61,061 nucleotides of DNA from Bacteroidales bacterium (lineage in GTDB: Bacteria > Bacteroidota > Bacteroidia > Bacteroidales > F082). The stretch is taken from positions 1-61,061 of the forward strand of contig JAFYUH010000137.1 in the NCBI GenBank assembly GCA_017549605.1, given 5' to 3'. Numbering within the stretch: the first letter of the stretch is position 1; each line of letters opens with the position of its first letter. This document shows positions 1 through 61,061 of the stretch, piece by piece. Both the position numbers and the translations under genes were made by a program. The notes beneath the pieces were generated by a model. It worked only from the letters and a program-made list of their open reading frames with translations, made no database searches and had not been told where the DNA came from.

Positions 1-24
1 AAAGATGCTAATCACCAGGTTTTT

Positions 25-120
25 AGACATACGTCCGTATGTCTCTACACGAGATTCGTTTATGAAATAGTAGTGTCTTTTTATACTGTAATTTCGTGTA
101 GAGTCGCACGGACGTGCGGC
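25..120. repeat. Composite nested palindromic element with CTCTACACGA / TCGTGTAGAG arms
   Basis: Left mini-hairpin 'agacatac gtcc gtatgtct', then 'ctctacacgagat', a ~35-nt AT-rich loop, 'atttcgtgtagag', then right mini-hairpin 'cgcac ggac gtgcg'. Confidence 0.6.
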
Positions 121-127
121 TTATTAA

Positions 128-220
128 GACGCCAAGTCACCAAGTCACCAAGACACCGAGGTTCTTAGTTCAAGGTTCAGAGTTCAAAGTTCAGAGTTCA
201 AAGTTCAAAGTTCAAAGTCC
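128..220. repeat. Adjacent word runs: CACCAAGT-type (128-161) then GTTCA[AG]A heptamers x8 (161-220)
   Basis: Direct reading: 'gacgccaagtcaccaagtcaccaagacaccgagg' followed by 'gttcttagttcaaggttcagagttcaaagttcagagttcaaagttcaaagttcaaagtcc'. Confidence 0.85.
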
Positions 221-290
221 ATCCTGCCGCCTCGGCTAAATAGAGCACTCCACTGCCTGCCTGGGAACAGTCGTCACTACGTGACTTTTT

Positions 291-368
291 AGAATCTCAG
301 AATCTCAGAACTTCAGAACTTCAGAATCTCAGAAAAATTTTGAGATTTTGAGGTTCTGAATTTCTGAT
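291..368. repeat. Hairpin of (A[AT]C[TT]TCAG) 8-mers x5 facing CTGA/TGAGA words, followed by a T-run
   Basis: 'agaatctcagaatctcagaacttcagaacttcagaatctcagaaaaattttgagattttgaggttctgaatttctga' followed by 'ttttttt'. Confidence 0.8.
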
Positions 369-399
369 TTTTTTATAAAAAACCTTTAGCCATTTTTCC

Positions 400-407
400 T
401 ATCTTTG
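400..407 (+). promoter_or_regulatory. Bacteroidota -7 box (TAnnTTTG) upstream of sdaA
   Basis: 'TATCTTTG' lies 27 nt upstream of the ATG. Confidence 0.5.
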
Positions 408-434
408 TAGAGGAAAAATATTTTTCGTTTTTAT

Positions 435-1646
435 ATGAAGACAATAAAAGAGATATATCGTATAGGTCATGGTCCTTCTAGCAGTCACACCATGGCTCCT
501 CGTTTTGCATCGGAGCAGTTCCTTGCTCGTCATCCTGAAGCAGCTCGCTTTGAAGTCACTTTGTATGGCAGTCTGGCCCTCACAGGCAAAGGCCACTTGA
601 CAGACGTCGCTATCATGGAAGTCTTCGGCGATAAGGCTCTTGTAACAATAAACTGGCAGCCTGACATTTTCCTTCCTTATCATCCTAATGGAATGACATT
701 TAAGGCTTTTAACAGTGAAGACGTCATGACAGAAGAATGGACGGTCTACAGCGTCGGCGGCGGTGCTCTTGAAGAAGAAGGCAAGCCTGCAGTGTTGCCT
801 GACATTTATCCTATCACCAAGATGACTGATATCTTGAACTGGTGCGAAGACACCGGCAAGGCTTATTGGGAATATGTCAAAGATGTTGAAAACGACCCTT
901 ATCTCATGGATTATCTTGAAGAGGTATGGCAGACTATGAGTGATGCCGTCGAGCGCGGACTCCAGACCGAAGGCCGTTTGCCTGGTCCTCTCAACCTTCC
1001 TCGTAAGGCTGCTAACTACCACGTCAAGGCGATGGGTTACCAGCATACTCTGAAAAGCAGGGGCTTGGTGTTCTCTTACGCCCTCGCCGTCAGCGAGGAA
1101 AACGCTTCCGGCGGTTTGATAGTGACAGCTCCTACATGCGGTTCATGCGGCGTCTTGCCATCAGTGTTGTATCACTCAGCCAAGGCATACGACATCGCTA
1201 AGCCTCGTATCCTTAACGCCTTGGCAACAGCGGCTCTCGTGGGTAACATCGCCAAGACCAACGCTTCTATCTCAGGTGCGGAAGTAGGATGCCAGGGTGA
1301 AGTCGGCGTTGCATGTGCTATGGCGGCTGCGGCTGTATGCCAGCTCTTCGGTGGCAGCTGTGCTCAGATAGAATACGCCGCTGAGATGGCCCTCGAACAT
1401 CACCTCGGAATGACCTGCGACCCTGTGTGCGGACTCGTGCAGATACCTTGTATAGAACGTAACGCCTTCGCTGCTGCACGCGCCATGGACGCTAACATCT
1501 ATGCAACATATACCGACGGCACCCACAGAGTGTCATACGATAAAGTGGTCGCTACAATGAAAAAGACAGGCCACGATATGCCATTGCTCTACAGAGAGAC
1601 CTCAACAGGAGGATTGGCAAGCGACTATGAACAAATGGATTATTAA
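435..1646 (+). CDS. sdaA: L-serine ammonia-lyase (Fe-S dependent, single-chain)
   Basis: 403-aa ORF. It has the N-terminal 'GHGPSSSHTMAP' motif and Cys-rich 'APTCGSCG' / 'CDPVCGLVQIPCIERN' segments typical of Fe-S L-serine dehydratases. Confidence 0.9.
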   Translation: MKTIKEIYRIGHGPSSSHTMAPRFASEQFLARHPEAARFEVTLYGSLALTGKGHLTDVAIMEVFGDKALVTINWQPDIFLPYHPNGMTFKAFNSEDVMTEEWTVYSVGGGALEEEGKPAVLPDIYPITKMTDILNWCEDTGKAYWEYVKDVENDPYLMDYLEEVWQTMSDAVERGLQTEGRLPGPLNLPRKAANYHVKAMGYQHTLKSRGLVFSYALAVSEENASGGLIVTAPTCGSCGVLPSVLYHSAKAYDIAKPRILNALATAALVGNIAKTNASISGAEVGCQGEVGVACAMAAAAVCQLFGGSCAQIEYAAEMALEHHLGMTCDPVCGLVQIPCIERNAFAAARAMDANIYATYTDGTHRVSYDKVVATMKKTGHDMPLLYRETSTGGLASDYEQMDY

Positions 1647-1742
1647 AAGACACCAAGTCACCAAGTCACCAAGTCACCAAGTCGCCAAGACCCTAAGTTT
1701 TTTTAAACTTGGTGACTCAGAGACTCGGTGTCTTGGTGACTT
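1647..1742 (+). terminator. Long hairpin built from CACCAAGT x4 facing ACTTGGTG-type words, directly after the sdaA stop
   Basis: 'aagacaccaagtcaccaagtcaccaagtcaccaagtcgccaagaccctaag ttttttt aaacttggtgactcagagactcggtgtcttggtgactt'. The arms are largely complementary. Terminator function is inferred from position only. Confidence 0.5.
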
Positions 1743-1754
1743 AAAATTTGAATT

Positions 1755-2318
1755 ATGAAAAGATTATTTCTAGCTATACCGATAAAGACTACAGATAATG
1801 AGTTCGTGCCGCTTCTGGATGGTTTGAAGCGTCAGCTGGCTCATGAGAAACGTATCAACTGGGTCAAGCCGCAGCATATTCATCTCACGCTGAAATTCAT
1901 CGGCAATACTCCCGACGAGGATATTCCTAAGATTATAGAAGGAGTGGAAGAGATGCTGAAAAACCATAAGAGCTTCACTATGGATTTCAACCATACTGGC
2001 ATCTTCGGAAGTCGCTATGCGCCGCGTGTGCTGTGGCTAGGAATGCAGAACACCCCACAGGAACTGTATGATTTAGAAGAAGACACTCTGACTGTCTTTG
2101 ACAAGATAGGATATCTTCGCGACAGACAGAACTTCGTGCCTCATATCACATTGGGACGTATCAAGGAATTGTGCGAGAAACAATACTTCCAGAAGATAGT
2201 GGCAGGAATAGAACAGAAGTCGTATATAAAACAAGAGGTCAACGAGATAATATTGTTCCAAAGTATCTTACGACCTGAAGGAGCTTTCTATAAAGCGATA
2301 AAGAAATTTAAACTTTAG
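1755..2318 (+). CDS. thpR: RNA 2',3'-cyclic phosphodiesterase (2H phosphoesterase / LigT family)
   Basis: 187 aa with two H-x-T-x motifs ('HIHLTLKF', 'HITLGR') at the spacing expected for the 2H family. Ends in TAG. Confidence 0.8.
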   Translation: MKRLFLAIPIKTTDNEFVPLLDGLKRQLAHEKRINWVKPQHIHLTLKFIGNTPDEDIPKIIEGVEEMLKNHKSFTMDFNHTGIFGSRYAPRVLWLGMQNTPQELYDLEEDTLTVFDKIGYLRDRQNFVPHITLGRIKELCEKQYFQKIVAGIEQKSYIKQEVNEIILFQSILRPEGAFYKAIKKFKL

Positions 2319-2380
2319 AAATTCAAAATCTCAGAATCTCAGAACTTCAGAACTTTTGAGTTTTTGAATTTTTGAGATTC
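2319..2380. repeat. TCAGAA[TC]C word hairpin between convergent thpR and acyltransferase; overlaps the acyltransferase 3' end
   Basis: 'aaattcaaaatctcagaatctcagaacttcagaacttttgagtttttgaatttttgagattc'. Confidence 0.8.
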
Positions 2381-3560
2381 TATTATTAAGCCAATTTCTA
2401 ACAGGTTCGTCATATAGTTTCAAACAGATGTATGCTAATGTGATATTCGTTGCCATGACGAGCAGTACCATCTGCCATGTTTCGCCGAGAGTGTATAACT
2501 CATTATCGATGAGCCATGAGTAGAAGAGATACATCACTGGATAATGTACTATATATAAAGGATAGGAGATGTCTCCTAAGAACTTGCATAACTTAGTGGT
2601 GAAGCCGTTTGTGATGTTTGCTGCTGCGCCGAACCATATTATCGCTGGAAAGACCAATATGATACACGATAATTCATAAATGCCGTTAAGACTGACGCTG
2701 CCCGTCTTCGTGATATAAGGCATAGAGAAAAGAACGAACATCACGATTACTGAAAGCCAAAAAATAGTTTGGTCGCTTAGCTTAGACCCCGTACTCTGAC
2801 TTAGTGTCTCGGTGTCTCGGCGTCTCGGCGTCTTATTAAAATTCCTCGACATTAGCATTCCGAGGGTGAATGGGAATAGCATCCTCAATAATCCTCCGAA
2901 GAAATTGACAGCGTCTAAGGTCCAGCCGATGCCTATCATATCGTATGTGGAGATGTCGAAGACGACGAAGCTTGTCCATAATAATCCAGTCATCACGACT
3001 AAGAATGCCAATCCTTTGTTGGATAGTTTTCTTATAAACAAAGCGTACAATATATTACCGATATATTCAAAGAAAAGCGACCAGCTCGGTCCGTTGAGAG
3101 GATACATCTCCCCATTGCCGCGTACATCGTAAGACGCTCCTGGATAAGCAGGGATGAGAAACATGGCAAGGAAAAACGCTACAAGAATCCAGTGAAATGG
3201 CATCTGTGTGCCGTCCCATCTTACTCCGCCTTGAAGGAGATATGTCGCCAGTCCGATGACCGCGCCCATCACCACCATAGGCTGCAATCTGACAAGACGA
3301 CGCTTGAAGAAGCTCCAGACGTTGACCGTTGACACTGACTGTTGACACAGACTTGGTGACTTCCATCTGTCATCATAAGCATAGCTGATGACGAATCCCG
3401 ACAGCATGAAGAAGAAGTCGACGCCGAGATGTCCGTGGTTGAAAGTCTCTATCATAGTGCCGCCAGCGAAGGCAAAACCTTCAAAGACGTGATACCATAA
3501 AACCATCAGAGCCGCTACACCGCGCAATCCGTCGAGTAATAAGTAATGCTGCTTCTCCAT
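2331..3560 (-). CDS. Acyltransferase family 3 integral membrane protein
   Basis: 409 aa, multi-pass hydrophobic, with the acyltransferase_3-type N-terminus 'LDGLRGVAALMVLWYHV'. It carries two in-frame word-repeat blocks, and its last codons plus stop lie in the TCAGAATC hairpin. Confidence 0.75.
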   Translation of the reverse strand: MEKQHYLLLDGLRGVAALMVLWYHVFEGFAFAGGTMIETFNHGHLGVDFFFMLSGFVISYAYDDRWKSPSLCQQSVSTVNVWSFFKRRLVRLQPMVVMGAVIGLATYLLQGGVRWDGTQMPFHWILVAFFLAMFLIPAYPGASYDVRGNGEMYPLNGPSWSLFFEYIGNILYALFIRKLSNKGLAFLVVMTGLLWTSFVVFDISTYDMIGIGWTLDAVNFFGGLLRMLFPFTLGMLMSRNFNKTPRRRDTETLSQSTGSKLSDQTIFWLSVIVMFVLFSMPYITKTGSVSLNGIYELSCIILVFPAIIWFGAAANITNGFTTKLCKFLGDISYPLYIVHYPVMYLFYSWLIDNELYTLGETWQMVLLVMATNITLAYICLKLYDEPVRNWLNNRISKIQKLKSSEVLRF

Positions 3561-3574
3561 AAAATTTTATTGTT

Positions 3575-3634
3575 AGAAATTCAAAATCTCAGAACCTCAA
3601 AAGTTTTTTTCTGAGATTCTGAGATTCTGAATTT
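3575..3634 (-). terminator. Hairpin of TCAGAA[TC]C words between S8 paralog A stop and the acyltransferase start
   Basis: 'agaaattcaaaatctcagaacctcaaaag ttttttt ctgagattctgagattctgaattt'. The arms are about 22 nt with 2-3 mismatches. Confidence 0.5.
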
Positions 3635-6600
3635 TTAATAAACAACTTTCACTGTCTTTACACATTCTTTATTTATCAAGCGAACGATATATGTGCCATT
3701 GTCGAAGCAACTCATATCTATTCTATAGTTGTCTTCTGAGACCTCGTTGCTATAGACGATGCGTCCCATTATGTCGATAATCTGAGCAGTGCCGATGGCA
3801 TTGATGATAAGTTCGTTGCCTGATTGATATACGAAATTGTTATTACAGTTTTCGTCAGATAATTTGTCATCTTTTGTAAATCTTACAACAAAACGATTGC
3901 GGATGTCTTGTGATGAAGCTGTGAATGTGTAGTCGTTCAGAAGCATATCGGTCTTTTCACCTGTGATATTGTCGACGAGAGTGATTGTCTCGAACTCGCC
4001 TTCGCTCTCGATGTGAAGTGTGTAGTTGCCCATTTCTTTTGCTTCGAAGTCGACATTGACTTCCTTGGCGTCTTCGTTACAGTTGTAGATTCCGTAATGC
4101 TTGTCGTTGCTTGTGACATAGATGTTAGCGATTGACTTATTGAAGTTATTCAATTTGTTGAAGCCCTCTTGACCTTCGTAGTTCATACATATTATCAGGT
4201 TGTCTTTGCCGCTATTGCTTGAAGCTATGATGTTGATAGAACGTACTGAGTTGTCGCTTCTTTGTTTTGCTACATTATATGTTAATGTAGGCTTGGTGTG
4301 GATGGCTTTTACGAAGAAACCGTCGCCGGCTTTGATAGTGCCGGATGTTGCATATTCATAACCGCCGTCAGCCTTTACGACAGCGTATCCGTCTGCTATA
4401 TCTTCTTTTTGAAGATTGTCCCAATCCATATCGAATGAGAAAGGATTGCCAAGGAGATGGAAGTTGGCGAGGTCCTTGCCTGTTGCGTAAGACAATGTGT
4501 ATTCGTGTGTCTTCTCGTTGTTGAGGATGCCTTTGAATACGGCCTGTGTCTCGCTTTCATAAGATGCCAAATAGCCTTTGCCTTGTTGGAATGTTGTCTT
4601 GAATTGTCCGCCTTTGTGGTTGAGCCATTCGAGTTCGTTGTTGCCTTCATATTTGTATAAGTCGTAGTCTGATGACTCAGGGATGAAGTCTTCTATATTG
4701 GCGTTTTTCACAGGAGATGAGATGAACTGCCATCCGTTGATGTTTTCGATGCTCCATTCGTCAGGGTTGATGATGTTCATTATGAATGTCGCTGCGACAT
4801 CATCGCTGCTTTGGAATACCTGAGCGCCGTCGTTGATGATGAGTCCGTCTGTATTGGCGTTGATGAGATCATTGTTGACAGTGAGTCTGACGCCTTCGTT
4901 AAGTGTAAGCGAACCGTTGTTGATTGTCATTGAATTTACTTCAACCTCTCCGCTTTCTATTGTAGCGTTGGCGTTGATGAGGATAAGGAAATCGTTAGCT
5001 GTAGGCACTTGTTTCTTGCTCCAGTTTTCTGCGTCATTCCAGAGACCGTCTTGTACGAAGGTGTTAGGGTTCTTATAGATCTTTTCAGACCATTCTATTC
5101 TTGATTCTTTGCTGCCGTCACCAGAGATGGCCACTTCGTCAAGACCTGTGCAGAAACCATATCCCGCAACATTTACGAATGCGATGTGGAATTTCTTGCC
5201 GATAAAGTCGCTTAAGTTGATTTCTACCTTTGTCCATTCAGAAACATTGGTTTTGTTGCTTGACCATACCTCTTTCCATCCGTCGTTATGAGCGGTGTTG
5301 CTTACCATGACTTTCAATGTGTTGACGTCAGTACCCCATGCTGGTGTGATATAATGGAATGACAGACTTATGCTGTTTCCGTCATATTGAGTGTAATCCA
5401 TAGGATCGGTTACCAGATATGTCAAATATGTAGGACTGTTGATATAAGACTTGATGAATGCTGCCTTGTTTCCCATAAAAGGAGTAAATATTGTCGGATT
5501 ATTTACTTGACCGGCGGAGAAGCTTTCCTCAATGACCCAGTTATATTTGCCGTTTTCGTTGTAATAGTACCAGTTTGGATTATTCGCATCATAAAGGGTG
5601 CTTGTAGATAAGCTTTCGAAGCCTTCTTCGTAGATTTTGCCTTGTTGTAAGTATAAGTTAGCTACACCATATTGATAAGCGCCGTCTTGCAATGTGTTCC
5701 AGTTGCTGTCGGTATATGTTTCGCCGTTTATGTTGGTAGCTATTTGTGTCTCTTCGCCAGATGTTTCGTTTTTTCTATAGATATTAGAACCTTTGCTGTT
5801 GTTGCCGTTGCTCCAGCTTATTTCTACATCGTTGCCGTTTACGTTTGCAGCCACATTGCTAGGAGCAGGTGTGCTTGAGTTGTCTTCTGTCTGAACGCGT
5901 AATATTTGAGAATATTCTGATTCTAAGTCTCCGCGTTTTGATGTCATGATGTAACTGTATAAAGTGCTATATTCCAATCCTTCGTCTATGTATGAAGTAC
6001 TTTCTGTATTAGCGAGGAATATCTTGTTGCGATAGATGTTGTAGCTTGTGGCGTTGTTGGTTTCATCCCATGTAAGTTTGATGGAATTGCCTGCAACCTG
6101 AGCGCTGATGCTTGGAGGAAGGAGCTCGTTGGAGATGTTTGCTACAATGTCGAAAGTACGTTTATGGCTTCCATTTGTCGCATTGACAGTGAAAGTGACC
6201 TTGTGATTGTCTGGAACTAATTTGTCGATAGTGATGACGAATTTAGCGGCTGCTGTTGCGTTGGCAGCCATTACGCCCATACTTTCGTTTCCGTCGACGA
6301 TAGTGACGTATTTGTCGTTTGTTGTTATAGTGACATTTGTATTTCCTGATGTTGAGCCTTGACCGTTATTGATTAATGTAAGTTCTAAGTTAAGATTTGT
6401 TCCAGGGATGAAATTGTTAGTGAAAGAATAAACGTTGAGGTAAGGATCGCTGGTGTTGAAATCGACGGCTTGTACGGCAGCGAGGGCGTCGATACAGCCA
6501 GAGCCAGTGTTGTTGTTTTTCTTGTCTGAAAGCTTTACTGCTGTTGTCTCGATTATTCTGCATAAGTCAGATGGTGTGAGTTCAGGGTTTTTCTCGAGCA

Positions 6601-7930
6601 TGAGAGCCATGACGCCCGCGACGCAAGGAGCGGCCATAGAGGTTCCGGCTTTGATTGCATATCCGTCGTTGCTCTCGTTGCTGAGTGACTTGACGCTTAC
6701 GCCAGGAGCGCAGATGTCAGGACGGATGAGACCTATTCCAGGGTTGTATGAATAATCGTTGTAGGATGTGTATTTCCATGTTGAAGGTCCGCGTGATGAT
6801 AATGCGGCTACTGTATTGTCATAATCTACTGCACCGACGCTGATGACGCTGGTTGTGCCGCCAGCGTTGCCTTGTTGGTCAGGGTGAATCCATGGCGGAG
6901 GGCAGTTGCCAGGTGTGCGTACGTTGTTAGGAACAGGATATGATGAAAGTTCGTTTCCGCTGTTTCCGGCTGCTACAGAAGTGACGACGCCTGCTTCTAA
7001 CACATTGCTGAATACTGTACGGAATGTCGCGCTTAAGTCGGCTGATGGATACCATCCCAATGACATGCTGATGATGTCAGCGCCGTTGTCTACAGCGAAT
7101 TCTATAGCGGAAATGATTTGTTCTGTTGTAGCGTTGATGTCTGGGTCGCTGACTTTAAGACACATAAGTGTTGCGTCTGGAGCCATGCCTGTTGCGAGGC
7201 CTGAGGTTCCGTCGCCGCAGATAGTGCCGGCGCAGTGTGTGCCGTGACCTTTGTTATCTAATGTTGATTGTCCAGGAGCGATGAAGTTATATCCGTGATG
7301 TGGGTATTGTGTGCCGCCATCCCAGAGGTGGTCTTTAAGGTCGACGTGGTTGTAGTTGACACCGCTGTCGATGATGGCTACCAAAACGCCTTTGCCTGTA
7401 TAACCTAAATCCCATACCTTGTCGGCATTGACATGTGTGACGTTTTCTGTGAGATTGCTATCTTCGCCTCTCAATGATTCGTTTTCGTCTTTATCGTCGT
7501 AAATGACAGATAACTCGCTGTTGTGGCTGATGCTTGCGATGTCAGGATGTGATGATAATTGGTATACGACATCGCGTTTTGCCTTGCAACTGACGCTGTT
7601 GATGATCCAGTGGCTTGTGATGTCGGCGACGCTTTCGCTTCTTTCTTCAGCCTTGATGATAGACATTATATCTTCTTGAGATTGCTTTGAGAATTTCTTC
7701 AACTCGTTGATGACTATCTCGCGACGCACTTCTTTGCTGTCGCTCTTGCAATATAATGACGATAAATTTTCTGTCGGCATCTGTGTTTTTAGACTGATGT
7801 TAATGCTGATGTAATCGTCATTCTTTTGGTTTAAGATTTTCTGTAATTCAGGGTCAATTACGTTGTTTTGCGCGTTTAACATAAAGATGCACAAAAACAA
7901 ATTAGCTACAAGTACAAATATTTTCTTCAT
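3635..7930 (-). CDS. Subtilisin-like S8 serine peptidase, multidomain, T9SS C-terminal sorting domain (paralog A)
   Basis: The ORF-track start at 7939 is TTG; the first ATG is at 7930 (MKKIFVLV..., signal peptide). Triad motifs are 'AIIDSGV', 'HGTHCAG' and 'GTSMAAP', with oxyanion 'AAGNSG'. Other parts are an I9-like propeptide, FN3 units, a cleaved-adhesin/choice-of-anchor-J-like module, and a C-terminal beta-sandwich tail '...IIDIMGRIVYSNE...GTYIVRLINKE...VKVVY'. Confidence 0.88.
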   Translation of the reverse strand: MKKIFVLVANLFLCIFMLNAQNNVIDPELQKILNQKNDDYISINISLKTQMPTENLSSLYCKSDSKEVRREIVINELKKFSKQSQEDIMSIIKAEERSESVADITSHWIINSVSCKAKRDVVYQLSSHPDIASISHNSELSVIYDDKDENESLRGEDSNLTENVTHVNADKVWDLGYTGKGVLVAIIDSGVNYNHVDLKDHLWDGGTQYPHHGYNFIAPGQSTLDNKGHGTHCAGTICGDGTSGLATGMAPDATLMCLKVSDPDINATTEQIISAIEFAVDNGADIISMSLGWYPSADLSATFRTVFSNVLEAGVVTSVAAGNSGNELSSYPVPNNVRTPGNCPPPWIHPDQQGNAGGTTSVISVGAVDYDNTVAALSSRGPSTWKYTSYNDYSYNPGIGLIRPDICAPGVSVKSLSNESNDGYAIKAGTSMAAPCVAGVMALMLEKNPELTPSDLCRIIETTAVKLSDKKNNNTGSGCIDALAAVQAVDFNTSDPYLNVYSFTNNFIPGTNLNLELTLINNGQGSTSGNTNVTITTNDKYVTIVDGNESMGVMAANATAAAKFVITIDKLVPDNHKVTFTVNATNGSHKRTFDIVANISNELLPPSISAQVAGNSIKLTWDETNNATSYNIYRNKIFLANTESTSYIDEGLEYSTLYSYIMTSKRGDLESEYSQILRVQTEDNSSTPAPSNVAANVNGNDVEISWSNGNNSKGSNIYRKNETSGEETQIATNINGETYTDSNWNTLQDGAYQYGVANLYLQQGKIYEEGFESLSTSTLYDANNPNWYYYNENGKYNWVIEESFSAGQVNNPTIFTPFMGNKAAFIKSYINSPTYLTYLVTDPMDYTQYDGNSISLSFHYITPAWGTDVNTLKVMVSNTAHNDGWKEVWSSNKTNVSEWTKVEINLSDFIGKKFHIAFVNVAGYGFCTGLDEVAISGDGSKESRIEWSEKIYKNPNTFVQDGLWNDAENWSKKQVPTANDFLILINANATIESGEVEVNSMTINNGSLTLNEGVRLTVNNDLINANTDGLIINDGAQVFQSSDDVAATFIMNIINPDEWSIENINGWQFISSPVKNANIEDFIPESSDYDLYKYEGNNELEWLNHKGGQFKTTFQQGKGYLASYESETQAVFKGILNNEKTHEYTLSYATGKDLANFHLLGNPFSFDMDWDNLQKEDIADGYAVVKADGGYEYATSGTIKAGDGFFVKAIHTKPTLTYNVAKQRSDNSVRSINIIASSNSGKDNLIICMNYEGQEGFNKLNNFNKSIANIYVTSNDKHYGIYNCNEDAKEVNVDFEAKEMGNYTLHIESEGEFETITLVDNITGEKTDMLLNDYTFTASSQDIRNRFVVRFTKDDKLSDENCNNNFVYQSGNELIINAIGTAQIIDIMGRIVYSNEVSEDNYRIDMSCFDNGTYIVRLINKECVKTVKVVY

Positions 7931-7984
7931 AAGAATCAATGAGATTTAATTGGATGCAAATATAAGAATAATTTGGTGTTTGGT

Positions 7985-8014
7985 GAAAAAAAAGAGATGC
8001 CCAAAGGCATCTCT
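7985..8014 (-). terminator. Canonical rho-independent terminator downstream of S8 paralog B
   Basis: On the minus strand: 'agagatgcc tttg ggcatctct' followed by T8. The stem is a perfect 9 bp. Confidence 0.75.
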
Positions 8015-8042
8015 ATGAGTGTGTTGAATGTGTTAAGGTCGC

Positions 8043-11000
8043 TTATAATATTACTATTTTTTGTGACCTTACTGTATTCTCGTTAATGTTACGTATTACG
8101 TAAGTTGTCTTGTTGAACTTGCTTACATTGACCCTGTTGTCTTCTCCAACGATGTCAGTGGTGTAAACAACTCTACCCATCATATCAATGATTTGAATTC
8201 TGCCTTCAGCCTTGACGATAAGTTCGTCGCCGCTTTGATATACAAACTGACCGTTGTCTGTTGTCTGTTGTCTGTTGTCCACCTTTACGACAAATCGGTT
8301 GTGGGTGTCATTGCTTGTAGCTGTGAAACTGTATTCGTTTTCGATGAGCATATTTGTTTCAATGCCTGTGAAGCGGTCGACCAATGTGACAGTTTCAAAC
8401 TCGCCGTTTATGTCTAAACTGATGCTGTAATTGCCCATTTGTGATGCTACGAATGAGAGCTCTACTTCAGTAACGTTTTCGTCTAAGTTGGCGATGCCGT
8501 AACGTCTGCCGTTATTGGCAACGAATACTGTAGCAATTCCTTCATTGAAGTTTTGCAACTTATCAAAACCTTCTGATTGTCCTGCGAAGTTGATGATTAC
8601 GTTGTCTTTACCAGCATTGCCAGAAGCGATGACATTTATGCTGTTGAATTGTCTGCCGCTTCTTGTTATCTCTTTTTTATGATCGTAAGAGAATGTTGGT
8701 TCTGCTGTAATGGCTTTCACGAAGAATCCGTCACCTGTTGCTATTGTAGTATCTGCAGGCGCATAGATGTAAGCTCCGTTAGTGCCTATTATAGCATAAC
8801 CTGTTGTCAATCCTTCTACTGTAGCTTTTCTCATATCCATATTGAATGGGAATGGGTTTCCGAGAAGGTGGAAGTTGGCGAGAGGTTTTTCTTCATTGTA
8901 GGATATTTCTGTGAAATTGAAATGATCTTTGCTGTAGAGAGAACCTGTCAGTGAGGCTGTAGATTCTGTTTCGTATGAAGCGAGGTAACCACGTCCGTTT
9001 ACGAAATCTTTTTCAAAGTCGGCGTCTATATTGTTGCCTTTTTTATGGTTGTTCCATTTTGTGTCCTCATATTTGTATAAGTCGTATGATCTGGCGGCTT
9101 CGTTGCCTGTAAAGTTCATAACGCTGGAGGTGTTGAATGGAGAAGCTATGAATTGCCAGCCGTCTTTGTTGCTACCCGACCATGATGTCGGATTTACAAT
9201 ATTCATATTGAATGTTGCAAATACGTTCTCGCTGCTTTGGAACAATTGAGCGCCGTCATTGATGATGAGTGATGCAGCGTCTGTGTTTGTCATTGTGCCG
9301 TTTACAGTGAGACGGACACCGCCATCAATTGTCATAGAACCGCTGTTGATGCTTACAGATTCTACAATGATATCACCGCTCGTTATTGTCACATCACCAT
9401 CGATGATGACATCATCTGTTGCTGTTGGGATAGAGCCTTTGCTCCAGTTGTTTGCATCGCTCCATAAACCGATGCCGGTGAATATATTGATAGAAGGATT
9501 TACGGTGACAGTGAATGAGTGAGGGTAAGTTGTTGTTTCTGTATGAGTTGAAATTGATTTTACATTGTAAATAGTGATGTCGTCAACAGCCAAGGCAGCA
9601 TTGTCACCGCAGTCGAAATGTCTGATGGCAACCCAAATGTTTTGACCCTCATAATCTACCAACATTGAAGATTTCAGAGTCATTTTCAAAGAGTTCGAAT
9701 TTTTAGCAAGAGTCCAGGCATCTACTTGTTTGAAAGAATTTACATCGGTATTACTTGTAGTTGATACGAAAACACCAAATTTTTCCACTGCATATTTGGT
9801 TTGATTTGCCATAGAACATACATGAAATTCAAATGTAGTACCATCTGATGGTATGATCTGTTCTGGCATTACTAACCAACGGTCTGGTGTAAGAGTTTTA
9901 TTGCCTTTATTGCAAAAAGACTCGCTGAATACGAAACCGCCAGTAGAATATGATTTATTATAATCATGACTGCTTTGTGTGCTTGAATGATACCAGTCGT
10001 GGTCATCTGCAGTTATAGTAGTGCAGCCTTGTAAATCATTGTCGAATGTATAGCTTTTATTGGAGACGCTTTCACTTATGACTTCATTTTCTACTATGAT
10101 ATTTATTTCAAAGTCTAAATCGTAGTTAGAAGGAATGTCTTCTGCCAATTTTATGCTAAATGAGACTGTTGTTGTTTCTCCAACTGCAATAGAACCAACA
10201 TTGTATGTGCCGTTAATGATGTTGACATATTCGTTGTCACACACTAAAGTCGCTGTTGTTGCGGCAGGTGTGGCTTTTTCACATTTATTAATTAATGTTG
10301 CAGTCAATGTTGCGTTTCCGTTTACAAGATTATCCAAGTTGAATGATTTTACAATCACACCAGTGAGTTTCTTGTCGGTTGTAGCGCAGGTGTTTTCTGA
10401 TAGTTCAGATTCCCCGACTTCGTTGACGGCTGTTACGTTGAAGCAGTATGTTGTCTCGGCTTCAAGGTTTTCAATGAGATATGTTGTTTCAGTCAGCTCT
10501 ATGTCGAGTGTTTCTGTGCCGCGATAGATATTGTAGCTCAATGCATTTTCAACGGCGTCCCATCTCAAGATTATAGATGATTCACCGTCAGCTGTCGCTG
10601 TCACTACAGGAGTTGCTGGTGCTTTTGGAGCTTCTAATGTTGTAGCGCAGGCGTCTTCAGATTTTTCAGACTCACCGATTTCGTTGACTGCTGTTACGTT
10701 GAAGCAGTATGTCGTTTCGGCTTCAAGGTTTTCTATGATGTATGTTGTTTCAGTCAGCTCTACAGCGAGTGTTTCTGTACCTCGATAGATATTGTAGCTC
10801 AATGCATTTTCAACAGCGTCCCAAGTCAAGACCACTTCTGATTCGCTTGTAGCTTCTGCTGTCGCTACAGGTGCTGTAGGTCTTTCTTTGAATGTTGTAG
10901 CATAAGCTTTTTCTGATTTCTCAGACTCGCCGATTTTGTTGACTGCTGTAATGCTGAAGCAGTATGTTGTCTCGGCTTCAAGATTTTCTACAGTATATGT

Positions 11001-14000
11001 TGTCTTGCTTAGTCCTGTCGCAATCAATTTTGTATCTTGATAAACGTTATAGCTTGCGGCTTCTTTGACATTGTCCCATTTCAAGACTATTTCTGATTCG
11101 CTTATCGCTTCTGCTCTTAGATTTGTTGGAGTTTTTATTGATGTAGGTTCTGATGTGGTTTCGCAGACTTCTTCAGAAAATCCTGATTCTCCAGAACTTG
11201 TGACAGTCGTTACAGCGTAGCAATATTGTGTCTCATAAGAAAGTTCGGTATCGACGTAAGCAGGTTCTGTCACAGTAGCGACTTTCTGTCCGTTGCGATA
11301 TACGTTATATTTGTTTACGTTATTGACGGCATTCCATGACAATGATATCTTTAATTCATCTGCTAATGTAGCTGTGATGTTTTTAACTTCAGGCAAGTTT
11401 ATTGTAGAACTTGCTATTACATTAAAATAGTAAGGGTCATCGAGACTATAAGTGGAAACGTGTTTCGTATTTACGATTACGTTTGAGAAAGCGATGTCAT
11501 CAATGTTTAAAGCATCAACCCCGAGTCCGCCGTCAGCTTGATAAGGGTCGTCCCATTCTTCATTTGTAAAGAAGTGACGTATGGCAATATAGATTTCCTG
11601 ACCTGCGTAATCGCTTAAGTCAACGGTATATTGCTTCCATGTTGTGCTTGTTGAACTTTCTGTTATTTTCCATTCTTCTATTGTGGTAAAGTCATTGGCA
11701 GAGGTGTTGCCAGTTGTTGACACTGCCAAACCAAAATGTTCCTTATAATATGCAGTGTAATGAGCACGTGCGTAGAAACTTACCTTACTGTTTTCGGTGA
11801 TTTTGACTTTTGCAGGAGATACGAGATAGTTGTCGATAGGATATGTGTATTGTATCATCTTAAGACCAGAATGACTCATAAGGTGTCCTTTGCCAGTGTG
11901 AGACTCGAATGGTTTTTTTTCGACGCTGTTAGCGTTAGAACTATGATTCCAAGGAGTTTTAATGTTATTGTTGCTTGCATTGAAACTGGTCCATCCTTGC
12001 ATATCGTTTTCGAATTCATAAACATAATCTTTTGGTTCTATGTTTTCTGAATATGTTTCAAGGAAGAAGTCAAATTCAAAACCGTCTTTAGGTTCTTTGG
12101 TTTCGATGGTAAATGTTCCTGTACCAGTTTCGTTTACATCCAATGGACTGATTGTGGTTACATCATTGATTAAAGTTAGGTGTTTCAAACTAGATGAAAT
12201 AGACACGAGTTTGAGTGTTATTGGACCTGAGAAGTCTGCAGTTCCATCGTTAACCATAGTGACTCTGATGTCGGTTTTTGTATTTGGCTTTACTACACCA
12301 GGACTTACACTTTGGAAGGTGAGTTTAGGACTGGCAGTGATGTTGATATAGAACACATCATCCCATTTGTAATTGTCGCTTGTTGTCGTTACGGTGAAAG
12401 TAGCAGTATGTCCGTTTGGCGTGGCAGGATTAACATCAAGTTCAAAATATAATGTTTTGGTGTTGTTTACACCGATAGTTCCTGTTGTTTGTGAAGGGTT
12501 TACGATCGTTACGTATGGGTCGTTTGCCAAAGACAATGTCACTGTTGTATTTTCATCGCTTGGACCATTGCCTTCGTTTTTCAATGTTATTCCGAGAGTG
12601 CTGTTTCCTGCAGATATTGTTGCTGGAGAGAAGGTGTTGAGTTTTACATAAGGATGTTCGATAACTTCAGTGATGCCGTTGACAGCAGCGAGAGCGTCGA
12701 CGATACCAGCTCCGATTATATTGTTTTTTGTTGCAGGTTTTGAAGATGCTGATTCTTCAATTATCTGTGATATCTGAGCAGGAGTGAGTGCTGAATTCTT
12801 TTCCAACATAAGCGCGATTACACCGGCAACGCATGGTGTTGCTTGTGATGTTCCGCTCTTGACGGCATTGTCGTTATTGCCGTTGTGTTTAGAAGAATAG
12901 ATGTAATAACCTGGAGCTGAGATGTCAGGACGGATGAGACCCATTGAAGCGCCACTGTTGTATGGATAGTCGTTGTAAGAAGTTCCTTCCCATGTTGAAG
13001 GACCGCGTGATGACTCGTTGAGGTCGTGAGCGCCGACGCAGATGACGCTTGAGTTGCCGCCTTTGAGTGTCTGGTTAGGGTTTGTCCAAGGTGCAGGACA
13101 TGCTGCTGGGTAGTCGACGTTGTCAGGTGCTCCGTAAGTGTCGCCATCGTTACCTGCTGCTGCACAGACGACAACGCCTGCACTTAACACATTGTCGAAA
13201 GCCTTGCGGATCTCTTCTTTCTGTGCTGTGGTTAACTGACTGTTCTTGAAACCTAATGACATGCTTAAAACGTCAGCGCCGTTTTCAACAGCGAACTGGA
13301 CGCCGCTCAGCATCTGTGACACTGAACCGCCACCAACACGGTTGATAATCTTTACGGTCATAAGGGATGCGTCTGGAGCAATGCCAGTGGTGTTGCCAGA
13401 AGTGCCGTCGCCACAGACGATACCAGCACAGTGTGTTCCGTGACCAAATTCGTCGGTGATGTCGCTATTGCCTCCGTCGAAGTTCCATCCGTTGACGTAG
13501 GTGTCAGGAGTACCGTCATTGTTAGTGTCGATATGACCTGACCAGAGATGGTCTTTTAGGTCGATGTGTTCAGTGTTTGTTCCAGAGTCCAACACCGCAA
13601 CAACAACATTTTTGCCTGTGTAGCCTTGTGCCCAGACATCGTCAGCATTGACGCTTACTACGTGAGCAAAAGGACCTCTTACGTCAGCAGGTTTTGCCTC
13701 GATGCTTTTCATCTGTTCTGGAGAAATCATCTGAATCTCCTTGTCATAGCCGATGATCTTTACGTCAGGATGAGAAGATAATTTATAGATTACATCTTTA
13801 GAAGCCTTACAGCTAATTGTGTTGGCGATCCATAGGTTGCGGATGTCGGAGACTTTGCCGTTTAATTTTTCTGCTTCTAAAATGTTTAAGACATCAGACT
13901 GAACATTTCCTGAATAAGTCTTAAGTTCATTGATGACAAAATCTTTCTTTTCTGATTTTGTAGAAGCGTTTCTGCTTGCTTGCTTAAGTTTGTTTGAATC

Positions 14001-14156
14001 TATATTTGACTTGAAATAGATCTGTATGTCAATCAGTTCTTCGTTTCTTTGGTTTAAAACTTTTTGCAACTCAATGTCAATCTTGCTGTTGTCTTGAGCA
14101 TTGGCGAATCCGCATAAGAATGACAATAAGAATAATGTAAAAATGATTTTTTTCAT
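8043..14156 (-). CDS. Subtilisin-like S8 serine peptidase, 2037 aa, two adhesin-like modules, four FN3 repeats, T9SS sorting domain (paralog B)
   Basis: Signal peptide 'MKKIIFTLFLLSFLCGFANAQ'. Triad motifs are 'VAVLDSGT', 'HGTHCAG' and 'GTSQATP'. Four tandem FN3 units carry the 'SYN(V/I)Y' signature. The C-terminal ~470 aa are homologous to the paralog A tail. Confidence 0.88.
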   Translation of the reverse strand: MKKIIFTLFLLSFLCGFANAQDNSKIDIELQKVLNQRNEELIDIQIYFKSNIDSNKLKQASRNASTKSEKKDFVINELKTYSGNVQSDVLNILEAEKLNGKVSDIRNLWIANTISCKASKDVIYKLSSHPDVKIIGYDKEIQMISPEQMKSIEAKPADVRGPFAHVVSVNADDVWAQGYTGKNVVVAVLDSGTNTEHIDLKDHLWSGHIDTNNDGTPDTYVNGWNFDGGNSDITDEFGHGTHCAGIVCGDGTSGNTTGIAPDASLMTVKIINRVGGGSVSQMLSGVQFAVENGADVLSMSLGFKNSQLTTAQKEEIRKAFDNVLSAGVVVCAAAGNDGDTYGAPDNVDYPAACPAPWTNPNQTLKGGNSSVICVGAHDLNESSRGPSTWEGTSYNDYPYNSGASMGLIRPDISAPGYYIYSSKHNGNNDNAVKSGTSQATPCVAGVIALMLEKNSALTPAQISQIIEESASSKPATKNNIIGAGIVDALAAVNGITEVIEHPYVKLNTFSPATISAGNSTLGITLKNEGNGPSDENTTVTLSLANDPYVTIVNPSQTTGTIGVNNTKTLYFELDVNPATPNGHTATFTVTTTSDNYKWDDVFYINITASPKLTFQSVSPGVVKPNTKTDIRVTMVNDGTADFSGPITLKLVSISSSLKHLTLINDVTTISPLDVNETGTGTFTIETKEPKDGFEFDFFLETYSENIEPKDYVYEFENDMQGWTSFNASNNNIKTPWNHSSNANSVEKKPFESHTGKGHLMSHSGLKMIQYTYPIDNYLVSPAKVKITENSKVSFYARAHYTAYYKEHFGLAVSTTGNTSANDFTTIEEWKITESSTSTTWKQYTVDLSDYAGQEIYIAIRHFFTNEEWDDPYQADGGLGVDALNIDDIAFSNVIVNTKHVSTYSLDDPYYFNVIASSTINLPEVKNITATLADELKISLSWNAVNNVNKYNVYRNGQKVATVTEPAYVDTELSYETQYCYAVTTVTSSGESGFSEEVCETTSEPTSIKTPTNLRAEAISESEIVLKWDNVKEAASYNVYQDTKLIATGLSKTTYTVENLEAETTYCFSITAVNKIGESEKSEKAYATTFKERPTAPVATAEATSESEVVLTWDAVENALSYNIYRGTETLAVELTETTYIIENLEAETTYCFNVTAVNEIGESEKSEDACATTLEAPKAPATPVVTATADGESSIILRWDAVENALSYNIYRGTETLDIELTETTYLIENLEAETTYCFNVTAVNEVGESELSENTCATTDKKLTGVIVKSFNLDNLVNGNATLTATLINKCEKATPAATTATLVCDNEYVNIINGTYNVGSIAVGETTTVSFSIKLAEDIPSNYDLDFEINIIVENEVISESVSNKSYTFDNDLQGCTTITADDHDWYHSSTQSSHDYNKSYSTGGFVFSESFCNKGNKTLTPDRWLVMPEQIIPSDGTTFEFHVCSMANQTKYAVEKFGVFVSTTSNTDVNSFKQVDAWTLAKNSNSLKMTLKSSMLVDYEGQNIWVAIRHFDCGDNAALAVDDITIYNVKSISTHTETTTYPHSFTVTVNPSINIFTGIGLWSDANNWSKGSIPTATDDVIIDGDVTITSGDIIVESVSINSGSMTIDGGVRLTVNGTMTNTDAASLIINDGAQLFQSSENVFATFNMNIVNPTSWSGSNKDGWQFIASPFNTSSVMNFTGNEAARSYDLYKYEDTKWNNHKKGNNIDADFEKDFVNGRGYLASYETESTASLTGSLYSKDHFNFTEISYNEEKPLANFHLLGNPFPFNMDMRKATVEGLTTGYAIIGTNGAYIYAPADTTIATGDGFFVKAITAEPTFSYDHKKEITRSGRQFNSINVIASGNAGKDNVIINFAGQSEGFDKLQNFNEGIATVFVANNGRRYGIANLDENVTEVELSFVASQMGNYSISLDINGEFETVTLVDRFTGIETNMLIENEYSFTATSNDTHNRFVVKVDNRQQTTDNGQFVYQSGDELIVKAEGRIQIIDMMGRVVYTTDIVGEDNRVNVSKFNKTTYVIRNINENTVRSQKIVIL
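8253..8280 (-). repeat. Heptamer tandem repeat (GTTGTCT x3 + GTTGTCC) inside the S8 paralog B CDS
   Basis: Direct reading. It encodes 'NRQQTTDNG' just upstream of the T9SS sorting domain. Confidence 0.9.
10370..11400 (-). repeat. Four tandem ~250-bp FN3-encoding units within paralog B
   Basis: Units 3 and 4 (about 10385-10620 and 10625-10870) are roughly 85-90% identical at the nucleotide level by eye. The peptides 'LSYNIYRGTETL..ELTETTY.IENLEAETTYCFNVTAVNE.GESE' are repeated. Confidence 0.85.
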
Positions 14157-14182
14157 TAAAAATAAATTGAAATTAAACTATA

Positions 14183-14224
14183 AATAGGAGATGAGAATTG
14201 TTATATAATTCCTAACTCCTATTT
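14183..14224 (-). terminator. Hairpin downstream of S8 paralog C stop
   Basis: 'aaataggagatgagaatt gttatat aattcctaactcctattt'. The arms are imperfect and AT-rich, and contain AGGAG-type words. Confidence 0.4.
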
Positions 14225-14241
14225 ATATTTTTATAAAATGC

Positions 14242-17200
14242 TTATTCCTTGACGAAGCGTTTTGTCAAAACTCCATCATTTGTCTTTATCATGATGAAGT
14301 AAACGCCAGCATTAAATTCTGAAACGTCAATTGTTGTGTTTTCTTGGTGACTTGGTGTCTCGGTGACTTGGAGTCTACCATAAACGTCATAAACAACAAC
14401 TTCTTCTATCTCGATTTCTGTATCGATATAAAGTTTGTCGTTTGCAGGATTTGGATAGATACGGAATGATGATGTGTGTTCATCGATTGCGTCGTCAACA
14501 ACAGTGACGGTATATACTTCTGATGGTTCAGATTCTGTTTCGTCATTGAATGCAACTACATAGAATTCAAATGTGATTTCTTCATTTGTTCCTATCACGT
14601 ATGCTGTGCCGTTTGTGTACCCCATGTGGAAATCTTGTGCGTTGTCGGTGTTTACATAAACATCGTAACCTGTTGCGCCTTCAACGGCATCCCATGCCAT
14701 TGTGATTTCGAATTTGTATCCATAACCAGGAACGTCTTGTCTGATAGCTGCTCTTAAGTTTTTAGGAGCTTCGAGTTTTGCAGGTTCTGGATTTTCAGCC
14801 TCGAATGTTGTAGCGCAAGCGTCTTCTGATTTGTCAGATTTACCTTCTTTATTGACTGCAACGACGTTGAAACAATATTGTGTGTTTGCTTCCAAATCGC
14901 TGACGGTGTATGTTGTTGCTGTTACGGCCAACTTAACTGTTTCTTCACCGCTATAGATGTTGTATCTTATTGCGTTTTCAACAGCTTCCCATGTCAATAC
15001 TATTGTTGATTCGCTTGTTGCTTCTGCTGTTACTACAGGTGCTGCCAATGTTGGTACTTCTGGCTCTATTGGTTCATCGCCTGTATCTTCTAATGTTGTA
15101 GCGCAAGCGCTTTCTGACTTGTCAGACTCGCCGAGTTTGTTGACGGCTGTCACGCTGAAGCAGTATTCTGTCTCGGCATTAAGACCGTTTACGGTGTACA
15201 TTGTGCTTGTGAGTTCTGATGCAATCAGTTCAGTGCCTTGATATACATTGTAGCTTGCAGCTTCTTCAACATAATCCCATGCTAAAAATATAGAAGATTC
15301 GTTCACAGCTTCTGCTGTTAAGTTGGTTGGAGTTGCAGCTTCTGTTGGTTCTAATGTTGTTGCACATGCTTCGTCACAGAATCCTGATTCGCCAGAACTA
15401 GTGATGGTTGTGACTGCATAGCAATATTGTGTTTCATAAGCAAGCTTGCTGTCGGTGAAAGAAGGTTCTGTTACAGTAGCGACTTTCTGTCCGTTGCGAT
15501 ATACGTTGTAGCTGTTAGCAGTGTTTACAGCATTCCATTCCAAAGAAATCTTTGAACTGCTTATTGCTGTTGCTGTGAGGTTTTCAACTTTAGGCAATAC
15601 TATTGAGTTGCTTGCTTTCACTGTGAAATAATAAGGGTCATCGTAACTGTAAGTTGAAGTGTGCTGTATATTCATGCTGACATTTGAGAAAGTGATGTCA
15701 TCAATGTTTAAAGCATCATAGTCATATCCATAATATGAGTCTTCCCATTCTTGTGCTGTAAAGAAGTGACGTATAGCGATATATATATCTTGACCTGCGT
15801 ATGCGCTTAAATCAGCAGTGTATTGTGTCCAGGTTGTTTTTTCGCTTATTACCCATTCTTGGATTGTAGTAAAGTCACTTGCAGAAGCATTGCCATTTGT
15901 TGACACAGCAAGTCCGAAATGTTCTTTATATCCAATATTGTTGTTACCTCTTGCATAGAAACTGACTTTACTGTTTCCTGTAATTTTAACTTTTTCAGGA
16001 GAGACGAGATAGTTGTCGATAGGATTGTATACTTGTGCGACACCATTTTGATTTGAAATACTCATAAGGTGACCTTTTCCTGAGAAAGACTCTTTTACAT
16101 TTGTTAGAGTAGTTGCATCGGTGCTGTGTAGCCAAGCCACTTTGGTGAAACTTCCCCCAGCTTTGAAGCTAGTCCAGCCTTCCATATCGTTTTCGAATTC
16201 ATAAACATAACTTGTTGGGTTAGTATATTCTGAATGTGTTTCAAGGAAGAAGTCGAAGCTATAACTTGGTTTAGTTTCAGGTAATTTTGTTTCAATAGTG
16301 AATGTTCCTGTTCCAGTTTCGCCTACGCCTAATGCAGGTATTGTTGTCTCTGCATCAATAAAATCTACATATTTTAAGTCGCCAGTAAGCGTCTTGAGGC
16401 TGAGTGTGATAGGAGAAGTGAATGCTGCTGTTCCATTGTTGATCACAGTGACTTTTATGTCGTTTGTTGCATTAGTTTCTACCACTCCAGGGCTCACAGA
16501 TTGGAAAGCCAAGTTTGGCATTGTTGTGATATTGACAGAGAATGTGTTTTCCCATGAAAAATTGCCGCTTTTTGTTGTGACAGTAAATGTTACAGTGTGA
16601 CCGCTTGGTGTGTCATTAGAGACATTGATGTTGAAGAATAATGATTTAGTGTCGCCAGCTCCGATTCTGCCTGCTGTCTGTGTTGGATTAGCGATTGTTA
16701 CGTATGGGTCGTTTGCCAATGCCAATGTCACTGTTGTGTTTTCATCACTTGGACCATTACCTTCATTTTTTAATGTTATGCCGATAGTATTGCTACCTGT
16801 TGATATTGTTGTTGGAGCAAATGTGTTAAGTTTAACGTAAGGATTGCCAACGACTTCGGTGATGCTGTTTACTGCTGCGAGAGCGTTGACGATACCAGCG
16901 CCGACGGTGTTGTTTTTTGTAGATGGTTTTGAAGTTGCTGTTGTTTCAATAATTTCTGAAATCTGAGCTGGAGTGAGTGTTGAGTTCTTTTCCAACATAA
17001 GGGCTATCACACCAGCAACTATAGGTGTTGCTTGTGATGTTCCGCTTTTCAATTCGTATATCTCATTGTTGTTATATTTTGTAGAACGTATAATATAACC
17101 TGGAGCTGAGATGTCAGGGCGGATGAGACCCATTGACTCTCCGTTGTTGTAAGGATAGTCATTGTAAGAAGTTCCTTCCCATGTTGAAGGACCGCGTGAT

Positions 17201-18360
17201 GACTCGTTGAGGTCATGAGCGCCGACGCAGATGACGCTTGACAAACCGCCTTCGAGTGTCTGGTCAGGGTTTCTCCAAGGAGCAGGGCAAGCTGCTGGGT
17301 AGTCGACATTGTCAGGAGCTCCGTATGAGTCGCCGTCGTTACCTGCTGCTGCACAGACGACAACGCCTGCACTTAACACATTGTCGAAAGCCTTGCGTAT
17401 CTCTTCTTTCTGTGCTGTGGTTAACTGGCTGTTCTTGAAACCTAAAGACATGCTTAAAACGTCAGCACCGTTTTCAACAGCGAACTGGACGCCGCTCAAC
17501 ATTTGAGTTACAGAACCGCCACCAGCACGGTTGATAGTCTTTAATGTCATAAGCAATGCATCTGGAGCGATACCTGTTGTAATCATTGAAGTACCATCGC
17601 CACAGACAATACCAGCGCAGTGTGTGCCATGGCCATAGTCGTCAGTGATGTTACTGTTGTTAGCAACATAGTTCCAACCGTTTACGTATGTATCAGGAGT
17701 ACCATCGTTATTGGTATCTACATATCCTGTCCAGAGATGATCTCTAAGGTCTAAGTGGTTGATGTTGGTGCCAGAGTCCAATACTGCAACGATTACGTTC
17801 TTGCCAGTATAACCTTCTTCCCACCAAACTCTTTGCGCTTCGACAGCTTGGACGTGAGCATCAGGACCGCCAGCTCTTACTGGAGTGGCTGGCTGTGCCT
17901 TGAGGCTTTCCTCCATTTGCTTAGGAGAGATCATCTGGATTTCTTTGTCATAGCCGATGATCTTTACATCAGGATGTGATGAGAGTCTGTAGATTACATC
18001 TTTAGAAGCCTTGCAGCTGATGCTGTTGGCAATCCATAGATTACGGATGTCTGCAACATTGCCGCTTAACTCTTCTGCTTTCAAGATATTCATCACGTCA
18101 GCTTGAACGTTTTCTGAATAAGTCTTGAGTTCGCCGATAACGATCTCTTTCTTTTCAGATTTTGTTTGAGCCTTTCTTGATGCTCGATTGAGTCTGTCAG
18201 AATTGATGTTTGACTTGAAATAAATCTGAATGTCGATCAATTCATCGTTTCTTTGATTTAAGATGTTCTGAAGTTCAGGTTCGATGGCATTGATGTTTTG
18301 AGCAAATGTCAAAGTGCTTAAAACCAATGCTAAAAATAAAATGATGTAATTCTTTTTCAT
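14242..18360 (-). CDS. Subtilisin-like S8 serine peptidase with FN3 repeats and T9SS sorting domain (paralog C)
   Basis: 1372 aa. The N-terminal ~640 aa are very similar to paralog B, and a compared catalytic-domain stretch is about 95% identical at the nucleotide level. The triad is intact. The C-terminal domain reads 'FRIYPNPANDKLYIDTE...GVYFIMIKT...RFVKE'. Confidence 0.88.
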   Translation of the reverse strand: MKKNYIILFLALVLSTLTFAQNINAIEPELQNILNQRNDELIDIQIYFKSNINSDRLNRASRKAQTKSEKKEIVIGELKTYSENVQADVMNILKAEELSGNVADIRNLWIANSISCKASKDVIYRLSSHPDVKIIGYDKEIQMISPKQMEESLKAQPATPVRAGGPDAHVQAVEAQRVWWEEGYTGKNVIVAVLDSGTNINHLDLRDHLWTGYVDTNNDGTPDTYVNGWNYVANNSNITDDYGHGTHCAGIVCGDGTSMITTGIAPDALLMTLKTINRAGGGSVTQMLSGVQFAVENGADVLSMSLGFKNSQLTTAQKEEIRKAFDNVLSAGVVVCAAAGNDGDSYGAPDNVDYPAACPAPWRNPDQTLEGGLSSVICVGAHDLNESSRGPSTWEGTSYNDYPYNNGESMGLIRPDISAPGYIIRSTKYNNNEIYELKSGTSQATPIVAGVIALMLEKNSTLTPAQISEIIETTATSKPSTKNNTVGAGIVNALAAVNSITEVVGNPYVKLNTFAPTTISTGSNTIGITLKNEGNGPSDENTTVTLALANDPYVTIANPTQTAGRIGAGDTKSLFFNINVSNDTPSGHTVTFTVTTKSGNFSWENTFSVNITTMPNLAFQSVSPGVVETNATNDIKVTVINNGTAAFTSPITLSLKTLTGDLKYVDFIDAETTIPALGVGETGTGTFTIETKLPETKPSYSFDFFLETHSEYTNPTSYVYEFENDMEGWTSFKAGGSFTKVAWLHSTDATTLTNVKESFSGKGHLMSISNQNGVAQVYNPIDNYLVSPEKVKITGNSKVSFYARGNNNIGYKEHFGLAVSTNGNASASDFTTIQEWVISEKTTWTQYTADLSAYAGQDIYIAIRHFFTAQEWEDSYYGYDYDALNIDDITFSNVSMNIQHTSTYSYDDPYYFTVKASNSIVLPKVENLTATAISSSKISLEWNAVNTANSYNVYRNGQKVATVTEPSFTDSKLAYETQYCYAVTTITSSGESGFCDEACATTLEPTEAATPTNLTAEAVNESSIFLAWDYVEEAASYNVYQGTELIASELTSTMYTVNGLNAETEYCFSVTAVNKLGESDKSESACATTLEDTGDEPIEPEVPTLAAPVVTAEATSESTIVLTWEAVENAIRYNIYSGEETVKLAVTATTYTVSDLEANTQYCFNVVAVNKEGKSDKSEDACATTFEAENPEPAKLEAPKNLRAAIRQDVPGYGYKFEITMAWDAVEGATGYDVYVNTDNAQDFHMGYTNGTAYVIGTNEEITFEFYVVAFNDETESEPSEVYTVTVVDDAIDEHTSSFRIYPNPANDKLYIDTEIEIEEVVVYDVYGRLQVTETPSHQENTTIDVSEFNAGVYFIMIKTNDGVLTKRFVKE

Positions 18361-18391
18361 TGTTATGAAATATTAAAATGTATCTTTTAAA

Positions 18392-18474
18392 AGCTGTTGG
18401 CTATTGGCTGTTAGTTAAAAGTCAACAGACAACTTTCAACCTTTTCCGTTGTCCGTTGTCTGTTGTCCGTTGTC
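18392..18474. repeat. GTTGTC[CT] heptamer run x4 facing GTCAACAGACAAC, plus CTGTTGG/CTATTGG words
   Basis: 'agctgttggctattggctgttagttaaaagtcaacagacaactttcaaccttttccgttgtccgttgtctgttgtccgttgtc'. It lies between the leuS stop and the paralog C start. Confidence 0.8.
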
Positions 18475-18479
18475 TATTA

Positions 18480-21347
18480 TTAACCGACTACGATATTTAT
18501 AATCTTCTTAGGAACGACGATGACTTTCTTGATACTCTTGTCGGCGATCCATTTCACTGCTTCCGGTGATTCGATGGCGGCTTTTTCTATTTCTGCCGGA
18601 CTTAATGTGATAGGCAATTCTAAGTCGAAGCGTTTCTTGCCGTTGATTGACACTGGATATGTGAAGTTGTTTTCAACGACGTAGCTTTCTACGAACTCTG
18701 GGAATTTCTGCATTACGACGCTGTCTTCATGTCCCATCTGGTGCCACAACTCTTCTGCGAGGTGAGGAGCGTATGGTGATACCATGATTGCGAGTGGCTC
18801 AAGGATTTCGCGTTTGTTGCACTTGAGGTCTGTCAATTCATTGACACAGATCATGAATGCTGAAACTACAGTGTTGAAAGATATTCTTTCGATATCGTCT
18901 TCTTCTTTCTTGATGAGTTTATGCAATGACTTCAACTCTTCTTTTGTTGCTGGCTCATCGCTGAAGCAGAATTCGTTATTTTCGTCTGTATATAATCTCC
19001 AGAACTTACGGATGAAACGGTAGACACCTTCGATGCCTTGTGTGTCCCATGGCTTTGATTGTTCGAGTGGTCCGAGGAACATTTCGTAAAGTCTCAAAGT
19101 GTCAGCGCCATATTTAGCGACGAGGTCGTCAGGGTTTTGAACGTTGAACTTAGACTTTGACATCTTTTCTACTTCCCAACCGCAGACGTAGATAGGATTA
19201 CCTTCTTTATCTTGTTCGAAGATGAACTTAGAGTCTTTGAGGTCGTCTCTCCATTGGTTGAATTCTTCTGTGTCGAGGATGTCGTTATGTACCATGCAGA
19301 TGTCGACGCGGATAGGGTCGCTGTAATAATCTCTTCCTTCAATGTTTTTAGAGACGAAGAGGTTAGAAGCGCCGAGTGTGTCGATGTCGAATGGCATTTC
19401 TTTATTGGCAAAATATTCTTTGAATTTCTGTACGTTGACGCGATATACGAAGCTTGTTCTGCCTTGGATCATACCTTGGTTGATCATTCTCTTGAATGGC
19501 TCGTCTTTGCAGATGACGCCGAGGTCGAATAAGAACTTGTTCCAGAAACGGCTGTAGATGAGGTGGCCTGTTCCGTGTTCTGCGCCGCCGATATATAAGT
19601 CTACTTGTTCCCAGTAGTTGTTAGCTTCTTTGCTGATGAATTCGTTATTGTTTTGTGGATCCATGTAGCGGAGGTAATATGCGCTTGATCCTGCGAATCC
19701 TGGCATTGTGTTGGTTTCGAGTCTGTAACCTTCTTCTGTTGTCCAGTCCTTAGCGCGTGCCAATGGTGGTTCGCCTGTTTCTGTTGGCTTGTAAGCGTCG
19801 ATAGCTGGCAACTCGAGAGGGAGTTGGCTTTCGTCTAAAGCGTAAGGCATTCCGTCTTTGTAGTAGATTGGGAATGGCTCGCCCCAGTAACGTTGACGGC
19901 TGAAGATAGCGTCGCGGAGACGATAGTTTGTCTTGCCTTTACCGATGCCCATTTCTTCAACTTTAGCGATCATTGTAGCGATAGCTTCTTTTACTGTGAG
20001 ACCGTTGAGGAACTCAGAGTTTACCATCACGCCTTCTTTAGCGTCGAATGATTCTGTCCATTGTGATGCTTCTGATGGTTCTTCGCCTGGTTTTGCAACG
20101 ACTTGTGTGATAGGTAAGTTGAAGTGACGTGCGAATGCGAAGTCGCGGCTGTCGTGAGCTGGTACTGCCATGATAGCGCCTGTGCCGTAGCCCATGAGTA
20201 CATAGTCAGCTACCCAGATTGGGATTCTAGCGCCAGTGAATGGGTTGATGCCATAAGCGCCAGTGAACACGCCTGATACTTTCTTGACCTCTGCCATACG
20301 TTCACGTTCTGAGCGGTTCTTTGCCCATGTGACGTATTCTTCAACAGCAGCGCGTTGTTCTTCAGTGACGAGCTCGCTGATCATCTCGTGTTCAGGAGCC
20401 AACACCATGAAGCTAGCACCGAATAAGGTGTCAGCGCGTGTTGTGAAAACTTCTATATTGATGTCTTTGTCGGCGATGTCGAATAACAATGATGCACCCA
20501 TTGACTTGCCGATCCAGTTGCGTTGTACTTCTTTGATTGACTCGCTCCAGTCTATTGTTTCAAGACCTTCGAGGAGACGTTCTGCGTAAGCTGTGATACG
20601 GAGCAACCATTGTTTCATGGTCTTGCGTACTACAGGGTGACCGCCGCGTACTGAGAGACCGTCGGCGACTTCGTCGTTAGCGAGAACAGTGCCGAGTTCT
20701 GGACACCAGTTAACCATAGTGTCTGCTAAGTAAGCGAGACGGTAGTTCATCAGGATTTCTTGTTGTTCTTTCTCGCTCTTTGCTTTCCATTCTTCAGCTG
20801 TGAATGTGAGTGGTGTGCTGCAAGCGGCGTCCAGACCTTCTGTGCCTTGTGCCTCGAATCTCTTTACCAAGTCGGCAATAGGCTGAGCTTTCTTTGTCTG
20901 GTTACAATAATATGAATTGAAAAGTTGGATGAATGTCCATTGAGTCCATTTGTAATAAGCAGGGTCGCTGGTGCGTACTTCGCGGTCCCAGTCGTAGCAG
21001 AAACCGATTTTGTCCAACTGCTCGCGATAGCGGTTGATGTTCTTCTCTGTTGTTATCGCTGGGTGAGTACCTGTCTGGATAGCATATTGCTCTGCTGGAA
21101 GACCGTAAGCGTCATAACCCATTGGGTGAAGGACGTTGAATCCTTTGAGACGTTTGTAACGTGCGTAAATGTCAGATGCAATATAACCGAGAGGGTGACC
21201 TACGTGAAGACCTGCGCCCGATGGATATGGGAACATGTCTAAGATATAAAATTTTGGCTTGTTGTTATCAATATCAACTTTATAGATGTTATTGTTACGC
21301 CAATATTCTTGCCATTTCTTTTCTACTTCATTAAAATTGTAATCCAT
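18480..21347 (-). CDS. leuS: Leucine--tRNA ligase
   Basis: 955 aa. It has the class I HIGH-type motif '[14 protein letters not shown]' and the KMSKS motif 'EKMSKSKFN', with LeuRS-typical length and editing-domain architecture. Confidence 0.97.
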
Positions 21348-21371
21348 AACCGTATTGTTTAGATAAGGTTA

Positions 21372-21379
21372 CAAAGATA
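21372..21379 (-). promoter_or_regulatory. -7 box (TAnnTTTG) upstream of leuS
   Basis: The minus strand reads 'TATCTTTG', 24 nt upstream of the ATG. Confidence 0.5.
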
Positions 21380-21392
21380 CAATTTTTTTTAA

Positions 21393-21439
21393 TTGAAAAT
21401 TGAAAATTTGTAGACAACAGTCAATGGTCAACAGTCAGG
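21393..21439. repeat. TTGAAAA x2 and CAACAGTCA-type words abutting the palindromic element
   Basis: 'ttgaaaattgaaaatttgtagacaacagtcaatggtcaacagtcagg'. Confidence 0.7.
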
Positions 21440-21441
21440 TT

Positions 21442-21520
21442 GTAGAGACGCGTCAATGATGTAATTTATAAATAAAGTAATCTGATTTTTATAAAAAATA
21501 CATCATTGACACGTCTGTAC
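21442..21520. mobile_element. 79-bp MITE/REP-like palindromic element PE-1, copy a
   Basis: 'gtagagacgcgtcaatgatgta ...35-nt AT loop... tacatcattgacacgtctgtac'. Its reverse complement differs from 48017..48095 at only 3 of 79 positions. Confidence 0.6.
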
Positions 21521-21532
21521 TTAGTTAAGAGT

Positions 21533-23554
21533 TCAAAGTTCTTTAACAAATCTCTTTACAATATTTCCGTTTGCAGTATTTATCTTAACGAAATAAACTC
21601 CGCTATTCAGATTAGAAATATCTATTGATATCATTTCTTGGTGACTTGGTGACTCGGTGACTTGGTGTCTTCCGTAAATATCATAAACTATCACTTCCTC
21701 GATTTCGCTTTCAGTCTTGATGTATAATCTGTCTTTAACCGGATTTGGATATATGCAGAAGTCTTTGTCGTTTTCTGTCAATGATGTACCGTTCTGTAAT
21801 GTGAATGTATGTCTCCAGCTAGGATGTCTTGAGAAATTGCTGATGCTGATATCATCGATGCATAAGATGAAGATGTCGGTACTGTTGAAGTGACGTATTG
21901 CTAACCAGATGTTTTGACCTACGTATTCGCTGAGGTCGACGGAGAAATATGTCCATTCTTCACCGAGACGATTGTCGGATGTCAGCGTCCATTCTTCTAT
22001 GGTGGTGAAGTCGTCGGCGGAGGTGCTGCTTTTTGTTGAAACGGCTACTCCGAAGTGTTCGCCTGGGACGGTCTTGTCTTGCATCGCTGCCCAGAACCCG
22101 AATGTCGTTTCTTCCTTGACATGTATCATAAAAGGAGAGACGATGTAGTCGTTAGGCATAAGTTCCGACAATATGATATTGCAGAACGACTCGCTCATGA
22201 GGTGTCCTTTGCCTGAGTGCGATGGTATCATTGTGACGAAATGGCCGTCTGATTCAGATGTGTGATACCATAAATGATCGTCGTTGTTAGCGTTTATGGT
22301 AGTCCAGCCTTCGAAGTCATTGTTGAAACTATAACTGATGTCGATGTTTTCTTCGAATGTCTCGTTGGCATAGATGTCGATGTTGAATGTCGCGATATGT
22401 CCTTCAGGCATAGAAGCATCGGTGGTGAAAGAGAATGAGTGTGTGACTTTCTCATTGCAAGCCATCGGCTCTAACAGATATTCGCCTTGTGTTATTGTGA
22501 CGAATTCATCGTCTGTCGACAAAATCGCTTTTGCCTGATATGATGATTCTTTCAAGCCATTATTGACAAATGTGACATCGAGATTCATCTCTTTGCCTGC
22601 AGCGAAGTCTTCGTGAGAGATGGCTTCAACGACTATGTTTTCCTGTGGGTTGTTGCCTTTTAATGAGAACTCGTTGTTCCATTTCATCGGCTGCATCACT
22701 CCTGTCAGCTCGACATCATCGACAGCGAGGAAGTATTGGTCGAAGCAATCGAAATGGCGTAATGCCATCCACACTTCCTGTCCTTCATATTCGCTTAAGT
22801 CGACGGTGTATTGATACCATGTTCCTTGGTCTCTGCTGCTTTTGGCTGTCAATGTCCATTCTTTTATTGTGGTGAAGTCATCGGCGGAGGTGTTGCCTGT
22901 CGATGATATTGCAAGACCGAAATGTTCTGCTGGATATTCGCGATCTTGAGCGCATGCCCAGAAACTGAAGGTTGCGTCTTTGCCTAATTTGAACTTCTCA
23001 GGTGTGACGAGATAGTTGTCAGGATATAAGATATCGAAGGTGTTGTCGTACGATTGAGAGAACATACAGTACATACTTTCGCGGCCGTGGCCTACTCCCA
23101 ATCTTTTTCCCGACTCGATCCAGTTGAATCCGTCGCCGTCAGCATCGATGGTTGTCTATCCTTGGATGCCGTCTTCGAAGTCGTAATAAAGATATGACTC
23201 TATGCTGCTGTCTTCAAGAACAGATTCTATGCTGAAGCTGATGTCGCTGTCGTGTGGTAACAGCTCGTTTGCTGTGATGACGAAGACAACTTCCTGTGTC
23301 GCATTAGGAGCCAATGGTTTGCAGATGGCTTCAGCATTGACGATGGTGATATATTTGCTGTCGCATTTCAATGTGACATGAGTGTCGTTTTCTGTCGCGA
23401 CCTCGCCATCGTTTATGAGTGTGACCTTTAGTTCAATATTCTTGCCCGGTGCTAAATTAGCATTCTCGCATGAATGAAAAGATATCTTAGGAAGCTGAGC
23501 GAAACCCAACTGTAAGAAAAGAGAGAATAAAAGTGTAAGTAATGTTTTTTTCAT
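21533..23554 (-). pseudogene. T9SS-sorted protein with two cleaved-adhesin/choice-of-anchor-J-like modules, interrupted by one in-frame TAG
   Basis: ORFs 23156..23554 (signal peptide 'MKKTLLTLLFSLFLQLGFAQ') and 21533..23101 are in the same frame (23158-23101=57). They are separated only by TAG at 23156..23158. The read-through is '...FEDGIQG*TTIDADGDGFNW...', and the second module of the same protein has 'FEGWTTINAN', so the stop replaces a conserved Trp. Confidence 0.8.
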
Positions 23555-23567
23555 GTTGTATTTTGTT

Positions 23568-23634
23568 GTGGGCTACGAGCTATGGGTTGTGAGCAATTTG
23601 AATTGTATGCTCACGGCTCACGGCTCATAACTCG
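23568..23634. repeat. Hairpin of GAGC/GTGAGC words facing CTCACGG x2
   Basis: 'gtgggctacgagctatgggttgtgagca atttgaattgt atgctcacggctcacggctcataactcg'. It lies between the paralog E stop and the pseudogene start. Confidence 0.75.
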
Positions 23635-23638
23635 ATGC

Positions 23639-25375
23639 TTATTCTTTAACAAACCTCTTTACAATATTTCCGTTTGCAGTATTTATCTTAACGAAATAAA
23701 CCCCGCTATTCAAATTAGAAATATCTATTGATATCATTTCTTGGTGACTTGGTGTCTCGGTGACTTGGTGTCTTCCGTAAATATCATAAACTATCACTTC
23801 CTCGATTTCGCTTTCAGTCTCGATGTATAATCTGTCTTTAACTGGATTTGGATATATGCTGACATTATTTGTGAACTTGTCTTCTATGCCAGTGATATCT
23901 TTATAGTCTTCTATTTCTTCTAAGGCTAACATTGCGTTGACGCATCCTGATCCTGTCTCGTTGCTTTTTGTCTCAGACAGTTTTGTTGCTGTTGTCTCGA
24001 GAGCTTCGCATATCTGTGCAGGAGTGAGGTATGGCTTCTTTTGTAACATGAGGCATACTACGCCAGTGACGCATGGTGTTGCCTGTGATGTGCCGTCCAT
24101 GCTGATGTATCCGCTGCTGTTGGTGTTGCTGCAAGATATGATTCCGACGCCAGGGGCGCATACGTCAGGACGTATGAGGCCTATCTCTCTTCCAGGTAGA
24201 TAAGGATAGTCTTCGTATGATGATGTCTGCCATGTGAAAGGTCCTCTTGATGAGAAATCGGCGACAACGTTATAATAGTTGACCGCGCTGACCGCGATGC
24301 ATGCTGAGAGTCCGCCAGGGTTTGCTTGTTGGTCAGGGTGGAGCCATGGAGGAGGACAGCCGCCTGGTACTCTAACGCTGTTAGGCACAGGGAATGTGAG
24401 GTTGAGCATGCCGTCGTTGCCTACTGCTGTCATGATGGCGACATTAGCTTCGAGGGCGTTTTCGTATGTCTGACGTAATGCTTCTCTTGTTGACATTGAG
24501 GCGTTAGGGAATCCTAATGACATATTCAATACGTCGGCGCCATGTTCTATAGCGAACTCGATTCCGGAGCATACGGTGTTGGCGTTTCCGCCGCCAGCGT
24601 CGTCCATAACTTTGATGCACATTACAGTTGCGTCAGGAGCTATTCCTGTCTGTGTTCCAGAGGTGCCGTCGCCGCAGATGATGCCAGCGCAGTGAGTGCC
24701 GTGGTTGAAGCCGTCGTGAACGTCATGGCTGTTCTCGAAAGTGTTGTAGCCGTGGTTAGGATATTCCTCGCCGCCGTCCCAAAGGTTTTTCTCCAAGTCT
24801 TTGTGGAAGTTGACGCCCGTGTCTATCACGCCGACGAGAACGCCTTTGCCAGTGTAACCTTCGTTCCATGCTTTATTGGCATTCACGTGCTTGATGTTTT
24901 GTGTCATGCCTCTTTGAGCCTCGACTTCTCTCGCTTTTTCATTCCATAAGAGAAACTGTGTCTCGTTGTAACCTATTATCTTGATATCATAATGTTCTGA
25001 CAACAAATAGATGTAGTCTTTGCTTGCAGTACATGTTATCATATTTGAAAGCCAGTGAGCTGTGATGTCTTTGACGTCGCCGCTTGCTTCGCCGGCTTTT
25101 AACAAAGACAAGATGTCTTTCTGTGATTGCTCAGAGAAATTTTTGAGTTCACTTACAACAACTTGACGTTGTGCCTTGGCGTCTTCTGTACTTTGTATGT
25201 TTTTTCTTAAATGGCTTATGTTAGCTTCTGATTTAAGAATGATGTTGACGCTGATCATGTCGTTGCTTTTTGAGTCAAGAACATTTTGAAGTTCAGGCTC
25301 GATGACGTTGTAGTTCTGCGCAAAGCCTATCTGGCATGCAAGTAATGATAGTAATAATAATAGGTGTCTTCTCAT
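23639..25375 (-). CDS. Subtilisin-like S8 serine peptidase with T9SS sorting domain (paralog E, minimal architecture)
   Basis: 578 aa. It has a signal peptide, an I9-like propeptide, triad motifs 'VGVIDTGV', 'HGTHCAG' and 'GTSQATP', and then directly the C-terminal domain 'SIYPNPVKDRLYIETE...GVYFVKINT...RFVKE'. Confidence 0.88.
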   Translation of the reverse strand: MRRHLLLLLSLLACQIGFAQNYNVIEPELQNVLDSKSNDMISVNIILKSEANISHLRKNIQSTEDAKAQRQVVVSELKNFSEQSQKDILSLLKAGEASGDVKDITAHWLSNMITCTASKDYIYLLSEHYDIKIIGYNETQFLLWNEKAREVEAQRGMTQNIKHVNANKAWNEGYTGKGVLVGVIDTGVNFHKDLEKNLWDGGEEYPNHGYNTFENSHDVHDGFNHGTHCAGIICGDGTSGTQTGIAPDATVMCIKVMDDAGGGNANTVCSGIEFAIEHGADVLNMSLGFPNASMSTREALRQTYENALEANVAIMTAVGNDGMLNLTFPVPNSVRVPGGCPPPWLHPDQQANPGGLSACIAVSAVNYYNVVADFSSRGPFTWQTSSYEDYPYLPGREIGLIRPDVCAPGVGIISCSNTNSSGYISMDGTSQATPCVTGVVCLMLQKKPYLTPAQICEALETTATKLSETKSNETGSGCVNAMLALEEIEDYKDITGIEDKFTNNVSIYPNPVKDRLYIETESEIEEVIVYDIYGRHQVTETPSHQEMISIDISNLNSGVYFVKINTANGNIVKRFVKE

Positions 25376-25381
25376 GGTAGA

Positions 25382-27715
25382 TTATTTTTTGATGAATTGT
25401 TTTGTTACGTATTCGTTTTCAGTCTTGATGTTGATGAAGTAGACTCCGCTGTTGAATCCGCTCATGTCAATAGTGTTGACGTCTTCTTCTGTAGAATATA
25501 TCAAGATGCCTACGACATTGTAGATATTTATCTTCTTGATGATTTCGTTAGTGCTTATGATGAGTCTGTCGTCTACAGGGTTAGGGTAGATGCTGAAGTA
25601 AGAGTTTTCTTCTGTGATGTCTTCGCCGCTTAATGTCAGAGTGCATGCTTCTTTGCTTGGTTCAGATGGTCCGAGGTTGCATATGCTCGCTACGCTATAG
25701 CAGTATCTTGTATCACTTTCAAGACCTTTGTCGGTATATGATGTCTCGTTTACAGTTGCTATTATTTCGCCGTCGCGTAGCACTTGGTATTTTTGGGCTG
25801 TTGTAGATGGAGACCATGTGACTCTGATGCTGCTTCCGTCAATAGCCTTGGCTCTTATGGTACTTGGCGCATAGCATTTGTTCGATACCTTTACAGAAAT
25901 TGTCTCTGTCCATACGTCAGCTGGAGATTCTTCAGAAATGTCTGTCAGGGTGAAGATGATTTCGTGTTCGTCAGGTGTTGATGTATTGACTTTCACTACA
26001 AAATTTTGTATAACGCTTTGTCCTGATTGCAATACACCGTAATTGCCGGTTCCGTTGACGATGGTGACGCATGTGTCTTCTGTTGTCAGGCTGAGCACTA
26101 TGTCGTGAGTTGCAACAGTGCCATCGTTACGTAATGTTATAGGCAATGCGATGTTGCCACCTGTTGTTATTTCAATAGGATTATATTGAAGTACTATCTC
26201 TGGACCTAGTTCGTCCATTAATTCCATTGCTGCCAAGGCGTCGATGCGTCCGCTACCTGTTCTGTTGCTTTTCTTGTCAGAGAGTTTCACTGCTGTTGTC
26301 TCGAATAATTTACAGATGAGAGCTGGTGTGAGGTCAGGGTTTTTCTCTAACAAAAGGGCGATGGCGCCAGCAACGCAAGGTGTCGCCATTGATGTTCCGC
26401 TTAATGTGCTGAAGCCGTTGTTTGATGTATGAGAACTGGATAAGATATAAACTCCAGGAGCGCATACGTCAGGGCGGATGAGTCCGAATTCATTTTCGTT
26501 GGCTCCTGGCTGGAAATTGATCATAGTGTTGAGGATATAATCGTCCCAGTCTGATCCTGACCATGTGACAGGTCCTTCTGATGAGAAATATGCAGGTTTT
26601 TCGTCATAGTCTACAGCTCCTACGCAGAGTACGCTTGACACACCGCCAGCATTGGCTTGTTGGTCAGGATGTATCCATGGTGGAGGACAGTTGCCTGGAG
26701 CGTTGACGTTTCTTGGTATTGGATATTCGTTTATCTTGCTTCTGTCGTTGCCTGCTGCTACTGCTGCCAAGACGTCGAAATTCAAGAGGTTTTCGAAAGT
26801 TCTGCGTAAGATGCCGCTGGTGTAAATGTCAGGGAATGCTACTCCAAGAGAGAGGCTTAAAAGGTCAGCGCCGTTTTCTATTGAGAACTCAACGCCGCTT
26901 ACGATAGCGTTGACAGAGCCTTCACCATTGTCACCGAGAACCTTGATACACATCAAAGTTGCCTCAGGAGCAATGCCTGTCTGTATGCCAGAGGTTCCGT
27001 CGCCGCAGATGGTGCCTGCGCAGTGTGTGCCGTGACCGTAAGTGTCGTTGATGTTATGGTTGTTGTTTAATGTGTTGTAGCCGTGGTTCGGATATTTGTC
27101 GCCGCCATCCCATAAGTGGTCTTTCAAGTCGACGTGGTCGGTGTTGACACCTGTGTCTAATATTGATACGAGTATGCCTTTGCCAGTGTATCCTTTTTCC
27201 CAGATCTTGTCAGCATTGATCTTGGTGATGTTGTCTGTCATATTGCCTCTTATGTCCTTGGCTTCTTGTATCTCTTCGTTGAAGAGCATATATTGCAACT
27301 TGTTATAAGCAATAGCTGCTACGTCAGGATGTTGTGCTATCTGATAGATGATGTCGCTGGAGGCTTCGCAGTTGATCATGTTTGTGATCCAGTGGCTTTG
27401 GATGTTCTTTACGCTGCTGCTTCTTGTTCCTGATTGCAAGATTGACAATACGTCTGATTGGCTTGCTTCAGAGAAACTCTTGTATTCGTTCAATACGTTG
27501 CTTCTCTTGTCGCTTCTGTCTCTATAAACTTGCTTTTTTGATTCTAGTTTCTGTGCGTCTATCTGTGATTTGAGGATGATGTTGACGCTGATGAGTTCAT
27601 CGCTTTTCTGATTGAGGATTTGTTGTAACTCAGGGTCGATGTCGCATGTTCCTTGAGCTTGACCGAAGTTGATGATGCAGAAAGTTAGCAGTAAAAGGAC
27701 TAATAATTTCTTCAT
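25382..27715 (-). CDS. Subtilisin-like S8 serine peptidase with one FN3 and T9SS sorting domain (paralog F)
   Basis: 777 aa. Triad motifs are 'VSILDTGV', 'HGTHCAG' and 'GTSMATP'. One FN3 unit ('KYQVLRDGEIIATV') and the C-terminal domain 'SIYPNPVDDRLII...GVYFINIKT' follow. Only 6 nt separate it from paralog E. Confidence 0.88.
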   Translation of the reverse strand: MKKLLVLLLLTFCIINFGQAQGTCDIDPELQQILNQKSDELISVNIILKSQIDAQKLESKKQVYRDRSDKRSNVLNEYKSFSEASQSDVLSILQSGTRSSSVKNIQSHWITNMINCEASSDIIYQIAQHPDVAAIAYNKLQYMLFNEEIQEAKDIRGNMTDNITKINADKIWEKGYTGKGILVSILDTGVNTDHVDLKDHLWDGGDKYPNHGYNTLNNNHNINDTYGHGTHCAGTICGDGTSGIQTGIAPEATLMCIKVLGDNGEGSVNAIVSGVEFSIENGADLLSLSLGVAFPDIYTSGILRRTFENLLNFDVLAAVAAGNDRSKINEYPIPRNVNAPGNCPPPWIHPDQQANAGGVSSVLCVGAVDYDEKPAYFSSEGPVTWSGSDWDDYILNTMINFQPGANENEFGLIRPDVCAPGVYILSSSHTSNNGFSTLSGTSMATPCVAGAIALLLEKNPDLTPALICKLFETTAVKLSDKKSNRTGSGRIDALAAMELMDELGPEIVLQYNPIEITTGGNIALPITLRNDGTVATHDIVLSLTTEDTCVTIVNGTGNYGVLQSGQSVIQNFVVKVNTSTPDEHEIIFTLTDISEESPADVWTETISVKVSNKCYAPSTIRAKAIDGSSIRVTWSPSTTAQKYQVLRDGEIIATVNETSYTDKGLESDTRYCYSVASICNLGPSEPSKEACTLTLSGEDITEENSYFSIYPNPVDDRLIISTNEIIKKINIYNVVGILIYSTEEDVNTIDMSGFNSGVYFINIKTENEYVTKQFIKK

Positions 27716-27801
27716 AGCTTTGTTTAAATTGTCAAATGAAATGATGTAAAATAATTTGGCGTAAAGATACGAAAATATATGTTTAAAACAGTAGAATTTT
27801 A

Positions 27802-27809
27802 TATATTTG
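27802..27809 (+). promoter_or_regulatory. -7 box candidate upstream of the histidine kinase gene
   Basis: 'TATATTTG' lies 76 nt upstream of the ATG. Confidence 0.35.
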
Positions 27810-27885
27810 TAAGGACGTATTTATCTTTAAAAAGCAATGAAATAATTGGAGATGATGATACGTTTAATGAACATAATTTTAAGGC

Positions 27886-29409
27886 ATGAGAAAGTTCAAT
27901 GATTTATATGTAAAGAAAAAAAGATGGAAGATCGTATTGTCGATAATCGCATTGCTGATCATAAGTCTTTCGATGTATTATACTAATAACTTGGTCAAGA
28001 AATTTGCAATGCAGGAGCAGAAGCAGATGGCGATGTGGGCGGAAGCTGTTCAGTCTCATGCAGAACTGATGAATTATACCGAAGGCTTTTTTGACGAGGT
28101 CAGTCTGCAGGAAAGCAAAAGAGTGGAACTTCTCGCCATGGCGTATCGTCGTTTTCTTGCCGCAAAAGACAATGAAAATATCGTGGTCTATCTGGATATA
28201 ATCCAAAGTAACATTAGCATTCCTGTCGTTATTACGGATAGTGAAAATAATATCACGCTTTCCATAAACCTTCCTAAGAAATTTCAGGACAAGGAAATCT
28301 TCGACCACGAAATGCAAATGGAATTTAACATTTACCCTCCGATAAAGATAGATATTTATGGCAAGGAGTCGTTTCTGTACTATAACGAGTCTCTTATCTA
28401 TACTGAATTGAGGACTGTTCTTGACGATATGTTTGCCTTGTTTATAAATGATGTGTCGGATAATGCTGTCGGTGTTCCTGTCATCATCCTTAACCAATCT
28501 CAGAATGAGATCCTCAGCTATGGCAACCTCGATTCGTCTATGATGAACGACGGCGATTATGTGGAAGAGCAACTGAAAATCATGAGTTCTGAAAATATGC
28601 CGATAGAACTTAATTATCTCAATGGTGAGAAGGCATATATCTATTACAGAAGTTCCGACTTGCTTCGTATCGTTAGTTATTTCCCTATAGTACAGATATT
28701 TGTCTTCATCTTCTTTATCATAGTGGCTTATCTGCTGTTCAGCTATGCTCGTCGTTCGGAACAGAATCAGGTGTGGGCCGGTATGGCAAAAGAGACTGCT
28801 CATCAGATCGGAACTCCTCTGACATCTCTGGTGGGCTGGATTGAACTGCTGAAACTGCAGGACACTCCTTTCATCGGCACCGTAGAGATGGAGAAAGATA
28901 TCGATAGGATGAAAGTCATAACAGAGCGTTTCTCTAAGATCGGTTCTATCCCTACCTTGGAACCTCGCGATGTAGTGGCTTCTGTCAATGAGACGATGGC
29001 TTATCTGAAACGCCGTTTCTCGAATAACAAATTCGAGTTCGAGCTGAACATACCTAACAGAGAGATTTTCGTTCCTCTCGACTCGGCTCTCTTTAGCTGG
29101 GTGCTTGAGAATCTAACAAAGAACGCCCTCGACGCAATGGAAGATCATGGAGTGCTGACGGTGGAGATGACTGAAGATGCTGATAACGTTTATATTGATG
29201 TCAGCGATACTGGTAAGGGCATGCAGCGCACTATGTTCAAGCAGGTGTTCCAGCCTGGCTATACAAGCAAGAAAAGAGGCTGGGGCCTTGGACTCTCTCT
29301 GGCGAGACGTATCATAGAAGAATATCATAAAGGAAAGATCTTCGTCAAGTCGTCAGTCGTTGGACAAGGAACAACGTTTAGAGTGTCGCTTAAAAAGACA
29401 AAAGGCTAA
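27886..29409 (+). CDS. Sensor histidine kinase (two TM segments, HisKA + HATPase_c)
   Basis: 507 aa. The H-box is 'ETAHQIGTPLTSL'; the ATPase N and G boxes are 'ENLTKNALDAM', 'DTGKGM' and 'GWGLGL'. No response regulator is adjacent. Confidence 0.85.
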   Translation: MRKFNDLYVKKKRWKIVLSIIALLIISLSMYYTNNLVKKFAMQEQKQMAMWAEAVQSHAELMNYTEGFFDEVSLQESKRVELLAMAYRRFLAAKDNENIVVYLDIIQSNISIPVVITDSENNITLSINLPKKFQDKEIFDHEMQMEFNIYPPIKIDIYGKESFLYYNESLIYTELRTVLDDMFALFINDVSDNAVGVPVIILNQSQNEILSYGNLDSSMMNDGDYVEEQLKIMSSENMPIELNYLNGEKAYIYYRSSDLLRIVSYFPIVQIFVFIFFIIVAYLLFSYARRSEQNQVWAGMAKETAHQIGTPLTSLVGWIELLKLQDTPFIGTVEMEKDIDRMKVITERFSKIGSIPTLEPRDVVASVNETMAYLKRRFSNNKFEFELNIPNREIFVPLDSALFSWVLENLTKNALDAMEDHGVLTVEMTEDADNVYIDVSDTGKGMQRTMFKQVFQPGYTSKKRGWGLGLSLARRIIEEYHKGKIFVKSSVVGQGTTFRVSLKKTKG

Positions 29410-29460
29410 GGGATTGAGAAGGATTATATAAATAAGATACATTTTATAACAGAGTATTTT

Positions 29461-29486
29461 GTAGAGACGTCACTCCTGTGGCGTCT
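29461..29486. repeat. Palindromic-element core 'gtagagacgtcactcctgtggcgtct' (intergenic copy) followed by TTAGGA[AG]T words
   Basis: The same 26-mer, as its reverse complement, occurs three times inside CDS 36215..37204. Confidence 0.8.
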
Positions 29487-29511
29487 AAAGAGTTAGGAAT
29501 TAGGAGTTGAT

Positions 29512-29561
29512 GTAGAGACGCGTCAACGTTACCTTGAAAATAAACACACGTTGACACGTCT
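29512..29561. repeat. Palindromic element PE-2, copy upstream of the helicase gene
   Basis: 'gtagagacgcgtcaacgt taccttgaaaataaacac acgttgacacgtct'. Confidence 0.7.
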
Positions 29562-29580
29562 TTTCAATTAGGAGTTAGGA

Positions 29581-31998
29581 ATGAAAAGTATGAAGAATGA
29601 TAAGATAGAGTTGTTGAATAGGTTTGTGCAAAACACGGACGTTCATATCTTTTTGACAGGAAAAGCTGGTACTGGAAAGACGACCTTCCTTCGTAACCTG
29701 GCGGCCAGTACATATAAGAGAATGGTCATTGTGGCTCCTACTGGCGTAGCTGCCATCAATGCGGGTGGCGTGACGATACATTCGTTTTTTCAGCTGCCTT
29801 TCGGTCCTATTGTGCCTGATGGAGAGCAGTCGTTGTCGTTGTTGTCTAATAAGATAAGCAAGACTAAACTGAAGATCATGCGCAGTCTTGACTTGCTGGT
29901 CATAGACGAGATCAGTATGGTTCGTGCCGACCTCCTCGATGCTGTCGACGCCGTATTGCGAAAAGTACGTCGTAGCAGCGCTGCTTTCGGCGGAGTGCAG
30001 CTGCTCATGATCGGCGACATACAACAGCTGGCTCCTGTGGCGCGACAAAACGAATGGGAACTGTTACAGCCTTATTATAAGTCTGTGTATTTCTTCGATA
30101 GTAAAGTGTTGAGCAGTAATCCTTATATCTGCGTGGAACTGGATCATATCTATCGTCAGAATGACGAGGATTTTATCAATATACTCAATCAGGTGAGAAA
30201 TAACAGACTGGATAAGAAAAGCGCCGACTTGCTCAACCAGCGTTATATGCCTGACTTCAACCCTGAAGATAAAGAAGGTTATATCACACTGACGACTCAT
30301 AACTCTCAGGCAGATGAGATAAATGAGCAGAAGCTTGGTGCTATAGATTCTAAGTTGCTTACTTTCAACGCTGAGATAAATGGGATATTCCCAGAGAACG
30401 CGTATCCTACAAAAGAGACTCTCGAACTGAAGGTGGGCGCACAGGTGATGTTCGTGAAGAATGACCCTTCGCCTGAGAAACAGTATTACAATGGCAAGAT
30501 TGGAAAGATAATATCATATAATTCAGACGAAGGTCTTGTAGTTCAATGTGAAGATAATGTTATCAATGTGACTCCGGTGCAATGGCAGAACTTTGAATAT
30601 ACTCTTAATGAAAAGACTAACGAGATAGAGGAGAAGGAGATAGGCAGCTTCACTCAGATTCCGCTGAGAACGGCTTGGGCTATCACTATACATAAGAGTC
30701 AGGGCCTTACATTCGACAAGGTGATTCTCAATGCAGAGATGGCTTTCACTCACGGACAGGTATATGTGGCTCTCAGCCGCTGCACTTCCCTCAAAGGCTT
30801 GGTGCTTAAGTCGAAGATACAGAATAATATCTTGTTTAACGATAACACCATAAATGCTTTCGTTGACAAGATACCTTCTCTTGAACCTGATAAAGAACGC
30901 CTTGCAAAAGAAGAATATAAGTTCTTGCACCACATGATCCTCGATTTATTCTCTTTTGGAAATCTTGAGACTCAGATGAACCGACTCGCTAAGGTGGTTC
31001 GTGAGAATGATAATATCTTTGATAAGGAGGCTGTGAATCATATCGCTGAGCGACGCCGACTTTTTAGAGAGGAGATAATAGATGTGGCGACACGCTTCGC
31101 TCGTCAGATCGACTCTATATTGCTCAATCCTAATGCCGACTTTAACTACCTTCAAGAGAGAATAAAGAAGGCCTCTGCTTATTTCTTCGACAAACTCAAT
31201 GAGTTGGAAAACATTGGCGACCATATAAACGAAACCGACAATAAAGCTGTCAACCTCTCGGTCAAGACGGTCTTGGATACGATAAGGGAGATTCTTTATG
31301 TCAAGACGGCTTGTGTCAATATGACCAAAGAAGGCTTTGACCTGGAACGCTTCCTTGAATTGAAAAACAAGAAAACTGTTGAAGCAGAGAACCTTTCTTC
31401 TTCAAAGTTGAAGTCGAAGACGATGGATAAGAAAGACCAGCCTTTGATGAATGCCTTGATGAAATGGCGTGAGGAAAAGGCAGAAGAGTTCGACAAACTG
31501 GAAAATCAGATACTTCCAAAAACAGTGTTGCTGCGTATCGTTGAGCAGAAACCTGTTTCTATAAGAGAACTTAAAGAAATCTCGAAACTTGGTATCACAC
31601 GTATAAAGAGCTTCGGATCTGACATTATTAATATGGTGCTGAAATACGAAGGCTTGGCTCAGAAGAACTTCGACGACGAGGAGTCAAAGAAAGAGATGAA
31701 TCTGTCGAGCAGCGTGCTTAAGACCTTAGAGCTTCTGGATGAAGGTGTGGAGATAGATGAGATTGCTAAGGAGAGAAATTACTCCCGTTCGACCATAGAG
31801 AATCATGTCATTGAAATTATCAAGAATGGTCTTTATACTGTGGAAGACTTTGTGGATAAAGAACATCTGGAAACGATAACAGAATATTTCGAGGAAGTCG
31901 ATGACACATCTTTATCTGCGGCACGCGACGTCCTCGGTGATGAATATTCGTATTTCGAGTTGAAATTAGGATTGATGTTGAAAAACCTTAACTCATAA
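29581..31998 (+). CDS. Pif1/RecD-like P-loop DNA helicase with C-terminal HRDC and HTH domains
   Basis: 805 aa. Walker A is 'GKAGTGKTT' and Walker B-like is 'LLVIDEISMV'; 'TIHKSQGLTF' is typical of RecD/Pif1 motif V. An HRDC-like segment lies around 'LMKWREEKAEEFDKLENQILPKTVL'. The start codon lies inside a TTAGGAG word run, and an alternative ATG 3 codons downstream is possible. Confidence 0.75.
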   Translation: MKSMKNDKIELLNRFVQNTDVHIFLTGKAGTGKTTFLRNLAASTYKRMVIVAPTGVAAINAGGVTIHSFFQLPFGPIVPDGEQSLSLLSNKISKTKLKIMRSLDLLVIDEISMVRADLLDAVDAVLRKVRRSSAAFGGVQLLMIGDIQQLAPVARQNEWELLQPYYKSVYFFDSKVLSSNPYICVELDHIYRQNDEDFINILNQVRNNRLDKKSADLLNQRYMPDFNPEDKEGYITLTTHNSQADEINEQKLGAIDSKLLTFNAEINGIFPENAYPTKETLELKVGAQVMFVKNDPSPEKQYYNGKIGKIISYNSDEGLVVQCEDNVINVTPVQWQNFEYTLNEKTNEIEEKEIGSFTQIPLRTAWAITIHKSQGLTFDKVILNAEMAFTHGQVYVALSRCTSLKGLVLKSKIQNNILFNDNTINAFVDKIPSLEPDKERLAKEEYKFLHHMILDLFSFGNLETQMNRLAKVVRENDNIFDKEAVNHIAERRRLFREEIIDVATRFARQIDSILLNPNADFNYLQERIKKASAYFFDKLNELENIGDHINETDNKAVNLSVKTVLDTIREILYVKTACVNMTKEGFDLERFLELKNKKTVEAENLSSSKLKSKTMDKKDQPLMNALMKWREEKAEEFDKLENQILPKTVLLRIVEQKPVSIRELKEISKLGITRIKSFGSDIINMVLKYEGLAQKNFDDEESKKEMNLSSSVLKTLELLDEGVEIDEIAKERNYSRSTIENHVIEIIKNGLYTVEDFVDKEHLETITEYFEEVDDTSLSAARDVLGDEYSYFELKLGLMLKNLNS

Positions 31999-32004
31999 AT
32001 TGAT

Positions 32005-32057
32005 AAGACGCATCAATGTGTGTTTATTTTTTATAAGTAACATTGACACGTCTCTAC
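32005..32057. repeat. Palindromic element PE-2, inverted copy downstream of the helicase gene
   Basis: 'aagacgcatcaatgt gtgtttattttttataagta acattgacacgtctctac'. Its reverse complement aligns with 29512..29561 at roughly 80% identity by eye, including the loop. Confidence 0.65.
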
Positions 32058-32070
32058 CTCTCGGCTAATT

Positions 32071-32109
32071 CATCAAATCCTCATACCCTCAAATCCTCAA
32101 TTCCTAATT
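32071..32109. repeat. AATCCTCA / TTCCTAA word run overlapping the M6 protease stop
   Basis: 'catcaaatcctcataccctcaaatcctcaattcctaatt'. Confidence 0.7.
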
Positions 32110-35100
32110 ACTTTATAGACTCTCGTCTCAGTCTCGGTAACGACTTGAATCAAGTATAAACCCTGACTGAAACCTCTCATGTCGATTTCCAATTTGTTGC
32201 AATTGACGTTTTCTTCAAGGAGAAGATTGCCTGTGATAGAATATATTCTGACATTTCTGATGCTGTCGTCGTAAATATTGACGTAGTCGTTTGTTGGGTT
32301 AGGATATAACTTTGGCGATTTGTCTTCCTCTGGCTCTGGATCTTCAGGTTCTGGTTCAGGCTCTGTTGGTGTCACCACGAGACAAGCCTTGTCGGAATAA
32401 AGTATGTCAGCGTTTTTGTAAACCACGCCGATATTATAACAGATGCTATCGCCTATATTCTTTTCTTCTGGATCTGTAAAAGTCGTTGATGTAATGTCAG
32501 AAGCGATGAGACTGTCTCCTCTGTAGATGTTGTAAGACAGACTGTTTACAAAGTCTTCATCTTGTTCTATATGGAGGCGTATCAGCCATGAATAGTTCAT
32601 GTTGAATTCAGATGCGCTTTTCCATGAGGTGCCTGATTTTATCATGTTGCTGTTTTCCAGTCCTACGAATTCTCCGCAAGGGATAGGAGGGTTGGATGTG
32701 CCGGCAGACTTGGCAGTTAACCATAAGTTCTGATTTGAATCGAAATTCACTTTCTTTGAGAGTTTGAAACTTACGAATTCGTTGGTGTTATTAGTCTTGA
32801 ACGCTTCGTTGTGGATGAGGTTGTCGTTGCCAGGTTTGTTGCCGTTATAGATGTTGAAGTTATATGTTGTTTCTGTAGCATCGAATATTTCTATTCCTGT
32901 GATTTTTGCACCTTCATAGATATTGAGGTTTTCTGCTGGCACCATGATGCCCCAGGTGTTGCTGCTTCCACCGATGCTTGTGACATATTTGCCATCGTCG
33001 TAATTGATAGAATGGGTGCTTTTGCTTGGGTCGACATTCCATTCCAATTTGACAAAGTTATTCTCTGATGTCGCTACGATGTCGATGATGTTTCTATTGT
33101 AATTCAAGATGGTAGCTGTTGTAGTGTCTGAAGGCAATGAGGTGCAGTCGCCTCTTTTGCTTATTATTGCATAACTGTAAGTTCCTGAATTGTTTATGGT
33201 TTTGTCAGTGTAATAGTTTGAAATGATATTATCAGCTATGACTTCGCCATTGCGTAAAACCATATAACTGTCGCTTTCAACATGAGAACTCCATTGTAAG
33301 TCGATGTATGGGCTTGATACTATAGCTATGAGGTTTTTAGGAGGTATGCATGATCCGCTGCCTTCGCAGTTTATTGTTGTTAACAAACCTTCTGTCAATG
33401 TCTCTGATTTATATATATCATTACCATTAGCGTTTATGCTGAACGAGCATTCTGTGTCATCCCATCCTGGAGTCCATTTTACGTATATCTCGGTGTTTGC
33501 AGGAACGACGACGCTCTGCTTTTTGTTGTCGCCGGAATACATTGTTAAATAGATGTCGTCCATCTCATTGTTGAAAGACAATGTTATTTCTCCGCCTTGC
33601 CATCCGTTTTCACCTGTACAATTCATGTCGAAGATATATTCGCAATAGTCTCCGGTTATGATTTTTTCTTCGTTGGAATGGAACGACTCTTTGCCATTGC
33701 TGTTGGAAGTCACATGGTATCTGTGATAACCTTCGCTGATGCTGTGATATTCGTCATTATAGTGATTTTCTGTTACATCGCTGGCGATTAAGGAACCGTC
33801 GCGGTATACGTTATAAGAATCTACATTTGCAACGGAATCCCATTTGAGTTCAACATATTTGTCTTTATTTACGTTGGCGAGCAGGTTCGTTGGGATGATT
33901 TCGCTGTTTGCTGGTAAGTATGAGAACGTCATCTGGTCGCCTTTTGCAGAGATGTTGCAGATGTTTAAATCATTATCTTTTTCGTTGATATTTAAGAAAG
34001 GATAAGGATCTGTTGTGCTGTTGAATGCTGTCTTTTTGTTGTCGGCGCTGAACGCTGCCAGGTTGATGCTGCCGTTCTTTTTGTATGTGCCGCCAGGTCT
34101 GAAGATATATAATTCGTCCAAGATGTCTTTGCCGTTATATTCTATACAGCCGTTGAATCTGGTGTCGAGGCGATAAATCAGCAATCCTCCTGTAGGCAGA
34201 CCTTTTTCGAAGATGTTGTTGTCGTTTCTGTATTCTACGAGGTAAAACTGGTCTGGGTCTGAGGTAGGTATTTTATAGCAGTTTCTGCGACCGCCTTCCC
34301 ATGAGTTGGCCTCGATGGTATATGTACCGTAACCTATTTCAGGTATGTCTTCGATCCATGTTCCGTATTTGTATTTCATATAAGTGGCGGAGTGCTGAGG
34401 CGGGTTTGAATTGTTGCACATCAAATCCCAAGGTCCGGTAGGTGAGAGGTGTTCGTAATCTTGGTTGTAGTGGTATAAGTCAGGGAATCCTAGAGAGTGA
34501 GCCATCTCGTGGCATAATGTCGACACTGTGAAATATGTTGAAGTCTCCAGTTGGAAGTTGAATCCCATGACTCTTTTGTTATGGATGTAGACATCTTCTC
34601 CATGAAGCTGCCACATGTGAGGCCAGAGCAAGTCGCTCCAGTCGCCGACATTACCTTTGACGACGAAGATGACATTGTCGATGAGTCCGTCTTCGTTACG
34701 GTCGATGTTAAGAGTGTCTGGCACTTCATCGGCTATATGTTCTATGGCTCTTTTCAGCAGCGCGAATTCGCGAGGGCCGCGGTCATTTTCCTTATAACCG
34801 TCAGGATTGGATGTTTTGTTGTAAGGTCTGTAATAATTTCTTGTGTAGATGTCTTCGTAAGCGAGAATCTTGTCACCATCAGCTTTTGGGTAGCAGTAAG
34901 ACTCCATAGAAAGTTGGTTATAAGTGGCTTTCTTGAAATAGTTGTTCATGGATATATCGTAATATCCGTTGTAGTTGAACATGGAGTCTATCTTGGTCTG
35001 TGATGTCTTGAAGTCATCGTCGCCTTTGAATTTAATGAAAACGACGAGGTTGTTATAGACGCCATGGTTAAGACCTACCAAGTCTCTGGTAGGAGTGATT

Positions 35101-35441
35101 TTCATTTTATCTCTTTTCTTAAGATATTCTTGTTGAGAGATCTTGATGTTAGGTGCGATGCCTAATGCTTTTGGGTCTGACTTTCCGGCAATATATTGGG
35201 TGGCAATTATTTCACCATCGGTGTTTGTCGTTGCATATACAAAAAAGCCGTTTTCTGCTTGGATGATGGTATAGCCGTTGATGTCGTGAAGACGGCTGTA
35301 GAATTCATCGCCGGATGCGTAACAATGTAATGTTGTGCCGTCAGGCTGTGTTAATATTCTTTCAACGTTTTTAAAAGGCGCAGCATTGATAGTTGTTAGA
35401 AGTAGTAGTAATAATGTGGTGAATAGCAGTCTTATTTTCAT
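32097..35441 (-). CDS. M6 (immune inhibitor A-like) zinc metalloprotease with FN3 units and T9SS sorting domain
   Basis: 1114 aa with a signal peptide and the zincin motif 'HEMAHSLGFPDLY'. It also has FN3-like 'SYNVYRDG' / 'SYNIYRGD' units, a Pro/Glu linker, and the C-terminal domain 'LYPNPTNDYVNIY...GLYLIQVVT'. Confidence 0.75.
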   Translation of the reverse strand: MKIRLLFTTLLLLLLTTINAAPFKNVERILTQPDGTTLHCYASGDEFYSRLHDINGYTIIQAENGFFVYATTNTDGEIIATQYIAGKSDPKALGIAPNIKISQQEYLKKRDKMKITPTRDLVGLNHGVYNNLVVFIKFKGDDDFKTSQTKIDSMFNYNGYYDISMNNYFKKATYNQLSMESYCYPKADGDKILAYEDIYTRNYYRPYNKTSNPDGYKENDRGPREFALLKRAIEHIADEVPDTLNIDRNEDGLIDNVIFVVKGNVGDWSDLLWPHMWQLHGEDVYIHNKRVMGFNFQLETSTYFTVSTLCHEMAHSLGFPDLYHYNQDYEHLSPTGPWDLMCNNSNPPQHSATYMKYKYGTWIEDIPEIGYGTYTIEANSWEGGRRNCYKIPTSDPDQFYLVEYRNDNNIFEKGLPTGGLLIYRLDTRFNGCIEYNGKDILDELYIFRPGGTYKKNGSINLAAFSADNKKTAFNSTTDPYPFLNINEKDNDLNICNISAKGDQMTFSYLPANSEIIPTNLLANVNKDKYVELKWDSVANVDSYNVYRDGSLIASDVTENHYNDEYHSISEGYHRYHVTSNSNGKESFHSNEEKIITGDYCEYIFDMNCTGENGWQGGEITLSFNNEMDDIYLTMYSGDNKKQSVVVPANTEIYVKWTPGWDDTECSFSINANGNDIYKSETLTEGLLTTINCEGSGSCIPPKNLIAIVSSPYIDLQWSSHVESDSYMVLRNGEVIADNIISNYYTDKTINNSGTYSYAIISKRGDCTSLPSDTTTATILNYNRNIIDIVATSENNFVKLEWNVDPSKSTHSINYDDGKYVTSIGGSSNTWGIMVPAENLNIYEGAKITGIEIFDATETTYNFNIYNGNKPGNDNLIHNEAFKTNNTNEFVSFKLSKKVNFDSNQNLWLTAKSAGTSNPPIPCGEFVGLENSNMIKSGTSWKSASEFNMNYSWLIRLHIEQDEDFVNSLSYNIYRGDSLIASDITSTTFTDPEEKNIGDSICYNIGVVYKNADILYSDKACLVVTPTEPEPEPEDPEPEEDKSPKLYPNPTNDYVNIYDDSIRNVRIYSITGNLLLEENVNCNKLEIDMRGFSQGLYLIQVVTETETRVYKVIRN

Positions 35442-35457
35442 ATTATGTTTGTTTTGT

Positions 35458-36135
35458 TTATTCTTTTTCCATTCCTTCCAATACGATGACGATCTCGCCC
35501 TTGACTTCTTTTTGGCTGAAGTGTGCTATCACTTCTTCGAGAGTGCCTCTTGCGTTCTCTTCGTAAATCTTTGTCAGTTCTCTAGCTACAGATACGCGTC
35601 TGTCAGGACCGCATACCTCAGCAAGTTGTTGTAAAGTCTTGAGGAGACGGAAAGGCGATTCGTATAATATTGTGGTATAATGGTTTTTGGCTATTTCGTT
35701 AATCTTGGTCTGTCTTCCTTTTTTATGAGGGAGGAAACCTTCGAAGATGAAATGGTCTGCCGACAGTCCGGAGTTGACGAGAGCTGGGACGAAGGCTGTA
35801 GCGCCTGGGAGACACTCGACTTCAGCGCCGAGTCTGAGGCATTCTCTTACAAGAAGAAATCCAGGGTCGGAGATGCCAGGTGTGCCTGCGTCTGTTACGA
35901 GAGCCATGCGTTCGCCTGCTACGATACGTTCAGCGAGAGCTGTCACAACCTTATGTTCGTTGTTGATATGGAAAGCAGACATCGGCTTGCTGATGCTGTA
36001 ATGTCTTAATAAGTTACCGCTTGTGCGGGTGTCTTCTGCTAATATAACATCCACTTCCTCACGTAAGATACGTAACGCGCGCAAAGTGATGTCTTCTAAA
36101 TTTCCTATAGGTGTCGGTACTAGATATAGTTTCAT
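35458..36135 (-). CDS. rsmI: 16S rRNA (cytidine1402-2'-O)-methyltransferase
   Basis: 225 aa. The N-terminus 'LYLVPTPIGNLEDITLRALRIL...ILAEDTR' is the RsmI signature. Confidence 0.9.
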   Translation of the reverse strand: MKLYLVPTPIGNLEDITLRALRILREEVDVILAEDTRTSGNLLRHYSISKPMSAFHINNEHKVVTALAERIVAGERMALVTDAGTPGISDPGFLLVRECLRLGAEVECLPGATAFVPALVNSGLSADHFIFEGFLPHKKGRQTKINEIAKNHYTTILYESPFRLLKTLQQLAEVCGPDRRVSVARELTKIYEENARGTLEEVIAHFSQKEVKGEIVIVLEGMEKE

Positions 36136-36143
36136 TTTTTTTT

Positions 36144-36211
36144 AATTCATAATTCACAATTCACAATGCATAATCAGTAAAATTATGAATTATGCATTAT
36201 GAATTATGCAT
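36144..36211. repeat. Hairpin of AATTCA[TC]A words facing TATGAAT/TATGCAT heptamers x4
   Basis: 'aattcataattcacaattcacaatgcataat cagtaaa attatgaattatgcattatgaattatgcatt'. Confidence 0.8.
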
Positions 36212-36214
36212 TGT

Positions 36215-37204
36215 TTATATAAATCTTCTTTCAACTAAGTCGTTTAATTTCTTATAAGCTTCAGAGGTGCAATCCCATTGGAATTCAATCTGAAGCTCGC
36301 TCATATAAGTCTTGGCTCCCAATAAAGTGGAGAAGCTGTTCAATGATCTTATGGACTTGTTATATTTCTCCATGCTTCCGCCAAACAATTCATTGAGGAA
36401 TAAGAACTTGTCGTTGATGCCTATTGCTGTTATCAAGTCTGACACAGGCTTGCGTTGCAGACGAGCGGCGAGACTCTTGTCCTCGCTTTGTTCCAGCATG
36501 TCGCCAAGTGTTGGGATATTCTCTCTTATTATACGATAAGCCCTGATGCCAGAGTCCTCTTCTTTTTCAGAAACTTCCTTTTTGGAATCAACGGCAGTAT
36601 CGCTTAATGAATCAGTGATGGGATCTTCTTCTTCTTCTTCAGTATCAGAAACTTCATCTTCTTCAAAGTCCTCAACTCCTAACTCCTCACTCCTCACTCC
36701 TAACTCTTCAGACGCCACAGGAGTGACGTCTCTACATTCTTCAATTCCTAATTCCTCACTCCTAACTCCTAACTCCTCAGATGCCACAGGAGTGACGTCT
36801 CTACGTTCTTCAATTCCTAACTCTTCTTTGGTGAAATCCCAAACCATATCAGCTTCCTCATCGCTTTCCTCTTCATTTCCAAAGTCAATGAGTTCATTGT
36901 CATCATTATCTTCATCTTCAAACTCCTCAACTCCTAACACCTCATTCCTAACTCCTAATTCTTCAGACGCCACAGGAGTGACGTCTCTACGTTCTTCAAT
37001 TCCTAACTCCTCATTCCTAACTCCTAATTCAATGGAACAAATCGTGTCGTATAATTTTCTTGTATTTTCCATCAATAAATCGACATCAAGTTGATTCATC
37101 GGCATCTCTTTTCTAATCAGAAAATTAACCTGATTAGACATCTTGTTTAGCAATGTTTCTATTTCAAAAATTATACGGTCTTGCTGATTATTTCGTTGTT
37201 CCAT
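36215..37204 (-). CDS. Hypothetical acidic protein carrying three in-frame palindromic-element copies
   Basis: 329-aa ORF with ordinary-looking N- and C-terminal parts. The central third consists of 'EELGIEE(R/C)RDVTPVASEELGVR(N/S)E' x3, encoded by the same DNA as the intergenic element at 29461..29511. No family was recognised. Confidence 0.55.
   Translation of the reverse strand: MEQRNNQQDRIIFEIETLLNKMSNQVNFLIRKEMPMNQLDVDLLMENTRKLYDTICSIELGVRNEELGIEERRDVTPVASEELGVRNEVLGVEEFEDEDNDDNELIDFGNEEESDEEADMVWDFTKEELGIEERRDVTPVASEELGVRSEELGIEECRDVTPVASEELGVRSEELGVEDFEEDEVSDTEEEEEDPITDSLSDTAVDSKKEVSEKEEDSGIRAYRIIRENIPTLGDMLEQSEDKSLAARLQRKPVSDLITAIGINDKFLFLNELFGGSMEKYNKSIRSLNSFSTLLGAKTYMSELQIEFQWDCTSEAYKKLNDLVERRFI
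36670..37030. repeat. Three in-CDS copies of [CCTAACT]n + 'agacgccacaggagtgacgtctctac' + TTCCTAA words
   Basis: The cores lie at 36710..36735, 36779..36804 (one substitution, 'agatgcc') and 36965..36990. Confidence 0.85.
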
Positions 37205-37217
37205 GATAAAATTTTTT

Positions 37218-37225
37218 TACTTTTG
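37218..37225 (+). promoter_or_regulatory. -7 box candidate for the OMP gene
   Basis: 'TACTTTTG' lies in the divergent spacer. Confidence 0.4.
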
Positions 37226-37235
37226 CTTGGCAGAA

Positions 37236-37243
37236 CAAAAATA
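37236..37243 (-). promoter_or_regulatory. -7 box candidate for the hypothetical-rsmI-M6 gene string
   Basis: The minus strand reads 'TATTTTTG', 32 nt upstream of the ATG at 37204. Confidence 0.4.
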
Positions 37244-37301
37244 CATTTTTTTTAGATAGGTTTTTACCTATAACGATTAAAAAACGATAATAATATAAGT
37301 T

Positions 37302-38741
37302 ATGAAAAGAAGCAGAAAATTATTGGCAGTGGTATCGATATTATTGATGTCATTTGCATTGCAAGCTCAAGACAGTATTCAGAATAATGATAACGGAAAG
37401 AAGAAAGAGAAGGTTTATAACGAGAAGGGCGAGCTTATCAAAAAAGGCTGGAACTTCGGTCCTCTTCCTGTCGTTGGTTTCAATTCTGACCTCGGTTTCC
37501 AATATGGTGCCTGCGTCGACATCTTCAACTACGGCGACGGTTCTCGCTATCCAAAATTCGATTATAAAATGAACCTCGAGGCTTCAGCCTACACAAAAGG
37601 TTCTCTCAACTTACGTTTCTATGGTGATTTCTATAACCTTATGCCAAACTCTCGTCTCTTCGTTGACGCTGGTTATTTCACCGACAAACGTTTTGAATTC
37701 TACGGCTTCAACGGATTTGCTTCGCCTTATTATGATGACATTTACGTTTTAGGTCAACAGACAACAGACAACGGTCAACAGTTGATTGAAAATTTTGATC
37801 CTAATTTCAACAGCGTGTTCTACAGAATGGATCGTAAACAATTCAGATTCAACTCATGTTTGCGCAATAAATTCGGTTTCGGAGAGCATTTCTATTATGG
37901 CGTAGGTCTCAGTTATTTCAACTATAACATGGGAAGAATCAATATTCACAACGAAGAATATCTTTATGACGAACAAATTACATTGTTTGAATTATATCGC
38001 GAAAGCGGTCTAATCAGAGCTAACGAAGCTGACGGTGGTAATGTCACTCAATTGAAACTTGCTTTCATCTACGATTCCAAAAACCACGACAGCGACCCAA
38101 CCAAAGGTGCTTACTTTGAAGCAACAGTGACAGCAGCTCCTGATTTTATCGACCGTGAAGGTTACAATCACATGACTTTCAATGCTGTATGGCAACATTA
38201 TATTCCAATCGTAAAGGAAAACCTTACATTCGCTTATCGTCTCGTTACTCAAAATGTTATCGCTGGCGACATCCCTTATTACGCTATGTTTAACTCAAAT
38301 ATGTTGTTCTATAAAAAGATGTCTACCGACGCTATGGGCGGTGCAAACTCAGTACGTGGCATCAACAGAAACAGAGTCATCGGCGCTGGTTACGCTTGGC
38401 TTAACGCAGAGCTCCGCTGGAAAGTGGCTGGTTTCCAATTCATCAACCAAAACTGGAACGTCGCTCTTAACCCATTCTTCGATGCAGGTATGGTGACACA
38501 AAGTTATCGCCTTGAAGAACAAGAAAAGGCTTGGTCAGAAATAGAAAAACAATATGACATTATAGGTAACAATAACCTCATCATCGACAGCTACACTAAG
38601 GGCATTCACACTTCTGCTGGTTGCGGCTTGAAACTCATCATGAATAAGAATTTCATCATCTCTGCTGAAGCAGCAAAGGCTCTCGACGCAAGAGACGGCG
38701 ACAACTTGAAGGTTTATATAGGATTTAATTACCTCTTCTAA
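37302..38741 (+). CDS. Outer-membrane beta-barrel protein (Omp85/surface-antigen-like)
   Basis: 479 aa with a signal peptide, an alternating beta-strand pattern and a C-terminal '...YIGFNYLF' aromatic terminus. The family assignment is tentative. Confidence 0.55.
   Translation: MKRSRKLLAVVSILLMSFALQAQDSIQNNDNGKKKEKVYNEKGELIKKGWNFGPLPVVGFNSDLGFQYGACVDIFNYGDGSRYPKFDYKMNLEASAYTKGSLNLRFYGDFYNLMPNSRLFVDAGYFTDKRFEFYGFNGFASPYYDDIYVLGQQTTDNGQQLIENFDPNFNSVFYRMDRKQFRFNSCLRNKFGFGEHFYYGVGLSYFNYNMGRINIHNEEYLYDEQITLFELYRESGLIRANEADGGNVTQLKLAFIYDSKNHDSDPTKGAYFEATVTAAPDFIDREGYNHMTFNAVWQHYIPIVKENLTFAYRLVTQNVIAGDIPYYAMFNSNMLFYKKMSTDAMGGANSVRGINRNRVIGAGYAWLNAELRWKVAGFQFINQNWNVALNPFFDAGMVTQSYRLEEQEKAWSEIEKQYDIIGNNNLIIDSYTKGIHTSAGCGLKLIMNKNFIISAEAAKALDARDGDNLKVYIGFNYLF
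37753..37781 (+). repeat. CAACAGA/CAACGGT heptamer words inside the OMP CDS
   Basis: 'gtcaacagacaacagacaacggtcaacag' encodes 'GQQTTDNGQQ'. Confidence 0.85.
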
Positions 38742-38864
38742 AGGCTACTAAAGGCAAAGGACTAAAGACAAATGTTGGGGAAAACTGTTGTCTGTTGACT
38801 TTTTTTAAAAAAAGTTTGAACAAAATTAACATTAGAAATATTTAATACTCAAAATTACATTCAT

Positions 38865-39923
38865 ATGAAAACATTGAAAAAACTAACTCTGATGATGGTT
38901 GTATTCATGATGACAGCAACCATGGCATTTGCTCAAAAACCAAACATCCGCATTCTTGCAACAGGCGGCACTATCGCTGGCGCTGGCGGCTCATCAACAG
39001 CAACAAACTACACTGCTGGTCAGATGGCTATCGCTACATTGCTCGAAGCAGTTCCTGAATTACAGAATATCGCTAACTGCGAAGGCGAACAGGTCGTACG
39101 CATTGGCTCACAAGACATGAGCGACGAAGTATGGCTTATCTTGGCAAAAAGAATCAATGAATTATTACAAGATCCTAACGTAGACGGTATCGTCATCACT
39201 CACGGAACCGACACTATGGAAGAGACAGCTTACTTCTTGAACCTCACAGTAAAGAGCGACAAACCTGTCGTTATGGTTGGTGCAATGCGTCCTTCAACAG
39301 CTATCAGCGCTGACGGTCCTCGTAACCTCTACAACGCTGTCGTAACAGCTGCTGCTCCTGAATCAAAAGGCAAAGGTGTTCTCGTTGTTATGAACGACAA
39401 CATCCTCGGCGCAGAAAGCGTGACAAAAATGCACACAACAGGTGTTCAGACATTCCAAGCTCCTAACGCTGGCCCTCTCGGCTACGTATTCAACAGCAAG
39501 GTTTTCTACAACCAACAACCTCTTAAAAAGCACACAACAGAAACAGTATTCGATGTTACTAACTTAGACAAATTACCAAAAGTCGGTATCGTTTACAGCC
39601 ACTCAAACATCAATCCTGATATGGTTGAACCAATGTTGAAAAACGACTATAAAGGTATCATCCACGCTGGCGTCGGTAATGGCAACATCCACAAAGACGT
39701 ATTCCCAGTATTAGAAAAAGCTCGTAAAAAAGGTATCCAAGTCGTTCGCTCATCACGCGTTCCAACAGGACCTAGCACACTCGACAATGAAGTTGATGAC
39801 GCTTACTATCAATTCGTAGCTTCACAACAACTCAACCCACAAAAAGCTCGTATCTTATTGATGCTCGCTTTGACACAAACAGATGACTGGAAACAAATCC
39901 AAGAATACTTCAATCAATATTAA
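38865..39923 (+). CDS. ansB: L-asparaginase type II (periplasmic)
   Basis: 352 aa with a signal peptide and the motifs 'ILATGGTIAG' and 'HGTDTMEETAYFL'. Confidence 0.92.
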   Translation: MKTLKKLTLMMVVFMMTATMAFAQKPNIRILATGGTIAGAGGSSTATNYTAGQMAIATLLEAVPELQNIANCEGEQVVRIGSQDMSDEVWLILAKRINELLQDPNVDGIVITHGTDTMEETAYFLNLTVKSDKPVVMVGAMRPSTAISADGPRNLYNAVVTAAAPESKGKGVLVVMNDNILGAESVTKMHTTGVQTFQAPNAGPLGYVFNSKVFYNQQPLKKHTTETVFDVTNLDKLPKVGIVYSHSNINPDMVEPMLKNDYKGIIHAGVGNGNIHKDVFPVLEKARKKGIQVVRSSRVPTGPSTLDNEVDDAYYQFVASQQLNPQKARILLMLALTQTDDWKQIQEYFNQY

Positions 39924-39926
39924 AAA

Positions 39927-40009
39927 ACTTTGAACCTTGAACTCTGAGCCCTGAACTTTGAACTAAGAACTTAAGGCTCAATGCTCAAAGCTCAAAGCTC
40001 AAGGTTCTC
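39927..40009. repeat. Hairpin of TTGAAC/CTGAGC words facing GCTCAA[AG] words after ansB
   Basis: 'ctttgaaccttgaactctgagccctgaactttgaactaagaacttaaggctcaatgctcaaagctcaaagctcaaggttctc'. Confidence 0.75.
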
Positions 40010-40026
40010 AAAAAAAAAGTGCTATT

Positions 40027-41223
40027 ATGAAAAAACTATTTACACTATTACTCGTGGCATTGTGTGTGCTCGGAGTAAACGCTCAGGAAAAATCTTTGTA
40101 TGAAGAACTCTCAGGTGTAAAGAAAAAGACAGACAAGTTCAATCTTTACATGAACATGAACGGCAGCTTCGACGCTATGTTTAACGCTGATGGCTTCGAC
40201 CAAGGCAAGTTCAATATGCGTCAGCTTCGTATCGAGTCAAAAGGTAATGTCAACGATTGGCTTTCATATCGCTGGCGTCAACGCCTCAACCGTCCTAACA
40301 ACGGCGGCGGCAATATCGACAACCTTCCTACTTCAATCGACATCGCTGGTATCGGCGTTAAGTTGAGCAATCAATGGTCACTTTTCTTAGGTAAACAATG
40401 TGCAGCTTACGGCGGTTTTGAATTCGACGCTAACCCTATCGAAATCTACGAATACAGCGACATGATTGAATACATGAGCAACTTCATGACAGGTGTTAAT
40501 ATCGGTTATGACTTCATGCCTGGACAACAAATCAACTTCCAAATCTTGAACAGCTTGAACGGTCCTTTCGAAAGCATGTATGGAACATTCTCTCCAGAAC
40601 AGTCACATTGGCTCCCTGGTGGTGAAGTTATCGTTGCAACTCCTTCAAAACTTCCTTTGGTTTATACTTTAAACTGGAACGGTAATTTCAGCGATGTTTA
40701 TAAGACACGCTGGTCAGCTTCTATCATGAGTCAAGGTGAAGGAACAAAAGGTGCCAAAAACTTATATTACTTCGCATTAGGTAATGAATTCACATTTGGC
40801 AAGTTCAATATGTACATCGACCTTATGTATTCAAGCGACGATATCGACCGTAGCGGTATCATGACAGAAATAGTTGGTCAAGTACAAGGTCACAATGTAT
40901 TTAATGCCAATTATTTGTCATTAGTTTCTAAGTTGAACTATCGTTTTGCTGATAAATGGAATGTCTTTGTTAAAGGTATGTATGAGACAGCATCTATCAA
41001 AGATTTTACAGATCCAGGAGATTATCCAGGTATAAAGAATGGCAAATACCGCACTTCATTAGGTTATCTCGGCGGCATCGAATATTATCCAATGGAAAGC
41101 AATTTGCACTTCTTCTTGACATACGTTGGACGTCATTACATATATGAAGAAATAGCAAACAAAGCTGATTATAGCACAAACCGCGTTTCTTTAGGTTTCA
41201 TCTATCAGCTTCCAATGTTCTAA
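40027..41223 (+). CDS. Putative porin / beta-barrel outer-membrane protein
   Basis: 398 aa with a signal peptide, amphipathic strand periodicity and a C-terminal 'GFIYQLPMF'. The subfamily (possibly phosphate-selective porin O/P-like) is not certain. Confidence 0.5.
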   Translation: MKKLFTLLLVALCVLGVNAQEKSLYEELSGVKKKTDKFNLYMNMNGSFDAMFNADGFDQGKFNMRQLRIESKGNVNDWLSYRWRQRLNRPNNGGGNIDNLPTSIDIAGIGVKLSNQWSLFLGKQCAAYGGFEFDANPIEIYEYSDMIEYMSNFMTGVNIGYDFMPGQQINFQILNSLNGPFESMYGTFSPEQSHWLPGGEVIVATPSKLPLVYTLNWNGNFSDVYKTRWSASIMSQGEGTKGAKNLYYFALGNEFTFGKFNMYIDLMYSSDDIDRSGIMTEIVGQVQGHNVFNANYLSLVSKLNYRFADKWNVFVKGMYETASIKDFTDPGDYPGIKNGKYRTSLGYLGGIEYYPMESNLHFFLTYVGRHYIYEEIANKADYSTNRVSLGFIYQLPMF

Positions 41224-41267
41224 TGCTAAGCAATGAGCCCTGAGCAATGGGCGTCTCATAAAATGAA

Positions 41268-41300
41268 AAGGCTAAAGTGTAAAAACTCTAGCCTTTTTTA
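41268..41300. terminator. Bidirectional hairpin terminator between convergent porin and acyltransferase genes
   Basis: 'aaaaggcta aagtgtaaaaactc tagcctttttt'. The stem is flanked by an A-run and a T-run, and nested inside outer TGAGC/GCTCA word arms. Confidence 0.6.
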
Positions 41301-41321
41301 TTACTATTATTTGCTCGTTGC

Positions 41322-42599
41322 TCACAGCCCACGGCTCATCGCACGAAGTTTCTTGTTAAACAGCCATCTAACATCTGACAGCCATCTTCTGAGGAACTCG
41401 GTGGCATCGACGAAGAATTCGTATGATACGTAATAGCAAATGCTGGTCAATGTTGCTTGTTCCCAAGGGAGGTTGCAGAATGACAAGACGAGGCATAATA
41501 TCATCAGCAATGGATGTAATACTGTCTCAACGCCGAAGCTTACTGTGTTGCCCCAAGCCTTGTCTTTGAAGCTGTTTTTTAAAATCATTGTGATAAGCCA
41601 TATTGGCAATGTGCCTACAGCTGAAGCAACGTAGGCTGGAATTCCGAGTAAAGCGACTAAAGTCTTCCATAATACAGTGCCACCGATGTTTTTCTTGGTG
41701 ACAGAGTAGATGGAAATCTTTTTCTTTTTACGTTCTTTAGTGAACTTATTGATTTTCTCGAAAGTCTCTTTTGCCTTTTCAGGTTCTCTTTCTTTCCATT
41801 CAAGGATTTCCTTGATGGTCTCCTGATTGCGTTTCAGACGTTCTGGAAGCGGTTCTAATAAATGGAATCTGTTTTTCAGCTTTGTCATTTCCCAGATCGC
41901 GTTGTAGTCTTCTTCGTTGTCAGGGATGAATGAAATCAGTTTTGACATGCGTTCTGAGAGCATCTCGCGTAAACCGTTCATGATGACGGCTTCGTTTTCT
42001 TCTTTATGTTGATTTACGTATTCTGTCACGTTGATAGGCTCGCCAATGTTTATCAAGGCTGTTGAGCGATAGCGGAAATAGTCGCCGTATTCTATGCCAG
42101 TAGGGATGATGTAGACAGGTTTCTCGTGACCGAACTGTTCGTTTGCTTTGAGCGCGATGTGGAAGATACCTTTGCTAAGTTGTTTCAAAGAGTGCTTGGT
42201 TCTGTGTGATGCTTCAGGATATAAGAAAAGCTTCACATTGTCGTGGATCACGTCGACGGCTTTGTCGATGATTTCCGAGTTGTTGTCTTTCACGCTTTTG
42301 AATCCGTCGCGAATTCTGTAGATAGGAAGAATGCGGCATAAGAACATCAATTTGGCAATGAAAGGCTTCTTGAAGATGTCGCCACGTGCGATGAAGACCT
42401 TCTTTTCTTTGGTCATGCTTAACAGCACTAAGGCATCCATCAAAGTGTTGGTATGGTTGGCGCTGAAGATGCAAGCAGCGTCTTGAGGAATGTTCTCTAA
42501 TCCGATGACTTTATAATGACTGAACGACTTGTGTAAGTGGTGGTCGATGAACGGCTTTGCACAATGGTAAAACAAGTTGTCGTCTTGAATCTTTGCCAT
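41322..42599 (-). CDS. Glycerolipid acyltransferase (PlsC-like domain) with C-terminal TM segments
   Basis: 425 aa. It has a PlsC-type block 'FSANHTNTLMDAL' and 'FPEASHRTK'-like motifs, plus a hydrophobic C-terminal third. The last 6 codons and the stop lie in a CTCACGG-type word repeat. Confidence 0.6.
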   Translation of the reverse strand: MAKIQDDNLFYHCAKPFIDHHLHKSFSHYKVIGLENIPQDAACIFSANHTNTLMDALVLLSMTKEKKVFIARGDIFKKPFIAKLMFLCRILPIYRIRDGFKSVKDNNSEIIDKAVDVIHDNVKLFLYPEASHRTKHSLKQLSKGIFHIALKANEQFGHEKPVYIIPTGIEYGDYFRYRSTALINIGEPINVTEYVNQHKEENEAVIMNGLREMLSERMSKLISFIPDNEEDYNAIWEMTKLKNRFHLLEPLPERLKRNQETIKEILEWKEREPEKAKETFEKINKFTKERKKKKISIYSVTKKNIGGTVLWKTLVALLGIPAYVASAVGTLPIWLITMILKNSFKDKAWGNTVSFGVETVLHPLLMILCLVLSFCNLPWEQATLTSICYYVSYEFFVDATEFLRRWLSDVRWLFNKKLRAMSRGL

Positions 42600-42624
42600 A
42601 ATCTTTAAATTTAAGTTAAAGTTA

Positions 42625-42632
42625 CAAATCTA
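42625..42632 (-). promoter_or_regulatory. -7 box candidate for the PlsC-like acyltransferase
   Basis: The minus strand reads 'TAGATTTG', 26 nt upstream of the ATG. Confidence 0.4.
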
Positions 42633-42666
42633 AAAAAAAATCATCTAACAAGGGTAGATATTTTTT

Positions 42667-42674
42667 TATTTTTG
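42667..42674 (+). promoter_or_regulatory. -7 box candidate for the FMN-binding membrane protein
   Basis: 'TATTTTTG' lies 19 nt upstream of the ATG. Confidence 0.4.
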
Positions 42675-42693
42675 TGTTCTGAATTTTTATGTC

Positions 42694-43836
42694 ATGTTGA
42701 AAATTAATAAGATTTTAAATTACTTGATAGTACTTTCCATATTGTTTTTAATAGGTAAAAGCATTTATGATAATAATATAGAGAAGCAAAAACTGAATCA
42801 GCCTAAGTATGAATTCTCCATGTCGTTGGATGAGACGAGAACTGTTTTCCCTTCAGCCGACAGCATAGCGCAGGATGCTGTTTCTTCATATATTGTTTTT
42901 GATAAGCAAGATGTCGTTGGAAAGGTTGTCAACACTTCTCCATATAGTGACAATATTTTCGGCTATAACAGCATCACGCCTCTTACTATTTATATCGATA
43001 AAAATGATAGGATCGTCAAGGTGGAACTTTGTCCTAACAGAGAGTCGCGTGGATATATTAATAATGTAATCAAGAGCGGATTCTTGGAGTCGTGGGACGG
43101 CCTTACTGTTGAAGAGGCGTTGACACATCATGTCGATGCGGTGAGCGGCAGCACTTATTCCTCGACTGCTATTTCTCAGTCGTTGCAGGTCAGGATGCAG
43201 GAACTGACATCTCAGAAAGCGAGACTTCATTCCTGGGATTGGATGCTGTTCGTTAAGCAGATGTGTGTTCTCGCAGTTACTATATTGGCATTGATATGTT
43301 TCTTCAATCCTAAAAAGACCAAGACATTAAGACGCGTGACATTGCTGCTTTCGATCTTGATATTAGGATTCTGGAGCAACTCGCTTCTTTCCTTGGCGAT
43401 GTTTTATAATTGGATTACCAATGGCGTTTCCTTGACGATGCAGTGGGCTGTAATATTCATCGCTGCCGTCTCGATAATCCTTCCTTTGGTGACGAAGAAA
43501 TCATTCTATTGTCAATATTTATGTCCTTTCGGCGCGGTGCAGGAATTTGTCGGGATGATACCAGTGAAGAAGATAACTGTCTCAGCAAAGCTGTATAAAT
43601 TATTCTCTGTTTTAAGAAAGGTGATATTGTTAACACTTATAGTGTTGCTGGCTTTGGGTTTTGGTCTCGATCTTTCTATGACTGAACCATTCAGCGTCTT
43701 CAGTTATCAGTCGATAATATTTGAAGTGGCATTGCTTGCTGCAGTCATAGTCATAGCTTCAATATTCATCAAGAAACCTTGGTGTAATTATCTGTGTCCT
43801 ACGGGAACTGTTTTAAAATTAGGAATGAGGAATTAG
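42694..43836 (+). CDS. FMN-binding domain / ferredoxin-type (NosR/NapH-like) membrane protein
   Basis: 380 aa. It has an FMN_bind-like 'VDAVSGSTYSSTAI' segment, several TM helices and two CxxxCP motifs ('CQYLCPFG', 'CNYLCPTG'). Confidence 0.6.
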   Translation: MLKINKILNYLIVLSILFLIGKSIYDNNIEKQKLNQPKYEFSMSLDETRTVFPSADSIAQDAVSSYIVFDKQDVVGKVVNTSPYSDNIFGYNSITPLTIYIDKNDRIVKVELCPNRESRGYINNVIKSGFLESWDGLTVEEALTHHVDAVSGSTYSSTAISQSLQVRMQELTSQKARLHSWDWMLFVKQMCVLAVTILALICFFNPKKTKTLRRVTLLLSILILGFWSNSLLSLAMFYNWITNGVSLTMQWAVIFIAAVSIILPLVTKKSFYCQYLCPFGAVQEFVGMIPVKKITVSAKLYKLFSVLRKVILLTLIVLLALGFGLDLSMTEPFSVFSYQSIIFEVALLAAVIVIASIFIKKPWCNYLCPTGTVLKLGMRN

Positions 43837-43893
43837 GAATGAGAAATGAATATTCTCTCTAAAACTCCTAACTCCTAATTCCTAACTCCTAAT
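43817..43893. repeat. Hairpin of TTAGGAAT/GAGGAAT words facing CTCCTAA[CT]T words; the left arm encodes the last codons of CDS 42694..43836
   Basis: 'aattaggaatgaggaattaggaatgagaaatgaatattctctctaaaactcctaactcctaattcctaactcctaatt'. Confidence 0.8.
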
Positions 43894-43895
43894 TA

Positions 43896-46040
43896 TTACA
43901 AGTTTGCCTTGAAATATTCTGTAATCTTAGTGACGAGGTGTGCTCTGTCTGGGCCGTATACGTTATGGTCGTGGCCTGGGTATACGAAGTAATCCAATTG
44001 TTTTCCGTTGTGAATACAGTTTTCAACGAATACCAATGAATGTTGCCAGAGAACTACAGGGTCTGTTGTACAGTGGATGATCATCAATTTGCCTTCGAGT
44101 TTTTCTGTCTTGTTTTCGAGGCTTGTGAGTTCATAACCTTCTGGGTTTTCTTCTGGGCTGTCCATATAACGTTCGCCGTACATCACTTCATAATATTTCC
44201 AATCCATCACAGGGCCGCCGGCTGTTGAAACCTTAACGTCTTCTGGGTAGTTGATTTTCATGTTTGTGCTCATGAAGCCGCCGTAGCTCCAGCCGTCTGT
44301 TCCGATGCGGTCAGCGTCTACGTAAGGAAGTGACTTGAGGTAGTCGATGCCGACTTTTTGGTCGCGCATTTCAGCTTGTCCGCATTGACGGTGGATCACT
44401 TGTTCGAAAGCCTCGCCGCGGTCAGCAGAACCTCTGTTGTCCAATGTGAAGACGATGAAACCTTCTTGTGAGAGGTAATGTAAGAATATGCCAGCGCCTG
44501 CTGTCCATGAGTCGGTGATCATCTGTGCGTGAGGACCGCCGTAGACGTAGATGACGACAGGATATTTCTTGTTTTCATCGAAGTTGTAAGGTTTGATAAG
44601 ACGAGTGTAGAGAGTCTGTCCGTCTTCTGCTTTCAAAGTGCCGAGTTCGATAGTGCCGGCGTTATATTCTTTCAAAGGATCTGTAGCTTCGTGTAAACGT
44701 TTGACTTGTTTGCCGTTGGCATCCATGATGTCGATGTTTCTTGCTACATCTGTGCTTGAATATGAGTCGATGAAATATTTTCCAGAAGCGCTTGGTGTCA
44801 CACCGTGAGTTCCGTGTTCTTTGCTGATCTTGACTTTCTTGCCAGTCTTAAGATTTTGCTTGTAATAATGACGTTCCAAAGGACTTTCTTCTGTTGAAGT
44901 GTAATAGATGTTGCCGTTTTTGTCGAAACCTTCGAAAGCAGTGATGACGAATTCGCCTTTTGTGATTTGCTTAGCTTCTTTTGTTATTGTGTTGTGTTTC
45001 CAAACGTGGTAGAAACCATCACGTTGAGCGAGCCATAAGAATTCCTTGTTGTTGTTTGGCAAGAAATGAGCTGGACCGACAGGTTCAACATATTGTTCGT
45101 CTCTGTCTTCGAAGATTGTTTGGAGATATTCGCCGTTCATAGCGTTATATTCATTGAATTGAAGATAATCTTGTCCGCGGTTTAATACGCCGATGTAGAT
45201 TTTTTCGTTGTCTGGGTTCCATGTGATAGATGTGAGATATTGATCAGCAGGACCTTCTGTCTTGACGACTGTCTCTTCACCGTTTACTGTGTTGTAAATC
45301 TTCAATGTTACTTCGTGGCTTGTCATACCTGCCATTGGATATTTGATAGGTTTTGCTTCAGCAACGCGTGTAGTGATGTCTACGAGAGGGTAGTCGCTGA
45401 CCATGCTTTCGTCCATTGAATAGTAAGCGAGTTTGCTGCCGTCTGGTGACCAGAAGATACCGCCGTTGATAGCGAATTCGTTACGGTGGACTGACTGACC
45501 TGCGATTACGTTAGCAGCGTTGTCTGTTACTTGCACTTGCTTGTCGCCATCAGCATAGTATAAGTTGTTGTCGATGGTGTAAGCAACTTTCAATGATGGA
45601 GTTGTTATTGTGTGGTTTTCTGCGTTTGAAGGAACTGCTGTGACTTTCTTGATGTTCTTTGCTTTTATGTCAAGAAGGTTGAGGTCTACGCAGTTGTTTT
45701 CCTTGTTAAAGCTGTAATAATAAGCCTTGCTTGCATCGAGCCAAGTGAGGTTTGGAAGACGAGTGATGCTGTCCATTCCGGCTGCGTTTAAGTAAGAGTT
45801 GACTTGGTCTAGTGTTAACAAGACGCTTGCAGTTTTAGCGTTAACATCTTGAACCATAAGGTTGCTGTTTTCTGTGAAGACGTATTTGTCTGTGCCAGTC
45901 AACCAGTTGACGCTTTTCCCTACAGGATATATGCTGCGGTTCTGATAAGCGGCATCCATAGGGGTAAGCATTTTCTTTTCCTGAGCAAATGATGATAATG
46001 CTACAGAAATCAATGCGATTAATAACAATGTCTTTTTCAT
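43896..46040 (-). CDS. Dipeptidyl-peptidase IV (S9B prolyl oligopeptidase family)
   Basis: 714 aa with a signal peptide, a beta-propeller N-terminal half, the nucleophile elbow 'GWSYGG', and C-terminal Asp/His ('TTDPVV', 'GHDHNV'). Confidence 0.88.
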   Translation of the reverse strand: MKKTLLLIALISVALSSFAQEKKMLTPMDAAYQNRSIYPVGKSVNWLTGTDKYVFTENSNLMVQDVNAKTASVLLTLDQVNSYLNAAGMDSITRLPNLTWLDASKAYYYSFNKENNCVDLNLLDIKAKNIKKVTAVPSNAENHTITTPSLKVAYTIDNNLYYADGDKQVQVTDNAANVIAGQSVHRNEFAINGGIFWSPDGSKLAYYSMDESMVSDYPLVDITTRVAEAKPIKYPMAGMTSHEVTLKIYNTVNGEETVVKTEGPADQYLTSITWNPDNEKIYIGVLNRGQDYLQFNEYNAMNGEYLQTIFEDRDEQYVEPVGPAHFLPNNNKEFLWLAQRDGFYHVWKHNTITKEAKQITKGEFVITAFEGFDKNGNIYYTSTEESPLERHYYKQNLKTGKKVKISKEHGTHGVTPSASGKYFIDSYSSTDVARNIDIMDANGKQVKRLHEATDPLKEYNAGTIELGTLKAEDGQTLYTRLIKPYNFDENKKYPVVIYVYGGPHAQMITDSWTAGAGIFLHYLSQEGFIVFTLDNRGSADRGEAFEQVIHRQCGQAEMRDQKVGIDYLKSLPYVDADRIGTDGWSYGGFMSTNMKINYPEDVKVSTAGGPVMDWKYYEVMYGERYMDSPEENPEGYELTSLENKTEKLEGKLMIIHCTTDPVVLWQHSLVFVENCIHNGKQLDYFVYPGHDHNVYGPDRAHLVTKITEYFKANL

Positions 46041-46057
46041 AGTATTGTATGTATTTT

Positions 46058-46088
46058 GATTATGAATTATGCATTATGAATTATGAAC
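46058..46088. repeat. TATGAAT/TATGCAT heptamer run overlapping the PcrB-like gene stop
   Basis: 'gattatgaattatgcattatgaattatgaac', the same words as at 36181..36211. Confidence 0.8.
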
Positions 46089-46802
46089 TGCGTCTGCGAA
46101 TTCCTGAAGTCTGTCGATGCTCTTTTCCAGGGCGTTGCCTACGACGATGATGTCTGCTCCTGCTTTGGCTGCAATCGCGGCTTTTTCTGGAGTGTTGATG
46201 CCGCCTCCGACGATGAGAGGAACCTCGATGGTATGTTTTACCTTGCAGATCATCTCGGCTGAGATAGGGTCTGTCGCACCTGAGCCGGCATCCATATAAA
46301 TGAGTTTCAAACCTAACATCTCGCCGGCAAGAGCTGTACACATCGCGATGTCATCTTTGTCGTGAGGGATAGGAGTGGTGTTGCTCATATATGAAACAGA
46401 TGTCGGTTTGCCGCCGTCAATAAGCATATAGCCTGTTGGAATTATCTCGTTGCCGTAAAGCTTGAGGTAAGGTGCTGCGATGACATGACGTCCGATGAGC
46501 ATTTCCGAATTACGTCCTGAGATTAAAGAAAGTAATAAGAAACCGTCGCACCATTTGCTTATCTGCAATGAATTGCCGGGGAATATCAAAACAGGAATGT
46601 CACAATGACTCTTGATCAATTTTATGCAATTGTCCAAGCTGTCTGTCGTTAACAGACTTCCTCCGACAAAGAAAAAGTCAACACCGACTTTTTTAGACTT
46701 CTCTACAATGTCGATGATTTCATTGTCGCTAGGTTTGTCAGGATCGATCAGAACTACAAATTTCTTTTTGGAAGTATCTGATAATCGGTTGTATATATTC
46801 AT
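46074..46802 (-). CDS. Geranylgeranylglyceryl/heptaprenylglyceryl phosphate synthase family (PcrB-like)
   Basis: 242 aa TIM-barrel pattern: 'FFFVGGS', 'IFPGN', 'YMDAGSGA', 'VGGGI'. Confidence 0.75.
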   Translation of the reverse strand: MNIYNRLSDTSKKKFVVLIDPDKPSDNEIIDIVEKSKKVGVDFFFVGGSLLTTDSLDNCIKLIKSHCDIPVLIFPGNSLQISKWCDGFLLLSLISGRNSEMLIGRHVIAAPYLKLYGNEIIPTGYMLIDGGKPTSVSYMSNTTPIPHDKDDIAMCTALAGEMLGLKLIYMDAGSGATDPISAEMICKVKHTIEVPLIVGGGINTPEKAAIAAKAGADIIVVGNALEKSIDRLQEFADAVHNS

Positions 46803-46880
46803 GTTTATAAGAGTTGAAATAGTTTACGAAGATAAGATTTTTTTCTTTATGAAAAGAGAATTATTTTTTAATTTTGCACC

Positions 46881-48005
46881 ATGTCTGGAATTTACATTCA
46901 TGTCCCTTTCTGCAAAAGCAAATGCGCTTATTGTAATTTCTTTTCTCTCGTCACCGAGAAGAAGGTCGATGACTATGTTGAAGCTTTAAAAAAAGAGATA
47001 GTCGACCGCAGGTCTTATCTCGGTGATGAACTTGTCGAAACGATTTATTTCGGAGGTGGAACGCCGTCGTTGCTCCCGACTAAATATGTAGAGGAAATAT
47101 TGGAACTTTTGCATAAGAATTATAACATTATTTCCACTCCAGAGATAACTTTAGAAATAAATCCTGATACTATAGACAAAGAGAAAATGTTTGCCTTGAA
47201 ACAGCTGGGCGTCAATAGGATGAGCATCGGCATTCAAAGTTTTCATGATGACGATTTGAGATATCTCGGAAGACGTCACGACTCTCGTCATGCGATGCAG
47301 GTTCTGGAGGATTTGAAGGCTGTGGATTTCGAGAAAATAACCCTTGATTTGATCTATGGCATGCCGACTCTGACGGAAGAGAAGTGGAATAAAAATCTCG
47401 ATATTTTCTTCTCTACAGGAATAACTCATCTCTCGGCTTACGCCTTGACAGTTGAGCCGAAAACCATCTTGGGACAGAAAATAGAAAAAGGTGAATTACA
47501 AGGCGTTAGTGAAGAGGAAACAATACTCCATTATGATGTTTTGGTTGAGAGAACGAAGGCAAACGGCTTTGAACATTACGAGATTTCCAATTTCGCAAAA
47601 GATGGTTGCCGCTCGCAGCATAACAGCATTTACTGGAAAGATGTGAAATATCTCGGACTAGGACCGTCGGCTCATTCTTACGACGGAAACTCTCGCCAGT
47701 GGAATGTCTCTAACCTGACGAAATACATACAGCTTGTGGGAAATTCAGAGGAATATTACGAAAAAGAAATCCTTACTCTTGATGATAAATTCAACGAATA
47801 TGTCATGACTTCGTTGAGGACGTCTTGGGGTTGCGACATTGAAAAAATAGAGAGAGATTACGGAAGATCATACGCCAGTCATTTCTTGAAAAATGTTAAG
47901 AAATATTTAGAAATGGGAGAGATGTTAAAAGATATTAACACTTATAAACTTACAGATGAAGGAATGCTCTTCGCTGATGGCATAGCAGCGGAATTGTTTG
48001 TTTGA
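46881..48005 (+). CDS. hemW: Radical SAM heme chaperone HemW (HemN-like, oxygen-independent coproporphyrinogen oxidase family)
   Basis: 374 aa. It has the CxxxCxxC cluster 'HVPFCKSKCAYCNF' and a HemN_C-like tail. Confidence 0.85.
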   Translation: MSGIYIHVPFCKSKCAYCNFFSLVTEKKVDDYVEALKKEIVDRRSYLGDELVETIYFGGGTPSLLPTKYVEEILELLHKNYNIISTPEITLEINPDTIDKEKMFALKQLGVNRMSIGIQSFHDDDLRYLGRRHDSRHAMQVLEDLKAVDFEKITLDLIYGMPTLTEEKWNKNLDIFFSTGITHLSAYALTVEPKTILGQKIEKGELQGVSEEETILHYDVLVERTKANGFEHYEISNFAKDGCRSQHNSIYWKDVKYLGLGPSAHSYDGNSRQWNVSNLTKYIQLVGNSEEYYEKEILTLDDKFNEYVMTSLRTSWGCDIEKIERDYGRSYASHFLKNVKKYLEMGEMLKDINTYKLTDEGMLFADGIAAELFV

Positions 48006-48016
48006 ACTCTGAACAA

Positions 48017-48095
48017 GTACAGACGTGTCAATGATGTATTTTTTATCAAAATCAGATTACTTTATTTATAAACTACATCATTGACGTGTCTCTAC
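48017..48095. mobile_element. 79-bp MITE/REP-like palindromic element PE-1, copy b (opposite orientation)
   Basis: 'gtacagacgtgtcaatgatgta ... tacatcattgacgtgtctctac'. It matches the reverse complement of 21442..21520 at 76 of 79 positions. Confidence 0.6.
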
Positions 48096-48131
48096 AATCC
48101 GAACTCTGACTCAGACACTGACCGCTGATAG
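48096..48131. repeat. CTGAC-type word run abutting PE-1b
   Basis: 'aatccgaactctgactcagacactgaccgctgatag'. Confidence 0.55.
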
Positions 48132-48226
48132 TATTTTAATTTTACACTAATGTTAAACATTACACTTTTTTTCTTAATTTTACGAACGAGAAATAATAAG
48201 AATACAAACTTTGCAAGTCTTTATTT

Positions 48227-48946
48227 ATGAGTAGATTCCGTAAAATTATAACTATTTTTCTATTAGTTATAGGCTTCGCTATTGCCACTTTTGAATTTTA
48301 CAGAACCATACGTTATGCAGTTGATGCTTCCTTGAACCAGTTGTATTCTGGTTATTTATGGATGGCAGTTGGCTTTATAGTTTATCTTATTTTCCATAAA
48401 TTTTTCTTTAGAAAGAACATTGACATCATGCAGACGATGTCGCACGAAGGCGCTCATATGCTTGTAGGCGCTCTCTTCTTGAGAAGGAAAATCTATCAGT
48501 TCAATGCAAAGTCATCAGACGCTCTTTCATACGGCGACAACACTCTCGGATTTGTCAGCAGTTCAAGAAATGGCAATAGAATCAGCATTATGTCAACGCT
48601 GGCTCCTTATATGCTTCCTTACTTGACATTCTTGTTACTTTTTTTCCGTCTTATGATCAAAAATGAATGTCTCCCGATAATAGATGTCATCATTGGCTTC
48701 TCATTGATGTTCTATATCTTGTGCTGGAAAAAAGACACACGCCGCGACCAAAGCGACATACAGCTTTGCGGAGTTTTCCTCTCTTATCTTTATATCGCGA
48801 CATTCCTGCTCTTAAACATATCATTGATCATCTATTCATTAAGTGGCGGAATCTCTGAACCTATGAATATCATCGATGCTGTTAAACATTATTTCGTACA
48901 GACTTGGAACGACATCTTGATGCTCGTGGATTTAGTTAGGAATTGA
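48227..48946 (+). CDS. Membrane protein with HExxH-like motif (putative M50B/zincin-like)
   Basis: 239 aa with about 5-6 TM helices and 'SHEGAHML'. The family is uncertain. The terminal codons 'VRN*' lie in the word TTAGGAATTGA. Confidence 0.4.
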   Translation: MSRFRKIITIFLLVIGFAIATFEFYRTIRYAVDASLNQLYSGYLWMAVGFIVYLIFHKFFFRKNIDIMQTMSHEGAHMLVGALFLRRKIYQFNAKSSDALSYGDNTLGFVSSSRNGNRISIMSTLAPYMLPYLTFLLLFFRLMIKNECLPIIDVIIGFSLMFYILCWKKDTRRDQSDIQLCGVFLSYLYIATFLLLNISLIIYSLSGGISEPMNIIDAVKHYFVQTWNDILMLVDLVRN

Positions 48947-48986
48947 GGACAAAGTCTGTTGTCTGTTGACTGTTGTCCGTTGACTT
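48947..48986. repeat. GTTGTC/GTTGAC heptamer words after CDS 48227..48946
   Basis: 'ggacaaagtctgttgtctgttgactgttgtccgttgactt'. Confidence 0.75.
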
Positions 48987-49022
48987 AAAAAAAGAAAATA
49001 TTAACATCAAATAAATAACAAA

Positions 49023-50654
49023 ATGAAAATTAGAAACTTAGTAATGATTTTAACTTTAGGTGCAGTTACAATGAGTTGCGCTGATTCTAAAAAACAAGAA
49101 ACAAACTATGCTGACCTTACAAAGCAATATGCAAAGGTTCAGTTGACTTCAGACATCACTCATTTGTCAGACAATGAGAAACAAATGTTGAACTATCTCT
49201 ATGAAATCGGTAATATCATGGATGATATTTTCTGGACACAACAATTCGGTGGCGACAAAGAAGCTTTCTTGAACTCAATCCAAGATCCAGACGCTCGTCT
49301 CTTCGCTGAAATCAACTATGGTCCATGGAACCACTTCGACAACCTCGCTTCTTTCCTTCCTGAATACGGCGAAATGCCAGCAGGCGCAGGTTTCTATCCA
49401 GCTGACATGACAAAAGAAGAATTCGAAGCATGGGACAACCCTGACAAGACAAGTCTCTACACTTTAATCAAACGCGATGAAAACGGTCAGTTACAAGCAG
49501 TTTGGTTCCACGACGCTTACGCTGAACAAATCAACAGAGTCGCTGAATTGTTGAACAAGGCTGCTGACCTCGCTGGCGACAAAGAATTTGCTGACTACTT
49601 ACGCCTCAGAGCTAAGGCTGTCTTGACAGACGATTATTTCGAAAGCGATATGGCTTGGATGGACGTCCGTAACAATAACGTTGACTTCGTTGTTGGTCCA
49701 ATCGAAAATTATGTTGACGCTCTCTATGGCTACAAAGCAGCTCACGAAGCATTCATTTTGATTAAAGACCAAGCATGGAGCAAACAACTCGCTCGCTATG
49801 CAGAACTTCTTCCTTTGTTACAAACACAACTTCCTGTAGCAGAAGAATATAAACAAGAAAAACCAGGTGCTGACGCTGACCTCGCTGTTTACGATGCTGT
49901 ATTCTACGGCGGCGACTGCAACATGGCTGGCAAGACTATCGCTATCAACTTGCCTAACGACGAACAAGTTCAACTTCAAAAAGGAACTCGTAAGTTACAA
50001 CTTAAAAACGCTATGAAAGCTAAGTTCGACCATATCTTGGCTCCTATCTCAGACGTCCTCATGACTCCTGAATCACGCGCTAACGTTAAATTCGAAGCTT
50101 TCTTCGCTAACGTTATGTTCCACGAAGTCGCTCACGGCATGGGTATCAAAAACACTCTCGATGGTAAAGGTACAGTACGCCACGCTCTTAAAGAACAATA
50201 TTCAGGTATCGAAGAAGCAAAAGCTGACATCTTGGGTCTTTACTTGATTACAAAACTTCACGAAATGGGCGAGTATAACAACTCAACATTGGAAGAAAAC
50301 TATACAACATTCATGGCAGGTATCTTCCGTTCAGTACGTTTTGGTGCTTCAAGTGCTCATGGTAAGGCTAATATGTTAACTTTCAACTTCTTGGAAAAAG
50401 AAGGCGCTTTCACACGCAATGAAGAAGGCTTATATGCTATCAACTTCGAAAATATGAAAGTGGCTGTTGCTAAACTCGGCGGCGAAATCCTCAAGGCTCA
50501 AGGCGACGGTAACTATGAATTCGTAAAAGAATGGATCGCTACAGAAGGCGTTATCAAGCCAACTCTCCAAGCTGACCTCGACAAAGTCAACGGCATGGGC
50601 ATCCCAACAGACATCTATTATGAAATGTCTCCAGAACTTCTTATTGGAAGATGA
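49023..50654 (+). CDS. M49-like (dipeptidyl-peptidase III-type) zinc peptidase, predicted lipoprotein
   Basis: 543 aa. A lipobox-like 'GAVTMSC' follows the signal peptide. Pentapeptide zinc motif 'HEVAHG' and, downstream, 'EEAKAD' match the second M49 motif (EExxAE/D). Confidence 0.6.
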   Translation: MKIRNLVMILTLGAVTMSCADSKKQETNYADLTKQYAKVQLTSDITHLSDNEKQMLNYLYEIGNIMDDIFWTQQFGGDKEAFLNSIQDPDARLFAEINYGPWNHFDNLASFLPEYGEMPAGAGFYPADMTKEEFEAWDNPDKTSLYTLIKRDENGQLQAVWFHDAYAEQINRVAELLNKAADLAGDKEFADYLRLRAKAVLTDDYFESDMAWMDVRNNNVDFVVGPIENYVDALYGYKAAHEAFILIKDQAWSKQLARYAELLPLLQTQLPVAEEYKQEKPGADADLAVYDAVFYGGDCNMAGKTIAINLPNDEQVQLQKGTRKLQLKNAMKAKFDHILAPISDVLMTPESRANVKFEAFFANVMFHEVAHGMGIKNTLDGKGTVRHALKEQYSGIEEAKADILGLYLITKLHEMGEYNNSTLEENYTTFMAGIFRSVRFGASSAHGKANMLTFNFLEKEGAFTRNEEGLYAINFENMKVAVAKLGGEILKAQGDGNYEFVKEWIATEGVIKPTLQADLDKVNGMGIPTDIYYEMSPELLIGR

Positions 50655-50765
50655 AAATTGAAATTTGAAAACTGAAATTAATTAGCCGTGAGCTATGGGC
50701 AGTGAGTCGTGAGCATATTGTGTTCAAAGCTCAAAACTCAAAGCTCATGGCTCAAAGCATAAAAA
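50655..50765. repeat. Three word families in series: TTGAAA[AT], GTGAGC, GCTCAAA
   Basis: 'aaattgaaatttgaaaactgaaattaattagccgtgagctatgggcagtgagtcgtgagcatattgtgttcaaagctcaaaactcaaagctcatggctcaaagc'. Confidence 0.75.
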
Positions 50766-50802
50766 ATAATCTAAATAATAACATTCTAAATTATACAAAA
50801 AA

Positions 50803-53004
50803 ATGAAAAAAACTTTCTTATTAGTAGCCCTCGTTATTTTCTCATTAGTGGGCAAAGTACACGCTGACGAAGGTATGTGGCTTCCTATGTTCGTTGAGCG
50901 TTTGAATTATGTTGACATGGAAAAGATGGGTCTTCAACTTACTCCTGAAGAACTCTATAGCATCAACAACAGCAGCTTGAAAGACGCTATCGTTGGCTTG
51001 TCAAACGGCGACAGACCACGTGGTTTCTTCTGCACAGGCGAAATCGTTTCTCAAAACAGCCTTATGTTCACTAACCACCACTGCGGTTACGGTTCAATCC
51101 AAAAACTCAGCACTGTTGAACATGACTATTTAACAGACGGTTTCTGGGCAAAAGACTTCAGCGAAGAACTTCCAGCTGAAGGTATCTCAGCTTCTTTCTT
51201 GGTACGTATGGAAGACGTTACAGAACAAGTTTTCAGTGTTTTGAACGACACAATGACATGGGCAGAACGTAATGCTGCTATCGCTGCTAAATCTGCAGAA
51301 CTCGAAGCTGCTGCTTCAGAAGATGGCAAATACAACCCAATCATCAAAGGTTTCTTCGAAGGTAACGAATACTATATGTTCGTATATCAAGTATATACAG
51401 ACGTTCGTCTCGTAGGTACTCCTCCTTCATCAATCGGTAAGTTCGGTGGTGACACTGACAACTGGATGTGGCCTCGTCACACTGGCGACTTCTCAATCTT
51501 CCGCGTTTACGCTGACGCTGAAGGCAATCCGGCTGCTTACTCACCAGAAAACAAACCTCTCACTCCAAAACATCATCTTCCAGTTAGCTTAGACGGCGTT
51601 CAACAAGATGACTTCACAATGATCTGGGGTTTCCCTGGTACAACAAATCGTTACCTTACATCATACGGCGTTGACTATAACGTAGAAACATTCTACCCAA
51701 TCATCCACGATATCTTCAAACTCCAAACAGACATCATGGACGAATTCATGCAAAAAGACGCTTCTGTCAACATTATGTACGCTGACGACAAAGCTGGTCT
51801 TGCTAACACATGGAAAAACTTCGAAGGTCAAATGTTGATGCTTCGTAAGAATAAAGTCGCTGAAAGAAAAGCTGAACTCGAAGCTCAATTCACAGAATGG
51901 GTTAACGCTGATCCAGCTCGCGTTGAAGAATACGGCAACGTATTGAACACATTAGCTGAAAACTACAACACTCTTTCAGAGTTAAGCGCATCAGTTTATT
52001 TCCCTAACTTCGTTTCACAAACAGGCGCTATCGCTATCTCAGCAGAATTCGCTCAATATGTAGCTGCTGCTCAAAGCAAAGATAAAGAAGCTGTCGCTGC
52101 TGCAGAAGAAGCTCTTAAAGCTATCGACGTTGATGCATTCTTCGCTGAAACATACAAACCATTAGAAGACAAAATGTTGGTTGAAATGTTGAAATTATAT
52201 TACAACACATTCAACGCTGAAGTAAATCCTGACTTCTACAACTTGGTTGAAAAACAATATAAAGGTGATGTTGTTGCTTTAGCTAACGCTATCTTGGAAA
52301 AATCTATCTTCGCAACAGCAGAATCAATCAATGCTTTCATCGCAAAACCTAATGCTAAGAAAGTTGAAAAAGATGCAGCTTACGTTGTATTCAACGCAAT
52401 GGTAAATCACATGGTAAGCGGTCTCGCTCCATTCCGCGCAGCAAACCAAGTTATTGCTGAAAACAACCACATGTTCGTTAAAGGCTTACGCGAATTCTAT
52501 GCTGAAACACAACCAGAAAAATCTTTATATCCAGACGCTAACTCATCATTACGTATGACTTACGGTTCTGTTAAAGATTACCAACCAGCTGACGCTGTTT
52601 CTTACGACTACATCTGTACAGCTAACGGTATCCTTGAAAAATATGTTCCTGGAGACTATGAATTCGACGTTCCACAAAGACTCCTCGACCTCATCGAAGC
52701 TAAAGACTTCGGTCAATATGCTAACGAAGACGGTGAATTGATCGTTTGCTTCCTTTCAACAAACGACATCACTGGCGGTAACTCAGGTAGTCCAATCATG
52801 AACAGCAGAGGCGAACTCATCGGTCTTGCATTCGACGGCAACTGGGAAGCTATGAGCGGCGACATCAACTTCGAACCAAGATTACAACGCACAATCAACG
52901 TTGACGCTCGTTACGTATTGTTCGTAATCGACAAGTTCGCTGGCGCAACAAACCTCATCGAAGAGTTGACAATCGTTAAAAGCGAACCAACAGTTGAAGA
53001 ATAA
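50803..53004 (+). CDS. S46 family dipeptidyl-peptidase (DPP7/DPP11-like)
   Basis: 733 aa. The mature N-terminus 'DEGMWLP' follows the signal peptide. It also has 'TNHHCGY' (catalytic His), 'GGNSGSP' (catalytic Ser) and a helical insert. Confidence 0.88.
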   Translation: MKKTFLLVALVIFSLVGKVHADEGMWLPMFVERLNYVDMEKMGLQLTPEELYSINNSSLKDAIVGLSNGDRPRGFFCTGEIVSQNSLMFTNHHCGYGSIQKLSTVEHDYLTDGFWAKDFSEELPAEGISASFLVRMEDVTEQVFSVLNDTMTWAERNAAIAAKSAELEAAASEDGKYNPIIKGFFEGNEYYMFVYQVYTDVRLVGTPPSSIGKFGGDTDNWMWPRHTGDFSIFRVYADAEGNPAAYSPENKPLTPKHHLPVSLDGVQQDDFTMIWGFPGTTNRYLTSYGVDYNVETFYPIIHDIFKLQTDIMDEFMQKDASVNIMYADDKAGLANTWKNFEGQMLMLRKNKVAERKAELEAQFTEWVNADPARVEEYGNVLNTLAENYNTLSELSASVYFPNFVSQTGAIAISAEFAQYVAAAQSKDKEAVAAAEEALKAIDVDAFFAETYKPLEDKMLVEMLKLYYNTFNAEVNPDFYNLVEKQYKGDVVALANAILEKSIFATAESINAFIAKPNAKKVEKDAAYVVFNAMVNHMVSGLAPFRAANQVIAENNHMFVKGLREFYAETQPEKSLYPDANSSLRMTYGSVKDYQPADAVSYDYICTANGILEKYVPGDYEFDVPQRLLDLIEAKDFGQYANEDGELIVCFLSTNDITGGNSGSPIMNSRGELIGLAFDGNWEAMSGDINFEPRLQRTINVDARYVLFVIDKFAGATNLIEELTIVKSEPTVEE

Positions 53005-53041
53005 TTGAAAATTGAAAACTGAAAGTTGAAAATTGAAAGTT
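53005..53041. repeat. TTGAAA[AG] heptamer run x5 after the S46 peptidase stop
   Basis: 'ttgaaaattgaaaactgaaagttgaaaattgaaagtt'. Confidence 0.8.
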
Positions 53042-53068
53042 AAGGACGCAGAATGCGTCCTTTTTTTT
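53042..53068 (+). terminator. Canonical rho-independent terminator after the S46 peptidase gene
   Basis: 'aaggacgca gaa tgcgtcctt' followed by a T-run. Confidence 0.8.
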
Positions 53069-53116
53069 ATTTCTCGCAGAGACGCAAAGGAACGCAAAGT
53101 TTATACAAACACCAAA

Positions 53117-53152
53117 AGACTGTTGTCCGTAGTCCGTTGACTGTTGTCTTTT
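53117..53152. repeat. GTTGTCC/GTTGAC word block downstream of the M1 peptidase gene
   Basis: 'agactgttgtccgtagtccgttgactgttgtctttt'. Confidence 0.65.
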
Positions 53153-53197
53153 CTTTTTGGGCGTTCCGGCTACGTCGTCGGGCTTTCCGCTCTATCT

Positions 53198-55486
53198 TTA
53201 ATTCTTTAAGAATTTCATTCTTTGGTTTGAGACATTAAGAAAATAAATTCCTGTAGTCAGGTCTTCAACGTCAATCGTGATTTCTTTTCCGTCGATATTC
53301 ATTTCCTTTACAACTTGACCCAATTGATTTACAATCGTAATCTTTCCCTTTATCTCATTGTTTAAATCAATATTGATATAATCTTTTGCAGGGTTAGGAT
53401 AAATTTCAATGCTTGTTTTGTCATTGATCTCATTTAATCCTACATACTTTTCATTCCATACTCCTAAGACATAATCTCCTGATTGTATGTTTTCTACTGT
53501 AAGAGTACCAGCGTTGTTGTTGCCTTTTATTGTGAAGTCAAGGCATTCCCATTGATGGTTTCCGTCCTTGCGATATAATATAACTAAGGAGTCGCCTTCA
53601 GATCTGAATAAGTCGGCGTCGTATGTCTCGTTTGTCTGATATTGGAATTCGCAGTTGATGACAGAGTTGCCTTTGTCGAGACGATGTATTGTCCAGTAGC
53701 GGTTAGGTGATATTTTGAATCCGTCAGTTAAAGATGCTGAACCCTCGGCTCCTACCCAGCGGTGTTCTACTCTTAATAATGTAGAGTCGCTGATTTCTTT
53801 GGCGACGAGTTTTATTCTTGCGTCTTTGAATTCCTTGTTACCTTTTTTATTTGCTACATAAGTATAGCTGTGACAAGCGTCTGCGAATTTGTTTTCGTAG
53901 TCGCAGAAGATGGCAACTGGTTCAAAGTCGAGGCATTTTGTTATGGTAGCGCTCGCGCCATCCCATTCGACCATCTCGCTATGCATGTTCCAGTCTTCGT
54001 CAACGAAAGTGATTTCGTATCTTACGCTGTTGCCAATATGTTCTGCTCCTCTATGTCTTTGATTCATCACAATTTCAACGTCATATTTGTCGCCATTGGC
54101 TTTTGTTGAGAATGACTTTACGCTGTAGACAGGACTTCCTGCTGCGAAGACCCAAGTGTCGAAGAAGTCGGTCATGTCGATATTGGTGAATTCGGAAATG
54201 GCGTCTCTTAAGTCTTCGGAAGAAGCAGCCTTGTAAGCGAATTTTTCAAGATATTGTTTCATGGCGTTTTCGAAAGTCTCTCTGCCAAGATAATTCATCA
54301 TAGTGTTGACAACGACAGCACCTTTGTCGTAGACTGTTGTTCCGTATGTGAGATCTAAAGGCATTTCGTTCAATGTGATCCAGCCTTCTTTCTGGTGACA
54401 TGACAAGATGATGCTGTTTGTGAGATCGTTCATATATTCTTTGAAAAGCTCTTCGCCGTAAAGTTCTGTGAGGTAGTAATAGTTGCAGAATGTAGCGAAT
54501 CCTTCGTTGAGCCACATGTCACCTGCTGTAGCGCAAGTCGTTTTATTTCCGAACCATGCGTGTGACATCTCGTGTGCTATGAGGCTTTCGTTTTGGAAGT
54601 TGGCGGTTCCGTTAATCAAAGAGCTGGCGAGAGCGATGTTGTCGACATGTTCCATACAGCCGAGGTTGGTGCTTACGTAACCAATTCTGTTCAAAGGATA
54701 AGGACCGAATTTATCTTCGTAGAAAGCAGCTATTTCCTTGATGTTAGCGAATGTTCCTTCTACTTTGCTGATCTGGTTGGGTTTTGCATATACTTGAATA
54801 GGAATCTCTTTCTCGATGCCTTGGTAAGTCTCTTCCCAAACTACGAAATCTCCGAATGCGAATGACATGAGATATGTTGCAATCTCTTGGCTTACGATCC
54901 AGTGGTCTGTCTTTGTGCTGTCGGCGTTAACCACAGATTCTGAAAGGATTCCGCCGCATGATGATGTCATTCCTTCAGGGATTGTGATGTATAAGTCGTA
55001 AGAAGCCTTGTCGGAGAAATTGTCTACGCAAGGGAACCAAGTCTTGCCGAGGTTGTGAGGCTGGCTGTCGAAACCTACACCTAAATTATATACATAGTCG
55101 TTGCTCCAGTGTATGCCGCCCCAGTTTTCGTTGAAGGTCTTGCCTTCGTAGTTTATGCATAGTGAAACTTTTGAATCTTTTGCTAGGGTAGAAGCGAGTT
55201 TTATTGTCAGTACGTCCTCGTTTTGTGAAAAATCTTTAACGTCAATTTCTTCGGAAACGACAGATGTCACGTTCAAGGAGCGGAGCTCCAATTCTATCGC
55301 ATCGGTTTCGTTGAGTGCGGTCAGTGTCACTGTCGTTGAAGCGACGAGAGATTTCTCTGCTATGTTAAACTCTTTAAGATGAATCTCATAATGGTTTACG
55401 TCAAAATCTTTTCCTATTTCATTTGATTTCGCTGCTGCTGAGAAAAACAAGCAAACGCTTAATAATAATGACAATACGTATTTCAT
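53198..55486 (-). CDS. M1 family aminopeptidase with T9SS sorting domain
   Basis: The ORF extends to 55531, but the signal peptide starts at the internal ATG at 55486 (MKYVLSLLLSVCLFFSAAA). It has 'HEMSHAWFGN' plus 'WLNEGFATF' (gluzincin motifs) and the C-terminal domain 'EIYPNPAKDYINID...GIYFLNVSN'. Confidence 0.85.
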   Translation of the reverse strand: MKYVLSLLLSVCLFFSAAAKSNEIGKDFDVNHYEIHLKEFNIAEKSLVASTTVTLTALNETDAIELELRSLNVTSVVSEEIDVKDFSQNEDVLTIKLASTLAKDSKVSLCINYEGKTFNENWGGIHWSNDYVYNLGVGFDSQPHNLGKTWFPCVDNFSDKASYDLYITIPEGMTSSCGGILSESVVNADSTKTDHWIVSQEIATYLMSFAFGDFVVWEETYQGIEKEIPIQVYAKPNQISKVEGTFANIKEIAAFYEDKFGPYPLNRIGYVSTNLGCMEHVDNIALASSLINGTANFQNESLIAHEMSHAWFGNKTTCATAGDMWLNEGFATFCNYYYLTELYGEELFKEYMNDLTNSIILSCHQKEGWITLNEMPLDLTYGTTVYDKGAVVVNTMMNYLGRETFENAMKQYLEKFAYKAASSEDLRDAISEFTNIDMTDFFDTWVFAAGSPVYSVKSFSTKANGDKYDVEIVMNQRHRGAEHIGNSVRYEITFVDEDWNMHSEMVEWDGASATITKCLDFEPVAIFCDYENKFADACHSYTYVANKKGNKEFKDARIKLVAKEISDSTLLRVEHRWVGAEGSASLTDGFKISPNRYWTIHRLDKGNSVINCEFQYQTNETYDADLFRSEGDSLVILYRKDGNHQWECLDFTIKGNNNAGTLTVENIQSGDYVLGVWNEKYVGLNEINDKTSIEIYPNPAKDYINIDLNNEIKGKITIVNQLGQVVKEMNIDGKEITIDVEDLTTGIYFLNVSNQRMKFLKN

Positions 55487-55570
55487 AGTTTGAATTTTTT
55501 TAAGCAAAATAATGGATTGGTAAAGATACACTTTTTTTAATTTTGCCGTTTAAGGTTTTAAAAAAAACAT

Positions 55571-55578
55571 TATTTTTG
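55571..55578 (+). promoter_or_regulatory. -7 box candidate for the mce-mmdA-BCCP operon
   Basis: 'TATTTTTG' lies 38 nt upstream of the mce ATG. Confidence 0.45.
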
Positions 55579-55616
55579 TATCCAAATTCGAATTTTTAAT
55601 TAAAAATAACGTTATT

Positions 55617-56033
55617 ATGAATCCAACTCATATTGAGCACATTGGAATAGCAGTTACAAGTTTAGAAGAATCTATTCCATTCTTTGAAACACTTCTCGGA
55701 ACAAAATGTTACAACATTGAAGAAGTAGTAGATCAAAAAGTCAAGACAGCATTTTTCAAGATAGGTCAAACCAAGATTGAATTATTGGAACCAACATCAC
55801 CAGAAAGCACAATCGCTTCATTCATTGAAAAGAACGGTGGCAAAGGTGGCATGCACCACATCGCTTTCGCAGTTGAAAACCTTGAAGGTCAATTAGCAGA
55901 CGCTGAAGCTGCTGGTATCCGTCTCATCGACAAGGCTCCACGTGGTGGCGCTGAAGGTTTAAGCATCGCTTTCTTACATCCAAAATCAACATGCGGTGTC
56001 TTGACAGAACTTTGCGAAGACAAGAATAAATAA
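55617..56033 (+). CDS. mce: Methylmalonyl-CoA epimerase (VOC/glyoxalase fold)
   Basis: 138 aa with 'IEHIGIAV', 'ELLEP' and 'GGMHHIAF' motifs. It sits directly upstream of the carboxyltransferase gene. Confidence 0.85.
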
Positions 56034-56071
56034 TCAATTATAAATCAGAAAAACAATTAAATCCTAATATT

Positions 56072-57631
56072 ATGGTAATTGAACAAAAAATTCAAGAATT
56101 GTTAGACAAACGCGCAGAGGCTCGTCTTGGTGGCGGTCAAAAGCGTATTGATGCGCAACATGCCAAAGGAAAATACACAGCTCGTGAACGTATAAATATG
56201 TTGCTCGACGAAGGTAGCTTCGAAGAATTTGACATGTTCTTAACTCACCGCACTACAGACTTCGGTCTCGACAAACAACAATATCTTGGTGATGGCGTTG
56301 TAACAGGTTATGGTACAATTGAAGGCCGCGTAGTTTACGTTTACGCACAAGACTTCACAGTATTCGGAGGTTCATTGTCAGAAACAATGTCAAAGAAGAT
56401 CTGCAAAGTTATGGACCAAGCTATGAAAGTCGGTGCTCCTGTTATCGGTATCTGCGACTCAGGTGGTGCTCGTATCCAAGAAGGTTCAAGAAGTTTGGCA
56501 GGTTATGCTGAAATCTTCCAACGCAATATCGACGCTTCTGGCGTTATCCCACAAATCTCAGCTATCTTCGGTCCTTGCGCAGGTGGTGCAGTTTACTCAC
56601 CAGCTTTGACTGACTTCATCTTGATGACAGAACAAAACAGCTACATGTTCCTCACAGGTCCAAAAGTTGTTAAGACTGTTACAGGCGAAGACGTAAGCAC
56701 AGAAGACTTAGGTGGCGCTCTCGTTCACAACCAAAAATCAGGTGTTAGCCAATTCATGGCTCCAACAGAAGAAGAAGCTCTCCAATTGATCAGAGACCTC
56801 GTTTCTTACCTCCCACAAAACAATTTAGAAGAACCTCCATACAGACCAACAGACGACCCAATCGATCGTAAGGATGATTCATTGAATGCGATTATCCCTG
56901 ATAATCCAAACAAACCTTACGACATGCAACATATCATCCATTCTATCGTCGACGACAACAAGTTCTTAGAAGTACATAAAGACTTCGCAAGAAACTTAAT
57001 CGTTGGTTTCGCACACTTCGATGGAATGCCAGTTGGTATCGTCGCTAACAACCCAGCATATTTTGCAGGTGTTCTCGACATCAACGCATCACGTAAAGGC
57101 GCACGTTTCGTACGTTTCTGCGACGCTTTCAACATTCCTATCATCACATTAGTTGACGTTCCTGGTTTCTTGCCTGGTACAGTTCAAGAATACGGCGGTA
57201 TCATCGCTCACGGTGCTAAGATGTTGTTCGCTTACGGTGAAGCTACAGTTCCAAAGATCACTGTTACAGTACGTAAATCTTACGGTGGTTCACACTTGGT
57301 TATGGGTTGCAAGCAACTCAGAGCTGACATCAACTACGCATGGCCATCAGCAGAAATCGCTGTTATGGGTCCTTCAGGCGCTGTTGAAGTTCTCGACGGT
57401 AAAGAAATCGCAGCTATCAGCGATCCAGCAGAACGCGCAGAACTCGTCGCTAAGAAAGAACAAGACTACCGCGATAAATTCGCTAACCCATACGATGCTG
57501 CTAAATTCGGTTATATCGACGATGTTATCGAACCACGCAACACACGTTTCCGTATCATCAGAGCATTACATGCTTTAGAAACTAAGAAAGATACAAATCC
57601 TCCTAAGAAACATTGTAACATTCCACTTTAA
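56072..57631 (+). CDS. mmdA: Methylmalonyl-CoA carboxyltransferase (decarboxylase alpha subunit / propionyl-CoA carboxylase beta-type)
   Basis: 519 aa. The carboxyl_trans family pattern includes 'GGARIQEG', '[16 protein letters not shown]' and 'RKSYGGS'. Confidence 0.9.
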
Positions 57632-57711
57632 AAATTAGCTCGATGAATACTTTATGTTTCCTTTAAATAAGGTAGAGATAAAGTAGAGTCGAAGTGAATA
57701 AAGACATAGAT

Positions 57712-57894
57712 ATGAAAACTTCTAAAAATAATATTAGCGACGATATCGCTGTAGCAATAGGCTTGGCGTTGTCAATGTCGATGGAAGTTCATGATGAAGA
57801 ATCAGGCGTTCTCACTATCAAGAGAGTACAGCCTCGTTATACTTCTCCATGGAGTTCTAAAATTTTAGGAATAAATAACTTAAATAGATATTAA
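57712..57894 (+). CDS. Small conserved operon protein (possible OadG/delta-like subunit)
   Basis: 60 aa from the first ATG; the ORF-track start at 57694 is GTG. It lies between the carboxyltransferase and BCCP genes, 5 nt from the latter. The call rests on position only. Confidence 0.4.
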   Translation: MKTSKNNISDDIAVAIGLALSMSMEVHDEESGVLTIKRVQPRYTSPWSSKILGINNLNRY

Positions 57895-57899
57895 TAATT

Positions 57900-58325
57900 A
57901 TGAAAAAATTCAAGTTCACTATAAGTGGAAAACAATATGAAGTAGAAGTACAAAGCTTCGAAAACGACAAGGCTCAAGTTGTTGTCAATGGCACACAATA
58001 CGAGGTTGACGTAGAACGCGAAAAGGAAGAAGCAAAACCTGTCATCGCTCCACGTCCAAAGGCAGCTCCTGCTCCAGCAGCAGCTTCAGCTCCAGCAGCT
58101 GGCGACGCTAACGGCACTAAGGCAGTTGCTCCACTTCCAGGTACTATCATGCAAATCTTTGTCAACGTCGGTGATGAAGTAAAACGCGGCGACAAGATTT
58201 TGATGTACGAAGCAATGAAAATGGAAAACAACTTCCTCGCTGAAGTTGATGGCGTAATAAAAGACATTAAAGTTAAAGTTGGCGACAACGTTCTTCAAGG
58301 CGCAGTTTTAGCTATCATAGGCTGA
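57900..58325 (+). CDS. Biotin carboxyl carrier protein (decarboxylase gamma / 1.3S-type subunit)
   Basis: 141 aa with an Ala/Pro linker followed by a biotinyl domain carrying 'YEAMKMEN'. Confidence 0.88.
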   Translation: MKKFKFTISGKQYEVEVQSFENDKAQVVVNGTQYEVDVEREKEEAKPVIAPRPKAAPAPAAASAPAAGDANGTKAVAPLPGTIMQIFVNVGDEVKRGDKILMYEAMKMENNFLAEVDGVIKDIKVKVGDNVLQGAVLAIIG

Positions 58326-58347
58326 TAAGTCGACTTTTACGGTTTTA

Positions 58348-58400
58348 AAAACGCAACAAGAGACAGCATTATCATGATTCTTGTTGCGTTTCTCTTTCTT
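58348..58400 (+). terminator. Hairpin terminator after the BCCP gene
   Basis: 'aaacgcaacaaga ...16 nt... tcttgttgcgttt' followed by a T-rich tail. It separates the mmd operon from the transporter gene. Confidence 0.6.
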
Positions 58401-58414
58401 ATAATTTTTTGATC

Positions 58415-60034
58415 ATGAAACAGCCAAAAGTACCGCATACATTTGTAATAGTTTTCTTTATCATCGTCATCGCCGCTGTGATGACATGGTTCGTCAGACC
58501 AGGTTTCTATGTTAAAGAAAACCTCGTGGAGAATGGAATAGAAAAGACAGAGTTACATTTTTACTATCAGGATCAATTGCCTGAACAATACCAAGACCAA
58601 TATCATTCTGAACCTCAGACATGGCAGATATTCTCTGCTTTATTCAAAGGATTTGAAAAACAAAGCGCTATAATAGTTTTCATATTGATAATAGGCGGAG
58701 CCTTCTGGATTATGAATAAGAGCCACGCCATCGATATGGGAATATTCTCTTTTTTGAAGTTTACGAAACGCCTGGAAAATTATCGTTTCATAAGGTTTAT
58801 GGGCGTAGATAATATTATCATAGTCCTGATAATGCTGCTCTTCAGCTTGTTCGGCGCGGTATTCGGCATGAGCGAGGAGTGTATTGCATTTATCATCATC
58901 GTCATACCTTTGGCGATATCTATGGGCTACGACTCTATCGTCGGCGTCTGTATGGTCTATGTCGCAGCACACGTCGGATTCGCCGGCGCGATATTGAATC
59001 CATTTACCATAGGCATCGCTCAAGGAATTGCGGAAGTGCCTCTCTTCTCGGGAATAGGCTACAGAGTGTTCTGCTGGGTGATGATAAACATCGTGACTAT
59101 AACATTCGTCTTGCTTTATGCGAAGAAAGTGAAACGTAATCCGAAGTCATCGATAATGTATGACGAGGATTCTTACTGGAGAGCACATGTCGTTGACGGA
59201 CAGCAGGAATATGAAAGTGGAAAGACAAAACAGTCATGGTATGTCTATGGAATGTTGCTTGTTGCTATGGCGATATTCTCATTCTGTTATCCGAAGACAA
59301 CTTTGACAGTAGGCAATGCTTCATTCACAGCACCTTTCATCCCGATATTGACAGCCATATTCGCTATCGTCGGTCCGTTCTCATTGAGAAAAGTACATAA
59401 CTTCATACTTTTAATATTGCTTTATACTATAATCTATCTCATCGTTGGTGTCATGGGTTATGGCTGGTATGTAATGGAAATCGCTACATTGTTCTTGGTC
59501 ATGGGTATTGCTAGCGGCATGGCGATAGGCAAGACTGCCAATGAGATAGCGAAGCTTTTCATTGAAGGTATGGGCGATATTTTGTCGGCTGCTGTCGTTG
59601 TCGGTCTCGCAGGCGGCATCGTGATAGTATTGCAAGAAGGCGGCATCATCGACACAATCTTATACGGACTCTCAAAATCGATGACAGATTTAGGCAAGAT
59701 CGCTTCTGTGGAGATAATGTATGCGATTCAGACCATCGTCAATGTCGTTATTCCGTCAGGTTCGGCAAAGGCGGCAATCACAATGCCTATCATGGCGCCA
59801 TTTAGCGATTTGATCGGCGTGTGCCGTCAGTCTACAGTGATGGCGTTCCAGTTCGGCGACGGATTTACCAATATGATAACACCTACTTCAGGAGTTCTTA
59901 TCGCTGCTCTTGGCGTAGCGAGAATACCATATCAGAAATGGTTCAAGTGGGTGTGGAAATTCATATTGTTAATGATAATACTAGGAGGTTTGCTCTTGAT
60001 TCCGACAGTGACAATGAGCCTTGAGGGATTTTGA
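58415..60034 (+). CDS. YfcC / DcuC-type anaerobic carrier family membrane transporter
   Basis: About 539 aa from the ATG at 58415; the ORF-track start at 58409 is TTG. It has 10 or more TM helices and the YfcC-like N-terminus 'PHTFVIVFFIIVIAAVMTWFV'. Confidence 0.65.
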   Translation: MKQPKVPHTFVIVFFIIVIAAVMTWFVRPGFYVKENLVENGIEKTELHFYYQDQLPEQYQDQYHSEPQTWQIFSALFKGFEKQSAIIVFILIIGGAFWIMNKSHAIDMGIFSFLKFTKRLENYRFIRFMGVDNIIIVLIMLLFSLFGAVFGMSEECIAFIIIVIPLAISMGYDSIVGVCMVYVAAHVGFAGAILNPFTIGIAQGIAEVPLFSGIGYRVFCWVMINIVTITFVLLYAKKVKRNPKSSIMYDEDSYWRAHVVDGQQEYESGKTKQSWYVYGMLLVAMAIFSFCYPKTTLTVGNASFTAPFIPILTAIFAIVGPFSLRKVHNFILLILLYTIIYLIVGVMGYGWYVMEIATLFLVMGIASGMAIGKTANEIAKLFIEGMGDILSAAVVVGLAGGIVIVLQEGGIIDTILYGLSKSMTDLGKIASVEIMYAIQTIVNVVIPSGSAKAAITMPIMAPFSDLIGVCRQSTVMAFQFGDGFTNMITPTSGVLIAALGVARIPYQKWFKWVWKFILLMIILGGLLLIPTVTMSLEGF

Positions 60035-60051
60035 CTTATTGACTTTTTTTC

Positions 60052-60059
60052 TATCTTTG
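60052..60059 (+). promoter_or_regulatory. -7 box candidate for ahcY
   Basis: 'TATCTTTG' lies 34 nt upstream of the ATG. Confidence 0.5.
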
Positions 60060-60093
60060 CATTCTTAGAAAAATTAATATAAAACATCATATC

Positions 60094-61061
60094 ATGAACG
60101 AAAAATTAAAACAAAACGATCTTCCTTACTTAGTAGCAGATATGTCTCTCGCTGACTGGGGAAGAAAAGAAATTGAAGTATCAGAACACGAAATGCCAGG
60201 TTTGATGGCGCTTCGTAAAAAATATGGCGAAGAAAAACCTTTAGCAGGTGCTCGCATCAGCGGTTCTTTACACATGACAATCCAAACTGCTATCTTGATT
60301 GAGACATTGGTAGCACTCGGCGCTGAAGTACGCTGGGCAAGCTGTAACATCTTCTCAACACAAGACCACGCAGCAGCAGCTATCGCTGAAGCTGGCACAG
60401 CGGTATTCGCATGGAAAGGCGAGACTTTGGAAGATTACTGGTGGTGTACAAAAAGAGCTTTGACATTCGCTGACGGCAAAGGTCCAGACCTCATCGTTGA
60501 CGATGGCGGCGACGCAACATTATTAATCCACAAAGGTTACGACTGCGAAAACGATCCTTCACTCTTGAATGTCGAGACAACAAACGCTGAAGAAGAAGCT
60601 CTTATGTCAGTTCTTAAAGCTACTTACGAAGAAAATCCTAACTTCTGGCATGAAGTAGTGGCTAACTGGAAAGGTGTTTCTGAAGAAACAACAACAGGTG
60701 TTCACCGTTTGTATCAGATGAAAGAACAAGGCAAGCTCCTCGTTCCAGCTATCAACGTTAACGACAGCGTTACAAAATCAAAATTCGATAACTTATACGG
60801 TTGCCGCGAATCTCTCGCTGACGGCATCAAACGCGCTACAGACGTTATGCTCGCTGGTAAAGTCGTCGTCGTTCTCGGTTATGGCGATGTCGGTAAAGGC
60901 TGCGCTCACTCAATGCGCTCTTATGGTGCAAGAGTCATCGTGACAGAAATCGACCCTATCTGCGCTCTCCAGGCTGCAATGGAAGGCTTTGAAGTCACAA
61001 CAATTGAAGAAGCTTTGGCAGAAGGTAATGTCTACGTTACATGTACAGGTAACCGCGACGT
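60094..61061 (+). CDS. ahcY: Adenosylhomocysteinase (5' part; runs off the window)
   Basis: Not in the ORF track because there is no stop in the window. Translation from the ATG at 60094 gives '[72 protein letters not shown]...', with the NAD motif '[12 protein letters not shown]' near the end. Confidence 0.92.

Follow-up and report, generated by a model that had tools for sequence, protein, structure and literature searches.

How does a palindrome that lies between genes at one place in a genome come to stand three times, in a single reading frame, inside a protein-coding gene at another? The question is raised by the window, the stretch of Bacteroidales DNA of 61,061 nt (61 kb) that we analyzed as a whole. 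The original prediction placed a 26-nt core, GTAGAGACGTCACTCCTGTGGCGTCT, once in an intergenic spacer and three times, in reverse complement, within one minus-strand gene, and it likened the arrangement to Rickettsia palindromic elements (RPEs). The positions are as predicted (Table 1). The window contains these four copies, one of them with a single G-to-A mismatch, where 0 matches are expected by chance and 0 of 100 shuffled sequences gave any. Translation of the 329-aa ORF confirms that the three genic copies share a frame, in which they are read as EELGIEERRDVTPVASEELGVRNE, EELGIEERRDVTPVASEELGVRSE and EELGIEECRDVTPVASEELGVRSE.

Table 1. Features of the window that bear on the repeated element
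Feature	Position	Strand	Remarks
Host gene	36215..37204	-	329 aa; conserved Bacteroidota/Bacteroidales protein, no assigned function
Hypervariable acidic linker	36563..37030	-	Approximately residues 59-214; holds heptamer arrays and REPs; AF2 coil, pLDDT ~30
REP copy 1 in gene order	36965..36990	-	Exact core; read (R)RDVTPVAS; 45.7 bits
REP copy 2	36779..36804	-	One mismatch, GCG to GCA (G-C pair to G-T/G-U); 42.3 bits; first unit of 69-nt tandem
REP copy 3	36710..36735	-	Exact core; second unit of 69-nt tandem
69-nt (23-codon) tandem unit	36672..36823	-	Heptamer array plus REP; 2.2 copies, 91% matches; TRF and repeat search
Heptamer array	36998..37030	-	TTAGGAG/TGAGGAG; reads ELGVRNEELG; TRF period 7
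Other heptamer arrays	36921-36958, 36746-36777, 36669-36706	-	TRF period 7
Intergenic REP	29461..29486	+	Exact core; sense to ORF 27886..29409, 52 nt past its stop codon
AAAGAG and TTAGGAA/TTAGGAG words	29487..29507	+	Adjoin intergenic REP on its 3' side
Longer palindromic family member	29512..29561	+	Second family; head GTAGAGACG in common; GTAGAGACGCGTCAAyG...CrTTGACACGTCT
Longer palindromic family, further copies	21442-21520(+), 32006-32057(-), 48015-48102		

The core is a GTAG-tagged REP (repetitive extragenic palindrome), 26 nt long: after the GTAG come a 9-bp stem, in which one G·T (G·U) wobble is conserved, and a loop of 4 nt. That it is a hairpin, as predicted, agrees with its folding energies, -7.7 kcal/mol as DNA (z -3.7) and -13.8 kcal/mol as RNA; the GTAG strand folds the more strongly, the complementary strand less well. 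Over 33 different variants, pairing holds in 97.3% of cells; at three pairs both partners have changed, and all variants but one retain the U·G wobble (32 of 33). In 94 of 103 unique copies the bases ahead of the searched core's G are GTA, and outside GTAG...CGTCT the flanks show no conservation. Rfam, applied to the whole window at gathering thresholds, found nothing, and a literature search with RDVTPVAS and TAGAGACGTCAC returned no match to the core sequence or the peptide.

REPs of this kind are dispersed. We scanned loci picked for carrying the core, in 20 MAGs of ruminant-gut Bacteroidales, and found at least 105 copies at 100 loci or more; two fragmented MAGs, JAZKYV and JAFOBJ, hold at least 21 copies and at least 21 loci, respectively. 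Most copies follow closely on the 3' side of a gene and are sense to it, as does the intergenic copy in the window, which occupies the spacer between ORFs 27886..29409 and 29581..31998. By crude ORF calls, the spacers that hold intergenic copies are unidirectional in 41 cases, convergent in 21 and divergent in only 2. Relative to the upstream gene, 43 copies are sense and 19 antisense, and for 19 a stop codon is no more than 13 nt away. About a fifth of the copies stand in frame within real genes; the coding fraction, ~23%, is a rough figure that carries both the crudeness of the ORF calls and the bias of the sampled loci.

A RAYT-like HUH/Y1 gene accompanies the family, and it is itself flanked by REPs. 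It is a 182-aa ORF (P0241) at 5417-5962(-) of locus L065, from a MAG ~91% identical to the window; the same MAG supplies locus L049, which holds an ortholog of the host gene in DNA 91.5% identical to the window. Two exact REPs neighbor the RAYT-like gene at 6045 and 6089, an inverted variant (5392-5417) adjoins its stop codon, and there is a degenerate copy at 5281. The protein barely passes the Pfam cut-off for Y1_Tnp (23.6 bits, against 23). Its best NCBIfam match, and the sole meaningful one, is REP_Tyr_transpos (E 4e-11), and it falls below the cut-off of 80 bits for the NCBIfam RAYT equivalog NF047646, with 42.9 and 40.6 bits. When the single protein was compared with the PDB by phmmer only noise emerged, but among PDB entries a profile of 29 homologs matched E. 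coli TnpArep (4ER8) best; the HUH histidines do not vary among these homologs, and Y163 hardly does. A homolog 75% identical is called RayT in JGI naming. We infer that the RAYT mobilizes the REP. No RAYT gene was found in the 61-kb window itself by tblastn, the REPtron being seen in the related genome, and neither a target-site duplication nor a defined insertion signature came to light. A separate observation concerns the longer palindromic family of Table 1: at locus L024 it flanks a RAYT paralog, 54% identical. A literature search for its head, GTAGAGACG, found unrelated papers only, apparently through primer matches.

Is the ORF that contains three of these elements a gene at all? It could be a pseudogene, or unexpressed, or else the S-rich ORF antisense to it, 36546..37094, could be the real gene; the latter is open for 182 aa, and searches of Pfam and NCBIfam found no family for either product. 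We consider this scarcely conceivable. The host protein has 1386 homologs, in which the N- and C-terminal domains are nearly invariant, in the minus-strand frame only, while the antisense ORF spans just the repeat region. The C-terminal domain is represented in 5901 clusters, at the C-terminal position in nearly all of the 150 matches listed, and AF2 folds it confidently as an all-helical structure (pLDDT 82.7), a model for which Foldseek found no fold match in the PDB (best E 5). The gene order, too, is conserved: asparaginase, OMP, host gene, rsmI. We therefore reject the antisense gene, which the original prediction had named as something that would change the call, since the conserved domains exist solely in the minus-strand frame. 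Between the C-terminal domain and the helical N-terminal one lies the disordered acidic linker that carries the REPs. It is hypervariable among the homologs, and the AF2 model of the full protein, made from a shallow alignment, is poor (pLDDT 37.6). The protein is predicted to be translated straight through its REP inserts, judging from conservation of frame among predicted proteins, a set biased toward intact ORFs; DVTPVASEELGVR would be a diagnostic tryptic peptide for metaproteomes.

The palindrome was originally described as flanked by TTAGGAG words. Both are indeed there, the TTAGGAG/TGAGGAG heptamers amounting to 24 matches where 0.94 are expected and forming period-7 arrays by TRF, but the flanks are not part of the element. 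The same arrays are present in homologs of the host gene that have no REPs and, to go by these homologs, they form a heptamer microsatellite of the linker that is distinct from the REP and older than it. The linker is itself internally duplicated, and the arrays blur the boundaries of the insertions in this gene.

The number of arrivals can be narrowed down. The REPs at 36710 and 36779 both lie within the 69-nt tandem unit, and hence are not independent events. Allele P0009, moreover, lacks exactly one 69-nt unit at the first site, the bounds of which are a 22-nt direct repeat, GAATTAGGAGTTAGGAATGAGG. Together, the tandem unit and this deletion argue for duplication and against three independent insertions, which we reject; most likely, the three copies derive from one or two arrivals and local duplication. 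Comparison of orthologs shows that they differ in the number of blocks. Among the 120 homologs listed, strict RDVTPVAS blocks number from 0 to 5 per protein, and 79 of the 120 have no REP. The full range, 0 to 5, is found among homologs whose C-terminal domains are ~96-100% identical; of those at ~88-90% identity nearly all lack the block. In allele P0023 the arrays are uninterrupted. In allele P0118 a REP variant with the loop CCCT is repeated in the same linker as six tandem copies of 36 nt, which points to an independent colonization.

The host gene is not alone. At least 14 other genes carry in-frame REPs; the host families number 15, and Pfam supports 12 of them. Those confirmed by Pfam include AtpG (the ATP synthase gamma subunit), PanC, NadE, two GH20 enzymes, a fucosidase and ManC, and also a peptidase U32, an ABC ATPase, a GreA-like protein, a RecD-like helicase and a bPH_5 protein. 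Four frames of the element are open, and 13 of the 15 families read it as RDVTPVAS, a preference with a binomial estimate of P about 1e-6; the other two, PanC and the fucosidase, read the antisense frame DATGVTSL. In PanC the insertion is a clean one of 27 nt that adds nine residues, DATGVTSLQ, relative to seven relatives without it.

These observations bear on two readings that would give the repeated peptide, or the repeated unit, a purpose. The blocks might be an ancient protein repeat, kept for RDVTPVAS as a binding or modification motif, for example, with no DNA insertion involved. They are always in frame, after all, the peptide is polar, and the linker is internally duplicated. The same 26 nt, however, identical at every codon position, recur in unrelated proteins and at over 100 loci, most of them intergenic; the block is missing from nearly all homologs at 88-90% identity and varies from 0 to 5 among close alleles; and PanC and the fucosidase read the other strand. 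Contradicted thus by dispersal, by allele variation and by antisense-frame use, the ancient repeat is next to impossible, and we reject it. Alternatively, the REP-plus-array units might be retained because they are useful, either tuning linker length in a contingency-like manner, or acting as three mRNA hairpins that modulate translation or decay. Linker length does vary widely (226-350 aa for the protein as a whole among the 120 homologs listed), two REP subfamilies have colonized the same linker independently, and the conserved U·G wobble and sense-strand bias would suit a role at the RNA level. Against this, alleles without REPs are common, decayed copies exist (RDVTRVAS, RDVTLVAS and RDITPVAS), and the unrelated range of hosts argues for tolerance instead, an argument also made in PMC3733652. 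We find a useful role highly unlikely, and the inserts are better viewed as presumably neutral.

What we think likely is that a GTAG REP, from the RAYT-accompanied family, arrived once or twice in the linker arrays, and that unequal recombination or slippage afterward duplicated 69-nt units. One REP, or two at most, would have landed among the TTAGGAG arrays of that disordered, acidic segment. Counted together with a single neighboring base the REP is 27 nt, or nine codons, so that the reading frame would survive, and in the orientation and frame found here the outcome, RDVTPVAS, would be polar and harmless as a peptide. Slippage or unequal recombination, acting between the arrays on either side, would then duplicate and delete units of 69 nt, array and REP together, and this gain and loss would leave three copies in the window and anywhere from 0 to 5 in sister alleles.

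A different route to the gene requires no transposase. The donor could have been an intergenic TTAGGAG array that already bore a REP, from which homologous recombination, in the form of gene conversion with the linker's own arrays, would have copied the REP in. The intergenic copy lends itself to this: its match to the genic copies (29460-29507; 48 nt, 91-94%) extends 21 nt past the hairpin, into RAAGAG and TTAGGAR, and ends exactly at the GTAG side. REPs beside TTAGGAR arrays recur in other genomes, too, at loci L004, L016, L031, L059 and L076. The REP-bearing segment of AtpG, furthermore, takes the place of a heptamer array about as long as itself, with no net addition, so that simple insertion is not the whole story. 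In AtpG, and also in the window gene at 37302-38741, loops have been replaced or regularized by array sequence with no change in length, which resembles conversion. In PanC, NadE, GH20 and other hosts, on the other hand, the REP is not surrounded by arrays; these hosts, with the clean 27-nt insertion in PanC, imply that an array-independent route exists; nor do the 103 unique copies share any flank beyond GTAG...CGTCT. Gene conversion is a real possibility, then, though an unlikely one.

Taken further, REP hairpins and 7-8-nt arrays in this clade of ruminant-gut Bacteroidales could be interchangeable in-frame cassettes, written into the same loops and linkers by a directed process, RAYT-linked or guided by the arrays through gene conversion. 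Among relatives, loop 1 of AtpG is GRDVTPVASE, GQQTTDNRQQ or GQQSMVNGQQ, and loop 2 is QQTTDNRQQ, RHRDTETPRHQ or QKPTANSQQ; an OMP loop is GQQTTDNGQQ or NYATDNGRNT; and AAGACACC arrays occur in T9SS C-terminal domains. We judge a directed process of this sort decidedly unlikely. Were it true, protein loops would be diversified systematically from the repeat DNA between genes, which goes beyond occasional neutral insertion.

Under the reading that we prefer, a few REP arrivals followed by local duplication, several consequences follow nonetheless. REP/RAYT biology, known mostly from Proteobacteria, is extended to abundant, uncultured Bacteroidales of the gut, in which REPs rewrite coding sequence. 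Nine-codon inserts tolerated in AtpG, PanC and NadE mark sites that are naturally permissive. Variation of 0 to 5 copies in the linker could serve for strain typing, and calls for caution in short-read assembly and annotation. The system offers testable material, a defined 26-nt substrate and a 182-aa candidate enzyme, and the association of REPs with heptamer arrays, along with the apparent swapping of loop cassettes, lies outside what the published REP model explains.

How does all this compare with systems already known? RPEs, reportedly described by Ogata et al. in 2000 and 2002, are likewise palindromic repeats, inserted within the reading frames of numerous functional genes that are unrelated to one another, where they give rise to short extra peptides. 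RPE-1 and its relatives are longer than the 26-27 nt of the Bacteroidales REP, roughly 100-150 bp, and we know of no transposase dedicated to RPEs. They belong to Alphaproteobacteria and are presumably unrelated in sequence to the Bacteroidales REP, which is GTAG-tagged and has a RAYT-like gene. The RPE-like behavior originally proposed is thus supported, in that the element stands in frame in unrelated genes; membership of an RPE family is improbable in view of its 26-nt length, its GTAG tag and its Bacteroidales host, and we reject that classification. RPE-4 and RPE-6 have been equated with CGTC-type REPs, and figure among the catalogued intragenic GTAG/CGTC REPs (PMC3733652).

The TnpA transposases of IS200/IS605 elements, with their hairpin ends, display the same HUH/Y1 chemistry on single-stranded DNA hairpins, and the strand asymmetry of the REP, whose G·T pairs are confined to one of the two strands, is consistent with one-strand recognition. 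The REP family differs in having neither IS structure nor coding capacity, and its transposase-like gene is apparently fixed rather than mobile. REPINs, said to have been defined by Bertels and Rainey in 2011 as inverted REP doublets, are likewise REP-derived units that are linked to RAYTs and spread within a genome. We do not class our family with them: it is one in which 7 inverted pairs stand against 95 singletons and 23 direct neighbor pairs.

The closest likenesses are to GTAG REPs and REPtrons (Nunvar 2010; PMC3733652; PMC6006769). These, too, are 26-nt stem-loops with a terminal GTAG in >90% of copies and a G·T pair in the stem; they, too, are found a short way downstream of genes, where the spacers are unidirectional or convergent, with some in loops and linkers of ORFs; and they have a single HUH/Y1 gene with REPs on its flanks. 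The motifs NHIH, WQ and YIKNN of our RAYT resemble those tabulated for subclass 2.4, which has been reported in Bacteroidetes (Quentin et al. 2018, PMC6006769); the 2013 survey listed only CGTC REPs for Bacteroidetes, and no GTAG REPs (Di Nocera et al., PMC3733652). Differences can be found. The Bacteroidales family is made up mostly of singletons and head-to-tail tandems, without the head-to-head doublet habit; it lies habitually within 7-8-nt microsatellite arrays; its genic fraction (~1/5, in a biased sample) looks high; and the L065 protein scores under the NCBIfam equivalog cut-off.

Intragenic GTAG REPs, for their part, have been catalogued in Opitutus terrae, Thauera and others, where they are single, paired or clustered, with clusters encoding 20-82 aa (PMC3733652). 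They were read as we read ours, as neutral inserts in flexible regions. With intragenic REPs and Bacteroidetes RAYTs both published, the Bacteroidales case is a further example in a new bacterial group. The hosts catalogued earlier are enriched for DNA replication and repair, whereas ours are mostly metabolic enzymes, glycoside hydrolases, AtpG and a disordered linker, and what is documented here in addition is polymorphism of 0 to 5 copies at one site, together with an array-mediated 69-nt unit.

As originally predicted, the 26-nt core GTAGAGACGTCACTCCTGTGGCGTCT occurs in the window once between genes and three times, in one common frame, within a 329-aa minus-strand ORF, the focal gene, one genic copy having a single mismatch; in 100 shuffles there were no matches. 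Each genic copy translates as ...EE(R/C)RDVTPVASEELGVR..., and the TTAGGAG-type words noticed around them are TTAGGAG/TGAGGAG heptamer arrays. Two of the genic copies, 36710 and 36779, sit in a tandem repeat of 2.2 copies whose unit is 69 nt (91% matches).

The palindrome, counted across genomes, proves to be a dispersed element. A scan with a 23-nt core, one genome per species, found at least 105 copies in at least 100 stretches (L-numbers below) from 20 MAGs; all but one of the core-bearing MAGs (at least 20) bear the label Bacteroidales, and ruminant gut is the source of most. Of 103 unique copies, 94 have GTA directly before the core, and conservation is limited to GTAG...CGTCT, the flanks beyond not being conserved. 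The stem is 9 bp long, including one T·G, and the GTAG strand folds more strongly. A covariance model yields 166 matches, variants included; in an alignment of 33 distinct sequences pairing holds for 97.3% of cells, double changes occur at three pairs and 32 sequences retain the U·G; the pair counts lean toward structure because the alignment was fitted to the model. Intergenic copies occupy unidirectional (41), convergent (21) and, rarely, divergent (2) spacers, in sense (43) or antisense (19) orientation to the gene upstream; 19 of them are no more than 13 nt from its stop. Tag, stem-loop and placement downstream of genes are the traits that define GTAG-tagged REPs (PMC3733652), and the core is such a REP. 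One spacer, after gene 50803..53004, is polymorphic for REP presence: two related genomes (L057, L058) have the REP 12 nt past the stop codon, and the window has a GAAAATT array and GC hairpin, then a T-run, in its place. In the CASFUX MAG the identical core recurs at many loci, in flanking DNA that by eye is much higher in GC, a hint that the REP/RAYT system (RAYT, REP-associated Y1 transposase) has spread horizontally, or that the sequence is under very strong constraint.

Features and their locations (window coordinates unless an L-number is given)
Feature	Location	Remarks
REP, intergenic	29461(+)	exact
REPs, genic	36710(-), 36965(-)	exact
REP, genic	36779(-)	one mismatch
Focal gene	36215..37204(-)	
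PanC	L007/L067	Pfam-confirmed REP host
Alpha-L-fucosidase	L014/L092	Pfam-confirmed REP host
GH20	L021/43/82/85	Pfam-confirmed REP host
Second GH20	L068	Pfam-confirmed REP host
GreA-like	L025/35	Pfam-confirmed REP host
ManC	L038	Pfam-confirmed REP host
Peptidase U32	L053	Pfam-confirmed REP host
ATP synthase gamma	L070	Pfam-confirmed REP host
ABC ATPase	L089	Pfam-confirmed REP host
NadE	L095	Pfam-confirmed REP host
RecD-like helicase	L008	Pfam-confirmed REP host
bPH_5 protein	L060	Pfam-confirmed REP host
ATP synthase gamma loops	L070 880-1080(-), L104 590-800	P0121-P0240
Identical core, CASFUX MAG	L013, L017, L028, L032, L033, L042, L052, L096, L097	
Polymorphic spacer	53004-53070; L057 6600-6760; L058	
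P0118 REP variants	L105 930-1150	
RAYT paralogue	L024 2600-3530 (with its flanking palindromes)	
Second palindromic family	21442-21520, 29512-29561, 32006-32057(-), 48015-48102	~50-90 nt; GTAGAGACG head
CAACAGA-type array	37755-37779	OMP-like ORF 37302-38741(+), GQQTTDNGQQ
CAACAGA-type array	8253-8277	ORF 8043-14156(-), RQQTTDNGQ
AAGACACC/AAGTCACC octamer arrays	14342-14377, 21636-21671, 23739-23774	VTETPSHQE, VTESPSHQE
Octamer array	2799-2834	ORF 2331-3560, TPRRRDTET
Octamer-array hairpins	118-170, 1639-1742	intergenic
Heptamer-array hairpin	43819-43892	TTAGGAA… / …TTCCTAA, between convergent genes 42694-43836 and 43896-46040
Heptamer-array hairpin	36139-36210	AATTCATAAT… / …ATTATGAATT, between focal gene and rsmI
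Large paralogous genes	3635-27715(-)	955-2037 aa; families D1-D11, D17-D20
Further large gene	32097-35441	1114 aa

Of the 105 copies, 24 are buried well within long ORFs when ORFs are taken from stop to stop. The REP is read as RDVTPVAS, the focal-gene frame, in 13 of 15 host families and as the antisense DATGVTSL in two; the open frames VETSLLWRL and RRHRSDVS are used by none of the 15. With four frames to choose from, a binomial estimate of P for at least 13 of 15 in a single frame is ~1e-6. One PanC (L007) has exactly nine residues more than seven relatives of 52–75% identity, which makes the inserted unit 27 nt: the REP plus one base (in 57% of copies position -4 is T). That length keeps any reading frame. 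ATP synthase gamma of L070 has a REP-bearing 45 nt in place of a 42-nt CAACAGA heptamer array; relatives with the array are 92% identical, and the flanks about 96%.

Arrays of this kind, common in the clade's spacers, also lie in frame within genes. Two loops of ATP synthase gamma differ among close relatives in repeat-derived segments, sharply bounded and nearly equal in length: GRDVTPVASE, GQQTTDNRQQ or GQQSMVNGQQ in the first, and QQTTDNRQQ, RHRDTETPRHQ or QKPTANSQQ in the second. In the OMP-like gene, relatives read NYATDNGRNT or NDATDNGRNT where the window has its array; both versions are of equal length and have ACAGAyAACGGT in common, and this looks like conversion or a regularized native loop rather than insertion. 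Three in-frame octamer arrays fall in T9SS C-terminal secretion-signal regions of paralogous large proteins, and the same octamers build two intergenic hairpins. Two other hairpins, each consisting of a heptamer array and, after it, the same array inverted, may be terminator-like structures. The large paralogous genes, which have internal 243–300-nt repeats and common C-terminal regions, and the further large gene, whose orthologue matches Por_Secre_tail, probably encode T9SS-secreted surface proteins.

The focal gene is real. The S-rich antisense ORF that might have displaced it is restricted to the repeats and matches no family. All 1386 homologues of the focal protein occur in Bacteroidales-type MAGs and metagenomes; in alignment they hardly vary over some 58 residues at the N terminus and 115 at the C terminus, the acidic middle is hypervariable, and the order asparaginase, OMP-like gene, focal gene, rsmI is conserved in other assemblies. 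The C-terminal domain, used as query, finds 5901 representative clusters and, in nearly all of the 150 matches listed, is C-terminal in proteins of mostly ~180–670 aa. It matches no Pfam family; its predicted structure is confident and all-helical (pLDDT 82.7), with no fold match in the PDB, and the linker is predicted as coil.

If the REPs are insertions, some orthologues should lack the blocks, and they do: among 120 homologues listed, 79 have no strict RDVTPVAS block, and 15, 13, 9, 3 and 1 have one to five, respectively. Counts span all of 0–5 where the C-terminal domain is 96–100% identical, and are zero where it is 88–90% identical, with protein P0118 the sole exception. In the P0118 linker a REP variant (loop CCCT; SDVTPVASEEYS repeats) is repeated head to tail in six copies of 36 nt, mostly decayed, several with broken stems and only one fitting the strict motif, indicating a second, independent colonization. 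Decayed blocks—RDVTRVAS, RDVTLVAS, RDITPVAS—occur among homologues, too. Every homologue has ELGVRSE repeats, which the heptamer arrays encode, and the arrays are therefore older than the REPs. In the DNA of individual alleles, P0023 shows unbroken arrays at both sites; from P0009 exactly 69 nt are missing, an array with its REP, with the 22-nt repeat GAATTAGGAGTTAGGAATGAGG on either side; and of the tandem pair P0005 has one unit fewer.

We infer that a GTAG REP came into the disordered linker with its many arrays, keeping the frame because the unit is nine codons, and that unequal recombination between arrays then altered copy number; the peptide encoded is polar. A RAYT may have brought it there, on the model of E. 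coli TnpA_REP, for which cleavage and rejoining of REPs in vitro are known (reviewed in PMC6006769); alternatively, it may have arrived by gene conversion through shared arrays. A hint of conversion is that 29460-29507 and the genic copies match over 48 nt, with extension on the array side only; the PanC insertion, however, is array-free, so arrays are not required in general.

No RAYT gene was found in the window. L065, from the same MAG (JAZKYV) as L049—whose focal-gene orthologue has three REPs and which is 91.5% identical to the window across 6.5 kb—encodes a 182-aa ORF with two exact REPs just upstream, an inverted variant adjoining its stop codon and, further on, a copy that is degenerate. 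It passes Pfam Y1_Tnp narrowly (23.6 bits, cut-off 23); its best NCBIfam model is the REP-associated tyrosine transposase (42.9, under the equivalog cut-off of 80), and a homologue 75% identical is labeled RayT by JGI. A profile of 29 homologues, in which the HUH histidines are invariant and the tyrosine nearly so, matches E. coli TnpArep (4ER8) best in the PDB. Its motifs NHIH, WQ and YIKNN resemble, by table comparison rather than phylogeny, those of RAYT subclass 2.4, reported in Bacteroidetes (PMC6006769). A paralogue in L024, 54% identical, has the longer GTAGAGACG...palindromes on both sides. This second family has its head in common with the REP, and long arms (…CGTCAAyG … CrTTGACACGTCT). 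The arrangement suggests one RAYT per REP subfamily.

Neither intragenic REPs nor Bacteroidetes RAYTs are new. A 2013 catalogue of REPs inside genes, of both the GTAG and the CGTC type and with Rickettsia RPE-4 and RPE-6 among them, read these as neutral inserts within loops and linkers; in that survey Bacteroidetes had CGTC REPs only, and no GTAG (PMC3733652). Bacteroidetes RAYTs were classified in 2018 (PMC6006769). This core and its peptide are new to the literature searched, in which neither was found. The analogy to Rickettsia palindromic elements in the original prediction holds for behavior—in frame, in 15 host families; phenomena of this kind had been catalogued already (PMC3733652). 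The REP behaves like RPEs, yet probably belongs to no RPE family. Unlike classical REPINs, which are inverted REP doublets, its members are mostly singletons and head-to-tail tandems, habitually linked with arrays of 7–8 nt.

Follow-up and report, generated by a model that had tools for sequence, protein, structure and literature searches.

Heptanucleotide repeats have been described both inside genes and dispersed across genomes. The pglE gene of Neisseria meningitidis, which has a heptanucleotide repeat inside its coding region, is a phase-variable locus (PMC7157529). Simple-sequence repeat (SSR) contingency loci, including the pentanucleotide repeat of the opa genes, have been reviewed together with phase variation in Bacteroidales, which has so far been described as invertase-based (PMC11868660). 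LSSRs (Mrazek et al. 2007) are dispersed heptanucleotide tandem repeats, as summarised in PMC4679880. Repeats of the unit TAACTGA occur in Beggiatoaceae, Cyanobacteria and some Bacteroidetes, and in frame they give the periodic peptide LSVISYQ in unrelated proteins (PMC4679880).

We analysed a 61,061-nucleotide stretch of Bacteroidales DNA (the window), in which an Omp85-family outer-membrane protein and a subtilase, S8 paralog B, have an octapeptide in common. The block in the Omp85-family gene is probably an old, vertically inherited, in-frame heptanucleotide simple-sequence repeat, and we propose that it forms a slippage-prone locus of the contingency type. Related units may exist elsewhere: the STRR sequences of cyanobacteria were reportedly described by Mazel and colleagues in 1990, and we take the STRR3 unit, CAACAGT, to be the same as GTCAACA here. 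STRR unit sequences were not found by our literature search.

The coding array in the Omp85-family gene, ggtcaacagacaacagacaacggtcaacag, lies in frame in the protein context DDIYVLGQQTTDNGQQLIENF, and its 7-nt unit is not a multiple of three. Coordinates are collected in Table 1. TRF reports period 7 and 3.9 copies both here (37755–37781, plus strand) and at the S8 paralog B site, where GACAACAGACAACAGACAACAGACAACGGTCAG encodes VKVDNRQQTTDNGQFVYQSG. With up to 3 mismatches, the 24-mer CAACAGACAACAGACAACGGTCAA matches 5 times, where 100 dinucleotide shuffles give an expectation of 0.00, and GACAACNGACAAC with at most one mismatch has 16 matches against 0.30 expected. Four units in the Omp85 array are far above chance; classical contingency loci are longer. 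The initial annotation had placed GQQTTDNGQQ in a beta-barrel protein, traced it to the same repeat DNA as the S8 peptide and called the two proteins unrelated. Each of these points holds: the block is in frame, 23 of the 24 nt of the 24-mer are common to both sites, and an Omp85 barrel is set against a protein with Peptidase_S8, fn3 and Cleaved_Adhesin domains and a putative Por_Secre_tail. The site was also correct, with a start that should be moved by one base (37752, not 37753). Describing the word as otherwise intergenic was right for five intergenic sites, but a short copy lies inside ORF 2331..3560 and related genomes hold in-frame copies in many genes.

Table 1. Positions of the repeat arrays and associated features in the window.
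Feature	Positions	Strand	Details
Omp85-family outer-membrane beta-barrel gene	37302..38741	+	479 aa; NCBIfam NF047779, AF2 model, Foldseek
In-frame heptamer array, (G[TA]CAAC[AG]) x ~4	37752..37781	+	Encodes G151-Q160 = GQQTTDNGQQ
Approximate recombination patch around the array, ~270 nt	37560..37830	+	Conspecific L075/L076 carry the alternative loop allele MNYATDNGRNTLQ
Reverse-complement word CTGTTGTCTGTTGAC, then T7	38786..38800	+	Forms the 3' arm of a weak hairpin resembling a terminator; 45 nt past the Omp85 stop
S8 paralog B, subtilase	8043..14156	-	2037 aa; fn3, cleaved-adhesin domains, putative T9SS sorting tail
In-frame heptamer array, (GACAACA)x3.9 + GGTCAG	8247..8279	-	Encodes RQQTTDNGQ in the linker just before the putative T9SS C-terminal sorting domain
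Intergenic hairpin: (GACAACR)x4, loop, GTTGTCTGTTGAC, TTTT	18421..18474	-	5 nt after the stop of ORF 18480..21347
Intergenic array GACAACAGTCAATGGTCAACA, word family of the Omp85 coding array	21413..21437	+	TRF
Intergenic 4-unit array, word family of the Omp85 coding array	48954..48985	-	10 nt after the stop of ORF 48227..48946
Intergenic array, word family of the Omp85 coding array	53122..53148	-	Between convergent genes

The Omp85-family protein scores 271 bits against NF047779 (cutoff 200). Foldseek matches for its low-confidence AF2 model (mean pLDDT 58) are best to BamA/Sam50 barrels, with E = 6e-10 for BamA 4k3c, and a sequence search of the protein's profile against PDB chains gave no match at E <= 1. 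The barrel fold and the L6 (V/I)RG motif are common to this protein and to BamA, TamA and Sam50, but it differs from them in having no POTRA domains by Pfam or NCBIfam. With only about 45 residues preceding the barrel, it is therefore not a BamA ortholog. In the model, barrel strands 5 and 6 (predicted strands 117–132 and 175–190) are joined by a long loop that holds the array and lies on the side of the SVRG loop (L6). Strand parity, counted from the L6 SVRG motif, and the long-loop/short-turn rule would together make this extracellular loop L3. The surface loop expected beforehand is present as a long loop in the model, and its outside location would follow from the parity argument.

Identical peptides in the two unrelated proteins are explained by arithmetic on a genome-wide repeat. 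With 7 and 3 coprime, all in-frame arrays of the unit found here, G[ACT]CAAC[AG], encode the same 7-aa periodic peptide. None of the unit's frames contains a stop codon, and in-frame reading gives the polar periodic peptide ..D-N-[GR]-Q-Q-T-T... Unit and peptide correspond one to one in both protein families (GTCAACA gives QQSTVN, GACAACA gives QQTTDN, and GCCAACA gives QQPTAN or QEPTAN), and where the unit lies in coding sequence of related loci, it nearly always reads in the polar sense orientation. Besides the loop and the N-terminal linker of the Omp85-family protein, S8/CTD proteins, an acyltransferase-like protein and others contain peptides of the QQTTDN/QQSTVN type. Judged from the sequences, the octapeptide common to the OMP and the S8 protease is convergence; because the match is automatic when the same unit is read in frame, it implies no gene-to-gene transfer. 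Conservation appears to act at the DNA level rather than the peptide level. Synonymous codon differences among array-bearing orthologs are 0.20 inside the array against 0.41 outside, in the lowest 0.8% of sequence windows, a reduction inflated by taking taxa chosen for still showing the block.

Comparison of orthologs points to an old origin of the Omp85 block. In an NJ tree, a (GTCAACR)x4 array encoding SQQSTVNGQQ is placed at the ingroup root as the ancestral state, and the array was subsequently lost, decayed, expanded or switched in unit. The clade that carries it consists of ruminant-gut Bacteroidales of the Candidatus Limimorpha-like kind; more distant orthologs are without it. SQQSTVNGQQ-type blocks, encoded by AGTCAACAGTCAACRGTCAACGGTCAACAG, are found in 20 of 33 genome loci and in most of 120 protein homologs, at the same codons in species down to ~77% protein identity. 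Most orthologs have 4 units, with 1 in L007 and L014 and 7 in L018, while outgroup orthologs have an unrelated loop (L024/25/27/32) or no loop block (L021). Within the array, two T>A substitutions set the window allele apart from its relatives; they fall at matching positions in units 2 and 3, and this parallel pair evidently turned QQSTVN into QQTTDN.

These comparisons revise the origin first suggested for the block. The initial annotation saw repeat DNA acquired in frame, and recommended an ortholog alignment as a check for an indel. The block does consist of the genome's heptamer word, and its absence from outgroups and alleles of 1, 4 or 7 units mark it as an indel-prone segment. The block is nevertheless ancestral within the ingroup, which argues against a recent or independent acquisition. 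All block-bearing ortholog genomes also have 7/8-mer arrays, and the one array-free genome (L033) is without the block; the case named beforehand as a refutation, a block in genomes free of such repeats, was not encountered. The founding event may have been either an insertion of pre-made repeat DNA or an expansion in situ.

The S8 block likewise appears old and widespread within its own protein family. The tail of S8 paralog B gives 24.0 bits against Pfam PF18962, below the cutoff of 27, with profile positions 21–75 covered, and its homologs carry the PF18962 annotation. The same array recurs just ahead of the sorting domain in many proteins of 40–70% identity. All six sequenced QQTTDN blocks at this junction (the window's own and those of five homolog loci) use the codons CA[AG] CAG ACA ACA GA[CT] AAC. 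At this junction, some homologs instead have QEPTAN or QLEAQS peptides from other repeat units, or linkers that are comparable in length and not made of repeats, and L043 has a GCTCAAR array encoding AQGSQLEAQSQ. The pre-CTD linker of paralog A (3635..7939), TKDDKLSDENCNNN, is not repeat-derived; it is similar in length, so the paralog B block cannot be read as a plain additional insertion when the two paralogs are compared. Transfer between the two window genes was ruled out, each block being old in its own protein family.

Alleles of the Omp85 array differ by whole units. Related strains and species have 1, 4 or 7 units, corresponding to 21-nt steps. Three-unit steps are also seen within clusters of at least 90% identity, where LSQQSTVNGQQELF occurs alongside LSQQELF and 7-unit forms are accompanied by several distinct 4-unit ones. 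Directly behind the signal peptide of the Omp85-family protein, a second array also varies by 7 aa. Single-unit losses are found in two species. L077 and L078, which are of the window species but from two samples and of different haplotypes, are exactly 7 nt short, and their genes are split into ORFs of 158 aa and 319 aa; in the second species, L079 has exactly 7 nt fewer than L080 with otherwise identical flanks. OFF alleles of this kind were rare, present on 3 contigs and in none of 32 representative genomes, in a comparison that rests on consensus assemblies, and metagenome assemblies hold unrelated frameshifts (e.g. P0247) and therefore some error background. No +1-unit allele was seen among the alleles compared. 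The alleles show an array changed by slipped-strand events, with three-unit steps giving loop-length variants and single-unit loss shifting the frame and truncating the protein at the array. The existence of null alleles in the wild suggests that the Omp85-family protein may be dispensable. Units also change in concert, as alleles with GTCAACA altered to GACAACA in the window and to GCCAACA elsewhere show.

Exchange of whole loop alleles is superimposed on these changes. The window protein differs from those of L075/L076 at 14 residues, 13 of them at positions 144–162, and the flanks of the patch are 90.2% identical compared with 98.3% for the remainder of the gene. The nearest match to the L075 patch is L002, at 92.3% compared with 85.1% over the remainder of the gene, and no sampled lineage is clearly closest as donor of the window's patch. 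Such mosaics show whole loop alleles that have moved between lineages by homologous recombination.

The coding arrays are part of a much larger set. Over 659 kb of related loci, TRF periods peak at 7 (278 arrays) and 8 (120 arrays); intergenic DNA, ~6% of the sequence, holds 66% of the heptamer arrays, and arrays of 4–5 copies are the most frequent. Array density is 2–8 per 10 kb in all related loci, and dozens of unit families are represented rather than one or a few, in addition to the period-8 arrays. Many intergenic arrays consist of an array, a reverse-complement array and a T-run immediately after stop codons, and the RNA fold of the 18421..18474 hairpin has an energy of -22.5 kcal/mol (z = -3.9). 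The unit family at fixed sites differs completely between orthologs in the Omp85 3' hairpin, in two loops of the acyltransferase-like protein and in the pre-CTD linker. A conspecific strain has 4 units at the Omp85 3' site, compared with 2 in the window. The intergenic cassette 36136–36214 has been replaced wholesale, with sharp borders, between conspecific strains that are 99% identical.

We propose that the Omp85 block belongs to a clade-wide population of short 7-/8-nt arrays, typically of 4–5 units, most of which are intergenic, many of them as arms of terminator-like hairpins. Arrays of this kind are probably tolerated in permissive places, such as an external Omp85 barrel loop or the linker before a T9SS sorting domain. 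In the Omp85-family gene, the array would give an apparently non-essential surface protein a contingency-type character, with a loop that varies in length and sequence and a product that can be switched off under phage or host pressure. Adaptive phase variation of the Omp85-family gene is conceivable on these sequences, though we lean against it; the array may alternatively be a tolerated mutational hot spot. A point against the overall explanation is that classical contingency loci turn strongly hypermutable only at more repeats than the four present here. We think it quite unlikely that intergenic repeat DNA was instead captured in frame recently, by transposition, illegitimate recombination or gene conversion from another array, separately into the OMP loop and the S8 protease. 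The heptamer word is abundant in intergenic DNA, distant orthologs are without the block, the paired T>A changes in adjacent units fit a short conversion from a GACAACA array, the cassette swap is a precedent among conspecific strains, and L052, a 40%-identical S8-tail homolog, has 33 nt identical to the window's array. Against this, the Omp85 array occupies the same codons across the ingroup and is reconstructed as ancestral, the window allele departs from its relatives at only 2 positions inside it, and the S8 block is common to many diverged homologs. Terminal repeats, target duplications and flanking foreign DNA are all absent; at the array we found no terminal inverted repeats or target-site duplication of a MITE or IS insertion, and its length variants are whole heptamer units. 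If confirmed, the NJ tree refutes recent capture for the founding event, not for later small conversions.

Selection on the peptide itself, with the DNA periodicity as a by-product, would make the block a polar recognition or cleavage motif, for example a PorU site at the S8 junction or a ligand or phage contact in the loop. T9SS cleavage sites lie in polar linkers, and NGQQTTDN[SG] is conserved before the sorting domain in many 45–70%-identical proteins. The codons, however, are fixed to the repeat (ACA ACA GAC AAC etc.) in all sequenced cases, the S8 junction accepts other peptides in homologs, and the OMP loop accommodates 0, 1, 4 or 7 units and, within one species, also a non-repeat allele, which leaves this reading highly improbable. 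A peptide-level motif was ruled out by the fixed codon usage together with the alternative unit families at the same site. We regard a nucleic-acid-level role as very unlikely, whether as a genome-wide binding site for a protein or small RNA or in pairing with the 3' UTR copy. Positions 37753–37767 are a 15-nt perfect complement of 38786–38800 within one transcript unit, the array shows less synonymous variation, and the mode of 4–5 units in coding and non-coding arrays hints at a size constraint over free slippage. The coding array, on the other hand, folds locally no more stably than shuffled sequence (z = 0.2), the 3' arm is present in L027, which lacks the coding array, and intergenic arrays stand in both orientations relative to transcription. 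The 3' UTR hairpins of orthologs are built from unrelated unit families, which bring partner arms of their own, and show no co-variation with the coding array; long-range pairing of the coding array with the 3' UTR copy was ruled out on these grounds. Slippage alone poorly gives the 4–5 unit mode, the complete unit turnover and the sharp-bordered cassette swap, which suggests that a dedicated templated process (targeted gene conversion or repeat synthesis) might write and rewrite 7/8-nt arrays at gene ends and in permissive coding loops. We consider such a process unlikely; if it exists, the coding arrays would be a by-product put to use in diversifying or switching surface proteins.

An old, inherited repeat prone to slippage is our preferred reading. 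In this uncultured, abundant group of ruminant-gut Bacteroidales, short heptamer repeats yield length variants, allelic replacement and null alleles of an Omp85-family protein that is predicted to be surface-exposed. Repeat-slippage switching, if true, would give gut commensals a further way, beside invertases, to vary their surface. Repeat variation would also affect gene calling and pangenome counts in MAGs of this clade, by splitting genes and creating spurious ORFs that run across arrays. For the old question of what dispersed heptamer arrays of the STRR/LSSR type do and how they turn over, the clade is a rich source of natural comparisons.

As with SSR contingency loci, the Omp85-family gene is surface-related and has a coding repeat whose unit is not a multiple of 3; its alleles differ by whole units, and a one-unit change truncates the product. 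It differs from those loci in that the array has only 4 units, is one copy of a genome-wide, mostly intergenic family, also takes in-frame three-unit steps, and is known from consensus alleles of an uncultured gut Bacteroidales host. The LSSR, STRR and TAACTGA families are similar in their 7-nt arrays of 2 to ~6 units at hundreds of mostly intergenic sites, in their patchy phylogeny, and in occasional in-frame copies at the protein periphery that give the same periodic peptide. Here, however, there are dozens of 7- and 8-mer units rather than one or three, many arrays lie directly after stop codons and not upstream of starts, and the unit family at a given site varies between close species. 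In-frame VNTRs of adhesins and cell-wall proteins, with unit lengths divisible by 3, resemble the Omp85 array in that copy number alters the length of an exposed segment while the protein is kept, but with the 7-nt unit found here only every third slippage outcome is in frame and the rest are null.

The initial annotation's report of one octapeptide, QQTTDNGQ, in two proteins was confirmed by coding sequence, mismatch searches and TRF. In the outer-membrane protein (OMP), ggtcaacagacaacagacaacggtcaacag begins one base before the originally given 37753 and codes for G151-Q160, GQQTTDNGQQ; in S8 paralog B, GACAACAGACAACAGACAACAGACAACGGTCAG codes for ...VKVDNRQQTTDNGQFVYQSG... on the minus strand. 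Chance does not explain the 23 of 24 nt common to both sites; searching a 24-mer with 3 mismatches allowed gave 5 matches (0.00 expected), and the 13-mer GACAACNGACAAC with at most 1 mismatch gave 16 (0.30 expected). Both sites are period-7 arrays of 3.9 copies. The proteins are unrelated, as claimed. The 479-aa OMP is an Omp85-family outer-membrane barrel (NCBIfam NF047779, 271 bits against a cutoff of 200; best Foldseek matches, BamA and Sam50 barrels) in which no POTRA domains were found. S8 paralog B (2037 aa) is a subtilase that combines fn3 and cleaved-adhesin domains with a T9SS sorting tail, and its repeat lies within the linker that runs from ...NRFVVK to FVYQSGDELI..., where the sorting domain starts. 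It is one of three large tandem S8 subtilases (1434, 2037 and 1372 aa), all of which have such a tail; a GACAACA array precedes the tail in paralog B only, and in paralog A the linker is about as long but not made of repeats (TKDDKLSDENCNNN).

7 and 3 are coprime, so a 21-nt stretch of heptamer array traverses all three frames, and any one unit, read in frame, always yields a single peptide with a period of 7 residues. Stop-free in all frames, GACAACA encodes a polar sense peptide, cyclic D-N-R-Q-Q-T-T, with R becoming G where the unit ends in G. Among the related loci, in-frame G[ACT]CAAC[AG] arrays occur in many unrelated ORFs, nearly always oriented to give the polar peptide; antisense arrays are few and lie in a probably spurious ORF. 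Since the in-frame unit fixes the peptide and such arrays recur in unrelated ORFs, the shared octapeptide is convergence from a shared repeat unit. Gene transfer between the OMP and S8 genes is unsupported as its source, as the same unit in frame yields the same peptide.

The source of the window is an uncultured member of the ruminant-gut Bacteroidales, and its closest genome records are MAGs named 'Bacteroidales bacterium', 'Candidatus Limimorpha sp.' and 'Lentimicrobiaceae bacterium'. Its intergenic DNA is rich in short arrays that repeat a 7- or 8-nt unit in tandem; the units belong to many families, G[ACT]CAAC[AG] among them. In a TRF census of 659 kb (the window and 33 related loci), the period distribution has sharp maxima at 7 (278 arrays) and 8 (120); intergenic DNA, ~6% of the sequence, holds 66% of heptamer arrays, and copy number is modal at 4-5 in coding and non-coding DNA alike. 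Many arrays begin at or just past a stop codon and are followed by a reverse-complement array and a T-run, with strong hairpins at 1644-1750 (z = -8.2) and 18385-18482 (z = -3.9). These look like intrinsic terminators with tandem 7/8-mer arms. The same hairpin type lies within the first ~100 nt 3' of the Omp85 stop codon in related loci L001-L032, constant in architecture and species-dependent in unit family (AAAGACNC, TAAAGAC, GAGCTAT, AAGGTCGC, AAGACAAC and others). Stop codons fall in every one of the three frames in certain arrays, TAAAGGC among them. Distinct from the tandem arrays is a palindromic dispersed element, GTAGAGACG[CT]GTCAA[TC]G ... C[AG]TTGAC[AG]CGTCT[CG]TAC, which resembles a REP/MITE-type hairpin; it has four intergenic copies, and its arms matched 7 times where 0.06 were expected.

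Coordinates of arrays, hairpins and their host genes (window positions unless a locus is named)
Feature	Position	Strand	Remark
OMP array	37752-37781	+	ORF 37302..38741
S8 paralog B array	8247-8279	-	ORF 8043..14156
Tandem S8 paralogs	3635-18360	-	
Intergenic G[ACT]CAAC[AG] copy	18421-18474		
Intergenic G[ACT]CAAC[AG] copy	21413-21437		
Intergenic G[ACT]CAAC[AG] copy	38786-38799		
Intergenic G[ACT]CAAC[AG] copy	48954-48985		
Intergenic G[ACT]CAAC[AG] copy	53122-53148		
Intergenic array-loop-reverse-complement array-T-run hairpins	1647-1742, 3561-3634, 36143-36212, 39926-40002, 43817-43892, 50652-50758		at/just past stop codons
Sorting-domain octamer arrays	14342-14376, 21637-21671, 23739-23774	-	~100 nt before stop codons
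Octamer-family intergenic hairpins	132-157, 1647-1742		GGTGACTT
Dispersed palindromic element	21442-21520, 29512-29565, ~32003-32057, 48017-48095		
329-aa protein	36215-37204	-	heptamer words also intergenic at 43817-43892
Acyltransferase-like membrane protein	2331-3560	-	
Acyltransferase-like orthologs	L022:16543-17766, L027:3682-4920, L023:3541-4776		70% identical
Second Omp85 array, after signal peptide	L018:10061-10096, L019:10020-10057, L022:9962-10041		proteins P0209-P0230

Coding arrays occur in other window proteins as well. One and the same octamer array (AGACACCA/AGTCACCG, ~4.4 copies) is read in frame within the T9SS sorting domains of three different proteins, encoding R[HL]QVTE[TS]PSHQE directly after a YD[IV]YGR motif; its octamer family (GGTGACTT) also builds the intergenic hairpins at 132-157 and 1647-1742. 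The 329-aa protein has an acidic central region built of the heptamer words AGGAGTT, AGGAATT and GTTAGGA in a 69-nt repeat, giving EELGVRSEELGIEERRDVTPVAS-type peptide repeats, and measures 257, 309, 314, 329 or 330 aa among conspecific contigs. The acyltransferase-like protein carries in-frame arrays in two loops (residues ~70-80 and ~243-251). The two positions are fixed and their content turns over: an AGACGCCG octamer (KTPRRRDTETL) in the window, CAAAAGT arrays (RQKSKVKGQKT) in L022 and L027, and a GTCAACA array (SQRSTVNRQQT) in L023.

At the OMP site, the block is present in most of the 120 closest homologs and in 20 of 33 genome loci, most commonly as SQQSTVNGQQ, encoded by AGTCAACAGTCAAC[AG]GTCAACGGTCAACAG, or (GTCAACR)x4. 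In an NJ tree of the Omp85 gene built without the loop, the ingroup base carries this (GTCAACR)x4 array, and the outgroup orthologs (L024, L025, L027, L032) have an unrelated loop. Derived states include one unit (L007, L014), none (L021), seven (L018), and decayed arrays (L002/L009/L012, L008/L011/L013/L015, L006/L029/L030). L022 shows a concerted switch to GCCAACA units (QQPTAN), as does its second array in the N-terminal linker; some Omp85 orthologs carry such an in-frame array of the same word family just past the signal peptide (FAVNGQQTTDNGQQTTDDV...). Because the array is present at the ingroup base and a T>A change at matching positions of units 2 and 3 sets the window's QQTTDN apart from the ancestral form, the OMP block is ancient and vertically inherited. 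The initial annotation, right about the octapeptide and in part about its meaning, had proposed in-frame acquisition of repeat DNA: the block is indeed the genome's heptamer word, but a recent origin conflicts with the tree. All block-bearing genomes have arrays, and the sole array-free genome (L033) lacks the block, so the pattern that the initial annotation named as refuting its view did not turn up.

The array changes in several ways. Within clusters of at least 90% identity, OMP loop length moves in 21-nt steps: LSQQSTVNGQQELF is found alongside LSQQELF, and 7-unit forms alongside 4-unit forms of several kinds. The array that follows the signal peptide is polymorphic by 7 residues within a species-level cluster. 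The window's species has a second loop allele, MNYATDNGRNTLQ; protein P0178 and the window OMP differ at 14 residues, all but one within positions 144-162. This allele is a ~270-nt patch of 90.2% identity. Elsewhere the gene is 98.3% identical, and most of the ~7 kb around it 98-100%, a pattern that indicates homologous recombination of a diverged loop allele. Losses of one unit are the most telling of these changes. Two contigs of the window's species, L077 and L078, carry exactly one heptamer fewer than the window; they differ in sample, flanking SNPs and upstream intergenic cassette alleles. Their frame stops at ...GQQTTVNS*, splitting the gene into 158-aa and 319-aa ORFs. L079, a contig from another species, is short of intact L080 by exactly one unit and matches it in the flanks; its gene is again split. 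Single-unit slippage alleles thus exist in nature. The intergenic cassette at 36136-36214 is wholly replaced in L075 (1840-1910), a strain ~99% identical over most flanks: a (TAATTCA)n hairpin is exchanged for (ATGAGCN)n plus (CTTGGTGA/CTCGGTGT)n, and the exchanged stretch is bounded precisely by the ends of the neighbouring genes. The window and L077 have one allele; L075, L076, L078 and L029 of another species have the other. The same comparison with L075 shows joint expansion of the two arms of the 39924-40026 hairpin, and 4 units in the 38786 arm in place of the window's 2.

An AF2 model of the Omp85 protein has low confidence (mean pLDDT 58) and an informative strand order. Five predicted strands (50-61, 65-76, 89-97, 102-109, 117-132) precede a loop at 133-174, where the repeat peptide forms a small hairpin (149-155/158-164). 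Strands 175-190, 197-212, 246-258, 269-279, 290-304 and 308-322 follow, then an SVRG loop between strands 11 and 12, like L6 in BamA, and final strands 363-380, 383-398 and 436-447. Long loops and short turns alternate as this topology predicts. Because the SVRG loop sits at the BamA L6 position, the repeat loop is probably L3, between strands 5 and 6. The suggested surface loop thus agrees with the model as a loop, and its extracellular side would follow from the SVRG position and the alternation.

Within an array population that spans the clade, the OMP block is a long-established in-frame heptanucleotide SSR. Slippage alters it, either in 3-unit steps that keep the frame or by single units, giving null alleles; its unit sequence shifts in concert, and recombination swaps whole loop alleles. 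Recent capture of intergenic repeat DNA is contradicted for the founding event by the phylogeny; small conversions from other arrays into the block are possible. A selected peptide motif is contradicted by codon usage and by alternative unit families at the same site. Pairwise comparison of array-bearing orthologs at identical residues found different codons in 20% of cases within the array and 41% outside, a contrast inflated by the choice of taxa still showing the block; the array is among the lowest 0.8% of 9-column windows for codon difference. NGQQTTDN[SG] precedes the sorting domain in many S8/sorting-domain proteins just 45-70% identical, and every block checked at the DNA level (L034, L052, L081, L082, L083) is a near-perfect array, CA[AG] CAG ACA ACA GA[CT] AAC. 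The L052 protein is just 40% identical, yet 33 nt match the window array. Other homologs have GCCAACR arrays (NGQEPTANSQ; L035, L036), a GCTCAAR array (AQGSQLEAQSQ; L043) or non-repeat linkers at this junction. This pattern argues against selection on the peptide as such.

Action as a nucleic-acid-level element is opposed by the absence of local structure at the coding array (z = 0.2) and of covariation between it and the 3' UTR arm. The slippage-prone SSR may act as a contingency-type site, through which a surface protein that the cell can do without is varied or turned off. That this behaviour is adaptive, and the site more than a tolerated hot spot, is a tentative reading, less likely than not; against it stand the shortness of four units and the rarity of OFF (frameshifted) alleles. 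No +1-unit allele was seen among assembled OMP arrays.

The closest known systems are SSR contingency loci, dispersed heptanucleotide repeats and cyanobacterial STRRs, the last a related dispersed repeat system. SSR contingency loci include a heptanucleotide repeat in meningococcal pglE (PMC7157529; reviewed in PMC11868660). The dispersed heptanucleotide repeats are LSSRs and TAACTGA repeats; the latter also lie in frame near the edges of proteins, so that unrelated ones carry LSVISYQ (PMC4679880). Bacteroidales, the host group here, differ from known SSR systems in that their phase variation is described in the review as invertase-based switching alone (PMC11868660). The window's clade differs further in its many unit families, octamers included, in the hairpin-after-stop arrangement of its arrays, and in the turnover of unit family at fixed sites.
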